Source of the DNA: Deltaproteobacteria bacterium
GTDB taxonomy: Bacteria; Myxococcota; Kuafuiibacteriia; Kuafuiibacteriales; Kuafuiibacteriaceae
Reading direction: 5' to 3'
Assembly: GCA_040218735.1 (NCBI GenBank)
Contig: JAVJQW010000049.1
Coordinates: 160,001-224,000, forward strand
Length of the DNA stretch: 64,000 bases
Positions 1 through 64,000 of this stretch are shown piece by piece. Under the pieces are notes generated by a model. It searched no databases, was not told the DNA's origin, and saw only the letters and a list, made by a program, of their open reading frames with translations. The position numbers and the translations under genes were made by a program. Each line of letters begins with the position of its first letter. Positions within the stretch are counted from its first letter, which is position 1.

Positions 1-1989
1 CTTGTTGGCGACGAGGAGCACCTGATAGGCGCGCGACGCGAACCTCTCCGGTAGCTCGGTCTCGCTGATGCCCTCGTTCATCTGCGGCTCCGTGTACTCG
101 ACGCCGGGCGCGTCCGGGTCCGTCACGGAGCCCGAGAAGGCGACGAGGCAGCGGATGTCGGCGTAGCCCTTCTTCGAGATGTAGCCGTCGAAGCTCAGCT
201 TGTACTTTACGGCCTGTATGCGAGAGCCCGTCACGACCATCGCCTTGGCGCGGCCCTCGAGCTGGTGCGCCACCGTGATGCGGAAGTGCTCGATGATGAG
301 CTCGGTCTTCTGCGCGATGTTGGTCGGGTGGAGGTTCACGAACCTCGCGAGCGCCGACGACGCCTTCTTCTTGTCGAGCTGCGGGTCGTCGGCGACGGCC
401 TTCGCGAGCTTGAAGAACCGCTTGTAGGTCGTGTAGCCGCGGAGGACGTCGAGGATGAAGCCCTCCTCGATGGCCTGGCGCATCGAGTAGAGGTGGAACG
501 GGGCCGGCTTGCCGTCCGGGCCCTCGTGGCCAAAGAGCTTCAGCGTCTTGTGCTTCGGCGTCGCCGTGAAGGCGAAGAAGCTCATGTTCTTCTGCGGTCC
601 ACGGAGGAGCGCTTTCCGGAGCGCGAGCTGGTCCGGCGTAGAGAGCTCTTCTTCGATCTGCTCTTCGGTGAGTTTGTCGTCGAGCGTGCTGTCCGCGAGC
701 ATCTCCTTGACGCTCAGGGCCATCTCGCCGCTCTGCGACGAGTGGGCCTCGTCGACGATGATCGCGTAGCGCCGGTCGGGGAGCTTCTCGATCTTGTCCT
801 GGATGAACCCGAACTTGTGGATGGTCGAAATGATGATCGGCGTCCCGGTCTTCAGCGCGGTGGCGAGCTGCTGCGAGTGCTTGTCGATCTTCTCGACCAC
901 GCCTTCCGCGTGGTCGAACTGGTAGATGGTGTGCTGGAGCTGTTGATCGAGCACGCGCCTGTCCGTGAGCACGACGACGGAGTGGTAGATCTTCTCGTCG
1001 TTCGCGTCGTGCAGCGAGGCCAGGCGGTGGGCGAGCCACGCGATGGAGTTCGACTTGCCGGACCCGGCCGAGTGCTGGACGAGGTAGTTGGTCCCGGCGC
1101 CGTGGTGTCGGCAGGCGGCTTCGAGCTTCCGCACGCAGTCGAGCTGGTGGAAGCGGGGGAAGATCATGGTCTCCTTCGACCATTTCTTGCCGGTGTCCGG
1201 ATCGACGCCCGTCTCGGTCTGCAGGTGCATGAAGCGGCCGATGATGTCGAGGAGGCTCCGTCGCGCCCAGACCTGCTCCCACAGGTAGGAGGTGCGGTGC
1301 TTCCCGGGCACGGCGGGGTTGCCGGCGCCGTGGTCGTGGCCGCGGTTGAAGGGGAGGAAGAAGGTCTGGTGCCGACTGAGGCGCGTGGTCATCCATGCCT
1401 CGTCGGTGTCGACGGCGAAGTGGACCAGCGCGCGTTTCTTGAACTGGAAGATCGGGGCCTTCGGGTCGCGGTCGGTCTTGTACTGCTTCCTCGCCTGCCA
1501 CGCCTGCTGCCCGGTCATGGCGTTCTTCAGCTCGCAGGTCACGATGGGGACGCCGTTGAGGCACAGCGTGAGGTCGAGCTCGTTGTCGTTGTTCGGGTCG
1601 TAGCGGAGCTGCCGCACGACGGAGAGCCGGTTGGCTTCGAACTTCGTCCACAGGTCGGGGTTCTTGTCGTGCCCGGGCTCGAAGTAGGCGAGGCTGAGCT
1701 TCTGACCGTAGAAGGGGAGGCCGTGGCGCAGCACCTCCAGAGACCCGCGCTTGTCCATGACCTTGACGACCTCCTGGATGAACAGCGGCTCGAGCTTGTC
1801 CTTCAGGATGCCTTCGAGCTTCGCCCACGGCTTCGGCTGGGTCGTCCGGACGAAGTCGATGAGGAGCTGCGGGAAGAGGGCGAGGGTGCGGTCGTAGGTG
1901 TTGGGGGAGAGGGGCTCGTAGCCATGCGCGAGGAGGTGGGCTTCGATCTCCGCCTCGAAGGTGTGTTCGGTGTGGATGCCGAGCGCCAT
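1..1989 (-). CDS. hsdR: Type I restriction enzyme R subunit (3' part runs off the window start)
   Basis: Absent from the ORF track because it has no stop in the window. Manual translation from ATG 1989 gives MALGIHTEHTFEAEIEAHL..., nuclease motif LDLTLCLNGVPIVTCELKN, Walker A HSAGSGKS and IIVDEAHSSQ. Start overlaps the upstream stop (TGATG). Confidence 0.95.
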   Translation of the reverse strand, partial: MALGIHTEHTFEAEIEAHLLAHGYEPLSPNTYDRTLALFPQLLIDFVRTTQPKPWAKLEGILKDKLEPLFIQEVVKVMDKRGSLEVLRHGLPFYGQKLSLAYFEPGHDKNPDLWTKFEANRLSVVRQLRYDPNNDNELDLTLCLNGVPIVTCELKNAMTGQQAWQARKQYKTDRDPKAPIFQFKKRALVHFAVDTDEAWMTTRLSRHQTFFLPFNRGHDHGAGNPAVPGKHRTSYLWEQVWARRSLLDIIGRFMHLQTETGVDPDTGKKWSKETMIFPRFHQLDCVRKLEAACRHHGAGTNYLVQHSAGSGKSNSIAWLAHRLASLHDANDEKIYHSVVVLTDRRVLDQQLQHTIYQFDHAEGVVEKIDKHSQQLATALKTGTPIIISTIHKFGFIQDKIEKLPDRRYAIIVDEAHSSQSGEMALSVKEMLADSTLDDKLTEEQIEEELSTPDQLALRKALLRGPQKNMSFFAFTATPKHKTLKLFGHEGPDGKPAPFHLYSMRQAIEEGFILDVLRGYTTYKRFFKLAKAVADDPQLDKKKASSALARFVNLHPTNIAQKTELIIEHFRITVAHQLEGRAKAMVVTGSRIQAVKYKLSFDGYISKKGYADIRCLVAFSGSVTDPDAPGVEYTEPQMNEGISETELPERFASRAYQVLLVANK

Positions 1990-2915
1990 CAGTTGTCCTC
2001 GAACGCGCGCACGAAGAGCGGCTTGGCCTTCTCGAGATCGGCCATGGTGCGGAGGAGGACTTCGAGCTCGCCGGTGCCGTAGTGGCCGATTTCGCGGACG
2101 TCGCGGGTGAAGCCGTCCTCGAGGTCGATGGAGTCGGGGTCGACCTTCGTCCAGATGACGAGGTGCGTGCTCGACGGGCGCATGCAGACGAAGTTCTTGA
2201 AGCGTCGGAAGGCGATGTAGATCTTCGTCTCCTTGATCGTGACCTCGTCGGTGTCGCCGAGGGCCAGCAGGAAGGTGCGGAGGGCGTGCCAGACGTCGCT
2301 CAGCGGCGGCTCCATCCGCTCGATGAGGTCCGCCACGCTGGCGGTCTGGGACCTGGGCTCTCTGACGCTGCTGGTTGTGCTTGTGGTGGTGACGGTGGGC
2401 GACTCCTTGGCCTCGGTGCGGTTGACGAGGTCGAGCATCAAGAGCTCGTCGCCGTAGTGGGCGTAGCGGATCAGCTCGATGTTCCGGTTGATCTGCGCGA
2501 CGGCGTGCTCGTCGTACTTGGTGAAGCTGCCGGCCACGCAGAGCAGCCGGGGTGACGACCAGTCGATGGCTGAGGCGACTTCGGCGTCGAACCTCTCCAT
2601 GACCATGAGCTTGAACTCGGCCTGGTGGTCGAGCAACCAGTCGAGGTAGTACAGGCCCTGGTTGATCACGTTCTCGTTGAGGCTGCGCTTGTACTCGATG
2701 ATGACGGGGCAGCCGTTCTCGTCGATCCCGAGGGTGTCGATTCGGCCGCCGTGCTTCCTGCCCGTGCTGTACTCACTGGCGAGGAAGAGGACGCCGAGGA
2801 GCGTGTCGAGGTGGCGCTCGATGAGGCTCTGGAGCGACTTCTCGAGCGTCACGGTCTCCGCCTTGAGCTGCGCGACGTGGGCACCGTTGATCTGGAAGAG
2901 CTTGATGTCGCTCAT
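1989..2915 (-). CDS. NucS/DUF91-like PD-(D/E)XK endonuclease with C-terminal DUF5655-like domain
   Basis: 308 aa. EKSLQSLIE...GRIDTLGID...IIEYKR...QGLYY nuclease pattern; C-terminus TRDVREIGHYGTGELEV is typical of DUF5655. Overlaps both hsdS and hsdR. Confidence 0.75.
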   Translation of the reverse strand: MSDIKLFQINGAHVAQLKAETVTLEKSLQSLIERHLDTLLGVLFLASEYSTGRKHGGRIDTLGIDENGCPVIIEYKRSLNENVINQGLYYLDWLLDHQAEFKLMVMERFDAEVASAIDWSSPRLLCVAGSFTKYDEHAVAQINRNIELIRYAHYGDELLMLDLVNRTEAKESPTVTTTSTTSSVREPRSQTASVADLIERMEPPLSDVWHALRTFLLALGDTDEVTIKETKIYIAFRRFKNFVCMRPSSTHLVIWTKVDPDSIDLEDGFTRDVREIGHYGTGELEVLLRTMADLEKAKPLFVRAFEDN

Positions 2916-4246
2916 GCGGCGGCCTCCTGGGTGACGTCGAGCTGACCGGTGACGGCGGCGGTGATGAGGGCCTGGCGGTATTCGTGCAGCGAGTCAATCT
3001 GGCGCTCGATCAGCCCCTGAGCGCTACGGGATTGAGCCAGCTCATTCCATGCCTCCGAGCCGATCATCTTCTGCTCCGCGATTGGCGGTAGCGCCATGTA
3101 GCAACTTCGCACGTGTTCGAGCCCGAGTCCCTGTTTAGTTCCGCCATATTGAGCCACCTTGAAGTGGGCCTGCCCGACGTCGGACGACAACGCGAGTGCG
3201 ATGAATTGTGAGTCTACCCCGTCTGGGGTCAGCCTAAGCAGGCATACGTGCTGATTGATGTACGCCTCGGGATCCGGCGCGGACCGAACGATTGCTACGG
3301 TTCCGGTGCGGGCGCCCGTAATGCAGACGAGAATATCTTGAGTGGCCACCAGAGTTCGCCTTCCTTCAGCGCCGCGCGGCGGCCGAACCCGCTGGATATT
3401 CGAAAGGTCGAGTTGAAGGTCGATCCCAAGATTGCCACTTTGAAGGAAGACGGGATCGCAGTTGTCGCCAGAGTAGTGGTCGGCCCACCCCCTTGAACCG
3501 GACGTTGCGAAGCTCGTAACGCTTCTGAGACGCGTCAACTCCCAGTGCGCCGGGATTTCGCCGATCCACGGGATGCCCGAGTCCTTCATGGGCGCGTCGG
3601 GGTTCAGGCCCTTGGTGACCGCGTGGTTGATGAGGGCGGCGCGCTTCTCGGCCAGCAGGTCCAGCAGCTTCTGCTTCTTGTCGATGAGGGCGTCAATGGC
3701 GGCCGTCTTGCGGTCGAGGAAGTCGGCGATGTCCAGCTGAGTGGAGATGGGCGGCAGGGGAATGAGGGCGTCCTTGATGCCCAACTGTCCGAGGCCGAAC
3801 CGTGTGACTCCATTGGCGGCAACCCAGAACTGCTCTCTGATCCCCTGAGCTTGGAGCGCTCGGAGGAGGTACCTCCCTTGCAGGCGATCCGGCCGCGGGC
3901 GAAGCAACGTCAAATGGTATCCGCAAACGACATTGTCCAGTTCCTCGCGCACGCACGCGGGGATGGCGATGTCATTCCATGTCTCCGAGTCCTTGGTGAT
4001 GGCGACGTCACCCGTTTGAAGACCGAAGCGTCGTATCTCCGATGTGGTAGCGGTCGCCGTCATCAAATCCATCTGGTTCGAGATGAAGTCGTTGTAGTAG
4101 ACGTCGGTGTAGTTGCACAAACGAACGGGGTGACCACCGTCCTCTGACTTCTTGTCGACGGACGAGTTCGAAACGGAGGCAACGTGACGCAATCGGAGCG
4201 CCCGCCATTTCGGTGGAAGGGAGTTGAGCCACGGCGGTGTGTTCAC
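2912..4246 (-). CDS. hsdS: Type I R-M specificity subunit
   Basis: 444 aa, two TRDs separated by the conserved spacer (LPPISTQLDIADFLDRKTAAIDALI...MKDSGIPWIGEIPAHW); ends YRQALITAAVTGQLDV. TRDs are visibly less GC-rich than the spacers. Confidence 0.95.
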   Translation of the reverse strand: MNTPPWLNSLPPKWRALRLRHVASVSNSSVDKKSEDGGHPVRLCNYTDVYYNDFISNQMDLMTATATTSEIRRFGLQTGDVAITKDSETWNDIAIPACVREELDNVVCGYHLTLLRPRPDRLQGRYLLRALQAQGIREQFWVAANGVTRFGLGQLGIKDALIPLPPISTQLDIADFLDRKTAAIDALIDKKQKLLDLLAEKRAALINHAVTKGLNPDAPMKDSGIPWIGEIPAHWELTRLRSVTSFATSGSRGWADHYSGDNCDPVFLQSGNLGIDLQLDLSNIQRVRPPRGAEGRRTLVATQDILVCITGARTGTVAIVRSAPDPEAYINQHVCLLRLTPDGVDSQFIALALSSDVGQAHFKVAQYGGTKQGLGLEHVRSCYMALPPIAEQKMIGSEAWNELAQSRSAQGLIERQIDSLHEYRQALITAAVTGQLDVTQEAAA

Positions 4247-6306
4247 GTGAGTGCCTCGCCGAGCATCCCCTGGATCTCCGCCTCCAGCGCCCGAATCTCC
4301 TCCTCGATCACCGCCAAGTCCCGCGGCGGCTCGTACACGTAGAAGTGCCGCGTGAACGGGATCTCATACCCCACCTTCGTCTTCGCCTCGTCGATCCACG
4401 CGTCCGGCACGTGCGGCAGCACCTCCCGCTCCATGTACGCCGCGATGTCCTCCTTCAGCGGCACGTTCTCGTAGTCACGCAGCTCCGGGTCCGGCTCGGG
4501 CGCGCCCTTCGATGTGCACACCTCCGCGGTTTCGTCGCGCTCGGACAGCGCGTTCAGCACCGCCTTGCGCACGGGCGCCGCGAGCTCGACGCCCGCCGAC
4601 TTCATCGCGGACTTCAGCGCCTTCACGAACTCCGGTCGCGACTTGTAGACCCGCTCGCCGTCCATCGACGCCAGCACTGCGCGCACGGCCTCCTGCTGCG
4701 CGCGGCCGGCTTCGATCGCCTGCTTCCCCGCCTCGCCCTTCTTCTTCGACTTCGCGAGGTTCTGCCACGCGCGCTCGTCCTCGAGACGGGCGATGCGCTC
4801 CGGCGACGTCGAGAAGTTCAGCTGGAGCGGGCGCTCGACGGTGATGCGATGAAAGCCGAAGTCGGCGTTGTCGAAGATCTTCACGTCCGGCCCGGGCTCG
4901 AACGCGATGTAGCGTCGCGCGAGCTCGTCGATGTGCTGCTCGCTCAGCTCCTTGCGCTTGTCGCCGAGGCTCTTTCTCATCTTCTGGAAGTACTTCACGC
5001 CGTTGATCAGCTGCACCTTGCCCCTGCGGTGCGCGGCCTTTCGGTTCGTGACCAGCCAGATGTAGGTCGAGATCCCGGTGTTGTAGAACATCTGATCCGG
5101 CAGCGCGACGATCGCCTCCAGCCAGTCGTTCTCCAGAATCCACCGGCGAATCTCCGACTCGCCCGAGCCCGCCGCTCCCGTGAACAGCGGCGACCCGTTG
5201 AACACGATCGCGAGGCGGCTGCCTCCGTCCTCCTTCGGCTTCATCTTGCTGAGCATGTGCAAGAGGAACAGGAGCGACCCGTCGTTCTTGCGCGGCAGCC
5301 CCGGCCCGAAGCGCCCCGCGTGCCCGCGCTGCTCGTGCTCGGTCCGCACGTCGGTCTCCGCCTTCGACCAGTCCACGCCGAACGGTGGGTTCGAGATCAG
5401 GTAGTCCGCGCGGAGGTCGGGGAGGTCGTCGTGCGAGAAGGAGTTACCGAACTTGATGTTGTCGGCCTGGTGGCCCTTGATGAGCATGTCGGCCTTGCAG
5501 ATGGCGTAGGACTCGCCGTTGATCTCCTGCCCGTAGACCTGCAAGCGCGCCTGCGGGTTGAGCTTCGAGATGTGCTCCTCGGCGACGGACAACATCCCGC
5601 CCGTCCCGCACGCCGGGTCGTACATCGTGCGGACGATCCCGGCGGTGTTGAGGGCCTCGTCGTCCTCCGAGAACAGGAGCGTCACCATGAACTTGATGAC
5701 TTCGCGCGGCGTGAAGTGTTCGCCGGCCGTTTCGTTCGACTGTTCGGAGAACTTCCGGATGAGCTCTTCGAAGATGTAGCCCATCTCCGTGTTGCTCACG
5801 TGACTCACCGGCTTGCCGTCGGGGCCAACGCAGGGGGAGCCATCCGGGTTGCGCTCGTATGGGTCGAGATCCACCGCGGTGAACTTCTTGAGGACGAGGA
5901 AGAGCAGGTTGGCGCCGTCCAGGCGCGCCACCTGCGTCTCGAACGCGAACTTCTCCATGATGTCCCGGACGTTCTTCGAGAAGCCGTGGACGTAGCCGGT
6001 CAGGTTGGCGGCGGCGTTGTTCGGGTCGTCGAGGAGCCCGGCGAAGTCGAGCTTCGAAGTGTTGTAGAACGTCTCGCCCGACGCCTTGAGCAGCATCTGC
6101 TCGCGCAGGGCCTCCGGCGTCTTGTCGGCCGGGTGCTTCGCGTGCGCGGCGAGCACCGCCTGGCGCGTGGCGGCCAAGACCTGGTCGAGGCGTCGCAGCA
6201 CCAAGAAGGGGAGGATGACTCGGCCATACTCGGACTGTTTGTAGTCGCCGCGCAGGAGGTCCGCGACCCCCCAGATGAAGCTGACCTTTTCGGAGAAGTT
6301 CTGCAT
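4243..6306 (-). CDS. hsdM: Type I R-M N6-adenine methyltransferase
   Basis: 687 aa. IWGVADLLRG N-terminus, GEHFTPREV, motif I YDPACGTGGML, motif IV SNPPF, C-terminal KVGYEIPFTRHFY. Confidence 0.96.
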   Translation of the reverse strand: MQNFSEKVSFIWGVADLLRGDYKQSEYGRVILPFLVLRRLDQVLAATRQAVLAAHAKHPADKTPEALREQMLLKASGETFYNTSKLDFAGLLDDPNNAAANLTGYVHGFSKNVRDIMEKFAFETQVARLDGANLLFLVLKKFTAVDLDPYERNPDGSPCVGPDGKPVSHVSNTEMGYIFEELIRKFSEQSNETAGEHFTPREVIKFMVTLLFSEDDEALNTAGIVRTMYDPACGTGGMLSVAEEHISKLNPQARLQVYGQEINGESYAICKADMLIKGHQADNIKFGNSFSHDDLPDLRADYLISNPPFGVDWSKAETDVRTEHEQRGHAGRFGPGLPRKNDGSLLFLLHMLSKMKPKEDGGSRLAIVFNGSPLFTGAAGSGESEIRRWILENDWLEAIVALPDQMFYNTGISTYIWLVTNRKAAHRRGKVQLINGVKYFQKMRKSLGDKRKELSEQHIDELARRYIAFEPGPDVKIFDNADFGFHRITVERPLQLNFSTSPERIARLEDERAWQNLAKSKKKGEAGKQAIEAGRAQQEAVRAVLASMDGERVYKSRPEFVKALKSAMKSAGVELAAPVRKAVLNALSERDETAEVCTSKGAPEPDPELRDYENVPLKEDIAAYMEREVLPHVPDAWIDEAKTKVGYEIPFTRHFYVYEPPRDLAVIEEEIRALEAEIQGMLGEALT

Positions 6307-6491
6307 GGGCTGATGCTCGTTGGCTCGCGTCCCGCGTTACCGCGTGACGAAGAGCGTCCGAGTGTCTAGCGGGTGATGGCGCCGCACGCCAGCCGCGTGC
6401 GTTGGGCATCCCATTGTCATTGGGAAGACGAACCAAGCTGGACCTTGGGCATCCCCGACGGCAGACTCCTTGTTCCGGGTGAGGTGACCTC

Positions 6492-7421
6492 ATGAGCGAG
6501 CAGCACAAGATCGTGATTCGCGGCTCGGCCGTGGGTGATGACCGTATTTCTGGCCACGTCTTCCGGGACCTCCTCGATGTCCTCGTCGAGGGCTCGGAGC
6601 GCGCCCTGCGTTTCTACATCGACGGGCGCAGCACTGCGCGCGGCACGCAGCCCGGTTGGATTCGCTCCGCGGCGGACTTCCAGCTGGTCCGGGGCGTCGA
6701 GGGCGACGCGGGAACGGCGATCGTGGAAGCGCGCCCCCTGATCGAAACGATGCCCGAGCGCTTCCAGCAGAGCGAGCTGTTCTCGGACGTCGATCCCGCG
6801 TTGTCGCCGATCGAGCTCTTCGAGAACGCACTCGAAGACGCGCTCGCGGGCAACGAGGACAGCGACCGCTTCGACCTTGCGCTTCTGAAGACCATCGAGA
6901 AGCTCGAGGGGCTCATCGCTCACGGCGTGGATCAGGTCGAGCTCGTGAACGGACGGACCATCAAGGTGGACCGCGCCGCGCTCGCACAGGCGCATCGTGT
7001 TTCTCAGAAGGCGTTTGCACCGCAGCGGGTCAAGGTCGCCGGTCGTCTGGAGGCGATTCGCTACAGCGGCTGCCGGTTTACGTTGGTGACCGCGGACGGA
7101 GTACAACTCAGCGGGGTCGCTGTGGACCTCGGACCCGAAGCGCTGTCGAACCACTTTGGCGAGGAGGTCGTGGTCACCGGGACGGCCGTGTTTCGCGCGT
7201 CGGGCTTCCCGCTTCGTATCGAGGCCGCGCGTATACAGCGCGCCTCTGCCGAGCAGATTTCCTTGTGGTCGGCGGTTCCGAAGCCTCTCCTCGCGCCGAA
7301 GTCACGCGCGGCCGCGTCGTCGGCACAGCGCGCCAAGGGTGGGCTCGCGGCCGTGTTCGGGAAGTGGCCGGGCGACGAGTCCGATGAAGAGATCGCAGCG
7401 GCGCTCGCGGCTCTGTCGTGA
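6492..7421 (+). CDS. Hypothetical protein with possible OB-fold domain and C-terminal antitoxin-like tail
   Basis: 309 aa, host-like codon usage, GAGGTG RBS. Tail [22 protein letters not shown]. Stop overlaps the start of the PIN gene (GTGA). Confidence 0.7.
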   Translation: MSEQHKIVIRGSAVGDDRISGHVFRDLLDVLVEGSERALRFYIDGRSTARGTQPGWIRSAADFQLVRGVEGDAGTAIVEARPLIETMPERFQQSELFSDVDPALSPIELFENALEDALAGNEDSDRFDLALLKTIEKLEGLIAHGVDQVELVNGRTIKVDRAALAQAHRVSQKAFAPQRVKVAGRLEAIRYSGCRFTLVTADGVQLSGVAVDLGPEALSNHFGEEVVVTGTAVFRASGFPLRIEAARIQRASAEQISLWSAVPKPLLAPKSRAAASSAQRAKGGLAAVFGKWPGDESDEEIAAALAALS

Positions 7422-7855
7422 CGTCCGGTGACCAGCAGTGGTTCGTCGACACCGGCGTCCTCGTACACGTACTTCGCGGTAGTGCCCTTGGCCGCTACGT
7501 CCTCGACGACCTCCAGCTCCGTGCGGTGGCCGAGGTGCCGTACGTCTCCGTCGTCACGGTCGGAGAGCTCCTCTCGCTCGCATCGCAGTTCGGGTGGGGC
7601 GCGAAGCGCCGCGCGCAGATGTACGAGGTTCTGGCGGAGCTGATCGTCGTCGACATCAACCAGGAGGCCACGCTCGAGCGGTACGCGGAGCTCGACGCCT
7701 GGTGCGTGAAGCGCGGGTGGTCGCTGGGGAAGAACGACCTCTGGATCGCGGCTTCAGCGGCGGTGACCGGCGCGATGATTCTGACCGTGGACAAGGACTT
7801 CGATGCACTGGAGGGCGTGGGCGGCGTTCGTCGGCTCTATCTCGACCCCGGATGA
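7418..7855 (+). CDS. vapC: PIN-domain (VapC-like) ribonuclease toxin
   Basis: 145 aa. [31 protein letters not shown]: the PIN acidic active-site residues are present. Confidence 0.9.
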
Positions 7856-7924
7856 CCTGGGTCGAGCCATCCGCCCCCTCGGTCCCTCTTGCCGACACGG
7901 GCCGGCACCCTCCCGGGCCGGGGT

Positions 7925-7952
7925 TTGCGGTTTCTCCAAACCGCGTTAGCGT
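7925..7952 (+). promoter_or_regulatory. Putative prkA promoter overlapped by an inverted repeat
   Basis: TTGCGG-N16-TAGCGT, 10 nt before ATG 7963. Perfect IR GCGGTTT-ctcc-AAACCGC at 7927-7944. Confidence 0.4.
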
Positions 7953-7962
7953 CTCACCTCCC

Positions 7963-10011
<2,049 letters not shown>

Positions 10012-10014
10012 CCA

Positions 10015-10344
10015 AGAAGTCCGGCCGACAACGCCCGCCGCGCTCTTGGGTGAGGCCCGGCGCGAAGCGGCGGGTCCGAGCACTGTGCCAAGCGCTCCCG
10101 CGAAGCGGGAGGGCGTTATGGTCTCGTCGGCGCCCTTTCCGCGTGCTCGCCGCGCCGCCTCCGGCTCTTGGTCGAGGCCCGGCGCGAAGCGGCGGGTTCG
10201 AGACCTGTGCCAAGCGCTCCCGCGGAGCGGGAGGGCGTTATGGTCTCGTCGGTTGCGTACGCCCGGTATGCGCCCTCCTCACGCGACGACCACGCAAAAA
10301 GCTCGCTCGCCGAGAGCACGACGTGCGTTATCGGCCGGACTTCT
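10015..10344. mobile_element. Non-autonomous MITE/REP-like element with ~35-bp imperfect terminal inverted repeats
   Basis: AGAAGTCCGGCCGACAACGC (10015-10034) matches the reverse complement of 10325-10344 at 19/20. Imperfect pairing continues to about 10049/10310. No target-site duplication evident. Confidence 0.6.
10042..10252. repeat. Two near-identical 89-bp direct repeats (10042-10130, 10164-10252) with a 33-bp spacer
   Basis: Direct comparison. Each unit holds two GC-rich hairpins (CCCG-g-CGC-gaa-GCG-g-CGGG and CTCCCGC-gaa/gga-GCGGGAG). Confidence 0.92.
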
Positions 10345-10447
10345 GCGCCGAAGTGCGCTAATTTCCGCGCGCGTGAGCGGATCGGGCCCATCGGACGGTT
10401 CCCCGCCGGGCGGCGCCGCGCCGCCTCGGTCTCCGGGCTCGTCCACC

Positions 10448-12073
10448 ATGGATCCGCTGATCGGGCGGGTCCTCCTCGAACGGTACGAAGTCCTCCAGCG
10501 GATCGGCTCCGGGGGCATGGGCGCCGTCTACGTCGGCAAACAGACCGCCGTGGGGCGCAAGGTGGCGCTCAAGGTCTTGCGCTCCGACCTGATGGCGAAC
10601 GACCACGTCCGCCAGCGCTTCCGCCGCGAGGCGGAGATCATCGCGCGCCTATCGCACCCGCACACCATCCAGCTCATCGACTACGGCGAGACCCCGGAGG
10701 GGCTCGCGGTGATGGTGATGGAGCTGCTCCTCGGGGCGTCGCTCTCCGAGCGCCTCAAACAGAGCGGGCCGCTCCCGATGGAGCTCACGGTGCGGATCGG
10801 CAAGGAGGTCGCGGCGTCGCTCGCCGAGGCGCACCTGCACGGGCTCGTCCACCGCGACCTCAAACCCGCGAACATCTTCCTCGCGGACGTCGGCTCGGCG
10901 ACCCACGCGAAGGTCCTCGACTTCGGCATCGCCCGCCTCCTCGACGAGGAGGCCACGCGCCTCACCTCCACCGGGCAGGTCTTCGGGACGCCGCGGTACA
11001 TGTCGCCCGAGCAGGCGATGTCCACGGCCGACGTCGACGCCCGCAGCGACCTCTACTCACTCGGGCTGATCCTCTACGAGTGCATCGTCGGGCAGCCGCC
11101 GTTCGTCGCGCAGACCTCCATTCAATACCTCTCGGCGCACACCACGCAGGCGCCGCCGAAGCTGCGCGACCAGGCGCCGAGCGCGCCGGTCGCGCTCGAG
11201 GCGCTGATCGACGCGTGCCTCGCGAAGGAGCCCGACGATCGCCCGCAGACCGCCGAGGTCGTCGAGAAGGCGCTGGAGCGGATCCAACGCTCGCTGGAGT
11301 CCGGCGAGGAGCCGTTCGTGCCGCACTTCCCGGGGCGCGACGACGATCCCACGCGGCAGACGGTGGGGCCGGGGACTTCGCCGCCCGGACCGACGGATCG
11401 CTCACCGCCCGCGGACGCGGGGGGCTCGGGGGGCTCGAACCGGACGCCGCTGATCGCGATGGGCGTGCTGTTCCTCATCGCCGCGGTCGCGGTGGGGGCC
11501 TGGGCCGCGATGCGGGACACCAACGACATCGCGCCGATCCGCGACGCGTCGGTGGTCGCGATGGCGAACCAACGGGACGCCGGGCGGGCCGAGGTGGTCG
11601 AGCCGCCGCGGGACGCGGGGACGCGGGACGCCGGGGTGCGCGACGCGGGCGTGGAGCCGCCGCGGGACGCGGGGAAGAAGCGCAGGATCCGCCCGCACAA
11701 GAACAAGAACAAGAACAAGAACCGGCCGCCGCCGCCCCCTCCGCCTCCTCCGCCGGGCGGGACCGGATTCACCACGGGTCCGCGGACGATGACGATCGAC
11801 TTCCCCGTCGAGGACGACACCCCGAGCCTGGAGGACATCGCCAAGAAGTGCGGATCGTCCGTCTTCGGGGGGCTCGCGAAGCTCGACACCCAAGGCTGCG
11901 CGGCGGGCTGCAAGATCGTGATCGACGACCAGTGCGCGGGTGCGACCCCCGCCGAGGGCCGCGCGATCCCCAAGGGGCGCCGGAAGGTCACGGTGGTCTG
12001 CGACGGCAAGGCCAAGAAGACCCGACGTTTGCGCTTCAAAGACGGGCAGACGACCACGTACAAATGCCCGTGA
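10448..12073 (+). CDS. Membrane-anchored Hanks-type Ser/Thr protein kinase
   Basis: IGSGGMGAVY, VALKVL, HRDLKPAN, DFGIA, GTPRYMSPEQ. One TM helix, RDAG repeats, (KN)4, poly-Pro, and a Cys-containing PEGA-like C-terminus. Confidence 0.93.
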   Translation: MDPLIGRVLLERYEVLQRIGSGGMGAVYVGKQTAVGRKVALKVLRSDLMANDHVRQRFRREAEIIARLSHPHTIQLIDYGETPEGLAVMVMELLLGASLSERLKQSGPLPMELTVRIGKEVAASLAEAHLHGLVHRDLKPANIFLADVGSATHAKVLDFGIARLLDEEATRLTSTGQVFGTPRYMSPEQAMSTADVDARSDLYSLGLILYECIVGQPPFVAQTSIQYLSAHTTQAPPKLRDQAPSAPVALEALIDACLAKEPDDRPQTAEVVEKALERIQRSLESGEEPFVPHFPGRDDDPTRQTVGPGTSPPGPTDRSPPADAGGSGGSNRTPLIAMGVLFLIAAVAVGAWAAMRDTNDIAPIRDASVVAMANQRDAGRAEVVEPPRDAGTRDAGVRDAGVEPPRDAGKKRRIRPHKNKNKNKNRPPPPPPPPPPGGTGFTTGPRTMTIDFPVEDDTPSLEDIAKKCGSSVFGGLAKLDTQGCAAGCKIVIDDQCAGATPAEGRAIPKGRRKVTVVCDGKAKKTRRLRFKDGQTTTYKCP

Positions 12074-12206
12074 CGTCACGGTGAGGATTGACGCAACGCG
12101 TCCGCGGCGAATATCCCAATCCACGAGCGCACGTGGGAAGATCCCGTGGCACTCAAACGTACTCGGTGGTAGGCTCTTGTGGCCCATCTTCGAGGGGTAG
12201 ACGACA

Positions 12207-12554
12207 ATGGCAGGTGATTCCGTCACGACGAAAGGCCCCCGCGGCGTCCCGAACACGCTTCGTACGAACGACGTCGCGCCCGCGGACGACACCGCGGCGA
12301 AGGCCGCGAACCCCACCCCTCAGCTCGAGCGCCCGCCGACGACCCGCGTCGCCGTCGAGTCCTCGGGCTCCGTCCAGCAGACCCGCTCCACCGGCGGCGC
12401 CGCCGTCGAGGTCTTCGCCCAGCGGCGCGGACGTGTCCGGCAGCGCCGACTCCGGGTCGACGTGGTGAAGCCGAGCGCCGTCGCCGTGCGCGCGTTCCAG
12501 TCGCTCATGGGCGACGTCGGGCCGATGCTGACCGCCTACCGAGGCGCCGCGTGA
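12207..12554 (+). CDS. Hypothetical protein (possibly the 5' fragment of a frameshifted gene)
   Basis: 115 aa with GAGGGG RBS; overlaps the next ORF (GTGA). Confidence 0.45.
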   Translation: MAGDSVTTKGPRGVPNTLRTNDVAPADDTAAKAANPTPQLERPPTTRVAVESSGSVQQTRSTGGAAVEVFAQRRGRVRQRRLRVDVVKPSAVAVRAFQSLMGDVGPMLTAYRGAA

Positions 12555-12919
12555 CGGCCAACTACGAGCAGCTCGTCGAGCAGGTCACCGCTCGCACGCA
12601 CCGCGCGATGAAAGAGGCGCGGGTGTCGAAGGCGGACAAGAAACACAGCGACCTGGTCGCGGCGAACCTGCACCGGCTGCTGGTGGACGTCCTCCTCGAG
12701 GGGCGCCTGAAGACGAGCGTGGCGCAGGACTACCTCGACAAGCTCCGCCAGATGCTCGTGGAGCGCACCGCGACGATCGACGTCGTGAAGAACGGTATCG
12801 TCGCGTTCGACGAGGTCACGCAGTACATCGCGGCGACCACGAACGCGATCGAGTACCCGACCGACAACAACCGCGCGCGCGACCTCCTGGTCACCTACGC
12901 GCGCGCGCTCCACCGCTGA
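12551..12919 (+). CDS. Hypothetical helical protein (possibly the 3' fragment of a frameshifted gene)
   Basis: 122 aa with strong GC3 bias; no recognised motif. Confidence 0.5.
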   Translation: MTANYEQLVEQVTARTHRAMKEARVSKADKKHSDLVAANLHRLLVDVLLEGRLKTSVAQDYLDKLRQMLVERTATIDVVKNGIVAFDEVTQYIAATTNAIEYPTDNNRARDLLVTYARALHR

Positions 12920-12928
12920 CGACGACCC

Positions 12929-13144
12929 TCACCGTGGCCCGGGCTTGGGCTGTGACACCGGCAGGCGCGGGTGCCCCGTCGGCGGGTTCTCGCAACGCGG
13001 TTCGATCCCTTGCCGCAGACACTCGCACGACGATTCGGTCCCGCCGCACGACCCCTTCAGCCGCTTGCCCGCGACGACGACGCCGATCGCCATCCCCGCG
13101 ACCGCGGTGAGCAAGATGGCGAACGTGAGCAAGAAGATCGTCAT
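12929..13144 (-). CDS. nqrM: Na+-NQR maturation factor NqrM (DUF539)
   Basis: 71 aa. Hydrophobic N-terminus, MAIGV, LKGSCGG plus further Cys residues; follows apbE. Confidence 0.88.
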   Translation of the reverse strand: MTIFLLTFAILLTAVAGMAIGVVVAGKRLKGSCGGTESSCECLRQGIEPRCENPPTGHPRLPVSQPKPGPR

Positions 13145-14217
13145 GGCGTCCTCTCCCGGTCACCCGGGTCGCCGGCGTCGGCGAGGAAGGCTTCGAAGGC
13201 CTCCGTCATCTTGGTCTCGACGCCTTCGTCTGTCACCACGAAGAACGCCGCGGCCAGGCGCTGATCTTCCGCGACGCTCGAACCTTCGACCTCGCCCAGG
13301 ACCATGAGCGCCGTGGCCCAGGCGTCCGCGAGGGCCGTGGACGTGTGGATGACACTCGCGCCGGCGAGGCGGTGCCGGACGGGCGCGTGGGTCCGCGGGT
13401 CGATCGTGTGGCCGTAGCGCCGCCCGCCGCGCTCCCAGAAGTTCTTGTCGTTGCCGGAGGTCGCGACGCCTTGGCGGTCGAGCTCGACCGCGATCGCGCC
13501 GTCGCCGGGGCGCTGGACCGCGACGCGCCACGCGGCGCCCCGTTCGTTGTGACCCCGCGCGCGGGCCTCGCCACCGACCTCCACGAAGTAGTCCTCGATC
13601 CCGTTTGCCTCGAGCGCCCCCGCGACGCGGTCTACCGCGTAGCCCTTCGCGATGCCCGAGAGGTCGACCTGCACCGCGTCGGACGCCTTGGTGACCGTGT
13701 TGCCGTCCAGCCGGAGTTTGTCCCAACCGACAGACGATGCGAGCTGCGCGAGGTCGGCCTCGCTCGGTTCGCGGTCGGTGCGTCCGGCCGCGCCGAAACC
13801 CCACGCGTCCACGAGCGGACGGACGGTGACGTCGAACGCACCGCCGCTCGCCTCGGCGACCGACGCCGCGTCGCGCAGGACGGCCATCGTGGCGGGAGAG
13901 ACTTCGAAGGCCTCCCCGGCCGGCGCGCGGGCGAGGCGCGAGACCTCGGAGTCGGGTTCGTAGGTCGACATCGCGGCGACCACCGCGTCGAGCTCGGCGC
14001 GAATGACGGCGCCCAGCGCTTCGGACTTCGTCGCGTCCAGGGGCTGCGCGAGCTTGACGGTGTACGTCGTCCCCATCGTGTCGCCGCGCCACGCCGCAGG
14101 GCTGGAGCGGGGCGACAGGTACAGCCAGCCGAAGCCGCCCACGAGGAGCGCGAGCAGCACGTACCACCGCGCGGCGCGCGGCGCGGCGGCCGCGGCGTGG
14201 CGATCAACCGAAGTCAT
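13141..14217 (-). CDS. apbE: FAD:protein FMN transferase
   Basis: [63 protein letters not shown]. Confidence 0.95.
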
Positions 14218-15427
14218 CGAAGGCGATCATCTCCGGTTCGACGCCGAGATCGTCGAGCATCGACATACACGCCTTCAACATCATCGGCGGACCGCACAGG
14301 TAGTATTCGACGTCCTCCGGCGCGGGGTGGTCCTTCAGGTAGCGGTCGAGCAACACCTGGTGGATGAACCCCGTGGGGCCGTCCCAGTCGTCGTCGGGGA
14401 GCGGGTCGGACAGCGCGAGGGTCCACTCGAAGTTGTCGTTCTCTCGCGCGATGCGCTCGAAGTCCTCGACGTAGAACGCCTCTTTCAACGACCGCGCGCC
14501 GTACCAGAACGTCACCTTGCGGTCGGTGTGCAGGCGCAGGAACTGATCGAAGATGTGCGAGCGCATCGGCGCCATCCCCGCGCCGCCGCCGATGAAACAC
14601 ATCTCGGCCTTCGTGGGTTTCGCGAAGAACTCACCGTAGGGCCCCGAGATGACGACCTCGTCGCCTTCCTTCAGGTTGAAGATGTACGAAGACATCTGCC
14701 CGGGCGGGAGCCCCTGCGTGCGCGGCGGGGGCGTCGCGATGCGCACGTTGAGCATGATGATCCCACGCTCCTCCGGGTAGTTCGCCATCGAGTACGCGCG
14801 TGTGACCGGCTCGGACACCACGCTCTCGAGCTTCCACAGATCGAACTTGTCCCAGTCGTCGCGGAACTTCTCTTGGATGTCGAAGTCACCGTACTTCAGG
14901 TGGTGCGGCGGGCACTCGATCTGGATGTACCCACCCGCCCGGAACGGGACCTCTTCTCCTTCGGGCAGCTCGAGGACCAGCTCCTTGATGAACGTGGCGA
15001 CGTTGCGGTTCGAGCGGACTTTGCAACTCCACTTGCGGATGCCGAAGATCTCCTCCGGCAAGCGGATCTCGACGTGGTCCTTCAGCTTGAGCTGACAGGA
15101 CAGCCTGCACCCCTCGCGCGCTTCGCCGCGGCTGATGTGACCGACCTCCGTCGGCAGCATCGCGCCGCCCCCGGACACGACGTCGACCTTGCAGACGCCG
15201 CAGGAGCCCTTGCCGCCGCAGGCGGAGGGGATGAAGATCTTGTGCTCGGCGAGGCTGCCGAGGAGCGTGCCGCCGCCGTTGGTGGTGATCGTCTTGTCGG
15301 GGTCGCCGTTGATGCCGATCTTCACGGCGCCGCTGGTGACGAGCTTCGCCTTCGCGAGCATCAACACCACGACCATCATCAGGACGAGGAAGACGAACAT
15401 GGCGACGCCGATGCCGATGGTCTGCAT
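14204..15427 (-). CDS. nqrF: Na+-translocating NADH:quinone reductase subunit F
   Basis: [12 protein letters not shown] 2Fe-2S motif, [27 protein letters not shown], terminal DDFG. Confidence 0.97.
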
Positions 15428-15436
15428 GGGGTCCTC

Positions 15437-16051
15437 CTAGAGTTGGATTCCGGCGAACGCCATGAAGCAGATCGCCATCAGGCCCGTGACCATGAACGTG
15501 AGCCCGAGGCCACGAAGAGGTGGGGGGACGTTGCTGTACCGCAGCTTCTCGCGGACCGACGCGAGCGCGACCACCGCGAGGAACCAGCCCACGCCCGACC
15601 CGAGCCCGAACACCGCGCTCTCCCCGAGCGAGAGGTCCCGCTCGTTCATGAACAGCGACGCGCCGAGGATCGCGCAGTTGACCGCGATGAGCGGGAGGAA
15701 CACGCCGAGCGCCGCGTAGAGCTTGGGCGCGTAGCGATCGATGAACATCTCGACGATCTGCACCAACGCCGCGATCGTCCCGATGAACGTCAGGAACACG
15801 AGGAAGCTGAGGTCCACGTTGGCGAGCGAAGGCGAGACCCACGCGAGCGCGCCTTCGCGCAGCAGCCCGGTCAGCAGGAGGTTGTTCACGGGCACGGTGA
15901 TCGCGAGGACGAACGTCACCGCGGCGCCGAGCCCGATCGCCGTCGACACGCGCTTCGAGACCGCGAGGAACGAACACATGCCCAAGAAGAAGGCGAGGGC
16001 CATGTTCTCGACGAACACCGCCTTCACGAAGAGGTTCAGGTACGGCTGCAT
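15437..16051 (-). CDS. nqrE: Na+-NQR subunit E
   Basis: [32 protein letters not shown], terminal GIQL. Confidence 0.97.
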
Positions 16052-16060
16052 GGCGGGCTC

Positions 16061-16738
16061 CTACGCTCCCTCGACGGCGCCGTCGGGCGCTTCGTGGGGG
16101 ACCTCGAACGTGAGCTCCTCCTCGACCTGCTCGGGCTTCCAGGCGCGAATCGCCCAGATGATCCCGCCGATCAGGAAAAACGCCGCGGGCGGCAGCACCA
16201 TGAGGCCGTTCGGCACGTACCATCCGCCGTCCGTGACGAGCGGGAGCACCTCGTAGCCGAAGAGCTTGCCGAACCCGAGGAGCTCACGCAGCGCCGCGAC
16301 GACGAGCAACACGATGCCGTACCCGGCGGCGTTACCGAGCGCGTCCCAGGCGCTGAGCCACGGGCCGTTCTGCATCGCGAAGGCCTCGGCGCGGCCCATG
16401 ATGATGCAGTTGGTGATGATCAGCCCGACGAACACGGAGAGCTGCTTCGACACCGAGAACGCGTACGCCTGCAGGAGTTGGTCGGTGACGATCACCAGCG
16501 ACGCGACGATCGTGAGCTGAACGATGATGCGCACGCTCGGCGGGATGTAGTTGCGGATCAGGCTGATCGCGACGTTCGAGCAGAGCAGCACGCCCATCAC
16601 CGCGAGGCACATCACGATCGACGGCGCGAGCATCGTCGTGACCGCGAGCGCCGAGCAGATGCCGAGCACCTGCTTCGCGATCGGGTTGTCGTCGAACATC
16701 GGGTCGAGCGCGGCCGACTTCTCTGCCTTGCCGATCAT
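16061..16738 (-). CDS. nqrD: Na+-NQR subunit D
   Basis: [36 protein letters not shown]. Start trimmed to ATG 16738. Confidence 0.96.
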
Positions 16739-17517
16739 GATTTGCTCCCCTTCGCGAGGTACGGCCCGTACCCGTCGGGTCCGAGCCAGAACTGAATCGT
16801 CGCGGTCACGCCGCGCGAGGTGATGGTGGCGCCGGAGATCCCGTCCACCTGGTGCGGGGCCTCGGACGCCGGCTTCGCGGCGCCCTTGATGACCTCCAGC
16901 GCGACCGCGCCCGCGTCGTCGTAGACCTCGCGGCCCTTCCACAGCGACTGCCAGCGCGGGTTCTCGATCTCACCGCCGAGCCCGGGGGTCTCGCCGTGTT
17001 CGTAGAACGTGATGCCCTCGACGGTGCGGCCGTCGCGGTCGAGCGCGAGGAAGCCGTACATCGTCGACCACAGCCCGTACCCGGAGATCGGCACGACGGT
17101 GGTCTTCACCTCGCCGCCCTCGAGCACCTGGTAGACGAGGCCGCGGTTCGGGACGCGCTGCACCCGCGCGGCGTTGTCGGGCGCCGGCTTCGACCGCTCG
17201 GGATCCTTCGCCGCTGCGCGCTGGTCGAAGGTCGCCGCGTCGACGTCGTCGACGTAGTCACCGGTCTCGAGGTCGACCACCCGCGCCACGACGTTCTCCT
17301 CGAAGCGCTCCAACACGGCGTTCGAAGCGAGCTTTTCGCCGGTCTTCGTCAAACCGGCGACCGCGAGGACCTTCGACTGGCGATCGACGACCTTGTTGAG
17401 GTCCTGTCGGTCCTTCAGGCCGACCGCCGCCGACGACACGAAGATCGCGCAGACGCCGCACAGGACGACCGTGAAGCCGACGATGTACTTCGGGGAGCCG
17501 AGATCAGGCGTTGGCAT
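16735..17517 (-). CDS. nqrC: Na+-NQR subunit C
   Basis: [24 protein letters not shown] attachment motif VDGISGAT. Confidence 0.97.
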
Positions 17518-18715
17518 AGCGTGCGCGCCTCCGCTTCTTGTTCGCCTCCACCACGAAGTGGTCGATCAGCGGCGCGAACATGTTCATGAACAGGATGGCG
17601 AGCATGACGCCCTCCGGGTAGGCCGGGTTCACACACCGGATGAGCACCGTGAGCACGCCGATGAAGAACCCGTAGACCCAGCGGCCGGTGTCCGTGAACG
17701 CCGACGAGACCGGGTCCGTCGCCATGAAGACGAGGCCGAACGCGAGCCCGCCGAGCACGATGTGCCAGTGGAACGGGACGTTCATCATCGGGTTCGTGTC
17801 GGAGCCGATCGTGTTGAGGAGCATCGCCGTCGCAAACGTCCCGCCGACCACCGCGACCATCGTCCGCCAGGATCCGATGCCGGTAACGATCAGGAGGAAC
17901 GCGCCGAACAGCGAAGCCGCGACCGACGTCTCGCCCATCGAGCCCGGGACGAAGCCCCAGAACGCGTCCCACCACGTCGCGTTCGCCAGCGGCGCGCCGG
18001 ACTCCGCGAGCGAGGCGAGCCACGTCGAGCTGCTCACGCCGTCGGCGGGGAGCGCGGCGATCCAGACGTCGCCGGAGATCGCGGCCGGGTAGGCGAAGAA
18101 CAGGAACGCCCGCGCGACGAGCGCGGGGTTGAGGAAGTTCATCCCGGTGCCGCCGAAGATCTCCTTGCCGATGATGACGCCGAACGCCGTCCCCATCGCG
18201 ACCTGCCACAGCGGGATCGTCGCGGGGAGCGTGAGCGGGATGAGGAGGCCGGTGACGAAGAAACCTTCGTTGACTTCGTGGCCGCGCAGGATGGCGGAGC
18301 CCACCTCGATGATCCCGCCGGTCGCGTACGTGACGGTCAGGATCGGGAGGAAGTAGATCGCGCCGTGCACCAAACAAGCGACCACGGAGCCCGAGCTCAG
18401 CGGGAGCCCCGTCATCGCGAACAGCGCGGACTGCCACGTGTCGAGCGCGGTACCGCCGCCTTCGATGAGCCGGTGCGCCTGAAGGCCGGTGTTGTACATC
18501 GCCATCAGCGTCGCCGGGACGAGCCCGATGACGACGATGACCATCATGCGCTTGAGGTCGAGCCCGTCGCGCACGTGCGCCGCGCGCTCGGCGGTCGACG
18601 CGGGGGTGAAGAGGAAGGTGTCCCCGGCTTCGTAGAGCGGGTACAGCGCGGTCTTTCGACCGTCTCGCTCGAAGCGCGCTCCGAGTCGGTCCAGTAGACG
18701 TCTGAGGCCGTTCAT
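17504..18715 (-). CDS. nqrB: Na+-NQR subunit B
   Basis: [50 protein letters not shown]. Start trimmed to ATG 18715. Confidence 0.96.
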
Positions 18716-18716
18716 C

Positions 18717-20072
18717 TCAGCCCTCCGCGTGGATTTGGTCGAGGACGTCGCGGAGGTACACCGCGAAGTCGGTTTTGCCAGGGTCGACGAACGTGCAGAG
18801 CGACAGGTCTTCTTCGTCGAGCTCGAGCACGCCGAGCTCCTCCGCCCATTCCAGGTCCTTGATGCACAGCGCTCGGAGCAGGTGCGTCGGCATGAGGTCC
18901 ATCGGGACCACCCGCTCGTAGGCGCCGATCGGCACCATCGCGCGGCGCGAGCCGTTGGTCGTCGTCGTGAACGCAAACGGCTTGCTGCCCATCAGCTTGG
19001 ACACGAACACGGGCAGCGCCGAGAACTTGTTCAGGCCCGGCCGGAGCCACCCGAGCAGCTCGCGTTCGCGCCCCTCAGCGAGGGCGGAGATCTGAAGGTG
19101 ATACGCGCCGAGGTAACCGTGCACCTCCCCGCGCGCCCGACGTCCGCTCAGCACGGAGCCGGAGATGACGCGGAGGTCGTCGCCCTCGAGCTCGCCCTCG
19201 ACGAGCTCGTCGATGCTGGCACCCACGCGTGTCTTCAGGAGGCGCGGTGTTTTCACGACCGGTCCGCCGAGCGCCACGACGCGGTCGACGTCGAGCACGC
19301 CCGTCGCAAAGGTGCGCCCGATCCGGACCACGTCGGCGTAGGTGAGGTGCCAGACCTCCTTGCCGCGGTACACCGGGTCGAGGACGTGGATGTGGTAGCC
19401 GACGGTGCCGCTCGGGTGCGGTCCGCGGAACTCCTCGACGGTCGCGCCGCTGTCCCCGGGCTCGATCGCCGAGCCCGCGCGGCGGCACAGGCGCACCGGT
19501 CCGTCCGTGAGCTTCTTCAGCACGGCGAGCCCGCGGACGAGGTCGTCTTCGCGACCCTCGAGGGCCACGGCCGGGTCGACGGCGAGCGGGTTGGTGTCCG
19601 TCGCGGTGACGAAGATGGAGCGCGGTTTTGCACCGGGGATCGGTACCCGCGAGTACGGTCGCGTCCGGAGCGTGGTCCAGAGCCCGGACTCGATGAGGAG
19701 GGCGCGCACGCTGTCGGCGTCGCGATCGGCGGCGCCGTTCGCGAACGTGTCGAACGTGCGCTTCGCGTCGTCTTCGTCCTCGTCGAGCTCGATGACCACC
19801 GACTGCAGCGCGCGCTTGGCGCCGCGGTGGACGGCGGCGACGCGGCCGCCGCCGGGCGCGACGAAGAGGACGCCGGGGTTCTTGGCGTCCTCGAAGATCA
19901 GTTCGCCCCGGCGGACGCGGTCCCCTTCTTGGACGCGGGGGCGCGGCTTCGCCCCGACGAAGTCGGCGCCGAGGAGCGCGACCCGCCGTACCGGCTTGTG
20001 CTCGGCTTGGCTCGGGTCGGGCACGCCCGCCACGGGGAGGTCGAGACCCTTCTTGCTGCGATGCACCACCAT
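18717..20072 (-). CDS. nqrA: Na+-NQR subunit A
   Basis: [55 protein letters not shown]. Confidence 0.97.
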
Positions 20073-20189
20073 GCCCGCCTCGCGTCTAGTGAATGGGCTC
20101 GCGGGCGTAAAGCGGAATCGGAACCGATCGGGTGGTCCCTACGCCTGCCGCTGGACGCGTGTTTCTGGCGGGCGTGCTACGCTCGTCGC

Positions 20190-21305
20190 GTGAGCCTTCG
20201 CATCGAGACGGACCATTCGCGCTTCAAGGCGATCGTCCGCGGCAAGATCAAGCAGAACCTCAAGAAGTACATCCAGAAGGGCGAGATGATCGGCAAACAG
20301 GGGAAGGACGTGGTGTCCATCCCGGTGCCGTCCATCGAGCTGCCGAAGTTCAAGTTCGGTCACAAGGACACCGGCGGAACGGGGCAGGGTGAAGGCGACG
20401 TGGGTGATGTCCTCCAGCCCGGGCAGGTCGAGCCCGGACAGGGCGAGGGCGCGGGGGAGAGCCCCGGCGAGCACATGCTCGAGGTCGACGTGACGATGGA
20501 CGAGCTCGCGGAGATGCTCGGCGAGGAGCTTGCGCTCCCGCGCATCGAGCCGAAGGGCAAAGAGCAGATCGAGGACGTCCGCTATCGCTACACGGGGATC
20601 AACACCGCGGGGCCCGAGTCACTGCGGCACTTCAAGCGCACGTTCAAGCAGGCCCTCAAACGTACGATCGCGCAGGGCGCGTACAACCCGGACCACCCCG
20701 TCGTGGTGCCGAACCGCCAGGACCGGCGCTACCGGACCTGGAAGGAGATCGTCGAGCCGGAAGCCAACGCGGTCATCATCTACATGATGGACGTCTCGGG
20801 TTCGATGGGTGACGAGCAGAAGGAGATCGTCCGCATCGAGTCCTTCTGGATCGATACGTGGCTGCGCTCCCAGTACAAGGGCATCGAGGCGCGTTACATC
20901 ATCCACGACGCGATGGCGAAGGAGGTCGACCGCGAGACGTTCTTCCACACGCGGGAGTCCGGCGGGACGATGATCTCCTCGGCGTACAAGCTCTGCTGGA
21001 AGATCATCGAAGACGACTACCCGCCGTCACAGTGGAACATCTACCCATTCCACTTCTCGGACGGCGACAACTGGTCGGCCGACGACACCAACCAGTGCAT
21101 CTCGCTCCTCCGCGAGAAGGTGCTGCCGGCGGTGAACATGTTCTGCTACGGGCAGGTCGAGTCACCGTACGGGAGCGGGCAGTTCATCAAGGACCTCAAG
21201 GAGTCGTTCCCGACGCCCGCGGACGACCTCGTGCTCACGAGTGAGATCAAGGACAAGGAGGCGATCTACGCCTCGATCCGCGACTTCCTCGGCGCCGGCT
21301 ACTGA
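20190..21305 (+). CDS. DUF444/YeaH-YhbH family vWA protein
   Basis: [26 protein letters not shown]-like [27 protein letters not shown] start at 20190. Confidence 0.92.
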
Positions 21306-21371
21306 CCCGAATCGAAACACCGCCGGCCGCACCGATCGCGCGGCCTCGAATCGAGCCGATCTCTGGGACAC

Positions 21372-23105
21372 GTGACCGTGTCGAGATCATCCAGCCTGCT
21401 CGTGCTCCTGGCGATCGCGACGGGCTGCACCACCGAGGGCTACTACAGCCGCATGATCACGGCCCTCGAGCTGTACGACGCAGAGGCGCCCATGTTCGAG
21501 CCCGTCGAGCGGCGCGGCCACGACCTGCCCGAGGACATCGTCTACAAACAGACGAACCAGCACGACCCGTGTTGGTCCGGGATGCGTGTGTTCGAGATGG
21601 GCACCGACCTCGAGCGCGACCACATTCGTTACTACGCGTGCATCATCGACCACCGCGCGCGGATCGAGCTTCGGGACGAAGCCGGCGCCCCGGTTTCGTC
21701 GATCTCGATGAAGATGCGCGACCCCGCGCTTCGGCTCTACCCGGTCGTGGTCTTCCCACCCCCCGCCGCGGATGGCCGTGACCCGTATCCGCTGGAGGCG
21801 CGGCGCGAGTACCCGGCGCCGGTCGCGGTGGGCGACTTCGTACAGCTGAGGATCACCGCCGACGACGGTGTGTGGGACGACGAGGTCTACGACTACGAGG
21901 TCCCGCCGAGCATCACCGTCTCGCCGATCGAGGAGGGCGAGCGAATCCTCACGCTGAAGGTTCCGAAGTGGGCGCGGCGCGCGGTGTACGAGGTGGATCC
22001 CGTGGCCGTCGCCGTCGCCGTCGAGGGCTACCACCCGATCGAGCGCATCGCGCTGGCACCGTCCGAGCTGGACCTCGCCTACGGGGCGTCGGTCGAGGTG
22101 GAGGTGGTCGGCACGGACGACGTCGGTGCGGAGCGTCGCGTCGACGCGATCGTCACGAGCCGTGATGTCGAAGTCGCGACGCTCGTTTGCGACGGGGGAT
22201 CGTGCGCGGCGACCGGTCGCGGCGAGGGGACGACGAAACTCGTCGCCGAGTACCGCCGCGACGACGGGCGTGTCCTCGTGGCCGAGGCCTCCGTCGCCGG
22301 CCGCCGCCCGACGCTGGTCACCCTGGACGTGGTGCTCGACGCTCGAGCCGTACCGCTCGGCCGAGGGACCATCGCGCGCGCGATCGGGACGTACCAGGAC
22401 GGCAGCTTGGGCGACGTGACGAGCTCCGCGACCTGGTCATCGACCTCGGAGGCCACCGCGACGGTCTCCGCCGAAGGGGCGGTGGCGTCGGTCGCCGTGG
22501 GCACGACGCGGTTCATCGCGAGCTTCGAAGGCCGCACCGGCGAGAGCGCCGACTTCACCGTCGGGGAGCCGGTCGTGGACGTCATCGACATCGACCCGGC
22601 CGTCGTGCGGGTCCCGGTCGGGCGGACCCAGAGCTTCGACGTCGTCGCGCTCTACAGTGACGGCGCGAGCGTCGACCACTCCGACGACCTGTACGCGTTC
22701 TTTGTCGAGGACGCCGCGATCGCGCGCGTGACCGGCGACGGTGCGATCGAGGGGCTCGCGCAGGGCCAGACCGTGGTCACTGCGCGCTTCGACAGCGCGA
22801 CGGAGGCGAACGTGGTGGTCGTCCCGGTCGAGGTCGAGCCGGCTGCGTTGACGTCGATCGCGCTGTTGCCGTCCTCGTTGGTGCTCGCGGTCGGGCAGAC
22901 CTCGACGGTCGCCGCGGTGGGGACGTACTCTGACGGTTCGAGCTTCGACGTGACCGACCAGGTGAGCTGGGTCTCGACGGATCCGTTGGTCTGCGAGCCC
23001 AGCGAGGCCGGCCGCGTCCTCGGCGTCGGCGTCGGGAGCGCCGAGCTCACCGCCTCGATGGACGGCGTCGCCGCGACGATGGAAGTCACGGTCGACGTGC
23101 CGTAG
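21372..23105 (+). CDS. Lipoprotein with about four bacterial Ig-like (Big_2) repeats
   Basis: Lipobox IATG-C; repeats of the type IALLPSSLVLAVGQT...GTYSDGS..DVT..VSW.S. Confidence 0.8.
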   Translation: MTVSRSSSLLVLLAIATGCTTEGYYSRMITALELYDAEAPMFEPVERRGHDLPEDIVYKQTNQHDPCWSGMRVFEMGTDLERDHIRYYACIIDHRARIELRDEAGAPVSSISMKMRDPALRLYPVVVFPPPAADGRDPYPLEARREYPAPVAVGDFVQLRITADDGVWDDEVYDYEVPPSITVSPIEEGERILTLKVPKWARRAVYEVDPVAVAVAVEGYHPIERIALAPSELDLAYGASVEVEVVGTDDVGAERRVDAIVTSRDVEVATLVCDGGSCAATGRGEGTTKLVAEYRRDDGRVLVAEASVAGRRPTLVTLDVVLDARAVPLGRGTIARAIGTYQDGSLGDVTSSATWSSTSEATATVSAEGAVASVAVGTTRFIASFEGRTGESADFTVGEPVVDVIDIDPAVVRVPVGRTQSFDVVALYSDGASVDHSDDLYAFFVEDAAIARVTGDGAIEGLAQGQTVVTARFDSATEANVVVVPVEVEPAALTSIALLPSSLVLAVGQTSTVAAVGTYSDGSSFDVTDQVSWVSTDPLVCEPSEAGRVLGVGVGSAELTASMDGVAATMEVTVDVP

Positions 23106-23108
23106 CGC

Positions 23109-24200
23109 TCAGACGATCGCGGACCAGACGTCGGAGCCGGTCTGCACGCGGAGGAGGCGCTTCGTCTCCTTCGTCAGCACCAGCTCGCCCCCCTCGACGC
23201 GCGCCGCGCCGAGCACCGCGCGAAACTTGTACGGAGGCTTCGGGCTGCCGACCGAGATCAAACGTCGGTCGATGCGGTCGACGCGCTTGCGGCTCAGCAC
23301 CGCGGCTTCTTCGGCGTCGTCGATCGCGTTCGGGGAGACCGCGAAGCGGCGCGTCCCCTTCACGACGGTGATCTGATCCACCTCGGCTTCGAAGTGCGGA
23401 CCACCGTCGAAGGGATCGATGCGATCCGTGTAGGCGAAGCCGACCTTCTCGAGCATGCGTCGTACCGGTTTGGTGTCGTCGCCGACCTCGCCGATCAACG
23501 CGCGCACGTCGTCCGGGAGCAGCGACGCGTGGATGGTGTGCGGGAACAGGGAGATGATGAACTCCTTGTTCGTGTCGCTGAGTTTGTCGGCCTCCTGGTA
23601 GTCGAGGCCGGTGAAGCGACGACCGAGGTGCTCCCATAGGCGTGAGCGGCCATCGTCGAGGAGCGGGGGCATCAACTCGGAGATCACGCTGTCGCGGAAG
23701 TTGCGGCGGTACATCGCCATGAAGACGAACCGCACGAAGGACAACGGTTTGCCGAGCCCGTTCGCGCGTAGCTTCGGATCGAGGACCAAGGCGCCGATCT
23801 CCGAGGGGCCCTCGTAGTTGAAGCCGAGGCGCAGCGTGATGTGGCGGAAGTGTCGGTCGAGCGTCGTGGAGTAGCGCTCGTCCTCCATCACGTCGAAGAA
23901 GATGTGCGGCGCCTCGGGGTGCCCGTGCTGCGCGAAGATCATCGACGTCCCCGCGACGTGCCCCGATCCCGCGTCCTCCATGACGAACATGTAGTGGCGG
24001 CGGAAGGGATCCTCGATCTTGCCCGTGAAGCTCCGGCGCGCACCCGTGATGACGCGCTTGAGCACCTTCTTGTCGTGCGGGAAGTTGACCGAGTCGAGGT
24101 GTTTGGACAGCGCGTACAGCCCGTCGACGTCGCGCGGCTCGACCTCGCGGATGACGTACCGTCCCGCGGGTTTCTTCTTGCTGGCTCCCCTCTTGGCCAT
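23109..24200 (-). CDS. astA: Arginine N-succinyltransferase (AstA family)
   Basis: YMFVMED, GPSEIGALVLDP, LSFVRFVFMA, LWEHLGRRF, IDPFDGGP. Start trimmed to ATG 24200. Confidence 0.9.
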   Translation of the reverse strand: MAKRGASKKKPAGRYVIREVEPRDVDGLYALSKHLDSVNFPHDKKVLKRVITGARRSFTGKIEDPFRRHYMFVMEDAGSGHVAGTSMIFAQHGHPEAPHIFFDVMEDERYSTTLDRHFRHITLRLGFNYEGPSEIGALVLDPKLRANGLGKPLSFVRFVFMAMYRRNFRDSVISELMPPLLDDGRSRLWEHLGRRFTGLDYQEADKLSDTNKEFIISLFPHTIHASLLPDDVRALIGEVGDDTKPVRRMLEKVGFAYTDRIDPFDGGPHFEAEVDQITVVKGTRRFAVSPNAIDDAEEAAVLSRKRVDRIDRRLISVGSPKPPYKFRAVLGAARVEGGELVLTKETKRLLRVQTGSDVWSAIV

Positions 24201-24231
24201 CGGGCGGGGGGAACGTATCACTGATTCAGCG

Positions 24232-26985
24232 ATGGCCGACGCGGTTTTGGAGTCCGTACGCATCAGCGACGAAGCGCTCGACGCACTGCGTGCTCAGCAG
24301 GGCGAGGCCCGTCGCCTGCTGTCGAGGCTCGCGGACGACCAGGCGCCTCAGCTCGGCGCCTTCCTGGCCGCGCAGACGACCGCCTGCACCGACGAGCTCG
24401 TGCTGGGTGTCGTCGACGCGGCGCGCACGGTGCTGGACGACGAGACCGCCGCCGCGGGCGCGCGGGTCGCGCTGGTCGCGCTCGGGAGCTACGGCCGGCG
24501 CGAGCTATGTCCGTACTCCGACGTCGATCTGTTGTTCCTCGTCCCGGCGCAGGCCGACGAACGCATCCGCACCTTCGTCAACACGGTGCTGTACGGCCTG
24601 TGGGATCTCAACCTGGAGGTCGGCCACGCCGTGCGCACCGTCCTCGAGACGGTGAAGGCCGCGCGCAACGATCAATCGACGACGTCCGGGCTGCTCGACG
24701 CACGCCTCCTCGATGGCCCCGAGGAAGGCACGGCCGAGCGCGAGGAGGCCTACCAATCCCTCGTCGGCGCGATGCAGACCACACTCTCCGGCGAGCGCGC
24801 CGCGGAGTTCATCGAAGAGAAGCTCGACGAGGCGAAGCGTCGGCGAAAGCGCTACGGAAACACGGTCTTCCTGCTCGAGCCCAACGTGAAGGAGAGCGAC
24901 GGGGGGCTTCGGGAGCTGCACACCGCGATGTGGGTCGCGCGTGCGCGGTGGCGGACGCCGCGCGTGGAGGACTTGCTTCGGCTCGGTGTGTTGTCGACCC
25001 GCGAGGGGCGCTCGCTGCTGCGGTCGTACGGTTTCATGCTCCGCGTGCGCGCCGAGCTGCACCTCGCCGCGCAGCGCCGGCAAGACAACTTGCAGTTCGC
25101 GCACCAGGAGACGGTGGCGACGCGCTTGGGGTACGTGGATCCGGCGGAGCTCGACCTCGACCGCCGGACCCACGGCGTCGAGCGCTTCATGCGCGCGTAT
25201 TACTTCAACGCGAAGCAGCTCGCGTTGCTGTCGAAGCTGATCGTCGAGCGCGCGACGTCCCACCGGACGCGCCGCCAGCTCCACGCGCGCTCCGCGCCGG
25301 GGGACTTCAAGCTGTGGAACCAGATGCTCACGGTGAAGGAGCGCACGCAGTTCGAGCGCGACCCCGCCGCGCTGATGCGCATCTTCCGCGTCGCGCAGGA
25401 GGAGTCGCTCGAGATCTACAGCTACACGAAGGATCTCATCGTCGAATCGCGGGCGCTGTTCGACCGTCGGCTTCGGCGTGACCGGGACGTCGTCCGTGAC
25501 TTCCTCGCGGTGCTCGAAGACCCCCGCAACGACGCGACGACGGTGCGCACGATGCACGATCTCGGCGTCCTGAGGCGCATGATCCCGGAGTGGGCGCGCA
25601 TCACGGCGCGGTGGCAGCACTCGCTGTACCACGTGTACACCGTCGACGAGCACAGCATCGTCGTCTTCGACAACCTCAAGCAGCTCAAGCTCGGCGGCTA
25701 CGAGGAGGGCGCGCGGCACTTCGCGAAGGTGCTGTCGGATCTCCCGCGGCCGGCGGTCGTGTACCTCGCCGGGCTGCTCCACGACGTGGGCAAGGGGTGG
25801 CCGCGTGGCGACCACTCGATCCGGGGCGCGAAGGTGGCGCGTGTCGCGGGGCGACGATTGGAGGCCGCTGCGCTCGACGCGTGGACCGAGGAGGAGACCG
25901 AAGACCTCGCGTGGCTGGTCGAGAAGCACCTGCTCATGTCGGACATCTCGCAGCGTCGCGACATGTCGGACCCGAACCTGATCTCGGCGTTCGCAGAGGA
26001 CGTGCGATCGGTCGAGCGGCTCTCGATGCTCTACGTGCTGACCTACGCGGACATGAAGGGCACGTCGCCCAAGGTCTGGACGGAGTGGAAGGGTGCGCTG
26101 CTGCGCGAGCTGTACGAGCAGGCGTGCGCCGTGGTGCGGAAGGGCTCGTCGACCGCGGCGGCGCACTTCGCCGCGCGTCGTCGTCAGGCGCTCGCGTATC
26201 TCCTCGAGGCACGCGAGGAGCGGAACCTCGACGAGGTCACGGTGCGCGCGTTCGCGGAGCTCATGCCGGAGCGCTATATGCTGAGCTATCCGGCGCGCCG
26301 CATGTTGAGGCACGTCGAGATGTGGCGCGACGTGAGCCGGCGCGGCGGCCTCGCGGTGCACGTCCAGCACCTGCGGCGGGAGGGGAGCACGCGGCTGTCG
26401 GTGGTCTGCCCGGACCGCCCCGGGTTGCTCGCGCTGCTCGCGGGGGTGTTGGCGGCGCATCGGCTCCAGGTGATGTCGGCGCAGATCTTCTCGATTGATC
26501 TGCGCAACGCCGAGGTCGGCGACGGGCGCGCGGCGCTCGACGTGTTGTTCGTGCAGGACGAGCGCGGGCGCATCTGCGACGACAAGGAGCGGTGGGCCGC
26601 CGTGCGCGCGGATCTCGAGCGGGCGCTCGACGGTGCGATCGACGTCCCCGCGATCCTCGAACACCACCGGACGGGATCCTCGCTCGACCCCCGCACGCGC
26701 CCGAACGTGAAGACGGAGATCGAGGTCCACGGCGACGAGAGCGAGGCGGAGACGGTGATCGACGTCTTCTGTCAGGACCACCTCGGCGTGCTGCACACGA
26801 TCACCAAGGCGCTCGCGGACCAGGGCCTGTCGATCAGCCTCGCGAAGATCTCCACCCAGGGGGACCGCGTCGCGGACGGCTTCTACGTCACGGACGCGAA
26901 GACCGGAGCCAAGGTCACGGACGCGGCGCGGCTCGCGAAGATCACGGCGTTCTTGGAGTCTCGAATCGCGGCGGCGAGCGCCTGA
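24232..26985 (+). CDS. glnD: [Protein-PII] uridylyltransferase
   Basis: ALGSYGRRELCPYSDVDL, LEPNVKESDGGLR, HVYTVDEH, LLHDVGKG HD domain, two C-terminal ACT domains. Confidence 0.96.
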   Translation: MADAVLESVRISDEALDALRAQQGEARRLLSRLADDQAPQLGAFLAAQTTACTDELVLGVVDAARTVLDDETAAAGARVALVALGSYGRRELCPYSDVDLLFLVPAQADERIRTFVNTVLYGLWDLNLEVGHAVRTVLETVKAARNDQSTTSGLLDARLLDGPEEGTAEREEAYQSLVGAMQTTLSGERAAEFIEEKLDEAKRRRKRYGNTVFLLEPNVKESDGGLRELHTAMWVARARWRTPRVEDLLRLGVLSTREGRSLLRSYGFMLRVRAELHLAAQRRQDNLQFAHQETVATRLGYVDPAELDLDRRTHGVERFMRAYYFNAKQLALLSKLIVERATSHRTRRQLHARSAPGDFKLWNQMLTVKERTQFERDPAALMRIFRVAQEESLEIYSYTKDLIVESRALFDRRLRRDRDVVRDFLAVLEDPRNDATTVRTMHDLGVLRRMIPEWARITARWQHSLYHVYTVDEHSIVVFDNLKQLKLGGYEEGARHFAKVLSDLPRPAVVYLAGLLHDVGKGWPRGDHSIRGAKVARVAGRRLEAAALDAWTEEETEDLAWLVEKHLLMSDISQRRDMSDPNLISAFAEDVRSVERLSMLYVLTYADMKGTSPKVWTEWKGALLRELYEQACAVVRKGSSTAAAHFAARRRQALAYLLEAREERNLDEVTVRAFAELMPERYMLSYPARRMLRHVEMWRDVSRRGGLAVHVQHLRREGSTRLSVVCPDRPGLLALLAGVLAAHRLQVMSAQIFSIDLRNAEVGDGRAALDVLFVQDERGRICDDKERWAAVRADLERALDGAIDVPAILEHHRTGSSLDPRTRPNVKTEIEVHGDESEAETVIDVFCQDHLGVLHTITKALADQGLSISLAKISTQGDRVADGFYVTDAKTGAKVTDAARLAKITAFLESRIAAASA

Positions 26986-26991
26986 CGGAGG

Positions 26992-28119
26992 TCAGCGTCG
27001 ACGTCGGGCGCGGCGACGTTTGTTGCGCCGCTTCTTCTCGATCTTGGGGTCGGGCTTGCCGTCGAGGTGGAGCACCGACAGGAACCCGATCGTCCCCTTC
27101 GCCGACTGCGCGAGGACGAAGCCGTCCTTCGCCGGGAAGTCCGGGTAGATCGTGACAGCCGCACCCTTACGGAGGCGCGCGGAGTGTTTGCCGGGCGCGG
27201 GGCGCGAGAACAGCCGCGTGCGGCGGGGGAGGGTGCGCTCGATGCTCGCGCCGATGTTCACGCGGCCGAGGTCTTCTTCCTTGGGCGCCGTCGTCGGGGC
27301 GGCGCGCGTCGGGCGCGGCGCGATGAGCGGGATCTCCTCCGGCGCGGGCGTCGGGGCCGGAGCGGCCGCGGCTGCGGCGACGGGGGCTTCGACGGGGGCC
27401 GGGGGGGTGACGCGGTTCGCCGGCGCCGCTTGCGGCTCCGAGCTGCGCACCTGCAGGAGCACCAGCACGAGGACGGCGGCGAGCGCGTACGGCGCAGCGA
27501 CGAACACGAGCTGCTTCTTGCGCGGCATCGCCTCGAACTTGCGGAGCGCGGCGACGGAGTGTTCGCCGATCGTGGAGGCAAAACGCACGCCGCGTTCGGC
27601 GGCGACGGTCGAGGCGCGGCGCGCGTACTCGCGCGCGCGGAAGAGGGCGTCGTTCTTCACCACCATCGCGTCGGCGATCACGGACTCTTCGCGGCGGAGG
27701 TGGACGTCGGGCTCACCGAACTCCGTGGGCGGCGGCAAGGGGAACTGTTTCAGGCTCCCCCCGACGGTCGCGTCGCCCTTGGGGCGGCGTCCGAAGGAGG
27801 ACACGTGGGAGGCGGGGCGCGTGAGGCGCGGCGCCGTGCGTCGACGGACCGGCCGCGGCGGAGGGACGGCGCCGCTCGCGTCCTCGAAGGGCCACTGGGC
27901 GCGCTCTTCGCCCGAGCCGTCGGGCGAGGGCACGAGCTCGAGGTGCCGATTCGAACGTTGGCTCGGGAGCGGCGGCGGCTCCGGGATGGCGAGCGTGTCC
28001 TCTTCGAGGTGGTGGTGCCCGCGCTCGGTCGCATCCTCGGGCGCGAGTGACCCCCGGGTGGTGCCTTCTTCACGCTCCGCCGGCATGCTCGCTTCAGAGT
28101 TCACGACGGATAGGCTCAT
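26992..28119 (-). CDS. Hypothetical membrane protein with Pro/Ala linker and possible C-terminal SH3-like domain
   Basis: Disordered N-terminus, one TM helix (LVFVAAPYALAAVLVLVLL), RLRKGAAVTI...GTIGFLSVLHL, basic tail. Confidence 0.6.
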   Translation of the reverse strand: MSLSVVNSEASMPAEREEGTTRGSLAPEDATERGHHHLEEDTLAIPEPPPLPSQRSNRHLELVPSPDGSGEERAQWPFEDASGAVPPPRPVRRRTAPRLTRPASHVSSFGRRPKGDATVGGSLKQFPLPPPTEFGEPDVHLRREESVIADAMVVKNDALFRAREYARRASTVAAERGVRFASTIGEHSVAALRKFEAMPRKKQLVFVAAPYALAAVLVLVLLQVRSSEPQAAPANRVTPPAPVEAPVAAAAAAPAPTPAPEEIPLIAPRPTRAAPTTAPKEEDLGRVNIGASIERTLPRRTRLFSRPAPGKHSARLRKGAAVTIYPDFPAKDGFVLAQSAKGTIGFLSVLHLDGKPDPKIEKKRRNKRRRARRRR

Positions 28120-28238
28120 CAGCAATCCGCGAACCGACCGAGGTTGTTCGGGGATCGGGTGTCCCTGGGGCCCGACCGACCGTCGGTCGGGGAGGACTGT
28201 CGTCACCAGCGGGGGCCGCGGCCCACGATCGGGTCGGC

Positions 28239-28811
28239 TTACGCGGCGGTGCGGCGCTCCGAGAACCACCCGTCGATGAAGCGGTCGAGCGCCGCCCAGT
28301 CCGTCAGCTCGAAGTCGCGGGTGACGTCGGTCGGGGCGCCCTGTTTGGCCGCGATACGGCCCATCAGGTGCCGCACGAGCCAGCCGTACTTCGTGTAGCG
28401 CAGCGCGCCGGCGATGGGGGCGGCGAGCGTCGGGCGCCACGTGGTCGCGGCGTAGAACGCCTCGAGCATGTGCACGATCTCGCGCTTCGCCTCCTCGCGG
28501 CGCTCCGCGGGCTGCGTCTCGTCCTCGACCGTCGCCTCCGTGAGGCAGACCGAGAGGAACGCGGTGGGGACGGCGTCGAGCGCCTCCCGGTGGCTCCGGA
28601 CGAATTCGACCATCTCCTTTTCGTGGCGTCCGAGGTGCACCGACGCGACGAGGATCGCCGCGTCGTACGCCCGCGGATCGAGGGCCGGCTCGACGCGAGC
28701 TGCGTCGCGAAGGTCCACCGTCGCCCCGTCGTCCTGCAGACGCCGGGTGACGTGCTCCGCGACTCGCTTCGCTTGGCCTTCGCGTGTGGCGTAGACAATC
28801 AGGGTTCGCAT
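28239..28811 (-). CDS. hemG: HemG-like flavodoxin (menaquinone-dependent protoporphyrinogen IX dehydrogenase)
   Basis: LIVYATREGQA, ASVHLG, AFLSVCL, AGALRYTKY, DFELTDW. Confidence 0.85.
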   Translation of the reverse strand: MRTLIVYATREGQAKRVAEHVTRRLQDDGATVDLRDAARVEPALDPRAYDAAILVASVHLGRHEKEMVEFVRSHREALDAVPTAFLSVCLTEATVEDETQPAERREEAKREIVHMLEAFYAATTWRPTLAAPIAGALRYTKYGWLVRHLMGRIAAKQGAPTDVTRDFELTDWAALDRFIDGWFSERRTAA

Positions 28812-28824
28812 CGTTCGACTCCTT

Positions 28825-29727
28825 TCATCCCAAGAGCGTCCCCGCGGCCGCGCCCAGCGCGAACAAGAGGAACGCGATCAGCGTCCAGGCCTGCGCCGGG
28901 ACGATCTCAGCGGTGGTCTTCGCGTGTCGTAGGCGCCACGCCGCGCGCGCGGCGGGCACGAACCCGACGAGCCCGAGGCCGACCCACGGCGACAGGCCCC
29001 ACGCGGGGGCGAGCACGGTCAGCACGAACGCCGTCGCAACCAACGTTGCGAAGAGCGTCGCGCCGCGGCGCTTGCCGAGCCGGACCACGAGCGTTCGTTT
29101 GCCGACGGAGGCGTCCGCGTCGTGATCCGGGAGCTCGTTGACCAGCAGGAACGCGGCGATAAGGAGCCCGAGCGGGAGCGCGAGCCACAGGTGGCGCGAC
29201 GCGATCGTTTGGCGCTGCACGAGGTACGTCCCGGCCGCGATCAGCGGGCCGTAGGCGAGGGCGACGGCGGCTTCACCCAGGCCGCGGTACGACAGCTTCA
29301 GCGGAGGGGCGTGATAGAAGAACGCGAGCGCGGCGCCCACGACGCCGAAGAGCAGCACTTCGGGGGCGCGTCCCCACACGATCAGCAGGCCGACGGCCGC
29401 GCCGAGCGCGTAGAAGGTCGCGGCGACGAGCGCGGTCTGACGACGCGTCATCAGGCCGTCGATCAGGACACGCTTGCCGCCGGAGAAGGGGCTTCGGTCG
29501 GCGTCGGTGACCGCCGCGTCCGTGCCGGAGTCGAAGTCGAAGATCTCCCCCGACGCGTTCTTGGCGGCTTCGAAGAAGAAGATCCCCACGACCGTGAGGA
29601 CGAGCCACCCGATCGACAGGGGCCCGTCCGCCGCCGCGCTCGCCGCGCCGATCACCATCGACGCCACCGACGCGAGCGTGATCTTAGGATCCGCGACGCG
29701 CCAGATTCCTTCGGTCAGCCCGCTCAT
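28825..29727 (-). CDS. MenA-like UbiA-family prenyltransferase
   Basis: Multi-TM. FDFDSGTD, SPFSGG, YHAPPLKLSYRGLGE, NELPDHDAD..VGKRTLVVRLG. Confidence 0.85.
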   Translation of the reverse strand: MSGLTEGIWRVADPKITLASVASMVIGAASAAADGPLSIGWLVLTVVGIFFFEAAKNASGEIFDFDSGTDAAVTDADRSPFSGGKRVLIDGLMTRRQTALVAATFYALGAAVGLLIVWGRAPEVLLFGVVGAALAFFYHAPPLKLSYRGLGEAAVALAYGPLIAAGTYLVQRQTIASRHLWLALPLGLLIAAFLLVNELPDHDADASVGKRTLVVRLGKRRGATLFATLVATAFVLTVLAPAWGLSPWVGLGLVGFVPAARAAWRLRHAKTTAEIVPAQAWTLIAFLLFALGAAAGTLLG

Positions 29728-30617
29728 GGCGCCCCCGCTCGGTACGCGGGACGGAAGACCTCCCGCGCAAACATCTCGATCGTCGTCTCGGTCCGCAGCG
29801 GTGGTGTCGGCGGAGCGCCGCCGAGCACGCCGGCGTCGAGCGCTTCGTACAGCTCGACGACGCGCGCCGCCGCGTCGGCCGACATCCCGAGGTTCGCCAT
29901 CGCCTCCCGCGCGGCGGTCGGAGGCACCGTGACGTGCTGCACCGGCGCGCCGATCGCTTGGGCGATCGCTCGGGCGTCTTCGTCGAAGGTGACCCGCCGC
30001 GGCCCCTCCAGCTCCAGCGTCCGCTGGTCGGTGAAGCTCGGGTCGAGGAGCGCGTTCGCGGCGACTTCGGCGACGTCGCGCGTCGCGATGCGCGGGATGC
30101 GGCAGGCCCCCCGCACCGGGAAGAAGAACGCGCCCTGCTCGCGGACGGAGGCGACCGACCACAGGTCGTTGTCCATGAAGTAGGCGGGGCGGAGGTGCAG
30201 CACGTCGGCGGACGTGGCGTCGAGCGCCCGCTCCACGGCGCGGTTCCCGCGGATGGGACCGGTCGCTGCATCGAGGTGCGCGCCGAACGACGAGAGGTGG
30301 ACGACGCGAGGGACGCCGCAGCGCTGGATCGCCTGCGCGGCGCGCTCGCCGAACTGGGTGTAGCGCGCGACGACGTCGTCCGCGTCGTAGCTGGGCGGGG
30401 TCAGCCAGAACACCGCGTCGACGCCGTCGAACGCGCGCGCGAGGACCTCGGGATCGTCGAGGCTCCCCGCGACGACCCCGGCGCCGCGCCCGCGCGCCGC
30501 AGAGACCATCGCGTTGTCGGGGGACCGCGCGATGACCCGCAGGTCCGCGCCGGCTTCGAGGAGCCGCGCGAGGACGGCGTGCCCGACCTGCCCGGTCGGC
30601 GTGGTTACGGCGTACAT
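29724..30617 (-). CDS. NmrA-family NAD(P)H-binding protein
   Basis: TTPTGQVG, AFDGVDAVF, HLSSFGA, LRPAYFMDN, IATRDVAEVAA. Confidence 0.9.
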   Translation of the reverse strand: MYAVTTPTGQVGHAVLARLLEAGADLRVIARSPDNAMVSAARGRGAGVVAGSLDDPEVLARAFDGVDAVFWLTPPSYDADDVVARYTQFGERAAQAIQRCGVPRVVHLSSFGAHLDAATGPIRGNRAVERALDATSADVLHLRPAYFMDNDLWSVASVREQGAFFFPVRGACRIPRIATRDVAEVAANALLDPSFTDQRTLELEGPRRVTFDEDARAIAQAIGAPVQHVTVPPTAAREAMANLGMSADAAARVVELYEALDAGVLGGAPPTPPLRTETTIEMFAREVFRPAYRAGAP

Positions 30618-30676
30618 GCCGTGAGGAGGAGCAACGTCTGCGCCATGCGCAGCCCGTCGTGATGTGCCGCGCGCCG

Positions 30677-30690
30677 TTACGGATTCGTAA
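30677..30690. promoter_or_regulatory. AT-rich near-palindrome, candidate operator of the nmrA-menA-hemG operon
   Basis: TTACGGATTCGTAA (6 of 7 pairs), 60 bp upstream of the nmrA-like start. Confidence 0.3.
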
Positions 30691-30748
30691 GCCTACCGGC
30701 GCCCGCGGTGTCCTATGCAGGTTCGATCACCGGGAGCTGCCTGCACTG

Positions 30749-32953
30749 TCACCGCTGATCGTGGCGGCGCTGCAGCGCGGCCGCGACCCGCACCGCCGGG
30801 GAGAAGCCCGGCTTCGCGGGGACCTCGGGGCGCACCGCCGTGCGCCCGCTGCTCGCGCGTTTCTTGGTCATCGCGATGAATGCGGCCTGCGCGCTGAGCG
30901 GCTCTTCGCCGTCGGCGGGGTGCACGTGTTGGTAGTCGCCGTTGGTGTCGAGCGTCCACGCGAACGTGTTGTCGGCCAGCTCGATCGGGAGGAGGTCCTC
31001 GGTGATCTTGCGCCGGATGTTCTCGTCGAGGACCGGGAAGCCGACCTCGATGCGCCGGTTGAGGTTGCGCGGCATCCAGTCTGCGCTCGACAGGTACACC
31101 TCGTCGTCGCCGCCGTTCTTCCACCAGAAGATCCGCGAGTGCTCCAGGAAGCGCCCGAGGATCGAACGCACGCGGATGTTCTCGCTGACCCCCGGCACGC
31201 CGGGGCGCAGGCAGCAGATCCCGCGGATGATGAGATCGACGGACACACCGGCGCGGCTCGCCTCGTACAGCTTCGCGATCACCTCGCCGTCCACGAGGGA
31301 GTTCATCTTCGCGACGATCCCCGCGGGGCGCCCGGCGCGTTTGTGCTCGATCTCGCGTTCGATCATCGCGAGCGTGCGCCGCCGAAGCGTGAACGGGGCG
31401 ACCACGAGGTGCGCCATCTTCGGGAGCTCGGCGTAGCCGGTGAGCACGTTGAACAGGAGCATCGCGTCGCGCGTGATCTCCTCCTGCGCGGTGAAGAGCC
31501 CGAGGTCCGTGTACAGGCGCGCCGTCGACGGGTTGTAGTTGCCGGTCGACAGGTGGAGGTAGCGCTTCAGCTTGTCACCCTCGCGGCGCGTGACGAGCAG
31601 CAGCTTGCAGTGGGTCTTCAGACCGATGAGCCCGTACACCACGTGCACGCCGCTCTCCTCGAGCTCCATCGCCCACGCGATGTTGTTCGCCTCGTCGAAG
31701 CGCGCCTTCAGCTCGACGAGCGCGGTGACCTGTTTGCCCTTCTCGGCGGCGCGCATCAGCGCGCGGACGATCGGCGAGTCACCGCTCGTGCGGTACAGCG
31801 TCTGTTTGATCGCGACGACGTCCGGGTCCGACGCCGCCTGATCGATGAAGTCCACGACATGCCGGAACGAGTGGTACGGGTGCTGGAGCAGGATGTCGCG
31901 CTCGGCGATCGACCGGAAGATCGTGGGCGCGTAGCTCAGGCGCTGCATCTGCGCGGGCGTGAACGGGTCGTCGCGCAGGTGCGGGGCTTTCACGCCGCCG
32001 TACACCTTCATCAGCTCGGCCTTTGCGACGAGGCCGCGGATGCGGACGACCTGCCGCGGCTTCACGCCGATCAGCTCGGCGAGCTGGGTGGTGAGCTCCT
32101 CGGAGGCGTCGTCGGAGATGTCGAGACGCACCGGCTCGCCGCGGTCGCGGCGGCGGAGCTCGTCCTGAATCGTGGACAGGAGGTTTTCGGCTTCGTCTTC
32201 GGCGATGTCGAGATCACTCGCGCGCATCACGCGGAAGGGGCTCGCCTCCAGGATGTCGTAGCCGGGGAAGAGCTGCCCGACGAAACACTTGATGACCCCT
32301 TCGAGCGCGAGGAAACGGAAGCGCTTCTTCGCGGCGGGGAAGGGCGCGAAGCGCGGGAGCACCGACGGCACCTGCACGATCGCGAGCAGCTCGCCGCTCG
32401 GCTGTTCGAACCGCGCGTGTTTCTTTGCCGGCATCCGGTTCTTCACGCGGAGGGCGAGGTTGAGCGACCCGTTGCGGAGGTTCGGGAACGGGTGCGCCGT
32501 GTCGATCGCGATCGGCGTTAGGCACGGGTGCACCTCGCGCTCGTAGAAGGCGAGGGCGTCGGCTTCGATCGATTCGTCGAACTGCTTCGGCCCGAGGATG
32601 TGGATGCCGCTCGCTTCGAGCGCGGGGAGGACCTCGTCGTCCAGGATGTTGGAGAGGTCCGCGATGAGCGTGGTGGCGCGCGTCCAGACCTCGCGGAGGA
32701 GGACTTCGAGCTCCAGGCCGTCGGGGCCCATCTCGAAGGCGTCGTCGTCGGCGCGCGCGTGGCGCTCGAGGCCGCCGACGCGAACCATGAAGAACTCGTC
32801 GAGGTTCGAGGACGCGATCGCGATGAACTTGAGGCGCTCCAGGACGGGGACGTCGGACCGGCGCGCGAGGTCGAGGACACGTCGGTTGAAGTCCAACCAC
32901 GACAGCTCGCGGTTGATGAACAGATGCGGTGACAACAGATCGACGTCGTCCAA
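30749..32953 (-). CDS. ppk1: Polyphosphate kinase 1
   Basis: FINRELSWLDFN, SSNLDEFFMVRV, HPYHSF, KARFDEANNI, LKTHCK, STGNYN, FLEHSRI, SADWMPRNL. Probable TTG start at 32953. Confidence 0.96.
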   Translation of the reverse strand: MDDVDLLSPHLFINRELSWLDFNRRVLDLARRSDVPVLERLKFIAIASSNLDEFFMVRVGGLERHARADDDAFEMGPDGLELEVLLREVWTRATTLIADLSNILDDEVLPALEASGIHILGPKQFDESIEADALAFYEREVHPCLTPIAIDTAHPFPNLRNGSLNLALRVKNRMPAKKHARFEQPSGELLAIVQVPSVLPRFAPFPAAKKRFRFLALEGVIKCFVGQLFPGYDILEASPFRVMRASDLDIAEDEAENLLSTIQDELRRRDRGEPVRLDISDDASEELTTQLAELIGVKPRQVVRIRGLVAKAELMKVYGGVKAPHLRDDPFTPAQMQRLSYAPTIFRSIAERDILLQHPYHSFRHVVDFIDQAASDPDVVAIKQTLYRTSGDSPIVRALMRAAEKGKQVTALVELKARFDEANNIAWAMELEESGVHVVYGLIGLKTHCKLLLVTRREGDKLKRYLHLSTGNYNPSTARLYTDLGLFTAQEEITRDAMLLFNVLTGYAELPKMAHLVVAPFTLRRRTLAMIEREIEHKRAGRPAGIVAKMNSLVDGEVIAKLYEASRAGVSVDLIIRGICCLRPGVPGVSENIRVRSILGRFLEHSRIFWWKNGGDDEVYLSSADWMPRNLNRRIEVGFPVLDENIRRKITEDLLPIELADNTFAWTLDTNGDYQHVHPADGEEPLSAQAAFIAMTKKRASSGRTAVRPEVPAKPGFSPAVRVAAALQRRHDQR

Positions 32954-32998
32954 AGCGGGCGTAGGGTACCAGAGCGAACCGAGGTACGGTGCGCCGAG

Positions 32999-35017
32999 AT
33001 GGTGACCCCGCTGACGGCTGAGGCGCTCCTCGGTGAAGGGGGGGCGGCGGATCGGGTGCTCCCGGGCTGGGAGGCGCGGCCCGAGCAGATCCGCATGGCG
33101 GAGGCGGTCCAGGCCAAGCTCGACGAGGGGGGCGTCGCGATCGTCGAGGCCCCCACGGGGGTCGGGAAGACACTGGCCTATCTGGTCCCGGCGGCGCTGA
33201 GCGGTCGGCGCGTCATCGTCTCGACGAACACCAAGACGCTGCAGGATCAGATCGTCGACAAGGATCTGGTGCGGCTGCGCGCGATCCTCGGCGAGGCGGG
33301 GTTGGAGCTGTCGCGCGCGACGGCGGACGACGTGACGCCGCAGCACCCCGAGCGCGTGCGTTACGCGCTGATGAAGGGGCGGGCGAACTACCTGTGCATC
33401 GATCGCCTCCAGGCGAAGACGCGGCAGCGCACGTTCGACTTCGACGACTACGATCTGATGCGCGAGATCCGCGAGTGGTCGGAGGTGACGGAGCGCGGCG
33501 ACCGCAGCGAGCTCGTGGGGCTCCCGGAGCGGTCGATGCTGTGGGACGGCCTCGACGCGCGCTCGGAGACCTGCAAGGGCAAGCGCTGCGAAAACTACGA
33601 CGCGTGTTGGGTGGTGCGGATGCGGCGCGAGGCGGAGAACGCCGAGCTCATCATCGTGAACCACCACCTGCTCCTGGCGGACCTGTCGATGCAGGCGGCG
33701 CAGATGCTCTCGGGGGACGGTCGCACGTTCGGGGAGATCATCCCGCCCGCCGACGCGCTGATCGTCGACGAGGCGCACGCGTTGGAGGAGATCGCGACGG
33801 ACTACTTCGGCGGCTCGTTGTCCACGAAGAAGCTCGATCGGCTCGTCGCGGATCTGTCGGCGTTCGGCTCGACGCGCGATGGCCGGTTCGCCGCGCGGCT
33901 CGTGGCGGCGACGGCGCGCGTGGGCGCGTCTTCGTCGAGGGTCTTCGGCGCGCTGCCGAAGGGCGACGGGCGCGTGCGCGCGAAGCAGGGGGAGTCGCCG
34001 TTCGAGCCGGCGCGACGGGTGTTGCCGGACGCGGAGCGGGACCTCGACGAGGTCGTCCAGCTCGTCGACGAGGTCGCGGGGTACGACCCGGCGGCGGACG
34101 CGTTGTCGCGACGAACGCGGGAGATGGCGGACGCGATCGGGTTCGTGCTGCGTGCGGAGGACGACGACTACGTCTACTGGTCGGAGCGGAAGAACAAGGT
34201 GGTGACGATGGGCGCCTCGCCGATCGACGTGGCGAGCCTCTTGTCGCGGTTTTTGTTCGATCGGTTCGCCGCGGTGGCGTTGACGAGCGCGACGCTCAGC
34301 ACGGGGCGCGAGGACACGCGCTTCTTCTCGCGTGCGGTGGGTGCGCCCGAGGACGCCGATGCGCTGGTGCTCGGGTCACCCTTCGACTTCGCGAAGCAGT
34401 CATTGTTGTTCGTCCCGCACGACGCGCCGGAGGGGAACCAGCGCGACGCCACCGAGCTCGGGGCGGAGATCGCGAAGACGTTGATCGACACGGTCGGCGG
34501 CGGCGCGCTGTACCTGTTCACGAGTTACCGCGCGATGCACGCGGCGCACCGGATGCTCGCGCACCGGCTCGACTACCCGGTGTTCATGCAGGGCGACAAA
34601 CCGAAGCGCGAGCTCATCGCGGGGTTCGTCGCGCAGGCGCCGGCGGTGTTGTTCGCGACGGCGAGCTTCTGGGAGGGCGTCGACGTCCCGGGGGCGGCCC
34701 TGCAGATCGTGCTGATGGACCGGCTCCCGTTCGACCCGCCGAACGACCCGCTCGCGGTGGCGCGCGGCGAGCGGCTCGAGGCGCGGGGGAAGAGTGCGTT
34801 CTCCGCCTACTTCGTCCCGCGCGCGATCCTGCGGTTGAAGCAGGGCTTCGGGCGATTGGTGCGCACGAAGCAGGACCGCGGGGTGGTCGCGATCCTCGAT
34901 CGACGGATCCTCAGCCGCGGCTACGGGCGGCGCTTCCTCGCGGCGCTCCCCAACGCGCGGCGGGTGTCGCACCTCGAAGACGTCGAGCAGTGGTGGCGGG
35001 ACACCCCCGGCGCCTGA
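32999..35017 (+). CDS. DinG/YoaA family Fe-S DNA helicase
   Basis: RPEQ Q-motif, EAPTGVGKT, KGRANYLC plus three more Cys, DEAH, TSATL, SFWEGVDVPG, QGFGRLVR. Confidence 0.95.
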   Translation: MVTPLTAEALLGEGGAADRVLPGWEARPEQIRMAEAVQAKLDEGGVAIVEAPTGVGKTLAYLVPAALSGRRVIVSTNTKTLQDQIVDKDLVRLRAILGEAGLELSRATADDVTPQHPERVRYALMKGRANYLCIDRLQAKTRQRTFDFDDYDLMREIREWSEVTERGDRSELVGLPERSMLWDGLDARSETCKGKRCENYDACWVVRMRREAENAELIIVNHHLLLADLSMQAAQMLSGDGRTFGEIIPPADALIVDEAHALEEIATDYFGGSLSTKKLDRLVADLSAFGSTRDGRFAARLVAATARVGASSSRVFGALPKGDGRVRAKQGESPFEPARRVLPDAERDLDEVVQLVDEVAGYDPAADALSRRTREMADAIGFVLRAEDDDYVYWSERKNKVVTMGASPIDVASLLSRFLFDRFAAVALTSATLSTGREDTRFFSRAVGAPEDADALVLGSPFDFAKQSLLFVPHDAPEGNQRDATELGAEIAKTLIDTVGGGALYLFTSYRAMHAAHRMLAHRLDYPVFMQGDKPKRELIAGFVAQAPAVLFATASFWEGVDVPGAALQIVLMDRLPFDPPNDPLAVARGERLEARGKSAFSAYFVPRAILRLKQGFGRLVRTKQDRGVVAILDRRILSRGYGRRFLAALPNARRVSHLEDVEQWWRDTPGA

Positions 35018-35054
35018 CTTGCGTTCGAGTCCGGGGCCTGGGTAACACAGGCGC

Positions 35055-37466
35055 GTGGGGGATCGCGCGCCAGTCGAAGTGTCCGGTGAAGACTTCGGAC
35101 CGCTCCCGGAGCGCCTCCCGCTGCTGCCGATTCGCGACCTCGTCGTCTTCCCGTACATGGTCGTGCCGCTGTTCGTGAGCCGCGATGTCTCGATCGGTGC
35201 GATCGAGGAGGCGCAGGCGGCGGACGGGTTGATGTTCCTCGCGGCGCAGAAGATGACCTCGAAGGACGCGCCGTTCTCGGACGACGTCTACGCGGTCGGC
35301 ACCATCGGCAAGGTGCTGCGCGTGAAGCGGCTCGCGGACGGACAGATCAAGCTGCTCGTGCAAGGGCTACGGCGCGCGCGCATCGACGACTGGATCCAGG
35401 AGCGCCCCACGATGGCGGTGCGCGCGTCGGCGCTCGAGGATGCGGTCTCTAAGGACCAGCAGTTCGAGGTCGAGGCGTTGATCCGCGAGGTGCACGACTC
35501 GCTGAAGGCGCTGAACGACGCCGGGCGTGGGCTGCCGAAGGACGTCATGAACGTGATGCTCGGGCTGACGGAGCCGGGCGCGCTCGCGGATCTCGTCGCT
35601 TCGAACCTCGGGTTGAAGGTGGCGGACGCGCAGCAGGTGTTGTCGGCGGGGCCGCCGCTCGAGCGGCTGAAACACGTGAACGAGGCGCTGACCAAGGAGC
35701 TCGAAGTCCTCACGTGGCAGCAGAAGATCCAGTCGCAGGCGAAGGAGGAGATGTCGCGCGCGCAGCGCGAGTACTTCCTGAGGGAGCAGCTCAAGCAGAT
35801 CCAGAACGAGCTGGGGGACCTCGACTCGAAGGACGAAGACCTCCGGTCGCTGCGCTCGCGCCTCGACGAGGCGGGGCTGTCGCCGGACGCGCAGGCGGAG
35901 GCGAACAAACAGCTTCGGCGGCTCGAGTCGATGAACGCGGACTCCGCGGAGTCGTCGGTGGTGCGCACGTACCTGGAGTGGCTCGCGGACCTGCCGTGGT
36001 CGGCCGCCGCGCCGGACGCGGTGGACCTGAAGGCGGCGCTCGCGACGTTGGACGCGGACCACCACGGGCTGGAGGCGGTGAAGGATCGCATCCTCGAGTA
36101 CATGGCGGTGCTCGGGCTGAAGGGGGACATGAAGGGCCCCATCCTGTGTTTCGTCGGTCCGCCGGGCGTCGGTAAGACGAGCCTCGGGCGCAGCATCGCG
36201 CGCGCGTTGTCGCGGCCGTTCGTGCGGGTGTCGCTCGGGGGTGTGCACGACGAGTCGGAGATCCGCGGGCACCGCCGGACGTACGTCGGCGCGATGCCGG
36301 GGCGGATCATCGGTGGGTTGAAGCAGGCCGGGGCGAACAACCCAGTGTTCATGCTCGACGAGCTCGACAAGGTCGGGACGGACGCGCGCGGAGATCCGGC
36401 GTCGGCGCTGTTGGAGGTGCTCGACCCCGAGCAGAACGACGGGTTCACCGACCACTATCTGAACCTGCCGTTCGATCTGTCGCGGGTGTTGTGGCTCGGC
36501 ACGGCGAACGTGGTGGACCGCATCCCGGCGCCGTTGCGCGACCGGATGGAGATCATCCAGCTCCCCGGCTACGACGCCGAGGACAAGCTACACATCGCGG
36601 AGCAGTACCTGGTGCCGAAGCAGCTGGAGCGGGCGGGGCTGTCCTCGGAGCAGATCCACATCTCGAAGGCGGCGCTGGAGGCGATCGTCGATCGCTATAC
36701 GCGTGAGGCGGGGTTGCGTTCGCTGGAGCGGCAGCTCGCGAAGATCGCGCGGAAGGTGGCGCGCTCGGTCGCCGAGGGGCGCAAGCGCCCGGCGCGGGTG
36801 ACGACGCAGAAGCTCGAGAAGTACCTCGGCCCGCGGCGCCACGATCCGGAGCGCCCCGATCACGAGGATCGCGTCGGCTTGGCGACGGGGCTGGCGTGGA
36901 CGGAGGCGGGTGGCTCCATCCTGCACGTCGAGGCGACGATCATGCGCGGCAAGCCGGGTCTCACGCTCACGGGGCAGCTCGGCGCGGTGATGAAGGAGTC
37001 GGCGCAGGCGGCGCTGTCCTGCGCGCGCTCGCGGATGGCGATGTACGGCATCGACGAGGACGTGCTGTCGAACCAGGAGCTGCACGTGCACGTCCCGCAC
37101 GGCGCGATCCCGAAGGACGGCCCCTCGGCTGGCATCACGATGGCGGTGGCGATCCTGTCGCTGCTGATGGGGCGGCCGATTCGGCGCGACGTCGCGATGA
37201 CCGGGGAGATCACTTTGCGCGGGCGCGTGCTCCCGGTGGGCGGGTTGCGTCAGAAGCTCTTGGCCGCGGCGCGCGCGGGTGTGAACGAGGTGATCGTCCC
37301 GGCGGCGAACGAACCGGACCTCAAGGAGATCCCTTCGCGCCTGTTGTCGCGCGTGAAGGTGCACCCGGTGAAGGAGCTCGAAGAGGTCCTCCAGATCGCG
37401 GTGCTCGGCTTTTCACCCCCGAAGCGCCCGGAGTCGGAGCGCGGCGCTCGGGTTGGGTGGGCCTGA
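35055..37466 (+). CDS. lon: ATP-dependent Lon protease
   Basis: [36 protein letters not shown] catalytic Ser, VGGLRQK. Confidence 0.97.
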
Positions 37467-37506
37467 GACGAATCAAGCGTCCGAAATGACCAGAAGCGCT
37501 CGACGG

Positions 37507-38502
37507 TCAGTCCGTCGAACCGGCGGTGAGCGCGGCGGTCTGGTCCCCGGGGCCGTCGCGGAAGCGGGTCACGGCGTTCTTCACCGGGGGCACCGTCCGT
37601 AGGTAGTCGTAGATCGCGCCGAGGTCCTCCTCGGACATCCCCGCGTACGACGTCCACGGCATGATGGTCTGACCGTCTCCCGGGTCGAGCTTCGGGAGGC
37701 TGTCCGCGTCCGCGAAGGCCTTGAAGCGGCCGATGAAGCGCTCGCGGCTCCACGCGCCAATGCCGGTGTCGACGTCCGGCGTGATGTTCGCCGACGTCAC
37801 GTGCATGCCCAGCACGGAGACGTCGAAGTCGAAGCCCCCGGCGAGCATCCGGCCGGGGACCGGTCCGTTGGCGTCCTGCACCGTGTGGCAGTCGTGGCAG
37901 CTCGCGGACTCGAGGAGGTACTGGCCGTAGGCGATGGTGTCCTTCCGATCCGGGCAGTCCTCGCGGAGAGCGAACGTCCCCGTTGGGCCGGCGGGCGCGT
38001 CCCAAGGGATGTCGAGCGCGCGCGGTGGGACGGTGAAGTCGATGGGTTCGAGCGCACGCAGCCACGCGAGGATCGCCTCCAGGTCGCTTCGGCACATCTT
38101 TCGGAGCTGGAGGTAGGGCATGAGCGGGAACAAGGCGTCGCCCCGCGGCCCGACCCCTGCGGTCATCGCCCGTAGGATCTGTTCGTCGCTGAACGTGCCG
38201 AGCGCCGCCGGCGTGATGTTTCGCGCGAACACCGTCCCGGGGATCCCCATTTCACGCGTAAAGGGGGCTCCTCCTTTGCCTGCGGTGCCGCGAACCGGTG
38301 GGCCTGCGAACCGGGAGAAGTCGCGGTCGGAGTGGCAGTCGACGCAGATGGCGACGCTGTGCGCGAGGTACTCACCGCGGACGAGCTTGTCGGCGGTGGG
38401 TACGTGGTGGTTCGTGGCGGGCTGCTCCGACGAACCCACGCAGGCGGTCATGATCAGCGCGAACGCGCAAGAGAGTGAGTAGAGAGGAGTAGTAAGCTTC
38501 AT
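37507..38502 (-). CDS. Dihaem cytochrome c lipoprotein
   Basis: Lipobox MTA-C, CVDCH and CHDCH haem motifs, two NITP...MP(Y/W) repeats. Confidence 0.88.
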   Translation of the reverse strand: MKLTTPLYSLSCAFALIMTACVGSSEQPATNHHVPTADKLVRGEYLAHSVAICVDCHSDRDFSRFAGPPVRGTAGKGGAPFTREMGIPGTVFARNITPAALGTFSDEQILRAMTAGVGPRGDALFPLMPYLQLRKMCRSDLEAILAWLRALEPIDFTVPPRALDIPWDAPAGPTGTFALREDCPDRKDTIAYGQYLLESASCHDCHTVQDANGPVPGRMLAGGFDFDVSVLGMHVTSANITPDVDTGIGAWSRERFIGRFKAFADADSLPKLDPGDGQTIMPWTSYAGMSEEDLGAIYDYLRTVPPVKNAVTRFRDGPGDQTAALTAGSTD

Positions 38503-38559
38503 GCTCGTAAAGTGCACGAAGTCGCGAGACCGCGATCCTGAGTTGTTACTGAGGATAGA

Positions 38560-39921
38560 CTAACTATTTACTAAGTCGGAGGCGGAGCTTCGTTCCGTGA
38601 GCGTGATCGCGGAGGAGACGACCAGCGTGAACTTACCCCGCCCCGATGAAACGATGCGCACGTCTGGGCACTTGTCGTTCAGGCGCCTGCGCAAGAGAAT
38701 CAGTCGACTCTCGAGGTTGTCCTTGATCGGCGGGAGGCCCAGCGATGGGTCGAGACGGAGCTCACGGTTCGAAAAGTCCGTGCGCCCCTCGCGACGGTAC
38801 GCCGAGAGGACCTTCCACAGGATCTTCGCCGGGACGTTGCGGATGAGGTACTCGCCGTCCACGAAGATGCAGTCGTCGTTCTTGTACAGACAGAACGAGC
38901 GGGCCGTCGTGCGCTGCTCGGCGGGCTCTTCGGTTTCGACGTTCGAGAGACGTTCGATCGCCGTCGCGATCTGGTTGCCGACGATGCTGATGAACGCTTC
39001 GTGCCACTGCGTGAGCGCGGCCGGGCGCCGGCTCTCCACCGCGAGGACGCCAACCAGCTGACACCCGACGAGCAACGGGACGGCGAGCTCACTCTCGGCG
39101 TCCGGGAGGCCACAGATCGGGACTTCGGACGTCACGGCGTCGCGGAGAGTGCGGCGGATCGCACGTCGATACCGGAGCTCGGTGCCGACCTCCATTCGGA
39201 GCGGCCGCTTCTGGCGCGCGGCGGCGCCGATCACGCCCACACCGAACGGGACGACGGCGCCAACCCCATCGTGAGCGTAACCGCGGCTGGCGAGTGTGAC
39301 GAGACGATCCCCCGTGTCGTCCGGAATGAGGATGATCGTGTGGTCGAAGCCGAAGAGAGCTCCGAGGGTCTCCAGCGTCGTGGCCAGAAGCTCCTCGAGG
39401 TCGCTCGCGCGGTTGATGCGGTCGGAGATGATCTGCAACGACCGCAACTCACCCACCGGGTCGTTGCGTGGGACGCTGAGTGCAATCGGGGCGGCCAGGT
39501 CTTCCGGTGTCGGCGGTCGCAGGAATCCGGGGACGGCTTGGACGTCCAGCACCTCGCAGATATCTGCGCTTCGGAGCCGAAACACTCCGGCCATGCCCGT
39601 CTGTGCGGCGATCGCATCGATGCGGCCCGACATGGTGTCGAACAGCGGGCCGTCGGTCTCCGAGCGCTCGAAACGCAGCTTCAAGCGGTAGGCTTCGAAG
39701 GTCAGCGGGTCGTAGACTTCGACGCGCGCGTATGGGTTCTCGCGGAGGTTCTTCGCGGTCTTGTTGAAGAACTGACAACTCAGCGCGACGTGGTTTGCGT
39801 CGACGTAATGGAGCTCACTCACATAGGTGATGTTGGGGAGCCCGCCGGCAGAGCACGTCGCGATGACGTTCGGGACGACACCGTGGAAGCACTGGACGAT
39901 CCGGTCGAGCGGGATACTCAC
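38560..39921 (-). CDS. PNPOx-like + GAF + winged-helix putative transcriptional regulator
   Basis: N-terminal IATCSAGGLPNITYVS...FFNKTAKNLRENP (split-barrel), central GAF (GVGVIGAAA...AVPLLVG..LVGVL), C-terminal FSNRELRLDP...NLESRLILLRRRL. GTG start at 39921. Confidence 0.8.
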   Translation of the reverse strand: MSIPLDRIVQCFHGVVPNVIATCSAGGLPNITYVSELHYVDANHVALSCQFFNKTAKNLRENPYARVEVYDPLTFEAYRLKLRFERSETDGPLFDTMSGRIDAIAAQTGMAGVFRLRSADICEVLDVQAVPGFLRPPTPEDLAAPIALSVPRNDPVGELRSLQIISDRINRASDLEELLATTLETLGALFGFDHTIILIPDDTGDRLVTLASRGYAHDGVGAVVPFGVGVIGAAARQKRPLRMEVGTELRYRRAIRRTLRDAVTSEVPICGLPDAESELAVPLLVGCQLVGVLAVESRRPAALTQWHEAFISIVGNQIATAIERLSNVETEEPAEQRTTARSFCLYKNDDCIFVDGEYLIRNVPAKILWKVLSAYRREGRTDFSNRELRLDPSLGLPPIKDNLESRLILLRRRLNDKCPDVRIVSSGRGKFTLVVSSAITLTERSSASDLVNS

Positions 39922-40349
39922 GACCCGACCTCGTTCAGTCGCTGCCCCGCGCGTGAGCCGGGGGTCTGGTCGAAGACGGCGTCGACGGTGCACTCGACGG
40001 CGTAGGCTGGCCATGTCGACATACGACGACTGATGCGCCGCGGCAGGCCGATCGACTCGAGCTCGACGACCAAGCGGTCGTGATACGCCTGAACCGTCGC
40101 CTGCTCCGACGCCTCCGCGACCCGAATGCTCCGCAGCATCCCCTTGAACTGGATCGACTCGTGCGTCGAGGGCCTCGTCACGACGACCGCGACGATCTTC
40201 GAGGTCTCCAGCGCGGCGTGCAGCTCCGTCGAAGTGGCGACGGGCAAGTAGACCGTCATGGACGCTCCGTCGGGCGCGACCACGATGCCGCAGGCCCGGG
40301 TCTCGCTGGGCATGAGCGAGCCATCTCGGCTCGTGGCCAAGACCGACAC
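39918..40349 (-). CDS. Stand-alone PNPOx-like (FMN split-barrel) protein
   Basis: LATSRDGSLMP, THESIQFKG, FDQTPGSRAG. Overlaps the GAF gene (GTGA). Start uncertain. Confidence 0.75.
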   Translation of the reverse strand: MSVLATSRDGSLMPSETRACGIVVAPDGASMTVYLPVATSTELHAALETSKIVAVVVTRPSTHESIQFKGMLRSIRVAEASEQATVQAYHDRLVVELESIGLPRRISRRMSTWPAYAVECTVDAVFDQTPGSRAGQRLNEVGS

Positions 40350-40514
40350 CCCCTGCGCGAGGAGCGCCGTGAGGCGCTCGTGGAGCTCCCGATCCGTAGG
40401 TGGAACGCTACGCCCTCGCCGCGGCGGAATCGAGCGAAATCGTCTCGAGCTCGTCCGTCTGCGTCAGGATTCACACCCTGGAGCGCGTCGGACGGTTCGC
40501 TTCTGCCCGCGTGT

Positions 40515-40619
40515 TCAGTCGACGGTGTTCCAGCGACGGAAACGTTCGATGTCGCCGTCGGCGTGCACGAGGACGCCGTAGAGCCGGCTCTTGCAGACCT
40601 CACCTAAGAAGATCCTCAC
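40515..40619 (-). pseudogene. 34-codon ORF or 3' gene remnant (VRIFLGEVCKSRLYGVLVHADGDIERFRRWNTVD)
   Basis: Strong GC3 bias over the last ~28 codons ending in TGA; the 5' end is atypical. Confidence 0.35.
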
Positions 40620-40656
40620 CGCGTTTGTGTGATGTCGGGGGCGCTGTCGGTGGGGT

Positions 40657-42225
40657 TCAGAACATGCCGGCGAGCATCGCTTCGACCGGGGCGTAGTCGT
40701 CGGTCAGCAGGATCGCGTCGGCGAGGTGGGGCTCGATCTGGTCCCACGCAACGAAGAAGCGGGTGAGCTCGGTGAGGCCCATCGCTTCGCCGAGGGCGCG
40801 GACGTCCTCGGGCCTCGGGAGGGGCTTTCGGCTCGCGACGAGGATGAGGTTGGAGCCGGCGCCGGCGCCGCGGCGGCCGTAGACCTGGACGTGGCCGAAG
40901 ACTTCGCGGAGCGTCTTCACCGTGGCGTAGAAGAAGGCGCCGTGTTTCGGGTCGAGCGAGGAGATGACGTTGCTCATGTACACGCCGTCGTCCGTCATGC
41001 GCTCCGCGACCAGCGTGTAGAACTCCTTCGTCGCGAGGTGGAACGGGATCCACGAGACGCCGTTGTAAGCGTCGCCGAAGACGAAGTCGTAGCGGTGATC
41101 CGACACACGTAGGTTTCGGCGGGCATCGCCCGTGACCGCACGAACGCGCGGGTGCTCGCCGAGCTCGAAGTACTCGACGCCCATCTCGACGACCTTCGGG
41201 TCGAGCTCGTACACGTCGACCGCAGCGTCCGGGTACATCTCGCTGAAGCGGATGGGCATCGTGAACGCGCCGCCGCCGACGAACGCCGCCCGCTTCGGGC
41301 CCTTCAGGTACACCCGCGCGACGTCGATGAAGCGTGTGTACCAAAACGGCAGCACGTCGGAGTCCAGCGCGCGCGCGCCCTCGCGGGTGGAGTCGAGGTC
41401 GAGCTGCCGGATCCGACCGACGCGGCTTCTGTACTCCGTGACGCGGACGCGGTGATAGAACGTCTCCTCCTCGTGCAGCAGCTCCTCCTGCGCGTTGAGG
41501 TGCGGCGTGTGCTCCACGAACCACGGCACCAACACCAGCGCCGCGACGACCGCGGGGGCCTTCATCGAGACCTTCGCGTACAGCGCACCGCCGACGCCGA
41601 TCGCCGCGAGCACCGCCGCGACGCCCGCGAGCACCGCCTTCGTCCCGAGGAACGGGAGCAGGAAGAAACCGGCGCCGAACGTCCCGAGGATCGAACCCAT
41701 CGCGCCGAGCGCCGACACGTGGCCCGACGCACGCCCCGCGTCGGCGCCGCCGAGGTTCACGACCTTCACCGCGACCGGAGAGAGCGCGCCGATCAACACA
41801 CTCGGCACGAAGAACAACAGCCCTGTCGCGACGAGCGCACCCGACGACGGCGACATCGAGGCCGCGAGCTTCGGCAGCAGCCACGACGACCACAGCGGCA
41901 CGACCGCGACCGTCGCCCCCGCGCCGCACGACAGGAACACCAACGTCGAAGGGCGCCCGCGCTCGGCGAGCATGCCGCCGACCTGGTAGCCGATCGTCAG
42001 CGCCGCGAGGATCATCCCGATGATCCCCGACCACAGGAACACCGTGTTCCCGAACTCCGGCGCCAGCACGCGGCTCGCCGTGATCTCCAGGACCATCAAG
42101 CACGCCCCCGCCGCGAACGACACCGCGCCCGCGTACCAGGACGCGTGTTTGTCGGACGCCGCGGCCTCCGGGACGGGCGCCTCCGCCTCCGGAGCCTTCT
42201 TGGCCTTCTTCTTCGACTTGGCCAT
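40657..42225 (-). CDS. Fused membrane domain / spermidine synthase-like methyltransferase
   Basis: MVLEITASRVLAPEFGNT TM domain, VGGGAFT, VYELDPKV, DAY, terminal LLTDDYAPVE. Confidence 0.9.
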   Translation of the reverse strand: MAKSKKKAKKAPEAEAPVPEAAASDKHASWYAGAVSFAAGACLMVLEITASRVLAPEFGNTVFLWSGIIGMILAALTIGYQVGGMLAERGRPSTLVFLSCGAGATVAVVPLWSSWLLPKLAASMSPSSGALVATGLLFFVPSVLIGALSPVAVKVVNLGGADAGRASGHVSALGAMGSILGTFGAGFFLLPFLGTKAVLAGVAAVLAAIGVGGALYAKVSMKAPAVVAALVLVPWFVEHTPHLNAQEELLHEEETFYHRVRVTEYRSRVGRIRQLDLDSTREGARALDSDVLPFWYTRFIDVARVYLKGPKRAAFVGGGAFTMPIRFSEMYPDAAVDVYELDPKVVEMGVEYFELGEHPRVRAVTGDARRNLRVSDHRYDFVFGDAYNGVSWIPFHLATKEFYTLVAERMTDDGVYMSNVISSLDPKHGAFFYATVKTLREVFGHVQVYGRRGAGAGSNLILVASRKPLPRPEDVRALGEAMGLTELTRFFVAWDQIEPHLADAILLTDDYAPVEAMLAGMF

Positions 42226-42671
42226 CAGTCGCCGTAGAACACGAGCGACTGGATCAGCCAATCACCGTTGAAGTCCTTGAACAGGATGAAGCGGTCGACG
42301 CCCGTGCTCTTCTTGTTCTTTTTCTCCAGGACCCACTGCACCGTCGCGCTCGCGGCGACGTCGTCGACGTCGGCGACGAAGCTCGTCATACGCTCCACCA
42401 TCTTCTCGGACTTCACCGCGTGGCGCTGGGTGGCGAGGAAGCGGTCGAGCGGGAGCACCCACTGCACGCTGCCCTTCTCGATCAACGTGATCGTCGCCTT
42501 CGGGGAGAAGTGCGCGCCGTAGGCGTCGATGTCTCCGCGGGACCACGTCGCGAAGTAACTCGTGAGGAACTTCTCGATCTCGGGGTTCGGCTTCTTCTCG
42601 GACGCCGTCGTCGACTTACACGCGCCCGCGAGGAGCAGCACCGACAGGGCGGGGATGAGGACCCAGCGCAT
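42225..42671 (-). CDS. NTF2/SnoaL-like lipoprotein
   Basis: Lipobox LAGA-C; YFATWSRGD...GVDRFILFK...WLIQSL. Confidence 0.7.
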   Translation of the reverse strand: MRWVLIPALSVLLLAGACKSTTASEKKPNPEIEKFLTSYFATWSRGDIDAYGAHFSPKATITLIEKGSVQWVLPLDRFLATQRHAVKSEKMVERMTSFVADVDDVAASATVQWVLEKKNKKSTGVDRFILFKDFNGDWLIQSLVFYGD

Positions 42672-42678
42672 GCCTTCG

Positions 42679-43683
42679 TCATTCCATCAGACAGCGCACC
42701 GCGTAAACACCGAACTGCGCGACCCAGTGCCCGTAGGCGTCATAGTCGTCCTTTTTCGCCTCGTGGACCCGCATCGCCGCGCGGACGTGGCGCGCGGCCG
42801 CGTCGAGGAGGCGGTCGTCCCCGAGCGCCTTACCCATCGCGCAGAGGCCCCAGGCGCGGGAGAAGCTCATGCCGAGGTGGTGGTCGCTCCGGGGACGGAC
42901 GACCGGTTCGAACGACGCACCCTTCGCGGAGCGCTCGAACCACGCTTTGAGCGCGTCGGGGTGCGTCGCGGCGACGAGGTTCCCCGCGTTGCCCCAGCGC
43001 GAGAAGAACTCGGCCCGGCGGTGGTCCTCCTTCGGGTCGAGCGGCGGCGCGTCGAGGTAGTGCGCCTTCACGAGCGCGCGTACGAGCTCGACGCCAGCCT
43101 CGTCGTCCGTCGCGAGGTACCACGCGTGAAGCTGCGTGAGCGCCCAGGCCGCGTTGTCGTACTCATAGGAGCGCGGGTCGGGGGCGCGCTTCGTGTAGAG
43201 CGCGCGCAGCGAGTCGGCGCAGACCGTCGCGAGGGGGCGTAGGTCGGGGCGTCCGGTCTGGGCGCGGTGGGTGAGGGCGAGGCGCAGGAACCAGGCGCGC
43301 CCGTAGGGGCGCTCGAAGTCGGGGTGTTCGACCAGGAACGCACGCTCGGCGTCGAGGCCGGCGCGGTCGAGCGAAGCGAGCACACGGTCGCGGACGTCGT
43401 CGTGCCCCAACGCTGCGGAGGTCTCGAGGAGTGCCCAATGCGCGTGCACGGAGGAGTGCCAGTCGATGCAGCAGTCGAAGACGGGGTGGTCGGTGTCGTC
43501 GCGCCTGAAGGCGTCGAGGATCGTGGCTTCGAGCTGCGCGAGGATCCGCGGCGCGTCGGCGCGGAGCTGGGCGATCGGCGTCTCAGGGCCCACGGCCTCC
43601 TTCGTCGTCGCCTCCCCGGGCTCGGGCGGGGTCGCCGCGGCGCAGGCCGCGACGAGGATGCTCACGAAGATGGCGCCCCTCAC
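42679..43683 (-). CDS. DUF2891 family lipoprotein
   Basis: FDCCIDWHSSVHAHW, FERPYGRAWFL, HLGMSFSRAW, Y..GHWVAQF. GTG start at 43683. Confidence 0.8.
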   Translation of the reverse strand: MRGAIFVSILVAACAAATPPEPGEATTKEAVGPETPIAQLRADAPRILAQLEATILDAFRRDDTDHPVFDCCIDWHSSVHAHWALLETSAALGHDDVRDRVLASLDRAGLDAERAFLVEHPDFERPYGRAWFLRLALTHRAQTGRPDLRPLATVCADSLRALYTKRAPDPRSYEYDNAAWALTQLHAWYLATDDEAGVELVRALVKAHYLDAPPLDPKEDHRRAEFFSRWGNAGNLVAATHPDALKAWFERSAKGASFEPVVRPRSDHHLGMSFSRAWGLCAMGKALGDDRLLDAAARHVRAAMRVHEAKKDDYDAYGHWVAQFGVYAVRCLME

Positions 43684-45014
43684 GGCGACCCGGACATGTG
43701 CGCGCCCATCTTCGTGACGCGCCAGCGCGTCCCCTCGCGCACGAAGTCGAACGTGCGTTTGTCGACGCCGTTCGGCGCGCCGCGGCAGCGCTGAATCGCG
43801 CACTGGTAGTAGTACTCGACGTGCGCACGCGCCGCGCTGTCGCCGTTCGGCACGATGCGGATCTTCATCGTGCGTACGAGGTTGTACTCGCCGGCCCACT
43901 CGCTGCGGTAGTTGTAATACGACTTCGCGAGCTCGGTGACGTCGTCACGTGTGAGCGGCTTCGGCGCGATGCGCTCTCGGAGGTTCTTCGCGTCTTCGAC
44001 GTACGGGTGACCGGAAGGGTACTCGCGCAGGAACTTGTCGAGCGCGCGCTGTCGGCGGTCGAGGGAGGCGGATGCGTCGGTCGCGAACGCCCGGACGTTC
44101 TCCCACGCGGTCTCGATGCGCTTCATGCGCTTTCGATCCGCCCGCCCGTCGTCGCGCTCCACGCGCACGCGCGACTTCCCCCACGGGTACACGATCTCGC
44201 CGCGGATCTTGTCGAGCAGGCTCGACACCGCGCCCGCGACGCTGATGCCCGGCTCCAGCGGGTTCCAGCGTTCGACGGAGGAGTGCGAGAGGCACCCGCG
44301 CTGGGCGTCGAGCAAGTTGAGTTGCAAACGCAGTCGCCCGCCTCGCCCGGTCACGTAGACGTCCAGCAGGGAGTTGGGCGCGAGCGCCGAACCGACCTCG
44401 CAGCTCGAGCGTTCGTCGTAGCGCGACTTCAGCGACTCCTTCACCACCGCGTCGAGCGCGCGCCGCTCCGCCGCCGTCGCGACGACGTGGATCTTGCCGT
44501 GGTCACCGAGTTTCGATCGAACGAGCTGCTCGAGCGCGGGCGCACCGATGCGCGCGCCTCGGCTGACGTCCTTCACCTCGACCCGCGCGCGCGGCGTACG
44601 TTTCGTCCACGCTTGGATCGCGGACTCCGCCTGATCGACCGAGAGCTGCGCGCCGAGCATCTTCCCGTCCCAGGACCACAGGAACGCCTTGGGCATCGCT
44701 TCGACCTCGAACCGGCGCATGATCGAGCCGTCGTCGTCGCAGACCAGCGCATCGGGGTTCCAGCCGGGGTTCGTGGTGCCACACTTCGGGTCTTCGGACG
44801 CGACGACGATCAGCCGAAGCCCTTCGCGCTCGTAGCGCTCGTGGAGCGCGCGCCACTTCGGCACCGACGCCTGACACGGCTCGCACCACGACGCGTAGAA
44901 CTCGACCGCGACCATCCGAACGCCGGGGCGTGCGAGCCAGCCCTCGACGTCGACGCCGCCGGCGTACGCGGGGGTGGCGATCAGCGGCGCGAGGAGCGCG
45001 ATACGGCGGAACAT
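43680..45014 (-). CDS. Secreted multidomain protein with N-terminal TlpA/thioredoxin-like domain
   Basis: Signal peptide (PAYA), VEFYASWCEPC, unknown middle and C-terminal domains. Confidence 0.75.
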   Translation of the reverse strand: MFRRIALLAPLIATPAYAGGVDVEGWLARPGVRMVAVEFYASWCEPCQASVPKWRALHERYEREGLRLIVVASEDPKCGTTNPGWNPDALVCDDDGSIMRRFEVEAMPKAFLWSWDGKMLGAQLSVDQAESAIQAWTKRTPRARVEVKDVSRGARIGAPALEQLVRSKLGDHGKIHVVATAAERRALDAVVKESLKSRYDERSSCEVGSALAPNSLLDVYVTGRGGRLRLQLNLLDAQRGCLSHSSVERWNPLEPGISVAGAVSSLLDKIRGEIVYPWGKSRVRVERDDGRADRKRMKRIETAWENVRAFATDASASLDRRQRALDKFLREYPSGHPYVEDAKNLRERIAPKPLTRDDVTELAKSYYNYRSEWAGEYNLVRTMKIRIVPNGDSAARAHVEYYYQCAIQRCRGAPNGVDKRTFDFVREGTRWRVTKMGAHMSGSP

Positions 45015-45053
45015 GTCGAAATGTTAACAGCGGCTCCCAGGCGCGCGAAGGCG

Positions 45054-45082
45054 TTGACGACCGAGCGTCGCTCGGTTGATTC
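45054..45082 (+). promoter_or_regulatory. TTGACG followed by a perfect 8-1-8 inverted repeat
   Basis: ACCGAGCG-T-CGCTCGGT at 45060-45076, in the short divergent intergenic region. Confidence 0.4.
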
Positions 45083-45921
45083 ATCCCGACGTGGCCCCCG
45101 TTGCCCTGGTGTTCGCGGCGCTCGTCACCGCCCAAGCTCCCGCGCTGAACAAACCCCTCGCGGATCGCGAGGTCGCGGTCCCGTCGCAGTATTCCGACAT
45201 CCGTATCCGCGACGAGGGACCGTTCCGTTCGATGTACTTCGCGCGTCCGGACGGCTCGATGGCGCTGGAGTCGCGCGTGCACAAGAAGGAGCCGAGCCAG
45301 CTCGTCGTCCCCTACACCAAGGCGATGTTCGCGAGTCACCTCTACGCGCCCAAACCGAAGCGCGCGCTGCTCGTCGGGCTCGGCGGCGGGTCGATGGTGC
45401 ACTTCGTCCGTGTGTTCGACCCGAACCTCCTCGTTACGGCCGTCGACATCGATCCGGCGGTCGTTCAGTCGGCCGCCAAGTACTTCGGGGTGACGCCGTC
45501 CGAGAACATCGAGATCGTCACCGCGGACGCGTTCGACGTCCTCGCGAAGAAGGCGCCGAAGTTCGACATCATCTGGATGGACGCCTTCCTGCAGCCGTCG
45601 GAGGACACCGACGAAAACGGCGTCCCGCTCAACATCAAGACCCTCGCGTTCTGGCGGCAGGTGAAGAAGCGACTCACGAAGCAGGGCGTGCTCGTGGTGA
45701 ACGTGAACACCGGGCCCTCGACCCAGCGCGACCTCGCGACGATGAAGGAGGCGTTCGGCGCGTTGTTCAGCGTCGCGCCGCGCGGCTCGGGGAACCTCAT
45801 CGTGATGGCGCCGATCCAAACGCCGGACGCCAAGACCCTCGCGTCGCGCGCCAAGAAGCTCGACGCACGCGCCTCCCAGATCGGCTTCGCGGATCTCGCG
45901 CGGCGCGCGAAGGCGCTCTAG
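45076..45921 (+). CDS. Spermidine synthase-like SAM-dependent methyltransferase, probably exported
   Basis: ALLVGLGGGS, VDIDPAV, ADA, DIIWMDAF; hydrophobic N-terminus. True start may be GTG 45091. Confidence 0.85.
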   Translation: MIHPDVAPVALVFAALVTAQAPALNKPLADREVAVPSQYSDIRIRDEGPFRSMYFARPDGSMALESRVHKKEPSQLVVPYTKAMFASHLYAPKPKRALLVGLGGGSMVHFVRVFDPNLLVTAVDIDPAVVQSAAKYFGVTPSENIEIVTADAFDVLAKKAPKFDIIWMDAFLQPSEDTDENGVPLNIKTLAFWRQVKKRLTKQGVLVVNVNTGPSTQRDLATMKEAFGALFSVAPRGSGNLIVMAPIQTPDAKTLASRAKKLDARASQIGFADLARRAKAL

Positions 45922-45929
45922 TCACCTGA

Positions 45930-46973
45930 CTAGCGATCGACGACGACCCGGTCGCGGCCGTTGCGCTTCGCGCGGTAGAGCATCGCGTCGGCGCGCGCGA
46001 GGAGGGCCTTCGTCGACTCTCCGCGGCGGACCTGCGCGACGCCCGCGGAGCACGTGACCTCGACCATCGTGCCGTCGCAGTCGACCGGGGTCGAGCGGAT
46101 CGCGTCGAGGAGTCGCTCGGTCATCTTGAGCGCGTCGTCGAGGTTGGCGTCGCGGAGGATGACGACGAACTCCTCGCCGCCGTAGCGCGCGACGTAGTCC
46201 GACTTGCGCGGGTAGGCGCGCACGAGCTCGTCGGCGGTGTTGCGGATGACGATGTCGCCGGCGGGGTGTCCGTAGGTGTCGTTGACCTGTTTGAAGTGGT
46301 CGATGTCGACCATCACCACGGACAGCGGCTGGTTCGTGAGCGGGATGAGGCGGCTGATGCGGTCGAAGTCCTGGTCGAACGCGGAGCGGTTGTAGAGGCC
46401 CGTGAGGCTGTCGGTCGCGCTCTTCTTCTTCGCCTTGACGAGATCGGCCTGCAGCACTTCGACGTGCTCGCCCATCTGCACCATCCGACGCTCCGCGCGT
46501 TGCCGTGAGCGCTCGAGCTCCTTGCTGAGGTCCTCGACGGTGGAGCGGACGCGGTTCTGGAGCTGAGTGAGGTCGTCGGTGTCGACGGCGTTGGCGAGCT
46601 CCGACAGGCGGGTGAGGAGTCGGTCCGCCGTCTCGACGTCCTCACCGACCGCTTCGGACAGGCTGGCGAGCGCCTCCATCAGCGCACCCTTCAGCTCCTT
46701 GAGGGCCTTCGGGACGTACTTCTTCTCGGCCTGGCGTCGCCGCAGGATGACGAGCTTGAGCTCTTCGACCGCGCCGTCCTCGTCGGGGCGCACGACGCGC
46801 TTCGCCCAGTCCTCCATGCGACGCTCGAGCTTCTCGGCGGTCTCGTTGGGCAGATCGAATGCGTGCCGTCCGAAGCCCCGCGCGAGATCCGCGATGGCGT
46901 CGAGTGTGGAGCTGGTCGCCGCAGGCGCAGCCTCGACGGGAGAGGGACGGGTCTTGCGCGAAAAGAGGCCCAC
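45930..46973 (-). CDS. Diguanylate cyclase
   Basis: DSLTGLYNR, DIDHFKQVNDTYGHPAGD, I-site RKSD, RYGGEEF. Confidence 0.95.
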   Translation of the reverse strand: MGLFSRKTRPSPVEAAPAATSSTLDAIADLARGFGRHAFDLPNETAEKLERRMEDWAKRVVRPDEDGAVEELKLVILRRRQAEKKYVPKALKELKGALMEALASLSEAVGEDVETADRLLTRLSELANAVDTDDLTQLQNRVRSTVEDLSKELERSRQRAERRMVQMGEHVEVLQADLVKAKKKSATDSLTGLYNRSAFDQDFDRISRLIPLTNQPLSVVMVDIDHFKQVNDTYGHPAGDIVIRNTADELVRAYPRKSDYVARYGGEEFVVILRDANLDDALKMTERLLDAIRSTPVDCDGTMVEVTCSAGVAQVRRGESTKALLARADAMLYRAKRNGRDRVVVDR

Positions 46974-47017
46974 GCCCCAGACATCGGCGGCGGGCGACGG
47001 GGCGTGAAGCCGGCGTC

Positions 47018-48744
<1,727 letters not shown>

Positions 48745-48745
<1 letters not shown>

Positions 48746-48981
48746 CAGTCCTCCGCCACGCCGTGTTTGGCGTCGAGGCGGTTCATCAGCCGCACGTAGA
48801 CGAAGATCAGGACGACGAAGACGTAGATGCTGCCCTGCTGCGCGAACCAGAACCCGAGCGGGAAGCCGAACAGCACGATGCGGTCGAGCGCCTCACGGAA
48901 GAGGATCCCCGCGCCGTAGGAGACGGCGAACCAGATCGACAGCAGGATCAGCAGGTAGCGGACGTTCGTTCGCCAGTACAC
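48745..48981 (-). CDS. DUF4212 small symporter subunit
   Basis: YWRTNVR, IWFAVSYG, GFPLGFWFAQQGSIYVFV. Probable GTG start at 48981. Confidence 0.88.
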
Positions 48982-49029
48982 CCGATCGTGCGTACCAGGT
49001 CCCGCGTCCGCGTGGTATGGCGTGCCCCC

Positions 49030-50124
49030 GTGGACCCGCTGTACGCGTTGGCGCGCCCGCTGTTGTTCTCGCTCGACGCGGAGACCGCGCACAGCACGAC
49101 CCTCGCGGGCGCTTCCTTCGTCGCACGATCCCCCGCGCTGACGCGGGTCGCCGAGGCGACGTACGGTTTCGATGCGCCGGTGTCGTTGGCGACCCATGCG
49201 TTAGGTCTCGACTTTCGACACCCCATCGGTCTCGCCGCGGGGCTCGACAAGAACGGCGAGGCGATCGACCTGTGGGCGGCGATCGGGTTCGCGTTCGTGG
49301 AGGTCGGCACCGTGACGCCCGGCGACGGGCAGCCGGGGAACGACAAACCGCGCCTGTATCGCGCGCGCGAAGATCGCGCGCTCGTGAACCGGATGGGGTT
49401 CAACAACCACGGCTCTGCGGCGCTCGCGAAGAAGCTCGTCGCGCGGCGCACGCGGGTGCCGGTCGGCGCGAACCTCGGCAAGGCGAAGGTCACGCCGCTC
49501 GAGCAGGCGGCGGACGACTACGAGGCGACACTGCGCGACGTGTGGCTCGGCGCCGACTACATCGTGGTGAACGTATCGAGCCCGAACACGCCTGGGCTGC
49601 GCGACCTGCAGGCGGTGACCGCGCTGGAGCCGCTGCTGACGCGCGTGGTTCGCGTGAACCGTGAGCTCGCCGACGAACACGGGGAGCTTCCCCGACCCAT
49701 TCTCCTCAAGGTCGCACCGGATCTGGCCGAAGCAGACATCGATGCGGTCGCTCAGCTCGCAGTCGGTGTGGAGGTGGACGGCATCATCGCCACCAACACC
49801 ACGAACCGGCACGCGCTGCTGTCGAACCCGCCGCCGATCGGAGGTGGCGTCAGCGGTGCGCCGCTCGGACCGCGCGCGCTCGAGGTGTGTCGCCACCTGT
49901 TCCGGCGGCTCGACGGGCGGCTCCCGATCGTCGGGGTGGGGGGCCTGATGACCGGCGAAGACGTGGCGGCGCGGATCGCGGCGGGGGCAACACTCGTTCA
50001 GGTCTATTCGGCGTTGATTTACGAAGGACCGGGATTGGTGTCATCAATGGTGCACGGGTTGGTGAACCGCATGAAAGATCTGGGCGTGGATTCGGTGTCG
50101 GATCTGGTGGGCCGAGACGCGTAA
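49030..50124 (+). CDS. pyrD: Quinone-dependent dihydroorotate dehydrogenase
   Basis: GLAAGLDKNG, NRMGFNN, VNVSSPNTPGLR, KVAPDL, GGVSGAP. Confidence 0.96.
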   Translation: MDPLYALARPLLFSLDAETAHSTTLAGASFVARSPALTRVAEATYGFDAPVSLATHALGLDFRHPIGLAAGLDKNGEAIDLWAAIGFAFVEVGTVTPGDGQPGNDKPRLYRAREDRALVNRMGFNNHGSAALAKKLVARRTRVPVGANLGKAKVTPLEQAADDYEATLRDVWLGADYIVVNVSSPNTPGLRDLQAVTALEPLLTRVVRVNRELADEHGELPRPILLKVAPDLAEADIDAVAQLAVGVEVDGIIATNTTNRHALLSNPPPIGGGVSGAPLGPRALEVCRHLFRRLDGRLPIVGVGGLMTGEDVAARIAAGATLVQVYSALIYEGPGLVSSMVHGLVNRMKDLGVDSVSDLVGRDA

Positions 50125-50157
50125 ATGCGGACACCGTAGGTTCAGGAGTAGGCGCGC

Positions 50158-50835
50158 GTGCAATTCAACACGAAGGACAAAGAGCTCACGCTCAAGATCG
50201 TCTACTACGGCCCGGCGCTCTCCGGGAAGACGACGAACATCCAGGCGTTGCACGCGATGCTCGACCCCGCGGCGCGCGGTCGGCTGATGACCCTCGACAC
50301 CAAGGGCGACCGCACCCTGTTCTTCGATCTCCTCCCCGTCCACTTCTCCACGCGCTCGGGTTTCAAGGTGAAGATCAAGCTCTTCACGGTCCCCGGCCAG
50401 GTGATGCACGAGTCGACGCGCCGCATCGTCCTCGCGTCCACCGACACCGTGTGTTTCATCGCCGACGGCCAGCGCTCGCAGCGCGCCGCGAACAACGAGG
50501 CGTACGCGGGGATGCTGAGGAACCTCAAGTCGCAGGGGCTCGATCCCGGCGAGGTCCCGATCGTCATCCAATTCAACAAGATGGACCTCGGGGACGTCCT
50601 CACGGACGAGGAGCTCGCCGACTACGAGCGCCGCGGGTCGGAGCCGGTGTTCAAGGCGTCGGCGATCCGCGGAGAGGGCGTCGTGGAGACGCTCAAGGGC
50701 GGCATGTCGCTGCTGTGGCAACGCCTCGACGAAGTCCACGACCTCGCGCGCAAGCTCCAGATCACGCGCGAGGAGTTCATGAACGGCATCTTCCACTCCC
50801 TGCGTGACGACAAGCGCCTGGAGGCGCAGCCGTGA
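50158..50835 (+). CDS. MglA/SofG-family small GTPase
   Basis: KIVYYGPALSGKTTN, DRTLFFD, TVPGQ, NKMD, SA. Confidence 0.92.
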   Translation: MQFNTKDKELTLKIVYYGPALSGKTTNIQALHAMLDPAARGRLMTLDTKGDRTLFFDLLPVHFSTRSGFKVKIKLFTVPGQVMHESTRRIVLASTDTVCFIADGQRSQRAANNEAYAGMLRNLKSQGLDPGEVPIVIQFNKMDLGDVLTDEELADYERRGSEPVFKASAIRGEGVVETLKGGMSLLWQRLDEVHDLARKLQITREEFMNGIFHSLRDDKRLEAQP

Positions 50836-52337
50836 CGAGCGGCTCCATGGGTGGTCATCCTTCGCTGCCGGTCATGACGGATGACCTGGTCGCGGAGGGG
50901 ACGCCGGTCGACGGGCCGACGGCGCCGAGTGTCCTCGACCGCCAGATCCACCTCGGGGAGCTGCTCGACGTCACCGCGTTCCGCGACGTCTGCGCGAGCT
51001 TCGTCGACCTCTACAAGATCGGCCTCAAGATCTTCGAGAAGGACGGCACCAAGCTCGTCGACATCCGCGTCGGCAACGGCGACTGGTGCGGTTACATCTT
51101 CAGCGACCCGAAGGGCCGCTCGCAGTGCACCGGTCTGGTCACGCGCATCAAACAGTTCGACTACCCCGAGCTGGGGACGGGGGAGGTCGTCGAGCAGACC
51201 TGCTTCTCCGGGCTGAAGTACGTGATCATGCCGATCACCTACGGCGGGGACCTGCTGGGGCGCGTGATCTACGGGCCCTTCATGCCGGCGGACCTCGCGC
51301 GCCCCGGCGACGACGTCTACCAGTACGGCGAGGACTTCGATCCCAACCGTCTGTGGTCGTACGGCGAGAAGATTCGCCGCGCCCCGGACGAGATGATCAT
51401 GAAGATCCTCACCAACTTCCGACGCGTGGTCGACACGGTGACCTTCATCGCGATGAAGGCGCACATGACGCAGCAGCTGCACCTGGAGTCGGTGACCGCG
51501 AGTTACAACGAGCTCGCGAACGCGAACAAACGGCTGCGCCGATCCTTCGAGAAGCTGAAGGAGCTCGACAAGCTCAAGTCGAACTTCCTCGCGATGATCA
51601 GCCACGAGCTGCGCACGCCGCTCACGAGTGTCATCGGGTACTCGGAGATGTTGATCGAAGGCCTCGCGGGGCCGATGCCCGACGAGCAGTCGCAGTACGT
51701 CCAGACGATCAAGGAGAAGGGCGTTGCGCTCTTGGATCTGATCGGGTCGCTCCTCGACATGTCGAAGATCGAGGCGGGCGCGATGCAGCTGAAGGTCGCG
51801 GACGTCGAGCCGGTGACGCTGCTGGAGGGGGCGAAGAGCTACGTCGTCCCGCAGGCGCAGAAGAAGCGCATCACGCTCGCGATCGACGTCGCGCCGGACG
51901 TCCCCGTCTTCAAGGGCGATCCCGACAAGCTGCGCCAGTGTTTGATCAACCTGGTGGGCAACGCGACGAAGTTCACGCCGGAGGGGGGCACGATCACCCT
52001 CGCGGCGGCGATGTGGACGGGGACGCGCAAGAACGCGCCGGACGCCGGCCGGTTCGGGCCGCCCGAGGAGACCTTCGTGCGGCTGGAGGTGCGGGACACC
52101 GGGATCGGGATCCCCGCCGACAAGCTGGAGCAGGTCTTCAGCAGCTTCTACCAGGTCGACAACTCGATCACCCGCGAGTACGGCGGTACGGGTCTGGGGC
52201 TGGCGATCGTCAAGCGCTTCGTGGAGGCCCACAAGGGTGAAGTGCGGGTCACGAGCGCAGAAGGGCAGGGCACGACCTTTGCGCTGCTCATCCCCGCGGA
52301 CGCGAACCTCGGCGAGAGCGTCGACATCGTCATGTGA
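50832..52337 (+). CDS. PocR-domain sensor histidine kinase
   Basis: Cys-containing PocR-like sensor (WCGYI..SQC..TCFSGL), [31 protein letters not shown]. Confidence 0.88.
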
Positions 52338-52360
52338 CACGGGGCGGGGGTTCATTCCCC

Positions 52361-52389
52361 TTGCCGGCTCCACCCTCCTTGGCTAGCGT
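52361..52389 (+). promoter_or_regulatory. Putative sigma70 promoter of the pyrH operon
   Basis: TTGCCG-N17-TAGCGT, 10 nt before ATG 52400. Confidence 0.45.
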
Positions 52390-52399
52390 CCCGGCCCCG

Positions 52400-53155
52400 A
52401 TGGGTTCGGCGGTCGGTGGCCTCGCGTACAAACGCGTCCTTCTGAAGCTCTCGGGCGAAGCGCTCCAGGGTGACGGCAAGACGATCAGCCCGTCGATCAT
52501 CGGGCGCCTCTCCGACGAAGTCGCGGAGGTGCACCGCGCCGGCGTCGAGATGGCGCTGGTGATCGGCGGCGGCAACATCTTCCGCGGCGTGTCGGCGGCC
52601 ATCTCCGGGATGGACCGCGCGACGGCGGACTACATGGGGATGCTCGCGACGAGCATCAACGCGCTGGCGCTCCAGGACGCGATGGAGAAGCGCGGGCTCG
52701 AGACGCGCGTGATGAGCGCGATCAAGATGGAGCAGATCGCGGAGCCGTACATCCGGCGGCGCGCGGTGCGGCACCTCGAGCAGGGCCGCGTCGTCATCTT
52801 CGCGGCCGGCACCGGCAACCCGTACTTCACGACGGACACCGCGGCGTCGCTGCGCGCGATGGAGATCAACGCGGAGGCGATCCTCAAGGGGACGAAGGTC
52901 GACGGCGTCTACGACAAGGACCCGAAGGTCCACGACGACGCCAAGCGCTTCCGCACCGTGAGCTACCTCGACGCGTTGAACCGCGGGCTCAAGGTGATGG
53001 ACGCGACGGCCATCTCCCTGTGCATGGACAACAAACTCCCGATCATCGTGTTCTCGGTCGAAGAGCCCGGGACGTTCAAGAAGCTCGTCCAGGGCGAGAC
53101 GGTCGGGACCCTGGTCAGCGAGAAGGACAGCGAGCTGTTCGAGGGCATGCTCTAG
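52400..53155 (+). CDS. pyrH: UMP kinase
   Basis: [32 protein letters not shown]. Confidence 0.97.
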
Positions 53156-53200
53156 GCGGCTTCGACGGCTTCGACGAACAACGGAAGGGATGACGTAGGG

Positions 53201-53761
53201 ATGAAAGACGACGTAATCAACGAGCTGAAGTCCAAGGGTGACGACGCCATCGAGGCGCTCCGCGGCGCGCTCGCGCGGATCCGCACGGGGCGCGCGAACC
53301 TGTCGATCCTCGACAACATCCGGGTCGAGTACTACGGCGCGAAGTCTCCGCTGAACCAGGTCGCGACGCTGACGGTCGCGGACCCGCGGCTCATCACGAT
53401 CAAGCCGTTCGACAAGTCGCTGACCTCGGAGATCGAGAAGGTGCTGCGCTCGACCTCGGACCTCGGCATCTCGCCGCAGAACGACGGGGAGAAGATCCTG
53501 CTGCCGATCCCGCCGCTGACCGAGGAGCGCCGCAAGGAGTTCACGAAGATCGCGAAGTCGAAGGGCGAGGACGCGAAGATCTCGGTGCGCAACGCGCGTC
53601 GCGACGCGAACGAGATGCTCAAGGGCCTCGAGAAGGACGGCGACCTCCCCGAGGACGACTCGAAGAAGGCGCAGTCCGAGGTCCAGAAGATCACCGACGA
53701 CTTCGTGGCGAAGGTCGACGAGATCGTCGGCAAGAAGGAAAAGGAGATCATGGAAGTCTGA
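53201..53761 (+). CDS. frr: Ribosome recycling factor
   Basis: IRTGRAN, PPLTEERRKE, VRNARRD, KEKEIMEV. Confidence 0.98.
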   Translation: MKDDVINELKSKGDDAIEALRGALARIRTGRANLSILDNIRVEYYGAKSPLNQVATLTVADPRLITIKPFDKSLTSEIEKVLRSTSDLGISPQNDGEKILLPIPPLTEERRKEFTKIAKSKGEDAKISVRNARRDANEMLKGLEKDGDLPEDDSKKAQSEVQKITDDFVAKVDEIVGKKEKEIMEV

Positions 53762-54507
53762 TGCCGGACGTCTTGGCACCGGGTCCTCTGCCCCGGCACA
53801 TCGCCATCATCATGGATGGCAACGGCCGCTGGGCGGAGGCGCGCGGGCGCCCTCGCTGGGAGGGGCACGCCTACGGTGCGAAGTCCGTGCGTGAGATCGT
53901 CACGGCGGCTCGCGAGAACGGCATCGAGGCGCTGACGCTGTACGCGTTCTCGGTGCAGAACTGGGCCCGCCCCGACGTCGAGGTGGAGCGCCTGATGACG
54001 CTCTTGCTCGACTACCTCGTCGACGAGCAGTCGACGATCATGGACAACGACATCCGGCTGCAGGGCATCGGCGAGACCGACCGTCTCCCGGCCCACGTGA
54101 AGAAGCAGCTCGACTACCTGTCGAACCTCTCCAAGGACAACACCTCCATGGTCCTCACGCTGGCGCTGTCGTACGGCGGTCGCGAGGAGCTCACGGAGGC
54201 GGTGCGGGCACTCGCGACCGACGTCGCCGAGGGGCGCCTCGCGGCGGAGGACGTGACGGAGGAGGCGATCGAGTCGCGTCTGTTCACGGCGGGGCTCCCG
54301 GAGCTCGACCTCATCATTCGAACGAGCGGGGAGATGCGCCTGTCGAACTTCCTGCTTTGGCAGTGCGCCTACGCGGAGATCGTCGTGACGGACGTGCTGT
54401 GGCCGGACTTCACGAAGGCGGAGTTCTTCGACTGCATCGAGCAGTACCGCGGGCGCCAGCGGCGCTACGGTAAGACCGGCGCCCAGATCGACGGTGCCGC
54501 TTGCTGA
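53761..54507 (+). CDS. uppS: Undecaprenyl diphosphate synthase
   Basis: HIAIIMDGNGRWA, YAFSVQNWAR, IRTSGEMRLSNFLLWQ. Confidence 0.97.
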   Translation: MPDVLAPGPLPRHIAIIMDGNGRWAEARGRPRWEGHAYGAKSVREIVTAARENGIEALTLYAFSVQNWARPDVEVERLMTLLLDYLVDEQSTIMDNDIRLQGIGETDRLPAHVKKQLDYLSNLSKDNTSMVLTLALSYGGREELTEAVRALATDVAEGRLAAEDVTEEAIESRLFTAGLPELDLIIRTSGEMRLSNFLLWQCAYAEIVVTDVLWPDFTKAEFFDCIEQYRGRQRRYGKTGAQIDGAAC

Positions 54508-55325
54508 CGCGGATCCTCAGCGCCCTCATCGCGCTGCCGATCGCGGTCTTCCTCATCGAGATGGGGGGCTGGTGGTTCTTCGGACTCGTGCTCTTCGTCG
54601 GCGCGGTGAGCGTCAACGAGTTCATGGGCATGGCGCACGGCGACGACAAGACGTCGAGCACGCTGCTGACGATCGTCGGCGTGTTGGTGATGGCGCTGCT
54701 GATGAGCGGCCAGCTGCGCGGCGACCAGGGCGTGGTGGTGATGGCCGCGCTGGTGATGTTCGTCTGGATCTACTTTCTGTTCCGGATCGGCGACCAGGCC
54801 ACGGTCGCGGCGCGCGCCTCGTTGTCGGTGACCGGGGTGCTGTGGGCGGGGGCGCTGCTCGCCGCGACCGCCTCGCTGCGGCTGCTCCCCGGCGGGAGCG
54901 CCTGGCTGTACCTCGCGTGTGTCATCGCGTGGGGGAGCGACACCGGCGGCTACTTCGCGGGGCGATTCCTCGGCAAACACAAGCTCTACCCGGCGGTGAG
55001 CCCGAAGAAGACCTGGGAGGGCTCGATCGGTGGCGTCGTGGTCGCGACGGCCGGATCGTTTGCGCTCAATCACTTCTGGGGGCCGGGTATCGACCCGGTG
55101 CACCTCGCGATCCTCGCGCCGGTGGGGACGGTGCTCGGTCAGATCGGTGACCTCGCCGAGAGCCTGCTGAAGCGCTCCACCGGGGTGAAGGACTCGGGGC
55201 GGATCATGCCCGGGCACGGCGGGCTGTTCGATCGGATCGACGCGCTGATCTTCGTGGGGCCGCTGCTGCTCGCCTACGCTGTCCTGATTCGAAACGATAC
55301 GATCGCCTGGCTCGATCTGATCTGA
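54501..55325 (+). CDS. cdsA: Phosphatidate cytidylyltransferase
   Basis: SPKKTWEG, GDLAESLLKR, KDSGRIMPGHGGLFDRID. Confidence 0.97.
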   Translation: MLTRILSALIALPIAVFLIEMGGWWFFGLVLFVGAVSVNEFMGMAHGDDKTSSTLLTIVGVLVMALLMSGQLRGDQGVVVMAALVMFVWIYFLFRIGDQATVAARASLSVTGVLWAGALLAATASLRLLPGGSAWLYLACVIAWGSDTGGYFAGRFLGKHKLYPAVSPKKTWEGSIGGVVVATAGSFALNHFWGPGIDPVHLAILAPVGTVLGQIGDLAESLLKRSTGVKDSGRIMPGHGGLFDRIDALIFVGPLLLAYAVLIRNDTIAWLDLI

Positions 55326-55372
55326 GGCAGCGCACTCCAACGCGCGAGTGGCGGTGCCGACACTCGCTACAG

Positions 55373-56983
55373 ATGCCCGCGTTTTTCGTTCGCGACGTGA
55401 TGTCGCGCGGGGTTTGGTGTGTCCCTCGGGAGGCACCGCTCGCCGACGTCGTACGCCTCATGCGCGAGGAGGCGATCTCCTGCGTCGTGGTGGCGGACGA
55501 GGACGGCAAGGCGGTCGGGATCATCAGTGAGCGAGACCTCGTCCAGGAGCTCGACCGCGCGCTCGGCGCCCCCCACGAGCCTCGCCTCGCGCGGGACGTC
55601 ATGTCGGCGCCGCTGGTCACGACGAGCCCGGACGCCACGTCGGAGTCCGCGACGCGCACGATGTTCGAGCGTCGGATTCGGCGCCTCCCCGTGTTGTCCT
55701 CGACCGGCACCCTCGTCGGCCTCGTGACCCAGACGGATCTGTTGCGTGGGCAGCTGACGGAGCTGGAGGCCCGGACCGACTCGCTGGAGGCGCAGGTCGA
55801 GAAACGCACGCGTGAGCTCGTCGCGACGGCGCGCCGGCTGGAGGCGTCGAACCGTCAGCGCGGTGAGTTCCTCGCGACGATGAGCCACGAGATTCGAACG
55901 CCGCTGTCCGGCATCCTCGGCACGGTCGAGCTGCTGCTGCAGGGCCCCGTCGATCCCGACTTCCGCGAGAACCTCGAGACCGTGGCGCAGTCGGGTATCG
56001 CGATGCTGCACATCGTCAACGACGTCCTCGACCTGTCGAAGATCGACGCCGGGGAGTTCAAGATCGCGGAGGCGCCGTTCGAGCCGCGGCTCCTCGTGCG
56101 CGACGTCGTGCGTCTGCTCGACGCACGCGCGCAGGCGCGCGGCAACACCCTCGGGTCGAGCGTCGCGGACGCGGTGCCGAAGGTGCTCGTCGGCGACAGT
56201 CATCGGCTGCGGCAGGTCCTATCGAACCTCGTGAGCAACGCGGTGAAGTTCACCGAGCACGGGTGGGTCGACGTCGTGGTTTCGTGTCAGGCGGTCATGC
56301 GCGATCGCGCCGCGGTGCGGGTCGAGGTGCGCGACACCGGCCTCGGGATGGAGACCGCCGACGTCGAGCGGATCTTCATGCCGTACACCCAGGCCGGTGA
56401 CGACGCGGTGATGCACGCGCAAGGGACGGGGCTCGGGCTCGCGATCTGCAAGCGGTTGATGGAGCTGATGGGCGGACGCATCGGCGTCGAGAGCAAACAC
56501 GGATCGGGGTCGATGTTCTGGATGGAGCTCGAGCTCGCGATCGGCGTGGAGGACGACGCGGAGCCCACGGAGGAGATCTCGGCGTCGTTCGATCTCGAGG
56601 TGTTGGTGGTCGACGACGACGCCGTGAGTCGGCGGGTCCTCGCGCGCCGGCTGGAGTCGCTCGGGTGCACCGTCGACACCGCGATCAACGGGCTCGATGC
56701 GGTGAGCAAGTGGTCGGATCGGCGCTACCCCGTGATCTTCATGGACTGCGAGATGCCGGTCTTCGACGGCGTCGAGGCGACGGCGGAGATTCGCCAGCGG
56801 GCGCGCGGGGAGGGGCCCTACATCTGTGCGCTGACGGGCCGCGCGCGCGACGCGGAGCGCGAGGCGTGCATCGAAGCGGGGATGAACGACTACGTGCTGA
56901 AGCCCGCGTCGCGTAAGGACCTGGTTCAGCGGCTGAATCGCTACGTCGAGGTTGCGGACGGCGTACGCATGGGTGCCGCATGA
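55373..56983 (+). CDS. CBS-domain hybrid histidine kinase with receiver
   Basis: CBS pair, SHEIRTPL, NLVSNAVKFT, GTGLGL, receiver VVDDD...FMDCEMP...KP. Confidence 0.93.
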   Translation: MPAFFVRDVMSRGVWCVPREAPLADVVRLMREEAISCVVVADEDGKAVGIISERDLVQELDRALGAPHEPRLARDVMSAPLVTTSPDATSESATRTMFERRIRRLPVLSSTGTLVGLVTQTDLLRGQLTELEARTDSLEAQVEKRTRELVATARRLEASNRQRGEFLATMSHEIRTPLSGILGTVELLLQGPVDPDFRENLETVAQSGIAMLHIVNDVLDLSKIDAGEFKIAEAPFEPRLLVRDVVRLLDARAQARGNTLGSSVADAVPKVLVGDSHRLRQVLSNLVSNAVKFTEHGWVDVVVSCQAVMRDRAAVRVEVRDTGLGMETADVERIFMPYTQAGDDAVMHAQGTGLGLAICKRLMELMGGRIGVESKHGSGSMFWMELELAIGVEDDAEPTEEISASFDLEVLVVDDDAVSRRVLARRLESLGCTVDTAINGLDAVSKWSDRRYPVIFMDCEMPVFDGVEATAEIRQRARGEGPYICALTGRARDAEREACIEAGMNDYVLKPASRKDLVQRLNRYVEVADGVRMGAA

Positions 56984-57064
56984 ACCCTGACGGCTGATCG
57001 TTCTGGCCACCGTGATCGCTCCGCCCGTGCTAGGCTTTGACCGAGCCTCCCTGGCGAGGTCGTG

Positions 57065-58783
57065 ATGGGCGTTCCCTGGTCATTCGGTCCCTCGGCGGTC
57101 GCAGCGTTCATCGTCTTCATCGGGATCCTCATCTTCGTGCACGAGCTGGGGCACTTCCTGGCGGCGAAGTACTTCGACATCAAGGTCACCAAGTTCTCGC
57201 TCGGCTTCGGGCCGGCGCTGGTGCGCTTCCAGTACGGCGAGACGATCTATCAGATCGCGGCGATCCCGCTCGGCGGGTACGTGAAGATGGTCGGCGACAA
57301 CCCGGGTGAGGAGGTCGAGCCGGAGGACCGCGATCGCGCGTTCACGACGGCGGCGCTCCATCAGCGTGCGATCGTCGCGCTGGCCGGACCGACCTTCAAC
57401 CTCGTCTTCCCGATCGTCTGTTTCTTTGCCTACAACCTCCTCGGGCCGACGGTGCCGTCGCCGATCGTGGGGCAGATGGAGATCGGCGACCCCGCGGACG
57501 TCGCGGGGCTCGAGCCCGGTGATCGCATCATCGAGGTCGACGGCGAGCGCACCTGGAGCTTCCACCGGATCACCGAGCTGATCAGCGCACGCCCCGGTCA
57601 GAAGACCCCGATCAAGGTCGAGCGCGACGGTCAGGAGGTCGCGCTGGAGGTGACCCCGAAGACGATCCGCCGGCAGGACCCGTTCGGCGAGACGACGGAC
57701 TGGGGGATCATCGGCGTGGTCGGGGCCTCGCACGGCACCGGGATCGGCGTGGCGTTCCCCGCGGCGAACCAGGGGGGCTTCGCGACCGGCGACGAGCTGA
57801 TGAAGATCGGCGACGACGAAGTGAAGCGCGGCGAGGAGCTCGCGCGTACGTTCAAGAAGTACGCGGGCCAGACGGTGCCGGTGGTGGTCGCGCGGCCCGA
57901 GCCGCTGGCGGCCGGGAGCCTGCTGTACGCGACGGCGCCCGTCCCGCGGACGCTTTCGGTGCCGGTGCCGGCGGAGTTCGCGCGGATCGAGGACGTCGGG
58001 ATCGCGCAGTCGGAGATGTTCCTGCGGCGCGTGATCGAGGACGGCGCGGCGGACCGCGCGGGGCTGGCGGCCGGGGATCAGATCCTGGAGGTCGACGGTC
58101 GGCGGGTGCAGCTGTTCTGGTCCTTCGTCGAAGCGGTGCGCGCGGCCGAGGATCGCCCGCTGCCGATCGTCGTGCGGCGCGGCGGCGAGCGTGTCGAAGT
58201 GACGCTGAAGAACGACCGCCACGGCTGCACGCAGCAGGCGAAGGAAGAGGTGCAGGACTTCTGGGACCCGGGCGTCGGTCTGGGTTGGGAAGGGGAGTCG
58301 ACGACCTGCGTGGCGATGAACGATCGCATCCAGCTCATGAGCCACTGGACGAGTGCGATGCCGCCGCGGACCGAGGTCGCGCGGCTGACGATCGGCGAGG
58401 CGTTCGTCTCGGGCGTCGAGCAGACCGGTCAGGTGATCGGGTTCGTCGGGCTCGGGATCTACAAGCTGCTGTCCGGGCAGATCTCGAGCAAGAACGTCGG
58501 CGGGCCGATCGCGTTGTTCAAGTTCGCGGCGCAGGCGGCGGAGATCGGGATCTTCGCGTACCTGAGGTTGCTCGCGCTCATCTCGGTGAACCTCGGCCTG
58601 ATCAACCTGCTGCCGATCCCGATCTTCGACGGCGGACATCTGGCGTTCGTGGCGATCGAAGCGATCAAGCGGCGGCCGATATCCATGCGCACGCGGGAGA
58701 TCGCGACGCTGGTCGGCTTCGTGCTGATCGCGGTGCTGTTCATCATCGCGACGCGCAACGACATCCTGAGCACGTGGGACTGA
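57065..58783 (+). CDS. rseP: RIP metalloprotease RseP with several PDZ domains
   Basis: HELGH, IPLGGYVKM, NLLPIPIFDGGH. Confidence 0.95.
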   Translation: MGVPWSFGPSAVAAFIVFIGILIFVHELGHFLAAKYFDIKVTKFSLGFGPALVRFQYGETIYQIAAIPLGGYVKMVGDNPGEEVEPEDRDRAFTTAALHQRAIVALAGPTFNLVFPIVCFFAYNLLGPTVPSPIVGQMEIGDPADVAGLEPGDRIIEVDGERTWSFHRITELISARPGQKTPIKVERDGQEVALEVTPKTIRRQDPFGETTDWGIIGVVGASHGTGIGVAFPAANQGGFATGDELMKIGDDEVKRGEELARTFKKYAGQTVPVVVARPEPLAAGSLLYATAPVPRTLSVPVPAEFARIEDVGIAQSEMFLRRVIEDGAADRAGLAAGDQILEVDGRRVQLFWSFVEAVRAAEDRPLPIVVRRGGERVEVTLKNDRHGCTQQAKEEVQDFWDPGVGLGWEGESTTCVAMNDRIQLMSHWTSAMPPRTEVARLTIGEAFVSGVEQTGQVIGFVGLGIYKLLSGQISSKNVGGPIALFKFAAQAAEIGIFAYLRLLALISVNLGLINLLPIPIFDGGHLAFVAIEAIKRRPISMRTREIATLVGFVLIAVLFIIATRNDILSTWD

Positions 58784-59454
58784 TCCTCGCGATCGAGACG
58801 GCCACGGCGGACGGCTCCGTCGCGGTGCACGACGGCGACGTCGTCGAGGTGCGCGAGCTCGGGGAGCAGCGCAACCACGCCAAGAACCTCGCGACCACGG
58901 TGCAGACGCTGATCGCCGGGCGCTTCGAAGACATCGACGGTTATGCGCTGAGCATCGGGCCGGGGTCGTTCACCGGGCTCCGCGTCGGCCTCGCGTTCCT
59001 CAAGGGCCTCGCAGCGGTGGTGCCGCGACCGGTCGTCCCCGTCTCGACGCTGGAGGTGATGGCGGCGGGCATCTTCCACCATCACCCCTACGCACAGCTC
59101 GCGCTCCCGGTGCTCGACGCGCGGCGCGACGAGGTGTTCGCGGGGCTCTTCACGCCGAGCGGCGCCGACCCGCGGCTGCCGGTCTCGATCGTCTCCGCGA
59201 CGTCGCTCTCGCAACGGATGCACGGCGTCGGCGAGGGGATGTACGCGGGCGGCGATGGGACGCGTCTGGACCTCGGTCCGAATGCGCCCTGGGCGATCGC
59301 CCGCGAGGAAGCGCACGTGCCCTCCGCGGCGATCCTGGCCTCGCTGGGCGCGGCGCGCTTGCACGAAGAGGGGCGAGACGTGGACACCGTGGCGCCGGTG
59401 TACCTCCAGGTGTCCGCGGCGGAGCAGAACCTCGGCATACGCGCGGGGGTCTGA
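58774..59454 (+). CDS. tsaB: t6A biosynthesis protein TsaB
   Basis: ILAIETAT, GPGSFTGLRVG, DARRDEV, PVYL. GTG start at 58774. Confidence 0.93.
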   Translation: MGLILAIETATADGSVAVHDGDVVEVRELGEQRNHAKNLATTVQTLIAGRFEDIDGYALSIGPGSFTGLRVGLAFLKGLAAVVPRPVVPVSTLEVMAAGIFHHHPYAQLALPVLDARRDEVFAGLFTPSGADPRLPVSIVSATSLSQRMHGVGEGMYAGGDGTRLDLGPNAPWAIAREEAHVPSAAILASLGAARLHEEGRDVDTVAPVYLQVSAAEQNLGIRAGV

Positions 59455-59495
59455 GCGCCGAGGGTCGACTCGGACGAACGGCCGACCCCGGCGGT

Positions 59496-59524
59496 TTGAC
59501 TCGCTGTCGGCGCCTTCTTAGAGT
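59496..59524 (+). promoter_or_regulatory. Near-consensus sigma70 promoter
   Basis: TTGACT-N17-TAGAGT, about 105 nt upstream of ATG 59629. Confidence 0.65.
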
Positions 59525-59628
59525 TTTCGTGATGGTCTGCACAACGCATCGTTCAGCCATCGAAACCTCAACAGAACGTCACGAACCACCGAACGCGAGC
59601 GCCGCGTTTGGATCGGAGACCCACACGC

Positions 59629-59865
59629 ATGATGGAACAAGTGAGAGCGGTCGACACCGAACAGCCCCGTAACGTGGGCCTCGATCTTTCACAGGAGATC
59701 GAGCGCCTCAAACGAGAGCACCGCGAGCTGAAGGCCCGCCTCTCCGAGCTGAACAGTCGACTTCACCTCTCCATCGACGAAGAGATCGAGCGCAAGAAGA
59801 TCCAGAAGCTGAAGCTCCTCAAGAAGGACCAGCTCCTGATGCTCGAAGCCAAGCTGCACAACTAA
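59629..59865 (+). CDS. DUF465/YdcH-like small coiled-coil protein
   Basis: LKREHRELKARL...KKLKLLKKDQL; GGAG RBS. Confidence 0.8.
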   Translation: MMEQVRAVDTEQPRNVGLDLSQEIERLKREHRELKARLSELNSRLHLSIDEEIERKKIQKLKLLKKDQLLMLEAKLHN

Positions 59866-59920
59866 CCCCCGACGGAAACGTTCTTGCCGGCCGGCGCCTC
59901 GGTGTGCTGAGTGCGCCGGC

Positions 59921-60871
59921 ATGGCGAAGACCGTGGCCGTACTGGGCGCCCACTCCGCGATCGGAGAGGCGCTCCTCACCGCCCTCGACGATCGAGCTCT
60001 GGACGCCGCCATCGTCGCGGCGACGACGACCGAGCACGTCGACGCGGGGCACGTCCTCATCGACGCCGATCTCATCTCGCGCGGCGACCTGTTCGTGATC
60101 GCGTTCGGCGGCAAGGTCGCCGAGGGCGTCGCGGCGGGGCTCATCGCTCAGGGCAAGCCGGTGCTGGACCTCGCGGGGGTCACCGAGGCGCCGTTTGTGT
60201 TCCCGACCCTCACCGAGGAGGTCTTTGCGCCCGCGCGGATCGCGGTGGGGCTCGCGGAGCCCGTCGCCGCGATCGTCCGGGCGTTGTCGCCGTTTTCGCC
60301 GTCGGCGGTGGACGTCACCACGTTCGAGTCGGCGGCGACGTTCGATCGCCCAGGGATGGACGAGCTGTCCGCGCAGACGCGGGCGGTGTTCACGATGCAG
60401 GACGCGCCGGCGGAGGTCTTCGCCGCGACGCTCGCCTTCGACGTCATCCCCACGGTGACCGGGCCGGACGGCGAGTGGGATCTGGCGGACGCCGCGCTCG
60501 CGACGGCGGTGACGGCGGCGTGTGGTGTTCCCGCCGATGCGACGCGGATCTTGGTGCCGTCCTTTTCGGCGGAGGGGGCGGTCGTCCGCCTCACCGTGGA
60601 GGGGACGCCGGACTTCGAGACCGTCGAGACGGCTTTGGCGGGGGGCAAGGGGATGCGGTACCTCCCGGACGAGCCGCCGCCGACGGTCGACGTCGTGGAT
60701 CGCGACGACGCGCTGGTGGGGCGGCTCGTCATTCGCGCGGGGCGGATCACGCTGTGGCTCGCGGCGGACCGGCTGCGGCGCGGGGGTGCGAGCCAGGCTG
60801 CGCTGTGGGTCGAGCGTTGGCTGAGTGGGAAAATCGGTGCTAGCGTCCCAGCGCCCCGAACGGACGCGTAA
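59921..60871 (+). CDS. Aspartate-semialdehyde dehydrogenase-like protein (Usg-like, degenerate)
   Basis: VAVLGA, GMDELSAQT, LAFDVIP, VGRL, WLAADRLRRGGA. The catalytic NPNC motif is not present. Confidence 0.8.
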   Translation: MAKTVAVLGAHSAIGEALLTALDDRALDAAIVAATTTEHVDAGHVLIDADLISRGDLFVIAFGGKVAEGVAAGLIAQGKPVLDLAGVTEAPFVFPTLTEEVFAPARIAVGLAEPVAAIVRALSPFSPSAVDVTTFESAATFDRPGMDELSAQTRAVFTMQDAPAEVFAATLAFDVIPTVTGPDGEWDLADAALATAVTAACGVPADATRILVPSFSAEGAVVRLTVEGTPDFETVETALAGGKGMRYLPDEPPPTVDVVDRDDALVGRLVIRAGRITLWLAADRLRRGGASQAALWVERWLSGKIGASVPAPRTDA

Positions 60872-60874
60872 CAG

Positions 60875-62842
60875 ATGCGAAATGCTTGGTTGATTGCAGC
60901 AGGGGTCGTGGCGGCGGCGGGTTGGACGCGGGCCGCCGAGGCCCAAAAACCCACGATCGTGCCGGACCCGCTCCCCGAGGCGTCGAAGCGCCTCAACATC
61001 GCGGAGATCGAGGCCAACGCGCGTATCCCCCTGTCGTGGATCGCGACGTTCAACGCGGGTGTCATCCCGGGGACGGGCGAGAGTTACTCGTACCAGCTCA
61101 CGTACGACAACTTCGTGACCGCAGAGCGGGCGGAGCTTCGGCTGATCACGGTCGAGGACGTGGAGTTCGGCGCCGAGGCCGAGGACCGCCAGGACAACGG
61201 CGCGCGCGTCACCGTGTACGTGCTGCCGCAGGATCTCGTCGCGGGGTTCGACCGCGAGGACGCTTCGGACCTCCCGCCGCCGCTCGGCACGGGCGCCGAC
61301 AACATGGAGCGCGAGGTCTTCTTGAAGGTCTACGCGGACGCGGACGAGACCGACGAGTTCCGGTACCAGACCTTCACGTGGCAGTTCGAGTACGACACGC
61401 GGCCGCCGCCGCAGCCGACCGTGACCAAGGTCGAGCCCGGCGAGAACCGCCTTCAGCTTTCGTGGGAGATCTCGGACGACGCCGACGTCGCGACCTACAA
61501 CATCGTCTACTGCCCGGACATCAGCGCGCTCGACGTCGACGAGGAGATGCTGATGGCCGACACCGCCACGACCGGCGGGGTGCTCCCGTGCGCGCAGCCG
61601 ACGGTCGGCGGGACGATCGACGGGATGTTCGGCAGCGCAGGCGTTCAGGCGGGCCTCGCGGTCGGCGTGAAGGCCGCGCTCGCGGTGCGCGCGGTGGACG
61701 AGGCCGGCAACGTCGGACCGCTGTCGAACGTGGTGATCGCCGAGCCGGTGCCGGTGAGTGACTTCTGGGAGCTGTACAAGGAGAGCGGCGGCGCCGAGGA
61801 GGGTGGCTTCTGCTTCATCGCGACCGCGGCGCACGGCTCGTACGCGCACCCCGCGGTGCAGGTGCTGCGCTGGTTCCGGGACGCGGTGTTGATCCCGGCG
61901 CCGGGCGGGCGCGCGATCGTCGACACGTACTACCGCTGGTCGCCGCCGATGGCGCGCCGAGTCGCGGCCGACGAGGATCTCGCGGCGGCGACGCGCGTCG
62001 CGCTGGTGTTCGGCGTGCTGCTCGCGCTCGCGGCGCTCGCGATGCTCGGCTTCGGCGCTGGGTTCGTGGTGGTGGCCGTCGCGCGGCGCGTGAAGCTCGC
62101 GTGGGCGGCGGCGCTGCTCGTGCTGCTGATCGGATCCACCGCGGAGGCCCGACGCCCGGACTCGACGATCGAGTCGTTCGGGCTCGGCTACGAGTTCAAG
62201 GGCGGGCCGTACCTGCCGGACCTCGGCAACACCGGCGGCGGGACCGAGGGCAACACGGCCTTCCAGGACATCTTCGAGTCGAACCCCAATGAGTTGTTCA
62301 CGATCGGCCTCGACGTACAGCTCTACCGCGGCATCGGCACGGCGGGGGTGGGCGCGAGCTTCGGCTTCATGCAGTTCGTCGGGCGCGGGCGTTACGCGAG
62401 CGGCGAGAACGTGGGGGAGATCGCGCAGGACACCACGGTCTTCAACATCGCGCCGCTGACGCTCACCGGCTTCTATCGCTTCGACTGGTTGGCCGACCAG
62501 ATACCGCTTCCGTTCGTGCCGTACGTGAAGGGCGGGCTCGCCTACTACGTCTGGTGGGTGACCACCGGGACGGGCGACGTCGCGCGCTTCGAGCAGCCGG
62601 GCAACGGCGCGGACGACCTCGCGGGGCGCGGCGGCAAGTTCGGCCTCACGGGGACGGTGGGCATGGCGATCATGCTGAACGTGTTCGAGCCGGCGTCGGC
62701 GCAGAGCCTCCACGCGGCCACCGGCGTGCGCGGGACGTACCTGTTCGGCGAGCTGCAGGCGAACAAGATCGATGGGTTCGGCTCGGCCGGGTTCGACTTG
62801 TCGGACGTGACCTGGAACATCGGTCTGTACCTCGAAATGTAG
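60875..62842 (+). CDS. Fusion: secreted FN3-like protein + CFI-box-CTERM + MXAN_2562-like outer-membrane beta-barrel
   Basis: Signal peptide (AAEA), DTRPPPQP/AVRAVDEAGN FN3-like segment, DFWELYKESGG..GGFCFIATAAHGS, hydrophobic segments, then alternating beta-strand region ending WNIGLYLEM. Confidence 0.8.
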   Translation: MRNAWLIAAGVVAAAGWTRAAEAQKPTIVPDPLPEASKRLNIAEIEANARIPLSWIATFNAGVIPGTGESYSYQLTYDNFVTAERAELRLITVEDVEFGAEAEDRQDNGARVTVYVLPQDLVAGFDREDASDLPPPLGTGADNMEREVFLKVYADADETDEFRYQTFTWQFEYDTRPPPQPTVTKVEPGENRLQLSWEISDDADVATYNIVYCPDISALDVDEEMLMADTATTGGVLPCAQPTVGGTIDGMFGSAGVQAGLAVGVKAALAVRAVDEAGNVGPLSNVVIAEPVPVSDFWELYKESGGAEEGGFCFIATAAHGSYAHPAVQVLRWFRDAVLIPAPGGRAIVDTYYRWSPPMARRVAADEDLAAATRVALVFGVLLALAALAMLGFGAGFVVVAVARRVKLAWAAALLVLLIGSTAEARRPDSTIESFGLGYEFKGGPYLPDLGNTGGGTEGNTAFQDIFESNPNELFTIGLDVQLYRGIGTAGVGASFGFMQFVGRGRYASGENVGEIAQDTTVFNIAPLTLTGFYRFDWLADQIPLPFVPYVKGGLAYYVWWVTTGTGDVARFEQPGNGADDLAGRGGKFGLTGTVGMAIMLNVFEPASAQSLHAATGVRGTYLFGELQANKIDGFGSAGFDLSDVTWNIGLYLEM

Positions 62843-63651
62843 TGCGGACGATTCGACTGATCGTCGAGTACGACGGGACGGCCTTCGCGGGCTGGCAGAT
62901 CCAAAAGGGGCACAAGGCACCGACGGTGCAGGGTGCGCTCGAACGTGCGATTTCGAAGATGACGCAGACGCCGGTGAGCGTACGCGGCGCTTCGCGGACC
63001 GACGCGGGGGTGCACGCACGCGGGCAGGTCGCGGTGTTCAAGACCGACAAGGACATCCCGTGCATCGGGTTCGAGCGGGGCCTCGGGCAGTTCATGCCGC
63101 GGGGGATCTCGATCCGGCGTGCGGAGGAGGTCGAGGACGGCTGGGACCCGCGACGTACGTCGCGCGGGAAGCGGTACCGCTACACCTACTGGAACGATCG
63201 CACGCCGAGCGCGCTGGAGCGTGACCGGGCGTGGTGGGTGAAGGTCGGGCGCCTCGAGGTCGCGCCGATGCACGAGGCGGCGCAGGTGTTCCTCGGGACG
63301 CACGACTTCGAGGCGTTCCGCAGCGCGGGCTGCTCGGCGCGGCACGCGGTGCGGACGATGTACTCGGCGCGGGTGTTCGAGGGGGAGCACGAGCGGGTGA
63401 TCTTCGAGATCGTCGGGAACGCGTTCGTGCGGAACATGGTGCGGATCATGGCTGGGAACCTGTGCGACGTGGGGCTCGGGCGCATGACGAAGGACCAGCT
63501 CGTCGACGTGCTCGCTTCGAAGGATCGCACGCGCGGTGGGATGACGGCGCCGCCGCACGGGCTGTGCCTGGAGGAGGTCATCTACGACGACCGCCTGCCG
63601 CCGCGTCCGAAGGACGGCGTGGACCTGACCGAGGCGGATGCGGGAGAGTAG
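62842..63651 (+). CDS. truA: tRNA pseudouridine(38-40) synthase
   Basis: EYDGTAFAGWQ, SRTDAGVHARGQ, GTHDFEAF, GNAFVRNMVR, TAPPHGL. GTG start at 62842. Confidence 0.97.
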   Translation: MRTIRLIVEYDGTAFAGWQIQKGHKAPTVQGALERAISKMTQTPVSVRGASRTDAGVHARGQVAVFKTDKDIPCIGFERGLGQFMPRGISIRRAEEVEDGWDPRRTSRGKRYRYTYWNDRTPSALERDRAWWVKVGRLEVAPMHEAAQVFLGTHDFEAFRSAGCSARHAVRTMYSARVFEGEHERVIFEIVGNAFVRNMVRIMAGNLCDVGLGRMTKDQLVDVLASKDRTRGGMTAPPHGLCLEEVIYDDRLPPRPKDGVDLTEADAGE

Positions 63652-63654
63652 GGC

Positions 63655-64000
63655 GTGCGCGCGGTCTTCAACGCGTTGGTCCTCGGGGTCCTGACCGGGT
63701 TCTGGTCGGCGGTGGCCATCCTGGCCGTGCCGTTCATGCGGTGGGGTTCGACGACCTGGGTGGCGCAGACCTGGTCGAAGCAGGTGACCTGGCTGTGCAG
63801 CGTGGACGTGACGCTCGAGGGCGAGGTGCCGACTACGGGGTCCTACGTGGTGCTGGCGAACCACACGAGCCACTTCGACGTGCTGTCGCTGTACTCGAAG
63901 ATCCGCCTCGACATGCGGCCGGTGGCGAAGCGCGAGCTGGGGTTCATCCCGCTGTTCGGCTGGGTGCTGGCGCTGGGGGCGGCGATCATGATCGACCGCA
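63655..64000 (+). CDS. Lysophospholipid acyltransferase (PlsC-like), partial
   Basis: NHTSHFD motif I and VAKRELGFIPLFG; runs off the window end. Confidence 0.9.
   Translation, partial: MRAVFNALVLGVLTGFWSAVAILAVPFMRWGSTTWVAQTWSKQVTWLCSVDVTLEGEVPTTGSYVVLANHTSHFDVLSLYSKIRLDMRPVAKRELGFIPLFGWVLALGAAIMIDR

Follow-up and report, generated by a model that had tools for sequence, protein, structure and literature searches.

A single gene in the 64,000-nt stretch of DNA analyzed here (the window) probably encodes a polyprotein form of the Myxococcus xanthus pair SgmI (MXAN_2561) and MXAN_2562, in which one precursor would be cut internally by signal peptidase I (SPase I) and probably again at an internal cysteine. 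The gene is a single open frame on the forward strand (positions 60875 to 62842) and encodes 655 amino acids (aa). We regard as established the architecture of the protein, its conservation, the fold of its C-terminal outer membrane (OM) β-barrel and the absence of a ribosome-binding site at the junction between the two halves.

Precursor architecture

A first-pass annotation of this DNA had described one uninterrupted frame, and this is borne out: no stop codon separates the halves, and codon bias is uniform across the junction, with GC3 at 0.92 to 1.00 per 50-codon block, junction included, and at 0.80 in the first block alone. The evenness of GC3 across the junction thus gives no sign of a frameshift. 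An N-terminal Sec signal peptide, likewise recognized at first pass, occupies residues 1 to 23 (60875 to 60943) and ends in AEA before Gln24, a residue whose conservation reaches 90% or more in alignment A1 (A1 comprises 40 of 51 proteins). It is followed by two Ig/FN3-like β-sandwiches rather than the one FN3-like domain previously noted: the first at about residues 24 to 175 (60944 to 61399), seen in an AlphaFold2 model and in tandem FN3 matches over residues 24 to 295, and the second, an SgmI/MXAN_2561-like FN3 domain, at about residues 176 to 295 (61400 to 61759; Z ~12 and root mean square deviation [rmsd] ~2 Å to FN3 domains). Both match FN3 domains in structure comparison. A DFWELY helix and Gly-rich linker (residues 296 to 312; 61760 to 61810) form a predicted barrel-docking element. 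Cys313, whose codon begins at 61811, then opens a CFI-box-CTERM domain (residues 313 to 378; 61811 to 62008), matched by NCBIfam model CFI_box_CTERM (NF041770) with 78.2 bits against a cut-off of 40. The cysteine had been placed correctly at first pass, but the motif quoted around it left out AEE and in fact reads DFWELYKESGGAEEGGFCFIATAAHGS. The long hydrophobic stretch reported after the CFI-box corresponds to a transmembrane helix of 29 uncharged residues (375 to 403; 61997 to 62083), identified from the model and from hydropathy, with a putative out-to-in orientation. An internal signal peptide follows (62084 to 62149), comprising the n-region RRVK (residues 404 to 407), an h-region and AEA (423 to 425), so that the AEA/R cut falls before 62150, and the mature eight-stranded OM β-barrel of the MXAN_2562 family fills residues 426 to 655 (62150 to 62842).

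The AlphaFold2 model of the whole protein (40-sequence alignment; pLDDT 83.9) gives the same order: two β-sandwiches, CFI-box helices, a long helix (367 to 405), a short helix (409 to 418), a low-confidence linker (417 to 428) and the barrel. The two halves had been likened to MXAN_2561 and MXAN_2562. This holds for the barrel, which NCBIfam model MXAN_2562_fam (NF040596) matches at residues 439 to 655 with 176.8 bits against a cut-off of 100, but only as homology for the N-terminal half, where MXAN_2561_fam (NF045522) matches residues 163 to 327 with 62.9 bits, under its cut-off of 150, making this half a homologous non-member. NF040596 is typed as a subfamily_domain model, so its curators may already have met the barrel inside longer proteins. 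A Pfam scan of the 655-aa protein returned no match above cut-off, and a scan for promoters and terminators gave no signal beyond chance.

A probable sorting tag inside the protein

The CFI-box had been described as a motif that is normally C-terminal, and a comparison with other CFI-box open reading frames (ORFs) agrees: the tail from the Cys is 95 to 127 residues in 58 of 59 of them, against 343 residues here. The CFI-box would become near-terminal only once the predicted SPase I cut had been made. In a second set of fusions, here termed short-Cys, the order is GG-C, helix, Arg cluster and signal peptide, which is that of a MYXO-CTERM-type tag, and of 37 fusions scanned, 5 exceed the cut-off of the MYXO-CTERM model TIGR03901. 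The window protein has no TIGR03901 match; its Cys313 is not directly followed by the transmembrane helix, which begins at residue 375. Both tags nevertheless follow the stem DF[WY]xxY..GG..GG-C, and the Cys is invariant in each (Cys313 in 40 of 40 sequences of A1, and its counterpart throughout A4, the alignment of MYXO-type fusions). Given the common stem and the invariant Cys, the CFI-box Cys holds the position of the MYXO-CTERM Cys. The first domain in A4 also carries three invariant Cys that are missing from the consensus of the window clade.

A cut by a sorting enzyme at the Cys had been suggested at first pass, and we consider a second cut at or near Cys313 likely, by analogy with the MYXO-CTERM-type tag at the same Cys in ~50 fusions and from the predicted docking of the N-terminal half on the outer face of the barrel. 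The study that characterized MrtX shows, for TraA, that this enzyme cleaves MYXO-CTERM in a Cys-dependent manner (PMC11980579). Cys313 lies ~60 residues before the helix, unlike the Cys of MYXO-CTERM, and this distance suggests that MrtX itself may not cut there. We found no enzyme specific to the CFI-box, and by eye no common partner was obvious downstream of stand-alone CFI-box proteins. The main text of the Haft preprint on Cys sorting signals contains none of the terms CFI, 2561, internal or fusion (10.1101/2023.06.07.544157). The CFI-box helices gave no fold match, though other domains filled the match lists.

As a separate matter, a possible resemblance of GG-F-C to Hint/hedgehog autoprocessing sites was considered and set aside, the modeled region being helical and no Hint family being matched.

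Co-folding of the two halves, suggested at first pass as a check, predicts an interaction. Residues 24 to 400 with residues 426 to 655 gave 0.68 against 0.01 for the best control, with contact agreement of at least 67% and partner pLDDT of at least 78. Of 157 solved pairs 116 attained this mark, and of 215 mismatched pairs 2 did, a calibration that is only rough here, since we used our own alignment and the two halves of a split gene have a tendency to pass. The predicted interface joins residues 292 to 313 and a few FN3 residues to the outer loops of the barrel; in the model, each of the 39 interface residues of the barrel belongs to one of the four loops that face away from the termini, which in an OmpA-type topology is the extracellular side. 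Their conservation is only slightly higher than that of other outer-loop residues (0.42 against 0.37). Among the best 80 of 600 confirmed stretches from the Genome Taxonomy Database (GTDB), the docking motif occurs in 17 of 22 barrel-linked loci and in 1 of 59 other CFI-box ORFs, and that lone ORF (L012) belongs to a truncated split pair. Three divergent split pairs, outside Myxococcota or unclassified (L022, L024 and L057), are without the DFWxxY docking motif. From these models we lean toward the adhesin half docking on the outer face of the barrel. Such docking, if the model is right, requires the adhesin half to leave its inner membrane helix and hence a second cut.

Were SPase I to make the only internal cut, it would free the barrel and leave the CFI-box as a folded anchor that keeps the FN3 half in the periplasm, attached to the inner membrane. 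We judge this unlikely, although it deserves serious weighing. In its favor, the CFI-box folds in the model as a helical unit continuing into the membrane helix, the Cys is distant from that helix, a scan of 35 window ORFs identified no cognate sorting protease, and no paper on CFI-box-CTERM (NF041770) or its processing was found in the literature searched. Against it, a single cut fits poorly with predicted contacts on four extracellular loops and zero on periplasmic turns, with a tag that exchanges with the MYXO-CTERM-type tag at the same Cys (8 changes among the fused rows of a 136-row barrel tree) and with a Cys that is invariant in both tag types.

The junction: internal signal peptide or internal start

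For the junction itself, the first-pass annotation had offered either an internal AxA signal peptide cleaved by SPase I or translation of the barrel from an internal GTG, and conservation argues strongly for the former. All 40 sequences of A1 have Ala at position -1 of the junction site, and all 40 have Ala or Ser at position -3. We scanned the proteins past residue 45 with a weight matrix trained, with leave-one-out, on 35 N-terminal signal peptides of homologues; with this home-made matrix, whose training peptides come from the same proteins that it scans, the best site was at the junction in 36 of 40, while in the other 4 it lay in the first helix with the junction site still present. The junction site beat composition shuffles (p≤0.05) in 39 of 40. 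By the same matrix, the internal segment has the Sec/SPI features of a basic n-region, an h-region and Ala-x-Ala. Among the best 150 of 3014 barrel representatives, 37 of the 44 CFI-type fusions and 46 of the 48 short-Cys-type fusions have an AxA-like site; of the 44 CFI-type, 7 score below 8 and only 32 outscore their shuffles. In A1, the stretch that separates the two hydrophobic segments has a net charge of +2 to +9, which fits a helix running from out to in, a basic loop in the cytoplasm and a signal running from in to out whose cleavage site faces the periplasm. In one representative (P0144), a single hydrophobic segment separates the Cys from the barrel, a misfit to this two-helix topology for which a deletion or a sequence error is a possible cause. 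The conservation of the junction makes cleavage by SPase I after Ala425 very probable.

Translation of the barrel from a nested in-frame start at GTG 62090 (the codon for Val406) is, in our estimate, quite improbable. A start at Val406 would yield a well-formed 20-aa signal peptide, and split orthologues do begin at the junction-equivalent place, with an ordinary signal peptide there and a second gene whose start overlaps the stop of the first or sits a few bases past it. Yet among the best 80 of 600 GTDB stretches a junction start with a Shine-Dalgarno sequence (SD) occurs in 11 of 11 split loci and in 0 of 12 fused loci, the window included; GTG 62090 itself has no SD, and 3 of the 12 fused loci have no in-frame ATG, GTG or TTG anywhere in the junction range. 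This lack of a start with SD in fused loci makes internal initiation unlikely. Moreover, a homologue that is 81% identical (P0003) carries Ala at the equivalent of Val406, Met is found in the n-region of only 3 of 40 sequences, and the first half is followed by no stop, so that the long product would still have to be cut.

The C-terminal barrel

The C-terminal ~230 aa had been read as an amphipathic β-strand domain of the OM barrel kind, and modeling agrees. Modeled alone, the domain forms eight strands (pLDDT 87.8; pTM 0.83), and its best structure matches are NspA (Z 15.8, rmsd 2.7 Å over 153 residues), OprF (15.1) and OmpA (14.7), with OmpW also in the range of 14.3 to 15.8. A sequence search of the PDB with the barrel profile gave 0 matches. 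The predicted fold is that of OmpA/NspA/OmpW-type barrels; in contrast to these, the window barrel has long helical periplasmic turns and is without the OmpA peptidoglycan-binding domain. The β-signal for the BAM complex has a C-terminal aromatic residue. The window barrel ends in WNIGLYLEM, its last strand is amphipathic, and the last residue in 40 close homologues is L (18), F (11), M (4), W (4), I (2) or R (1), that is, Phe or Trp in 15 of 40.

A single ORF with passenger-like domains at its N terminus and a barrel at its C terminus recalls an autotransporter, in which an uncut single chain would have its barrel export or hold its own passenger. We consider this very improbable. The barrel of a classical (type Va) autotransporter has 12 strands and is continuous with its passenger, with no inner membrane helices between, whereas the window protein has eight strands and two hydrophobic segments with a basic loop between the halves. 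Its structure matches to NspA, OprF and OmpA (Z 14 to 16) exceed that to the autotransporter BrkA (Z 7.4), and split orthologues exist.

Recurrence of fused and split forms

Whether the fusion recurs in other genomes had been raised as a check, and it does. A homologue search returned 50 matches: 1 is the cluster of the window protein itself, 42 are fused (CFI-box, junction and barrel), 2 end after the tag and 5 are unrelated. BLAST identity of the fused homologues to the window protein is 37 to 81%. The best 80 of 600 confirmed GTDB stretches comprise 11 fused loci, 11 split loci with adjacent genes and 57 loci whose CFI-box proteins come without an MXAN_2562-type barrel, with L012 as a twelfth split pair interrupted by a contig end. 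A barrel profile built from 12 fused and 11 split barrels then found the fusion in ~97 of the best 150 of 3014 representatives: sorting by sequence pattern yielded 44 fusions of the CFI type, 48 of the short-Cys type, 47 stand-alone barrels and 11 others, and correction by eye gave 47, 50 and 39, with 14 ambiguous or partial rows left out. Named carriers are mostly Myxococcota or deltaproteobacterial metagenome-assembled genomes, and no cultured organism was found among the carriers seen. A search with the alignment of MYXO-type fusions yielded 8 proteins but no name of a cultured organism, and a search for shorter (split) homologues found 1 fragment among 8000 candidates.

On trees, the fused and split states switch repeatedly. 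A 37-row tree needs 5 changes between them, strong branches forcing at least 3, and a single change suffices in 0 of 200 bootstrap trees; the 136-row barrel tree needs 24 changes between fused and stand-alone, at least 9 of them forced. These counts come from unrooted trees without direction, and fragments may have been miscalled as stand-alone barrels in some rows. A split locus (L017) is sister to a fused one (L018) with support of 100/99. The DNA of these sisters (L017:6150-6650 and L018:6100-6620) is ~78% alike, and the fused junction is shorter than the split one, without its SD and ATGA overlap. One split form (L014:3503-4726) has a CFI-box tail of 82 residues without a transmembrane helix.

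An assembly error or fresh stop-codon loss confined to the window genome is effectively refuted by this recurrence, even though all carriers seen are metagenome-derived or unnamed: the window protein sits in a clade of 17 fused sequences with support of 100/100, codon bias runs uniformly over the junction, and fused loci hold no leftover SD.

Genomic context

Upstream lies an asd-like gene (59921 to 60871, forward strand), identified by family scans, and downstream is truA (62842 to 63651, forward strand), whose GTG overlaps the TAG of the fusion ORF; both serve here as markers of context and have no role in the proposed mechanism. Among the best 80 of 600 GTDB stretches, truA follows 7 of the 11 fused and 7 of the 11 split loci, and the asd-like gene precedes 3 of each. 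This common context marks the fused and split arrangements as forms of one locus, and in one of the loci (L001) the gene order from frr to an acyltransferase is the same as in the window.

Several other features of the window were observed. The asd-like gene is a divergent relative of aspartate-semialdehyde dehydrogenase, far under every asd cut-off, and may be a non-catalytic paralogue. Between it and tsaB is a small coiled-coil ORF of ~85 aa (59608 to 59865, forward strand). Positions 1989 to 10011 hold a type I restriction-modification M-like gene, a VapC-like gene preceded by an unannotated ORF, and a PrkA-like kinase gene; positions 13141 to 20072 (reverse strand) hold a Na+-NQR operon from nqrA to nqrF, then apbE; and a small GTPase gene, whose product we take to be MglA-like, followed by a histidine kinase gene, lies at 50158 to 52337 (forward strand), just before pyrH-frr-uppS-cdsA.

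Proposed maturation pathway

We propose the following route for the precursor. Sec would export the N-terminal half, with SPase I removing residues 1 to 23. From hydropathy and charge, helix 375 to 403 would then stop transfer, with basic residues 404 to 407 remaining in the cytoplasm. Residues 404 to 425 would act as a second signal peptide that restarts export and, as conservation strongly suggests, is cut after Ala425, and the freed 230-aa barrel would pass through BAM to the outer membrane. By analogy with MYXO-CTERM, a sorting step at or near Cys313 would free the adhesin half from the inner membrane hairpin, probably with lipidation, as modeled for MYXO-CTERM, and the half would probably reach the surface via type II secretion. 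There, the DFWELY helix is predicted to dock on the extracellular loops of the barrel, so that adhesin and barrel would form a 1:1 complex that serves in surface attachment. We infer a surface adhesin held by its own barrel, with the fusion fixing synthesis at 1:1.

More speculatively, and with somewhat less than even confidence, we suggest that a Cys sorting tag and an internal signal peptide together form a portable cassette with which Gram-negative bacteria encode a surface adhesin and its OM barrel as one doubly cleaved secretory polyprotein and that has been gained or lost many times. As part of the same suggestion, CFI-box-CTERM would be the substrate of an undescribed Cys-dependent surface-sorting system (sortase or self-processing), functionally interchangeable with MYXO-CTERM. 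The fused layout is common across the whole gene family and switches repeatedly, a pattern that points to a recurring and little-described route to two envelope proteins per gene. The shared Cys is the first positional evidence we found that the widespread CFI-box-CTERM may be a processed surface-sorting signal equivalent to MYXO-CTERM. For annotation, fused ORFs of such layout would represent two proteins.

A candidate from an uncultured Nitrospirota (L076:548-2149, forward strand) combines β-propeller repeats, CFI-box-CTERM, an Arg cluster, an internal signal peptide and a different OM barrel with a weak TraB match (NF033763, E 1.2e-4). It has an ATG within the h-region, past the basic stretch, and may be frameshifted upstream, the propeller ORF ending at 512. 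From its sequence, the cassette may not be confined to the MXAN_2562 family or to one phylum.

Comparison with known systems

To our knowledge, bacterial polyproteins cut internally by signal peptidase are rare, and in the literature searched we found none with an SPase-cut internal site yielding an OM barrel. The polyprotein idea does have precedent, in FbcH and in a proposal in print for MXAN_5598. FbcH, the cytochrome b-c1 precursor of Bradyrhizobium japonicum, is reportedly one gene giving two proteins through an internal Ala-x-Ala signal peptide; its products are said both to remain in the inner membrane, with no sorting tag and no OM barrel. In the literature searched we found no account of how widespread the fusion is, of tags exchanging at a single Cys or of the predicted docking.

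Among the closest known systems is the M. xanthus pair, likened here through NCBIfam models: the same two families occur in the same order, and the two FN3/Ig-like domains characteristic of SgmI/MXAN_2561 are present in the window protein. A preprint presents SgmI as an FN3 protein that ends in a sorting tag and is implicated in pilus-dependent motility; it reports that sgmI and MXAN_2562, which encodes an OM barrel, appear to be co-transcribed and have similar mutant fitness profiles, both mutants resembling exopolysaccharide and lipopolysaccharide (EPS/LPS) mutants in fitness, and it proposes a role in attachment (bioRxiv 10.64898/2026.08.28.747804). The window gene differs in having one ORF instead of two and CFI-box-CTERM instead of MYXO-CTERM. 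Our docking model predicts a specific SgmI-MXAN_2562 interface, testable in M. xanthus.

TraA and TraB are likewise a Cys-tagged surface protein and its OM barrel partner, encoded by overlapping ORFs (PMC11980579). With TraA/TraB and MYXO-CTERM/MrtX, however, the genes are separate and the Cys is next to the helix, as opposed to ~60 residues upstream of it here. Similar in layout is MXAN_5598, which the same source notes as a fusion resembling TraA and TraB that carries MYXO-CTERM internally, and for whose N-terminal part it proposes processing (PMC11980579); the protein also appears in a table of the vesicle proteome (PMC4158809). Like the window protein, MXAN_5598 has a Cys sorting tag inside the chain, with an adhesin region on one side and an OM barrel on the other, yet it is a lone, putative case with other families (a barrel with an OmpA domain). 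The published passage on MXAN_5598 makes no mention of an internal signal peptide or of cleavage by SPase I (PMC11980579), and the architecture of the window protein predicts that such a signal peptidase step is a missing part of its maturation.
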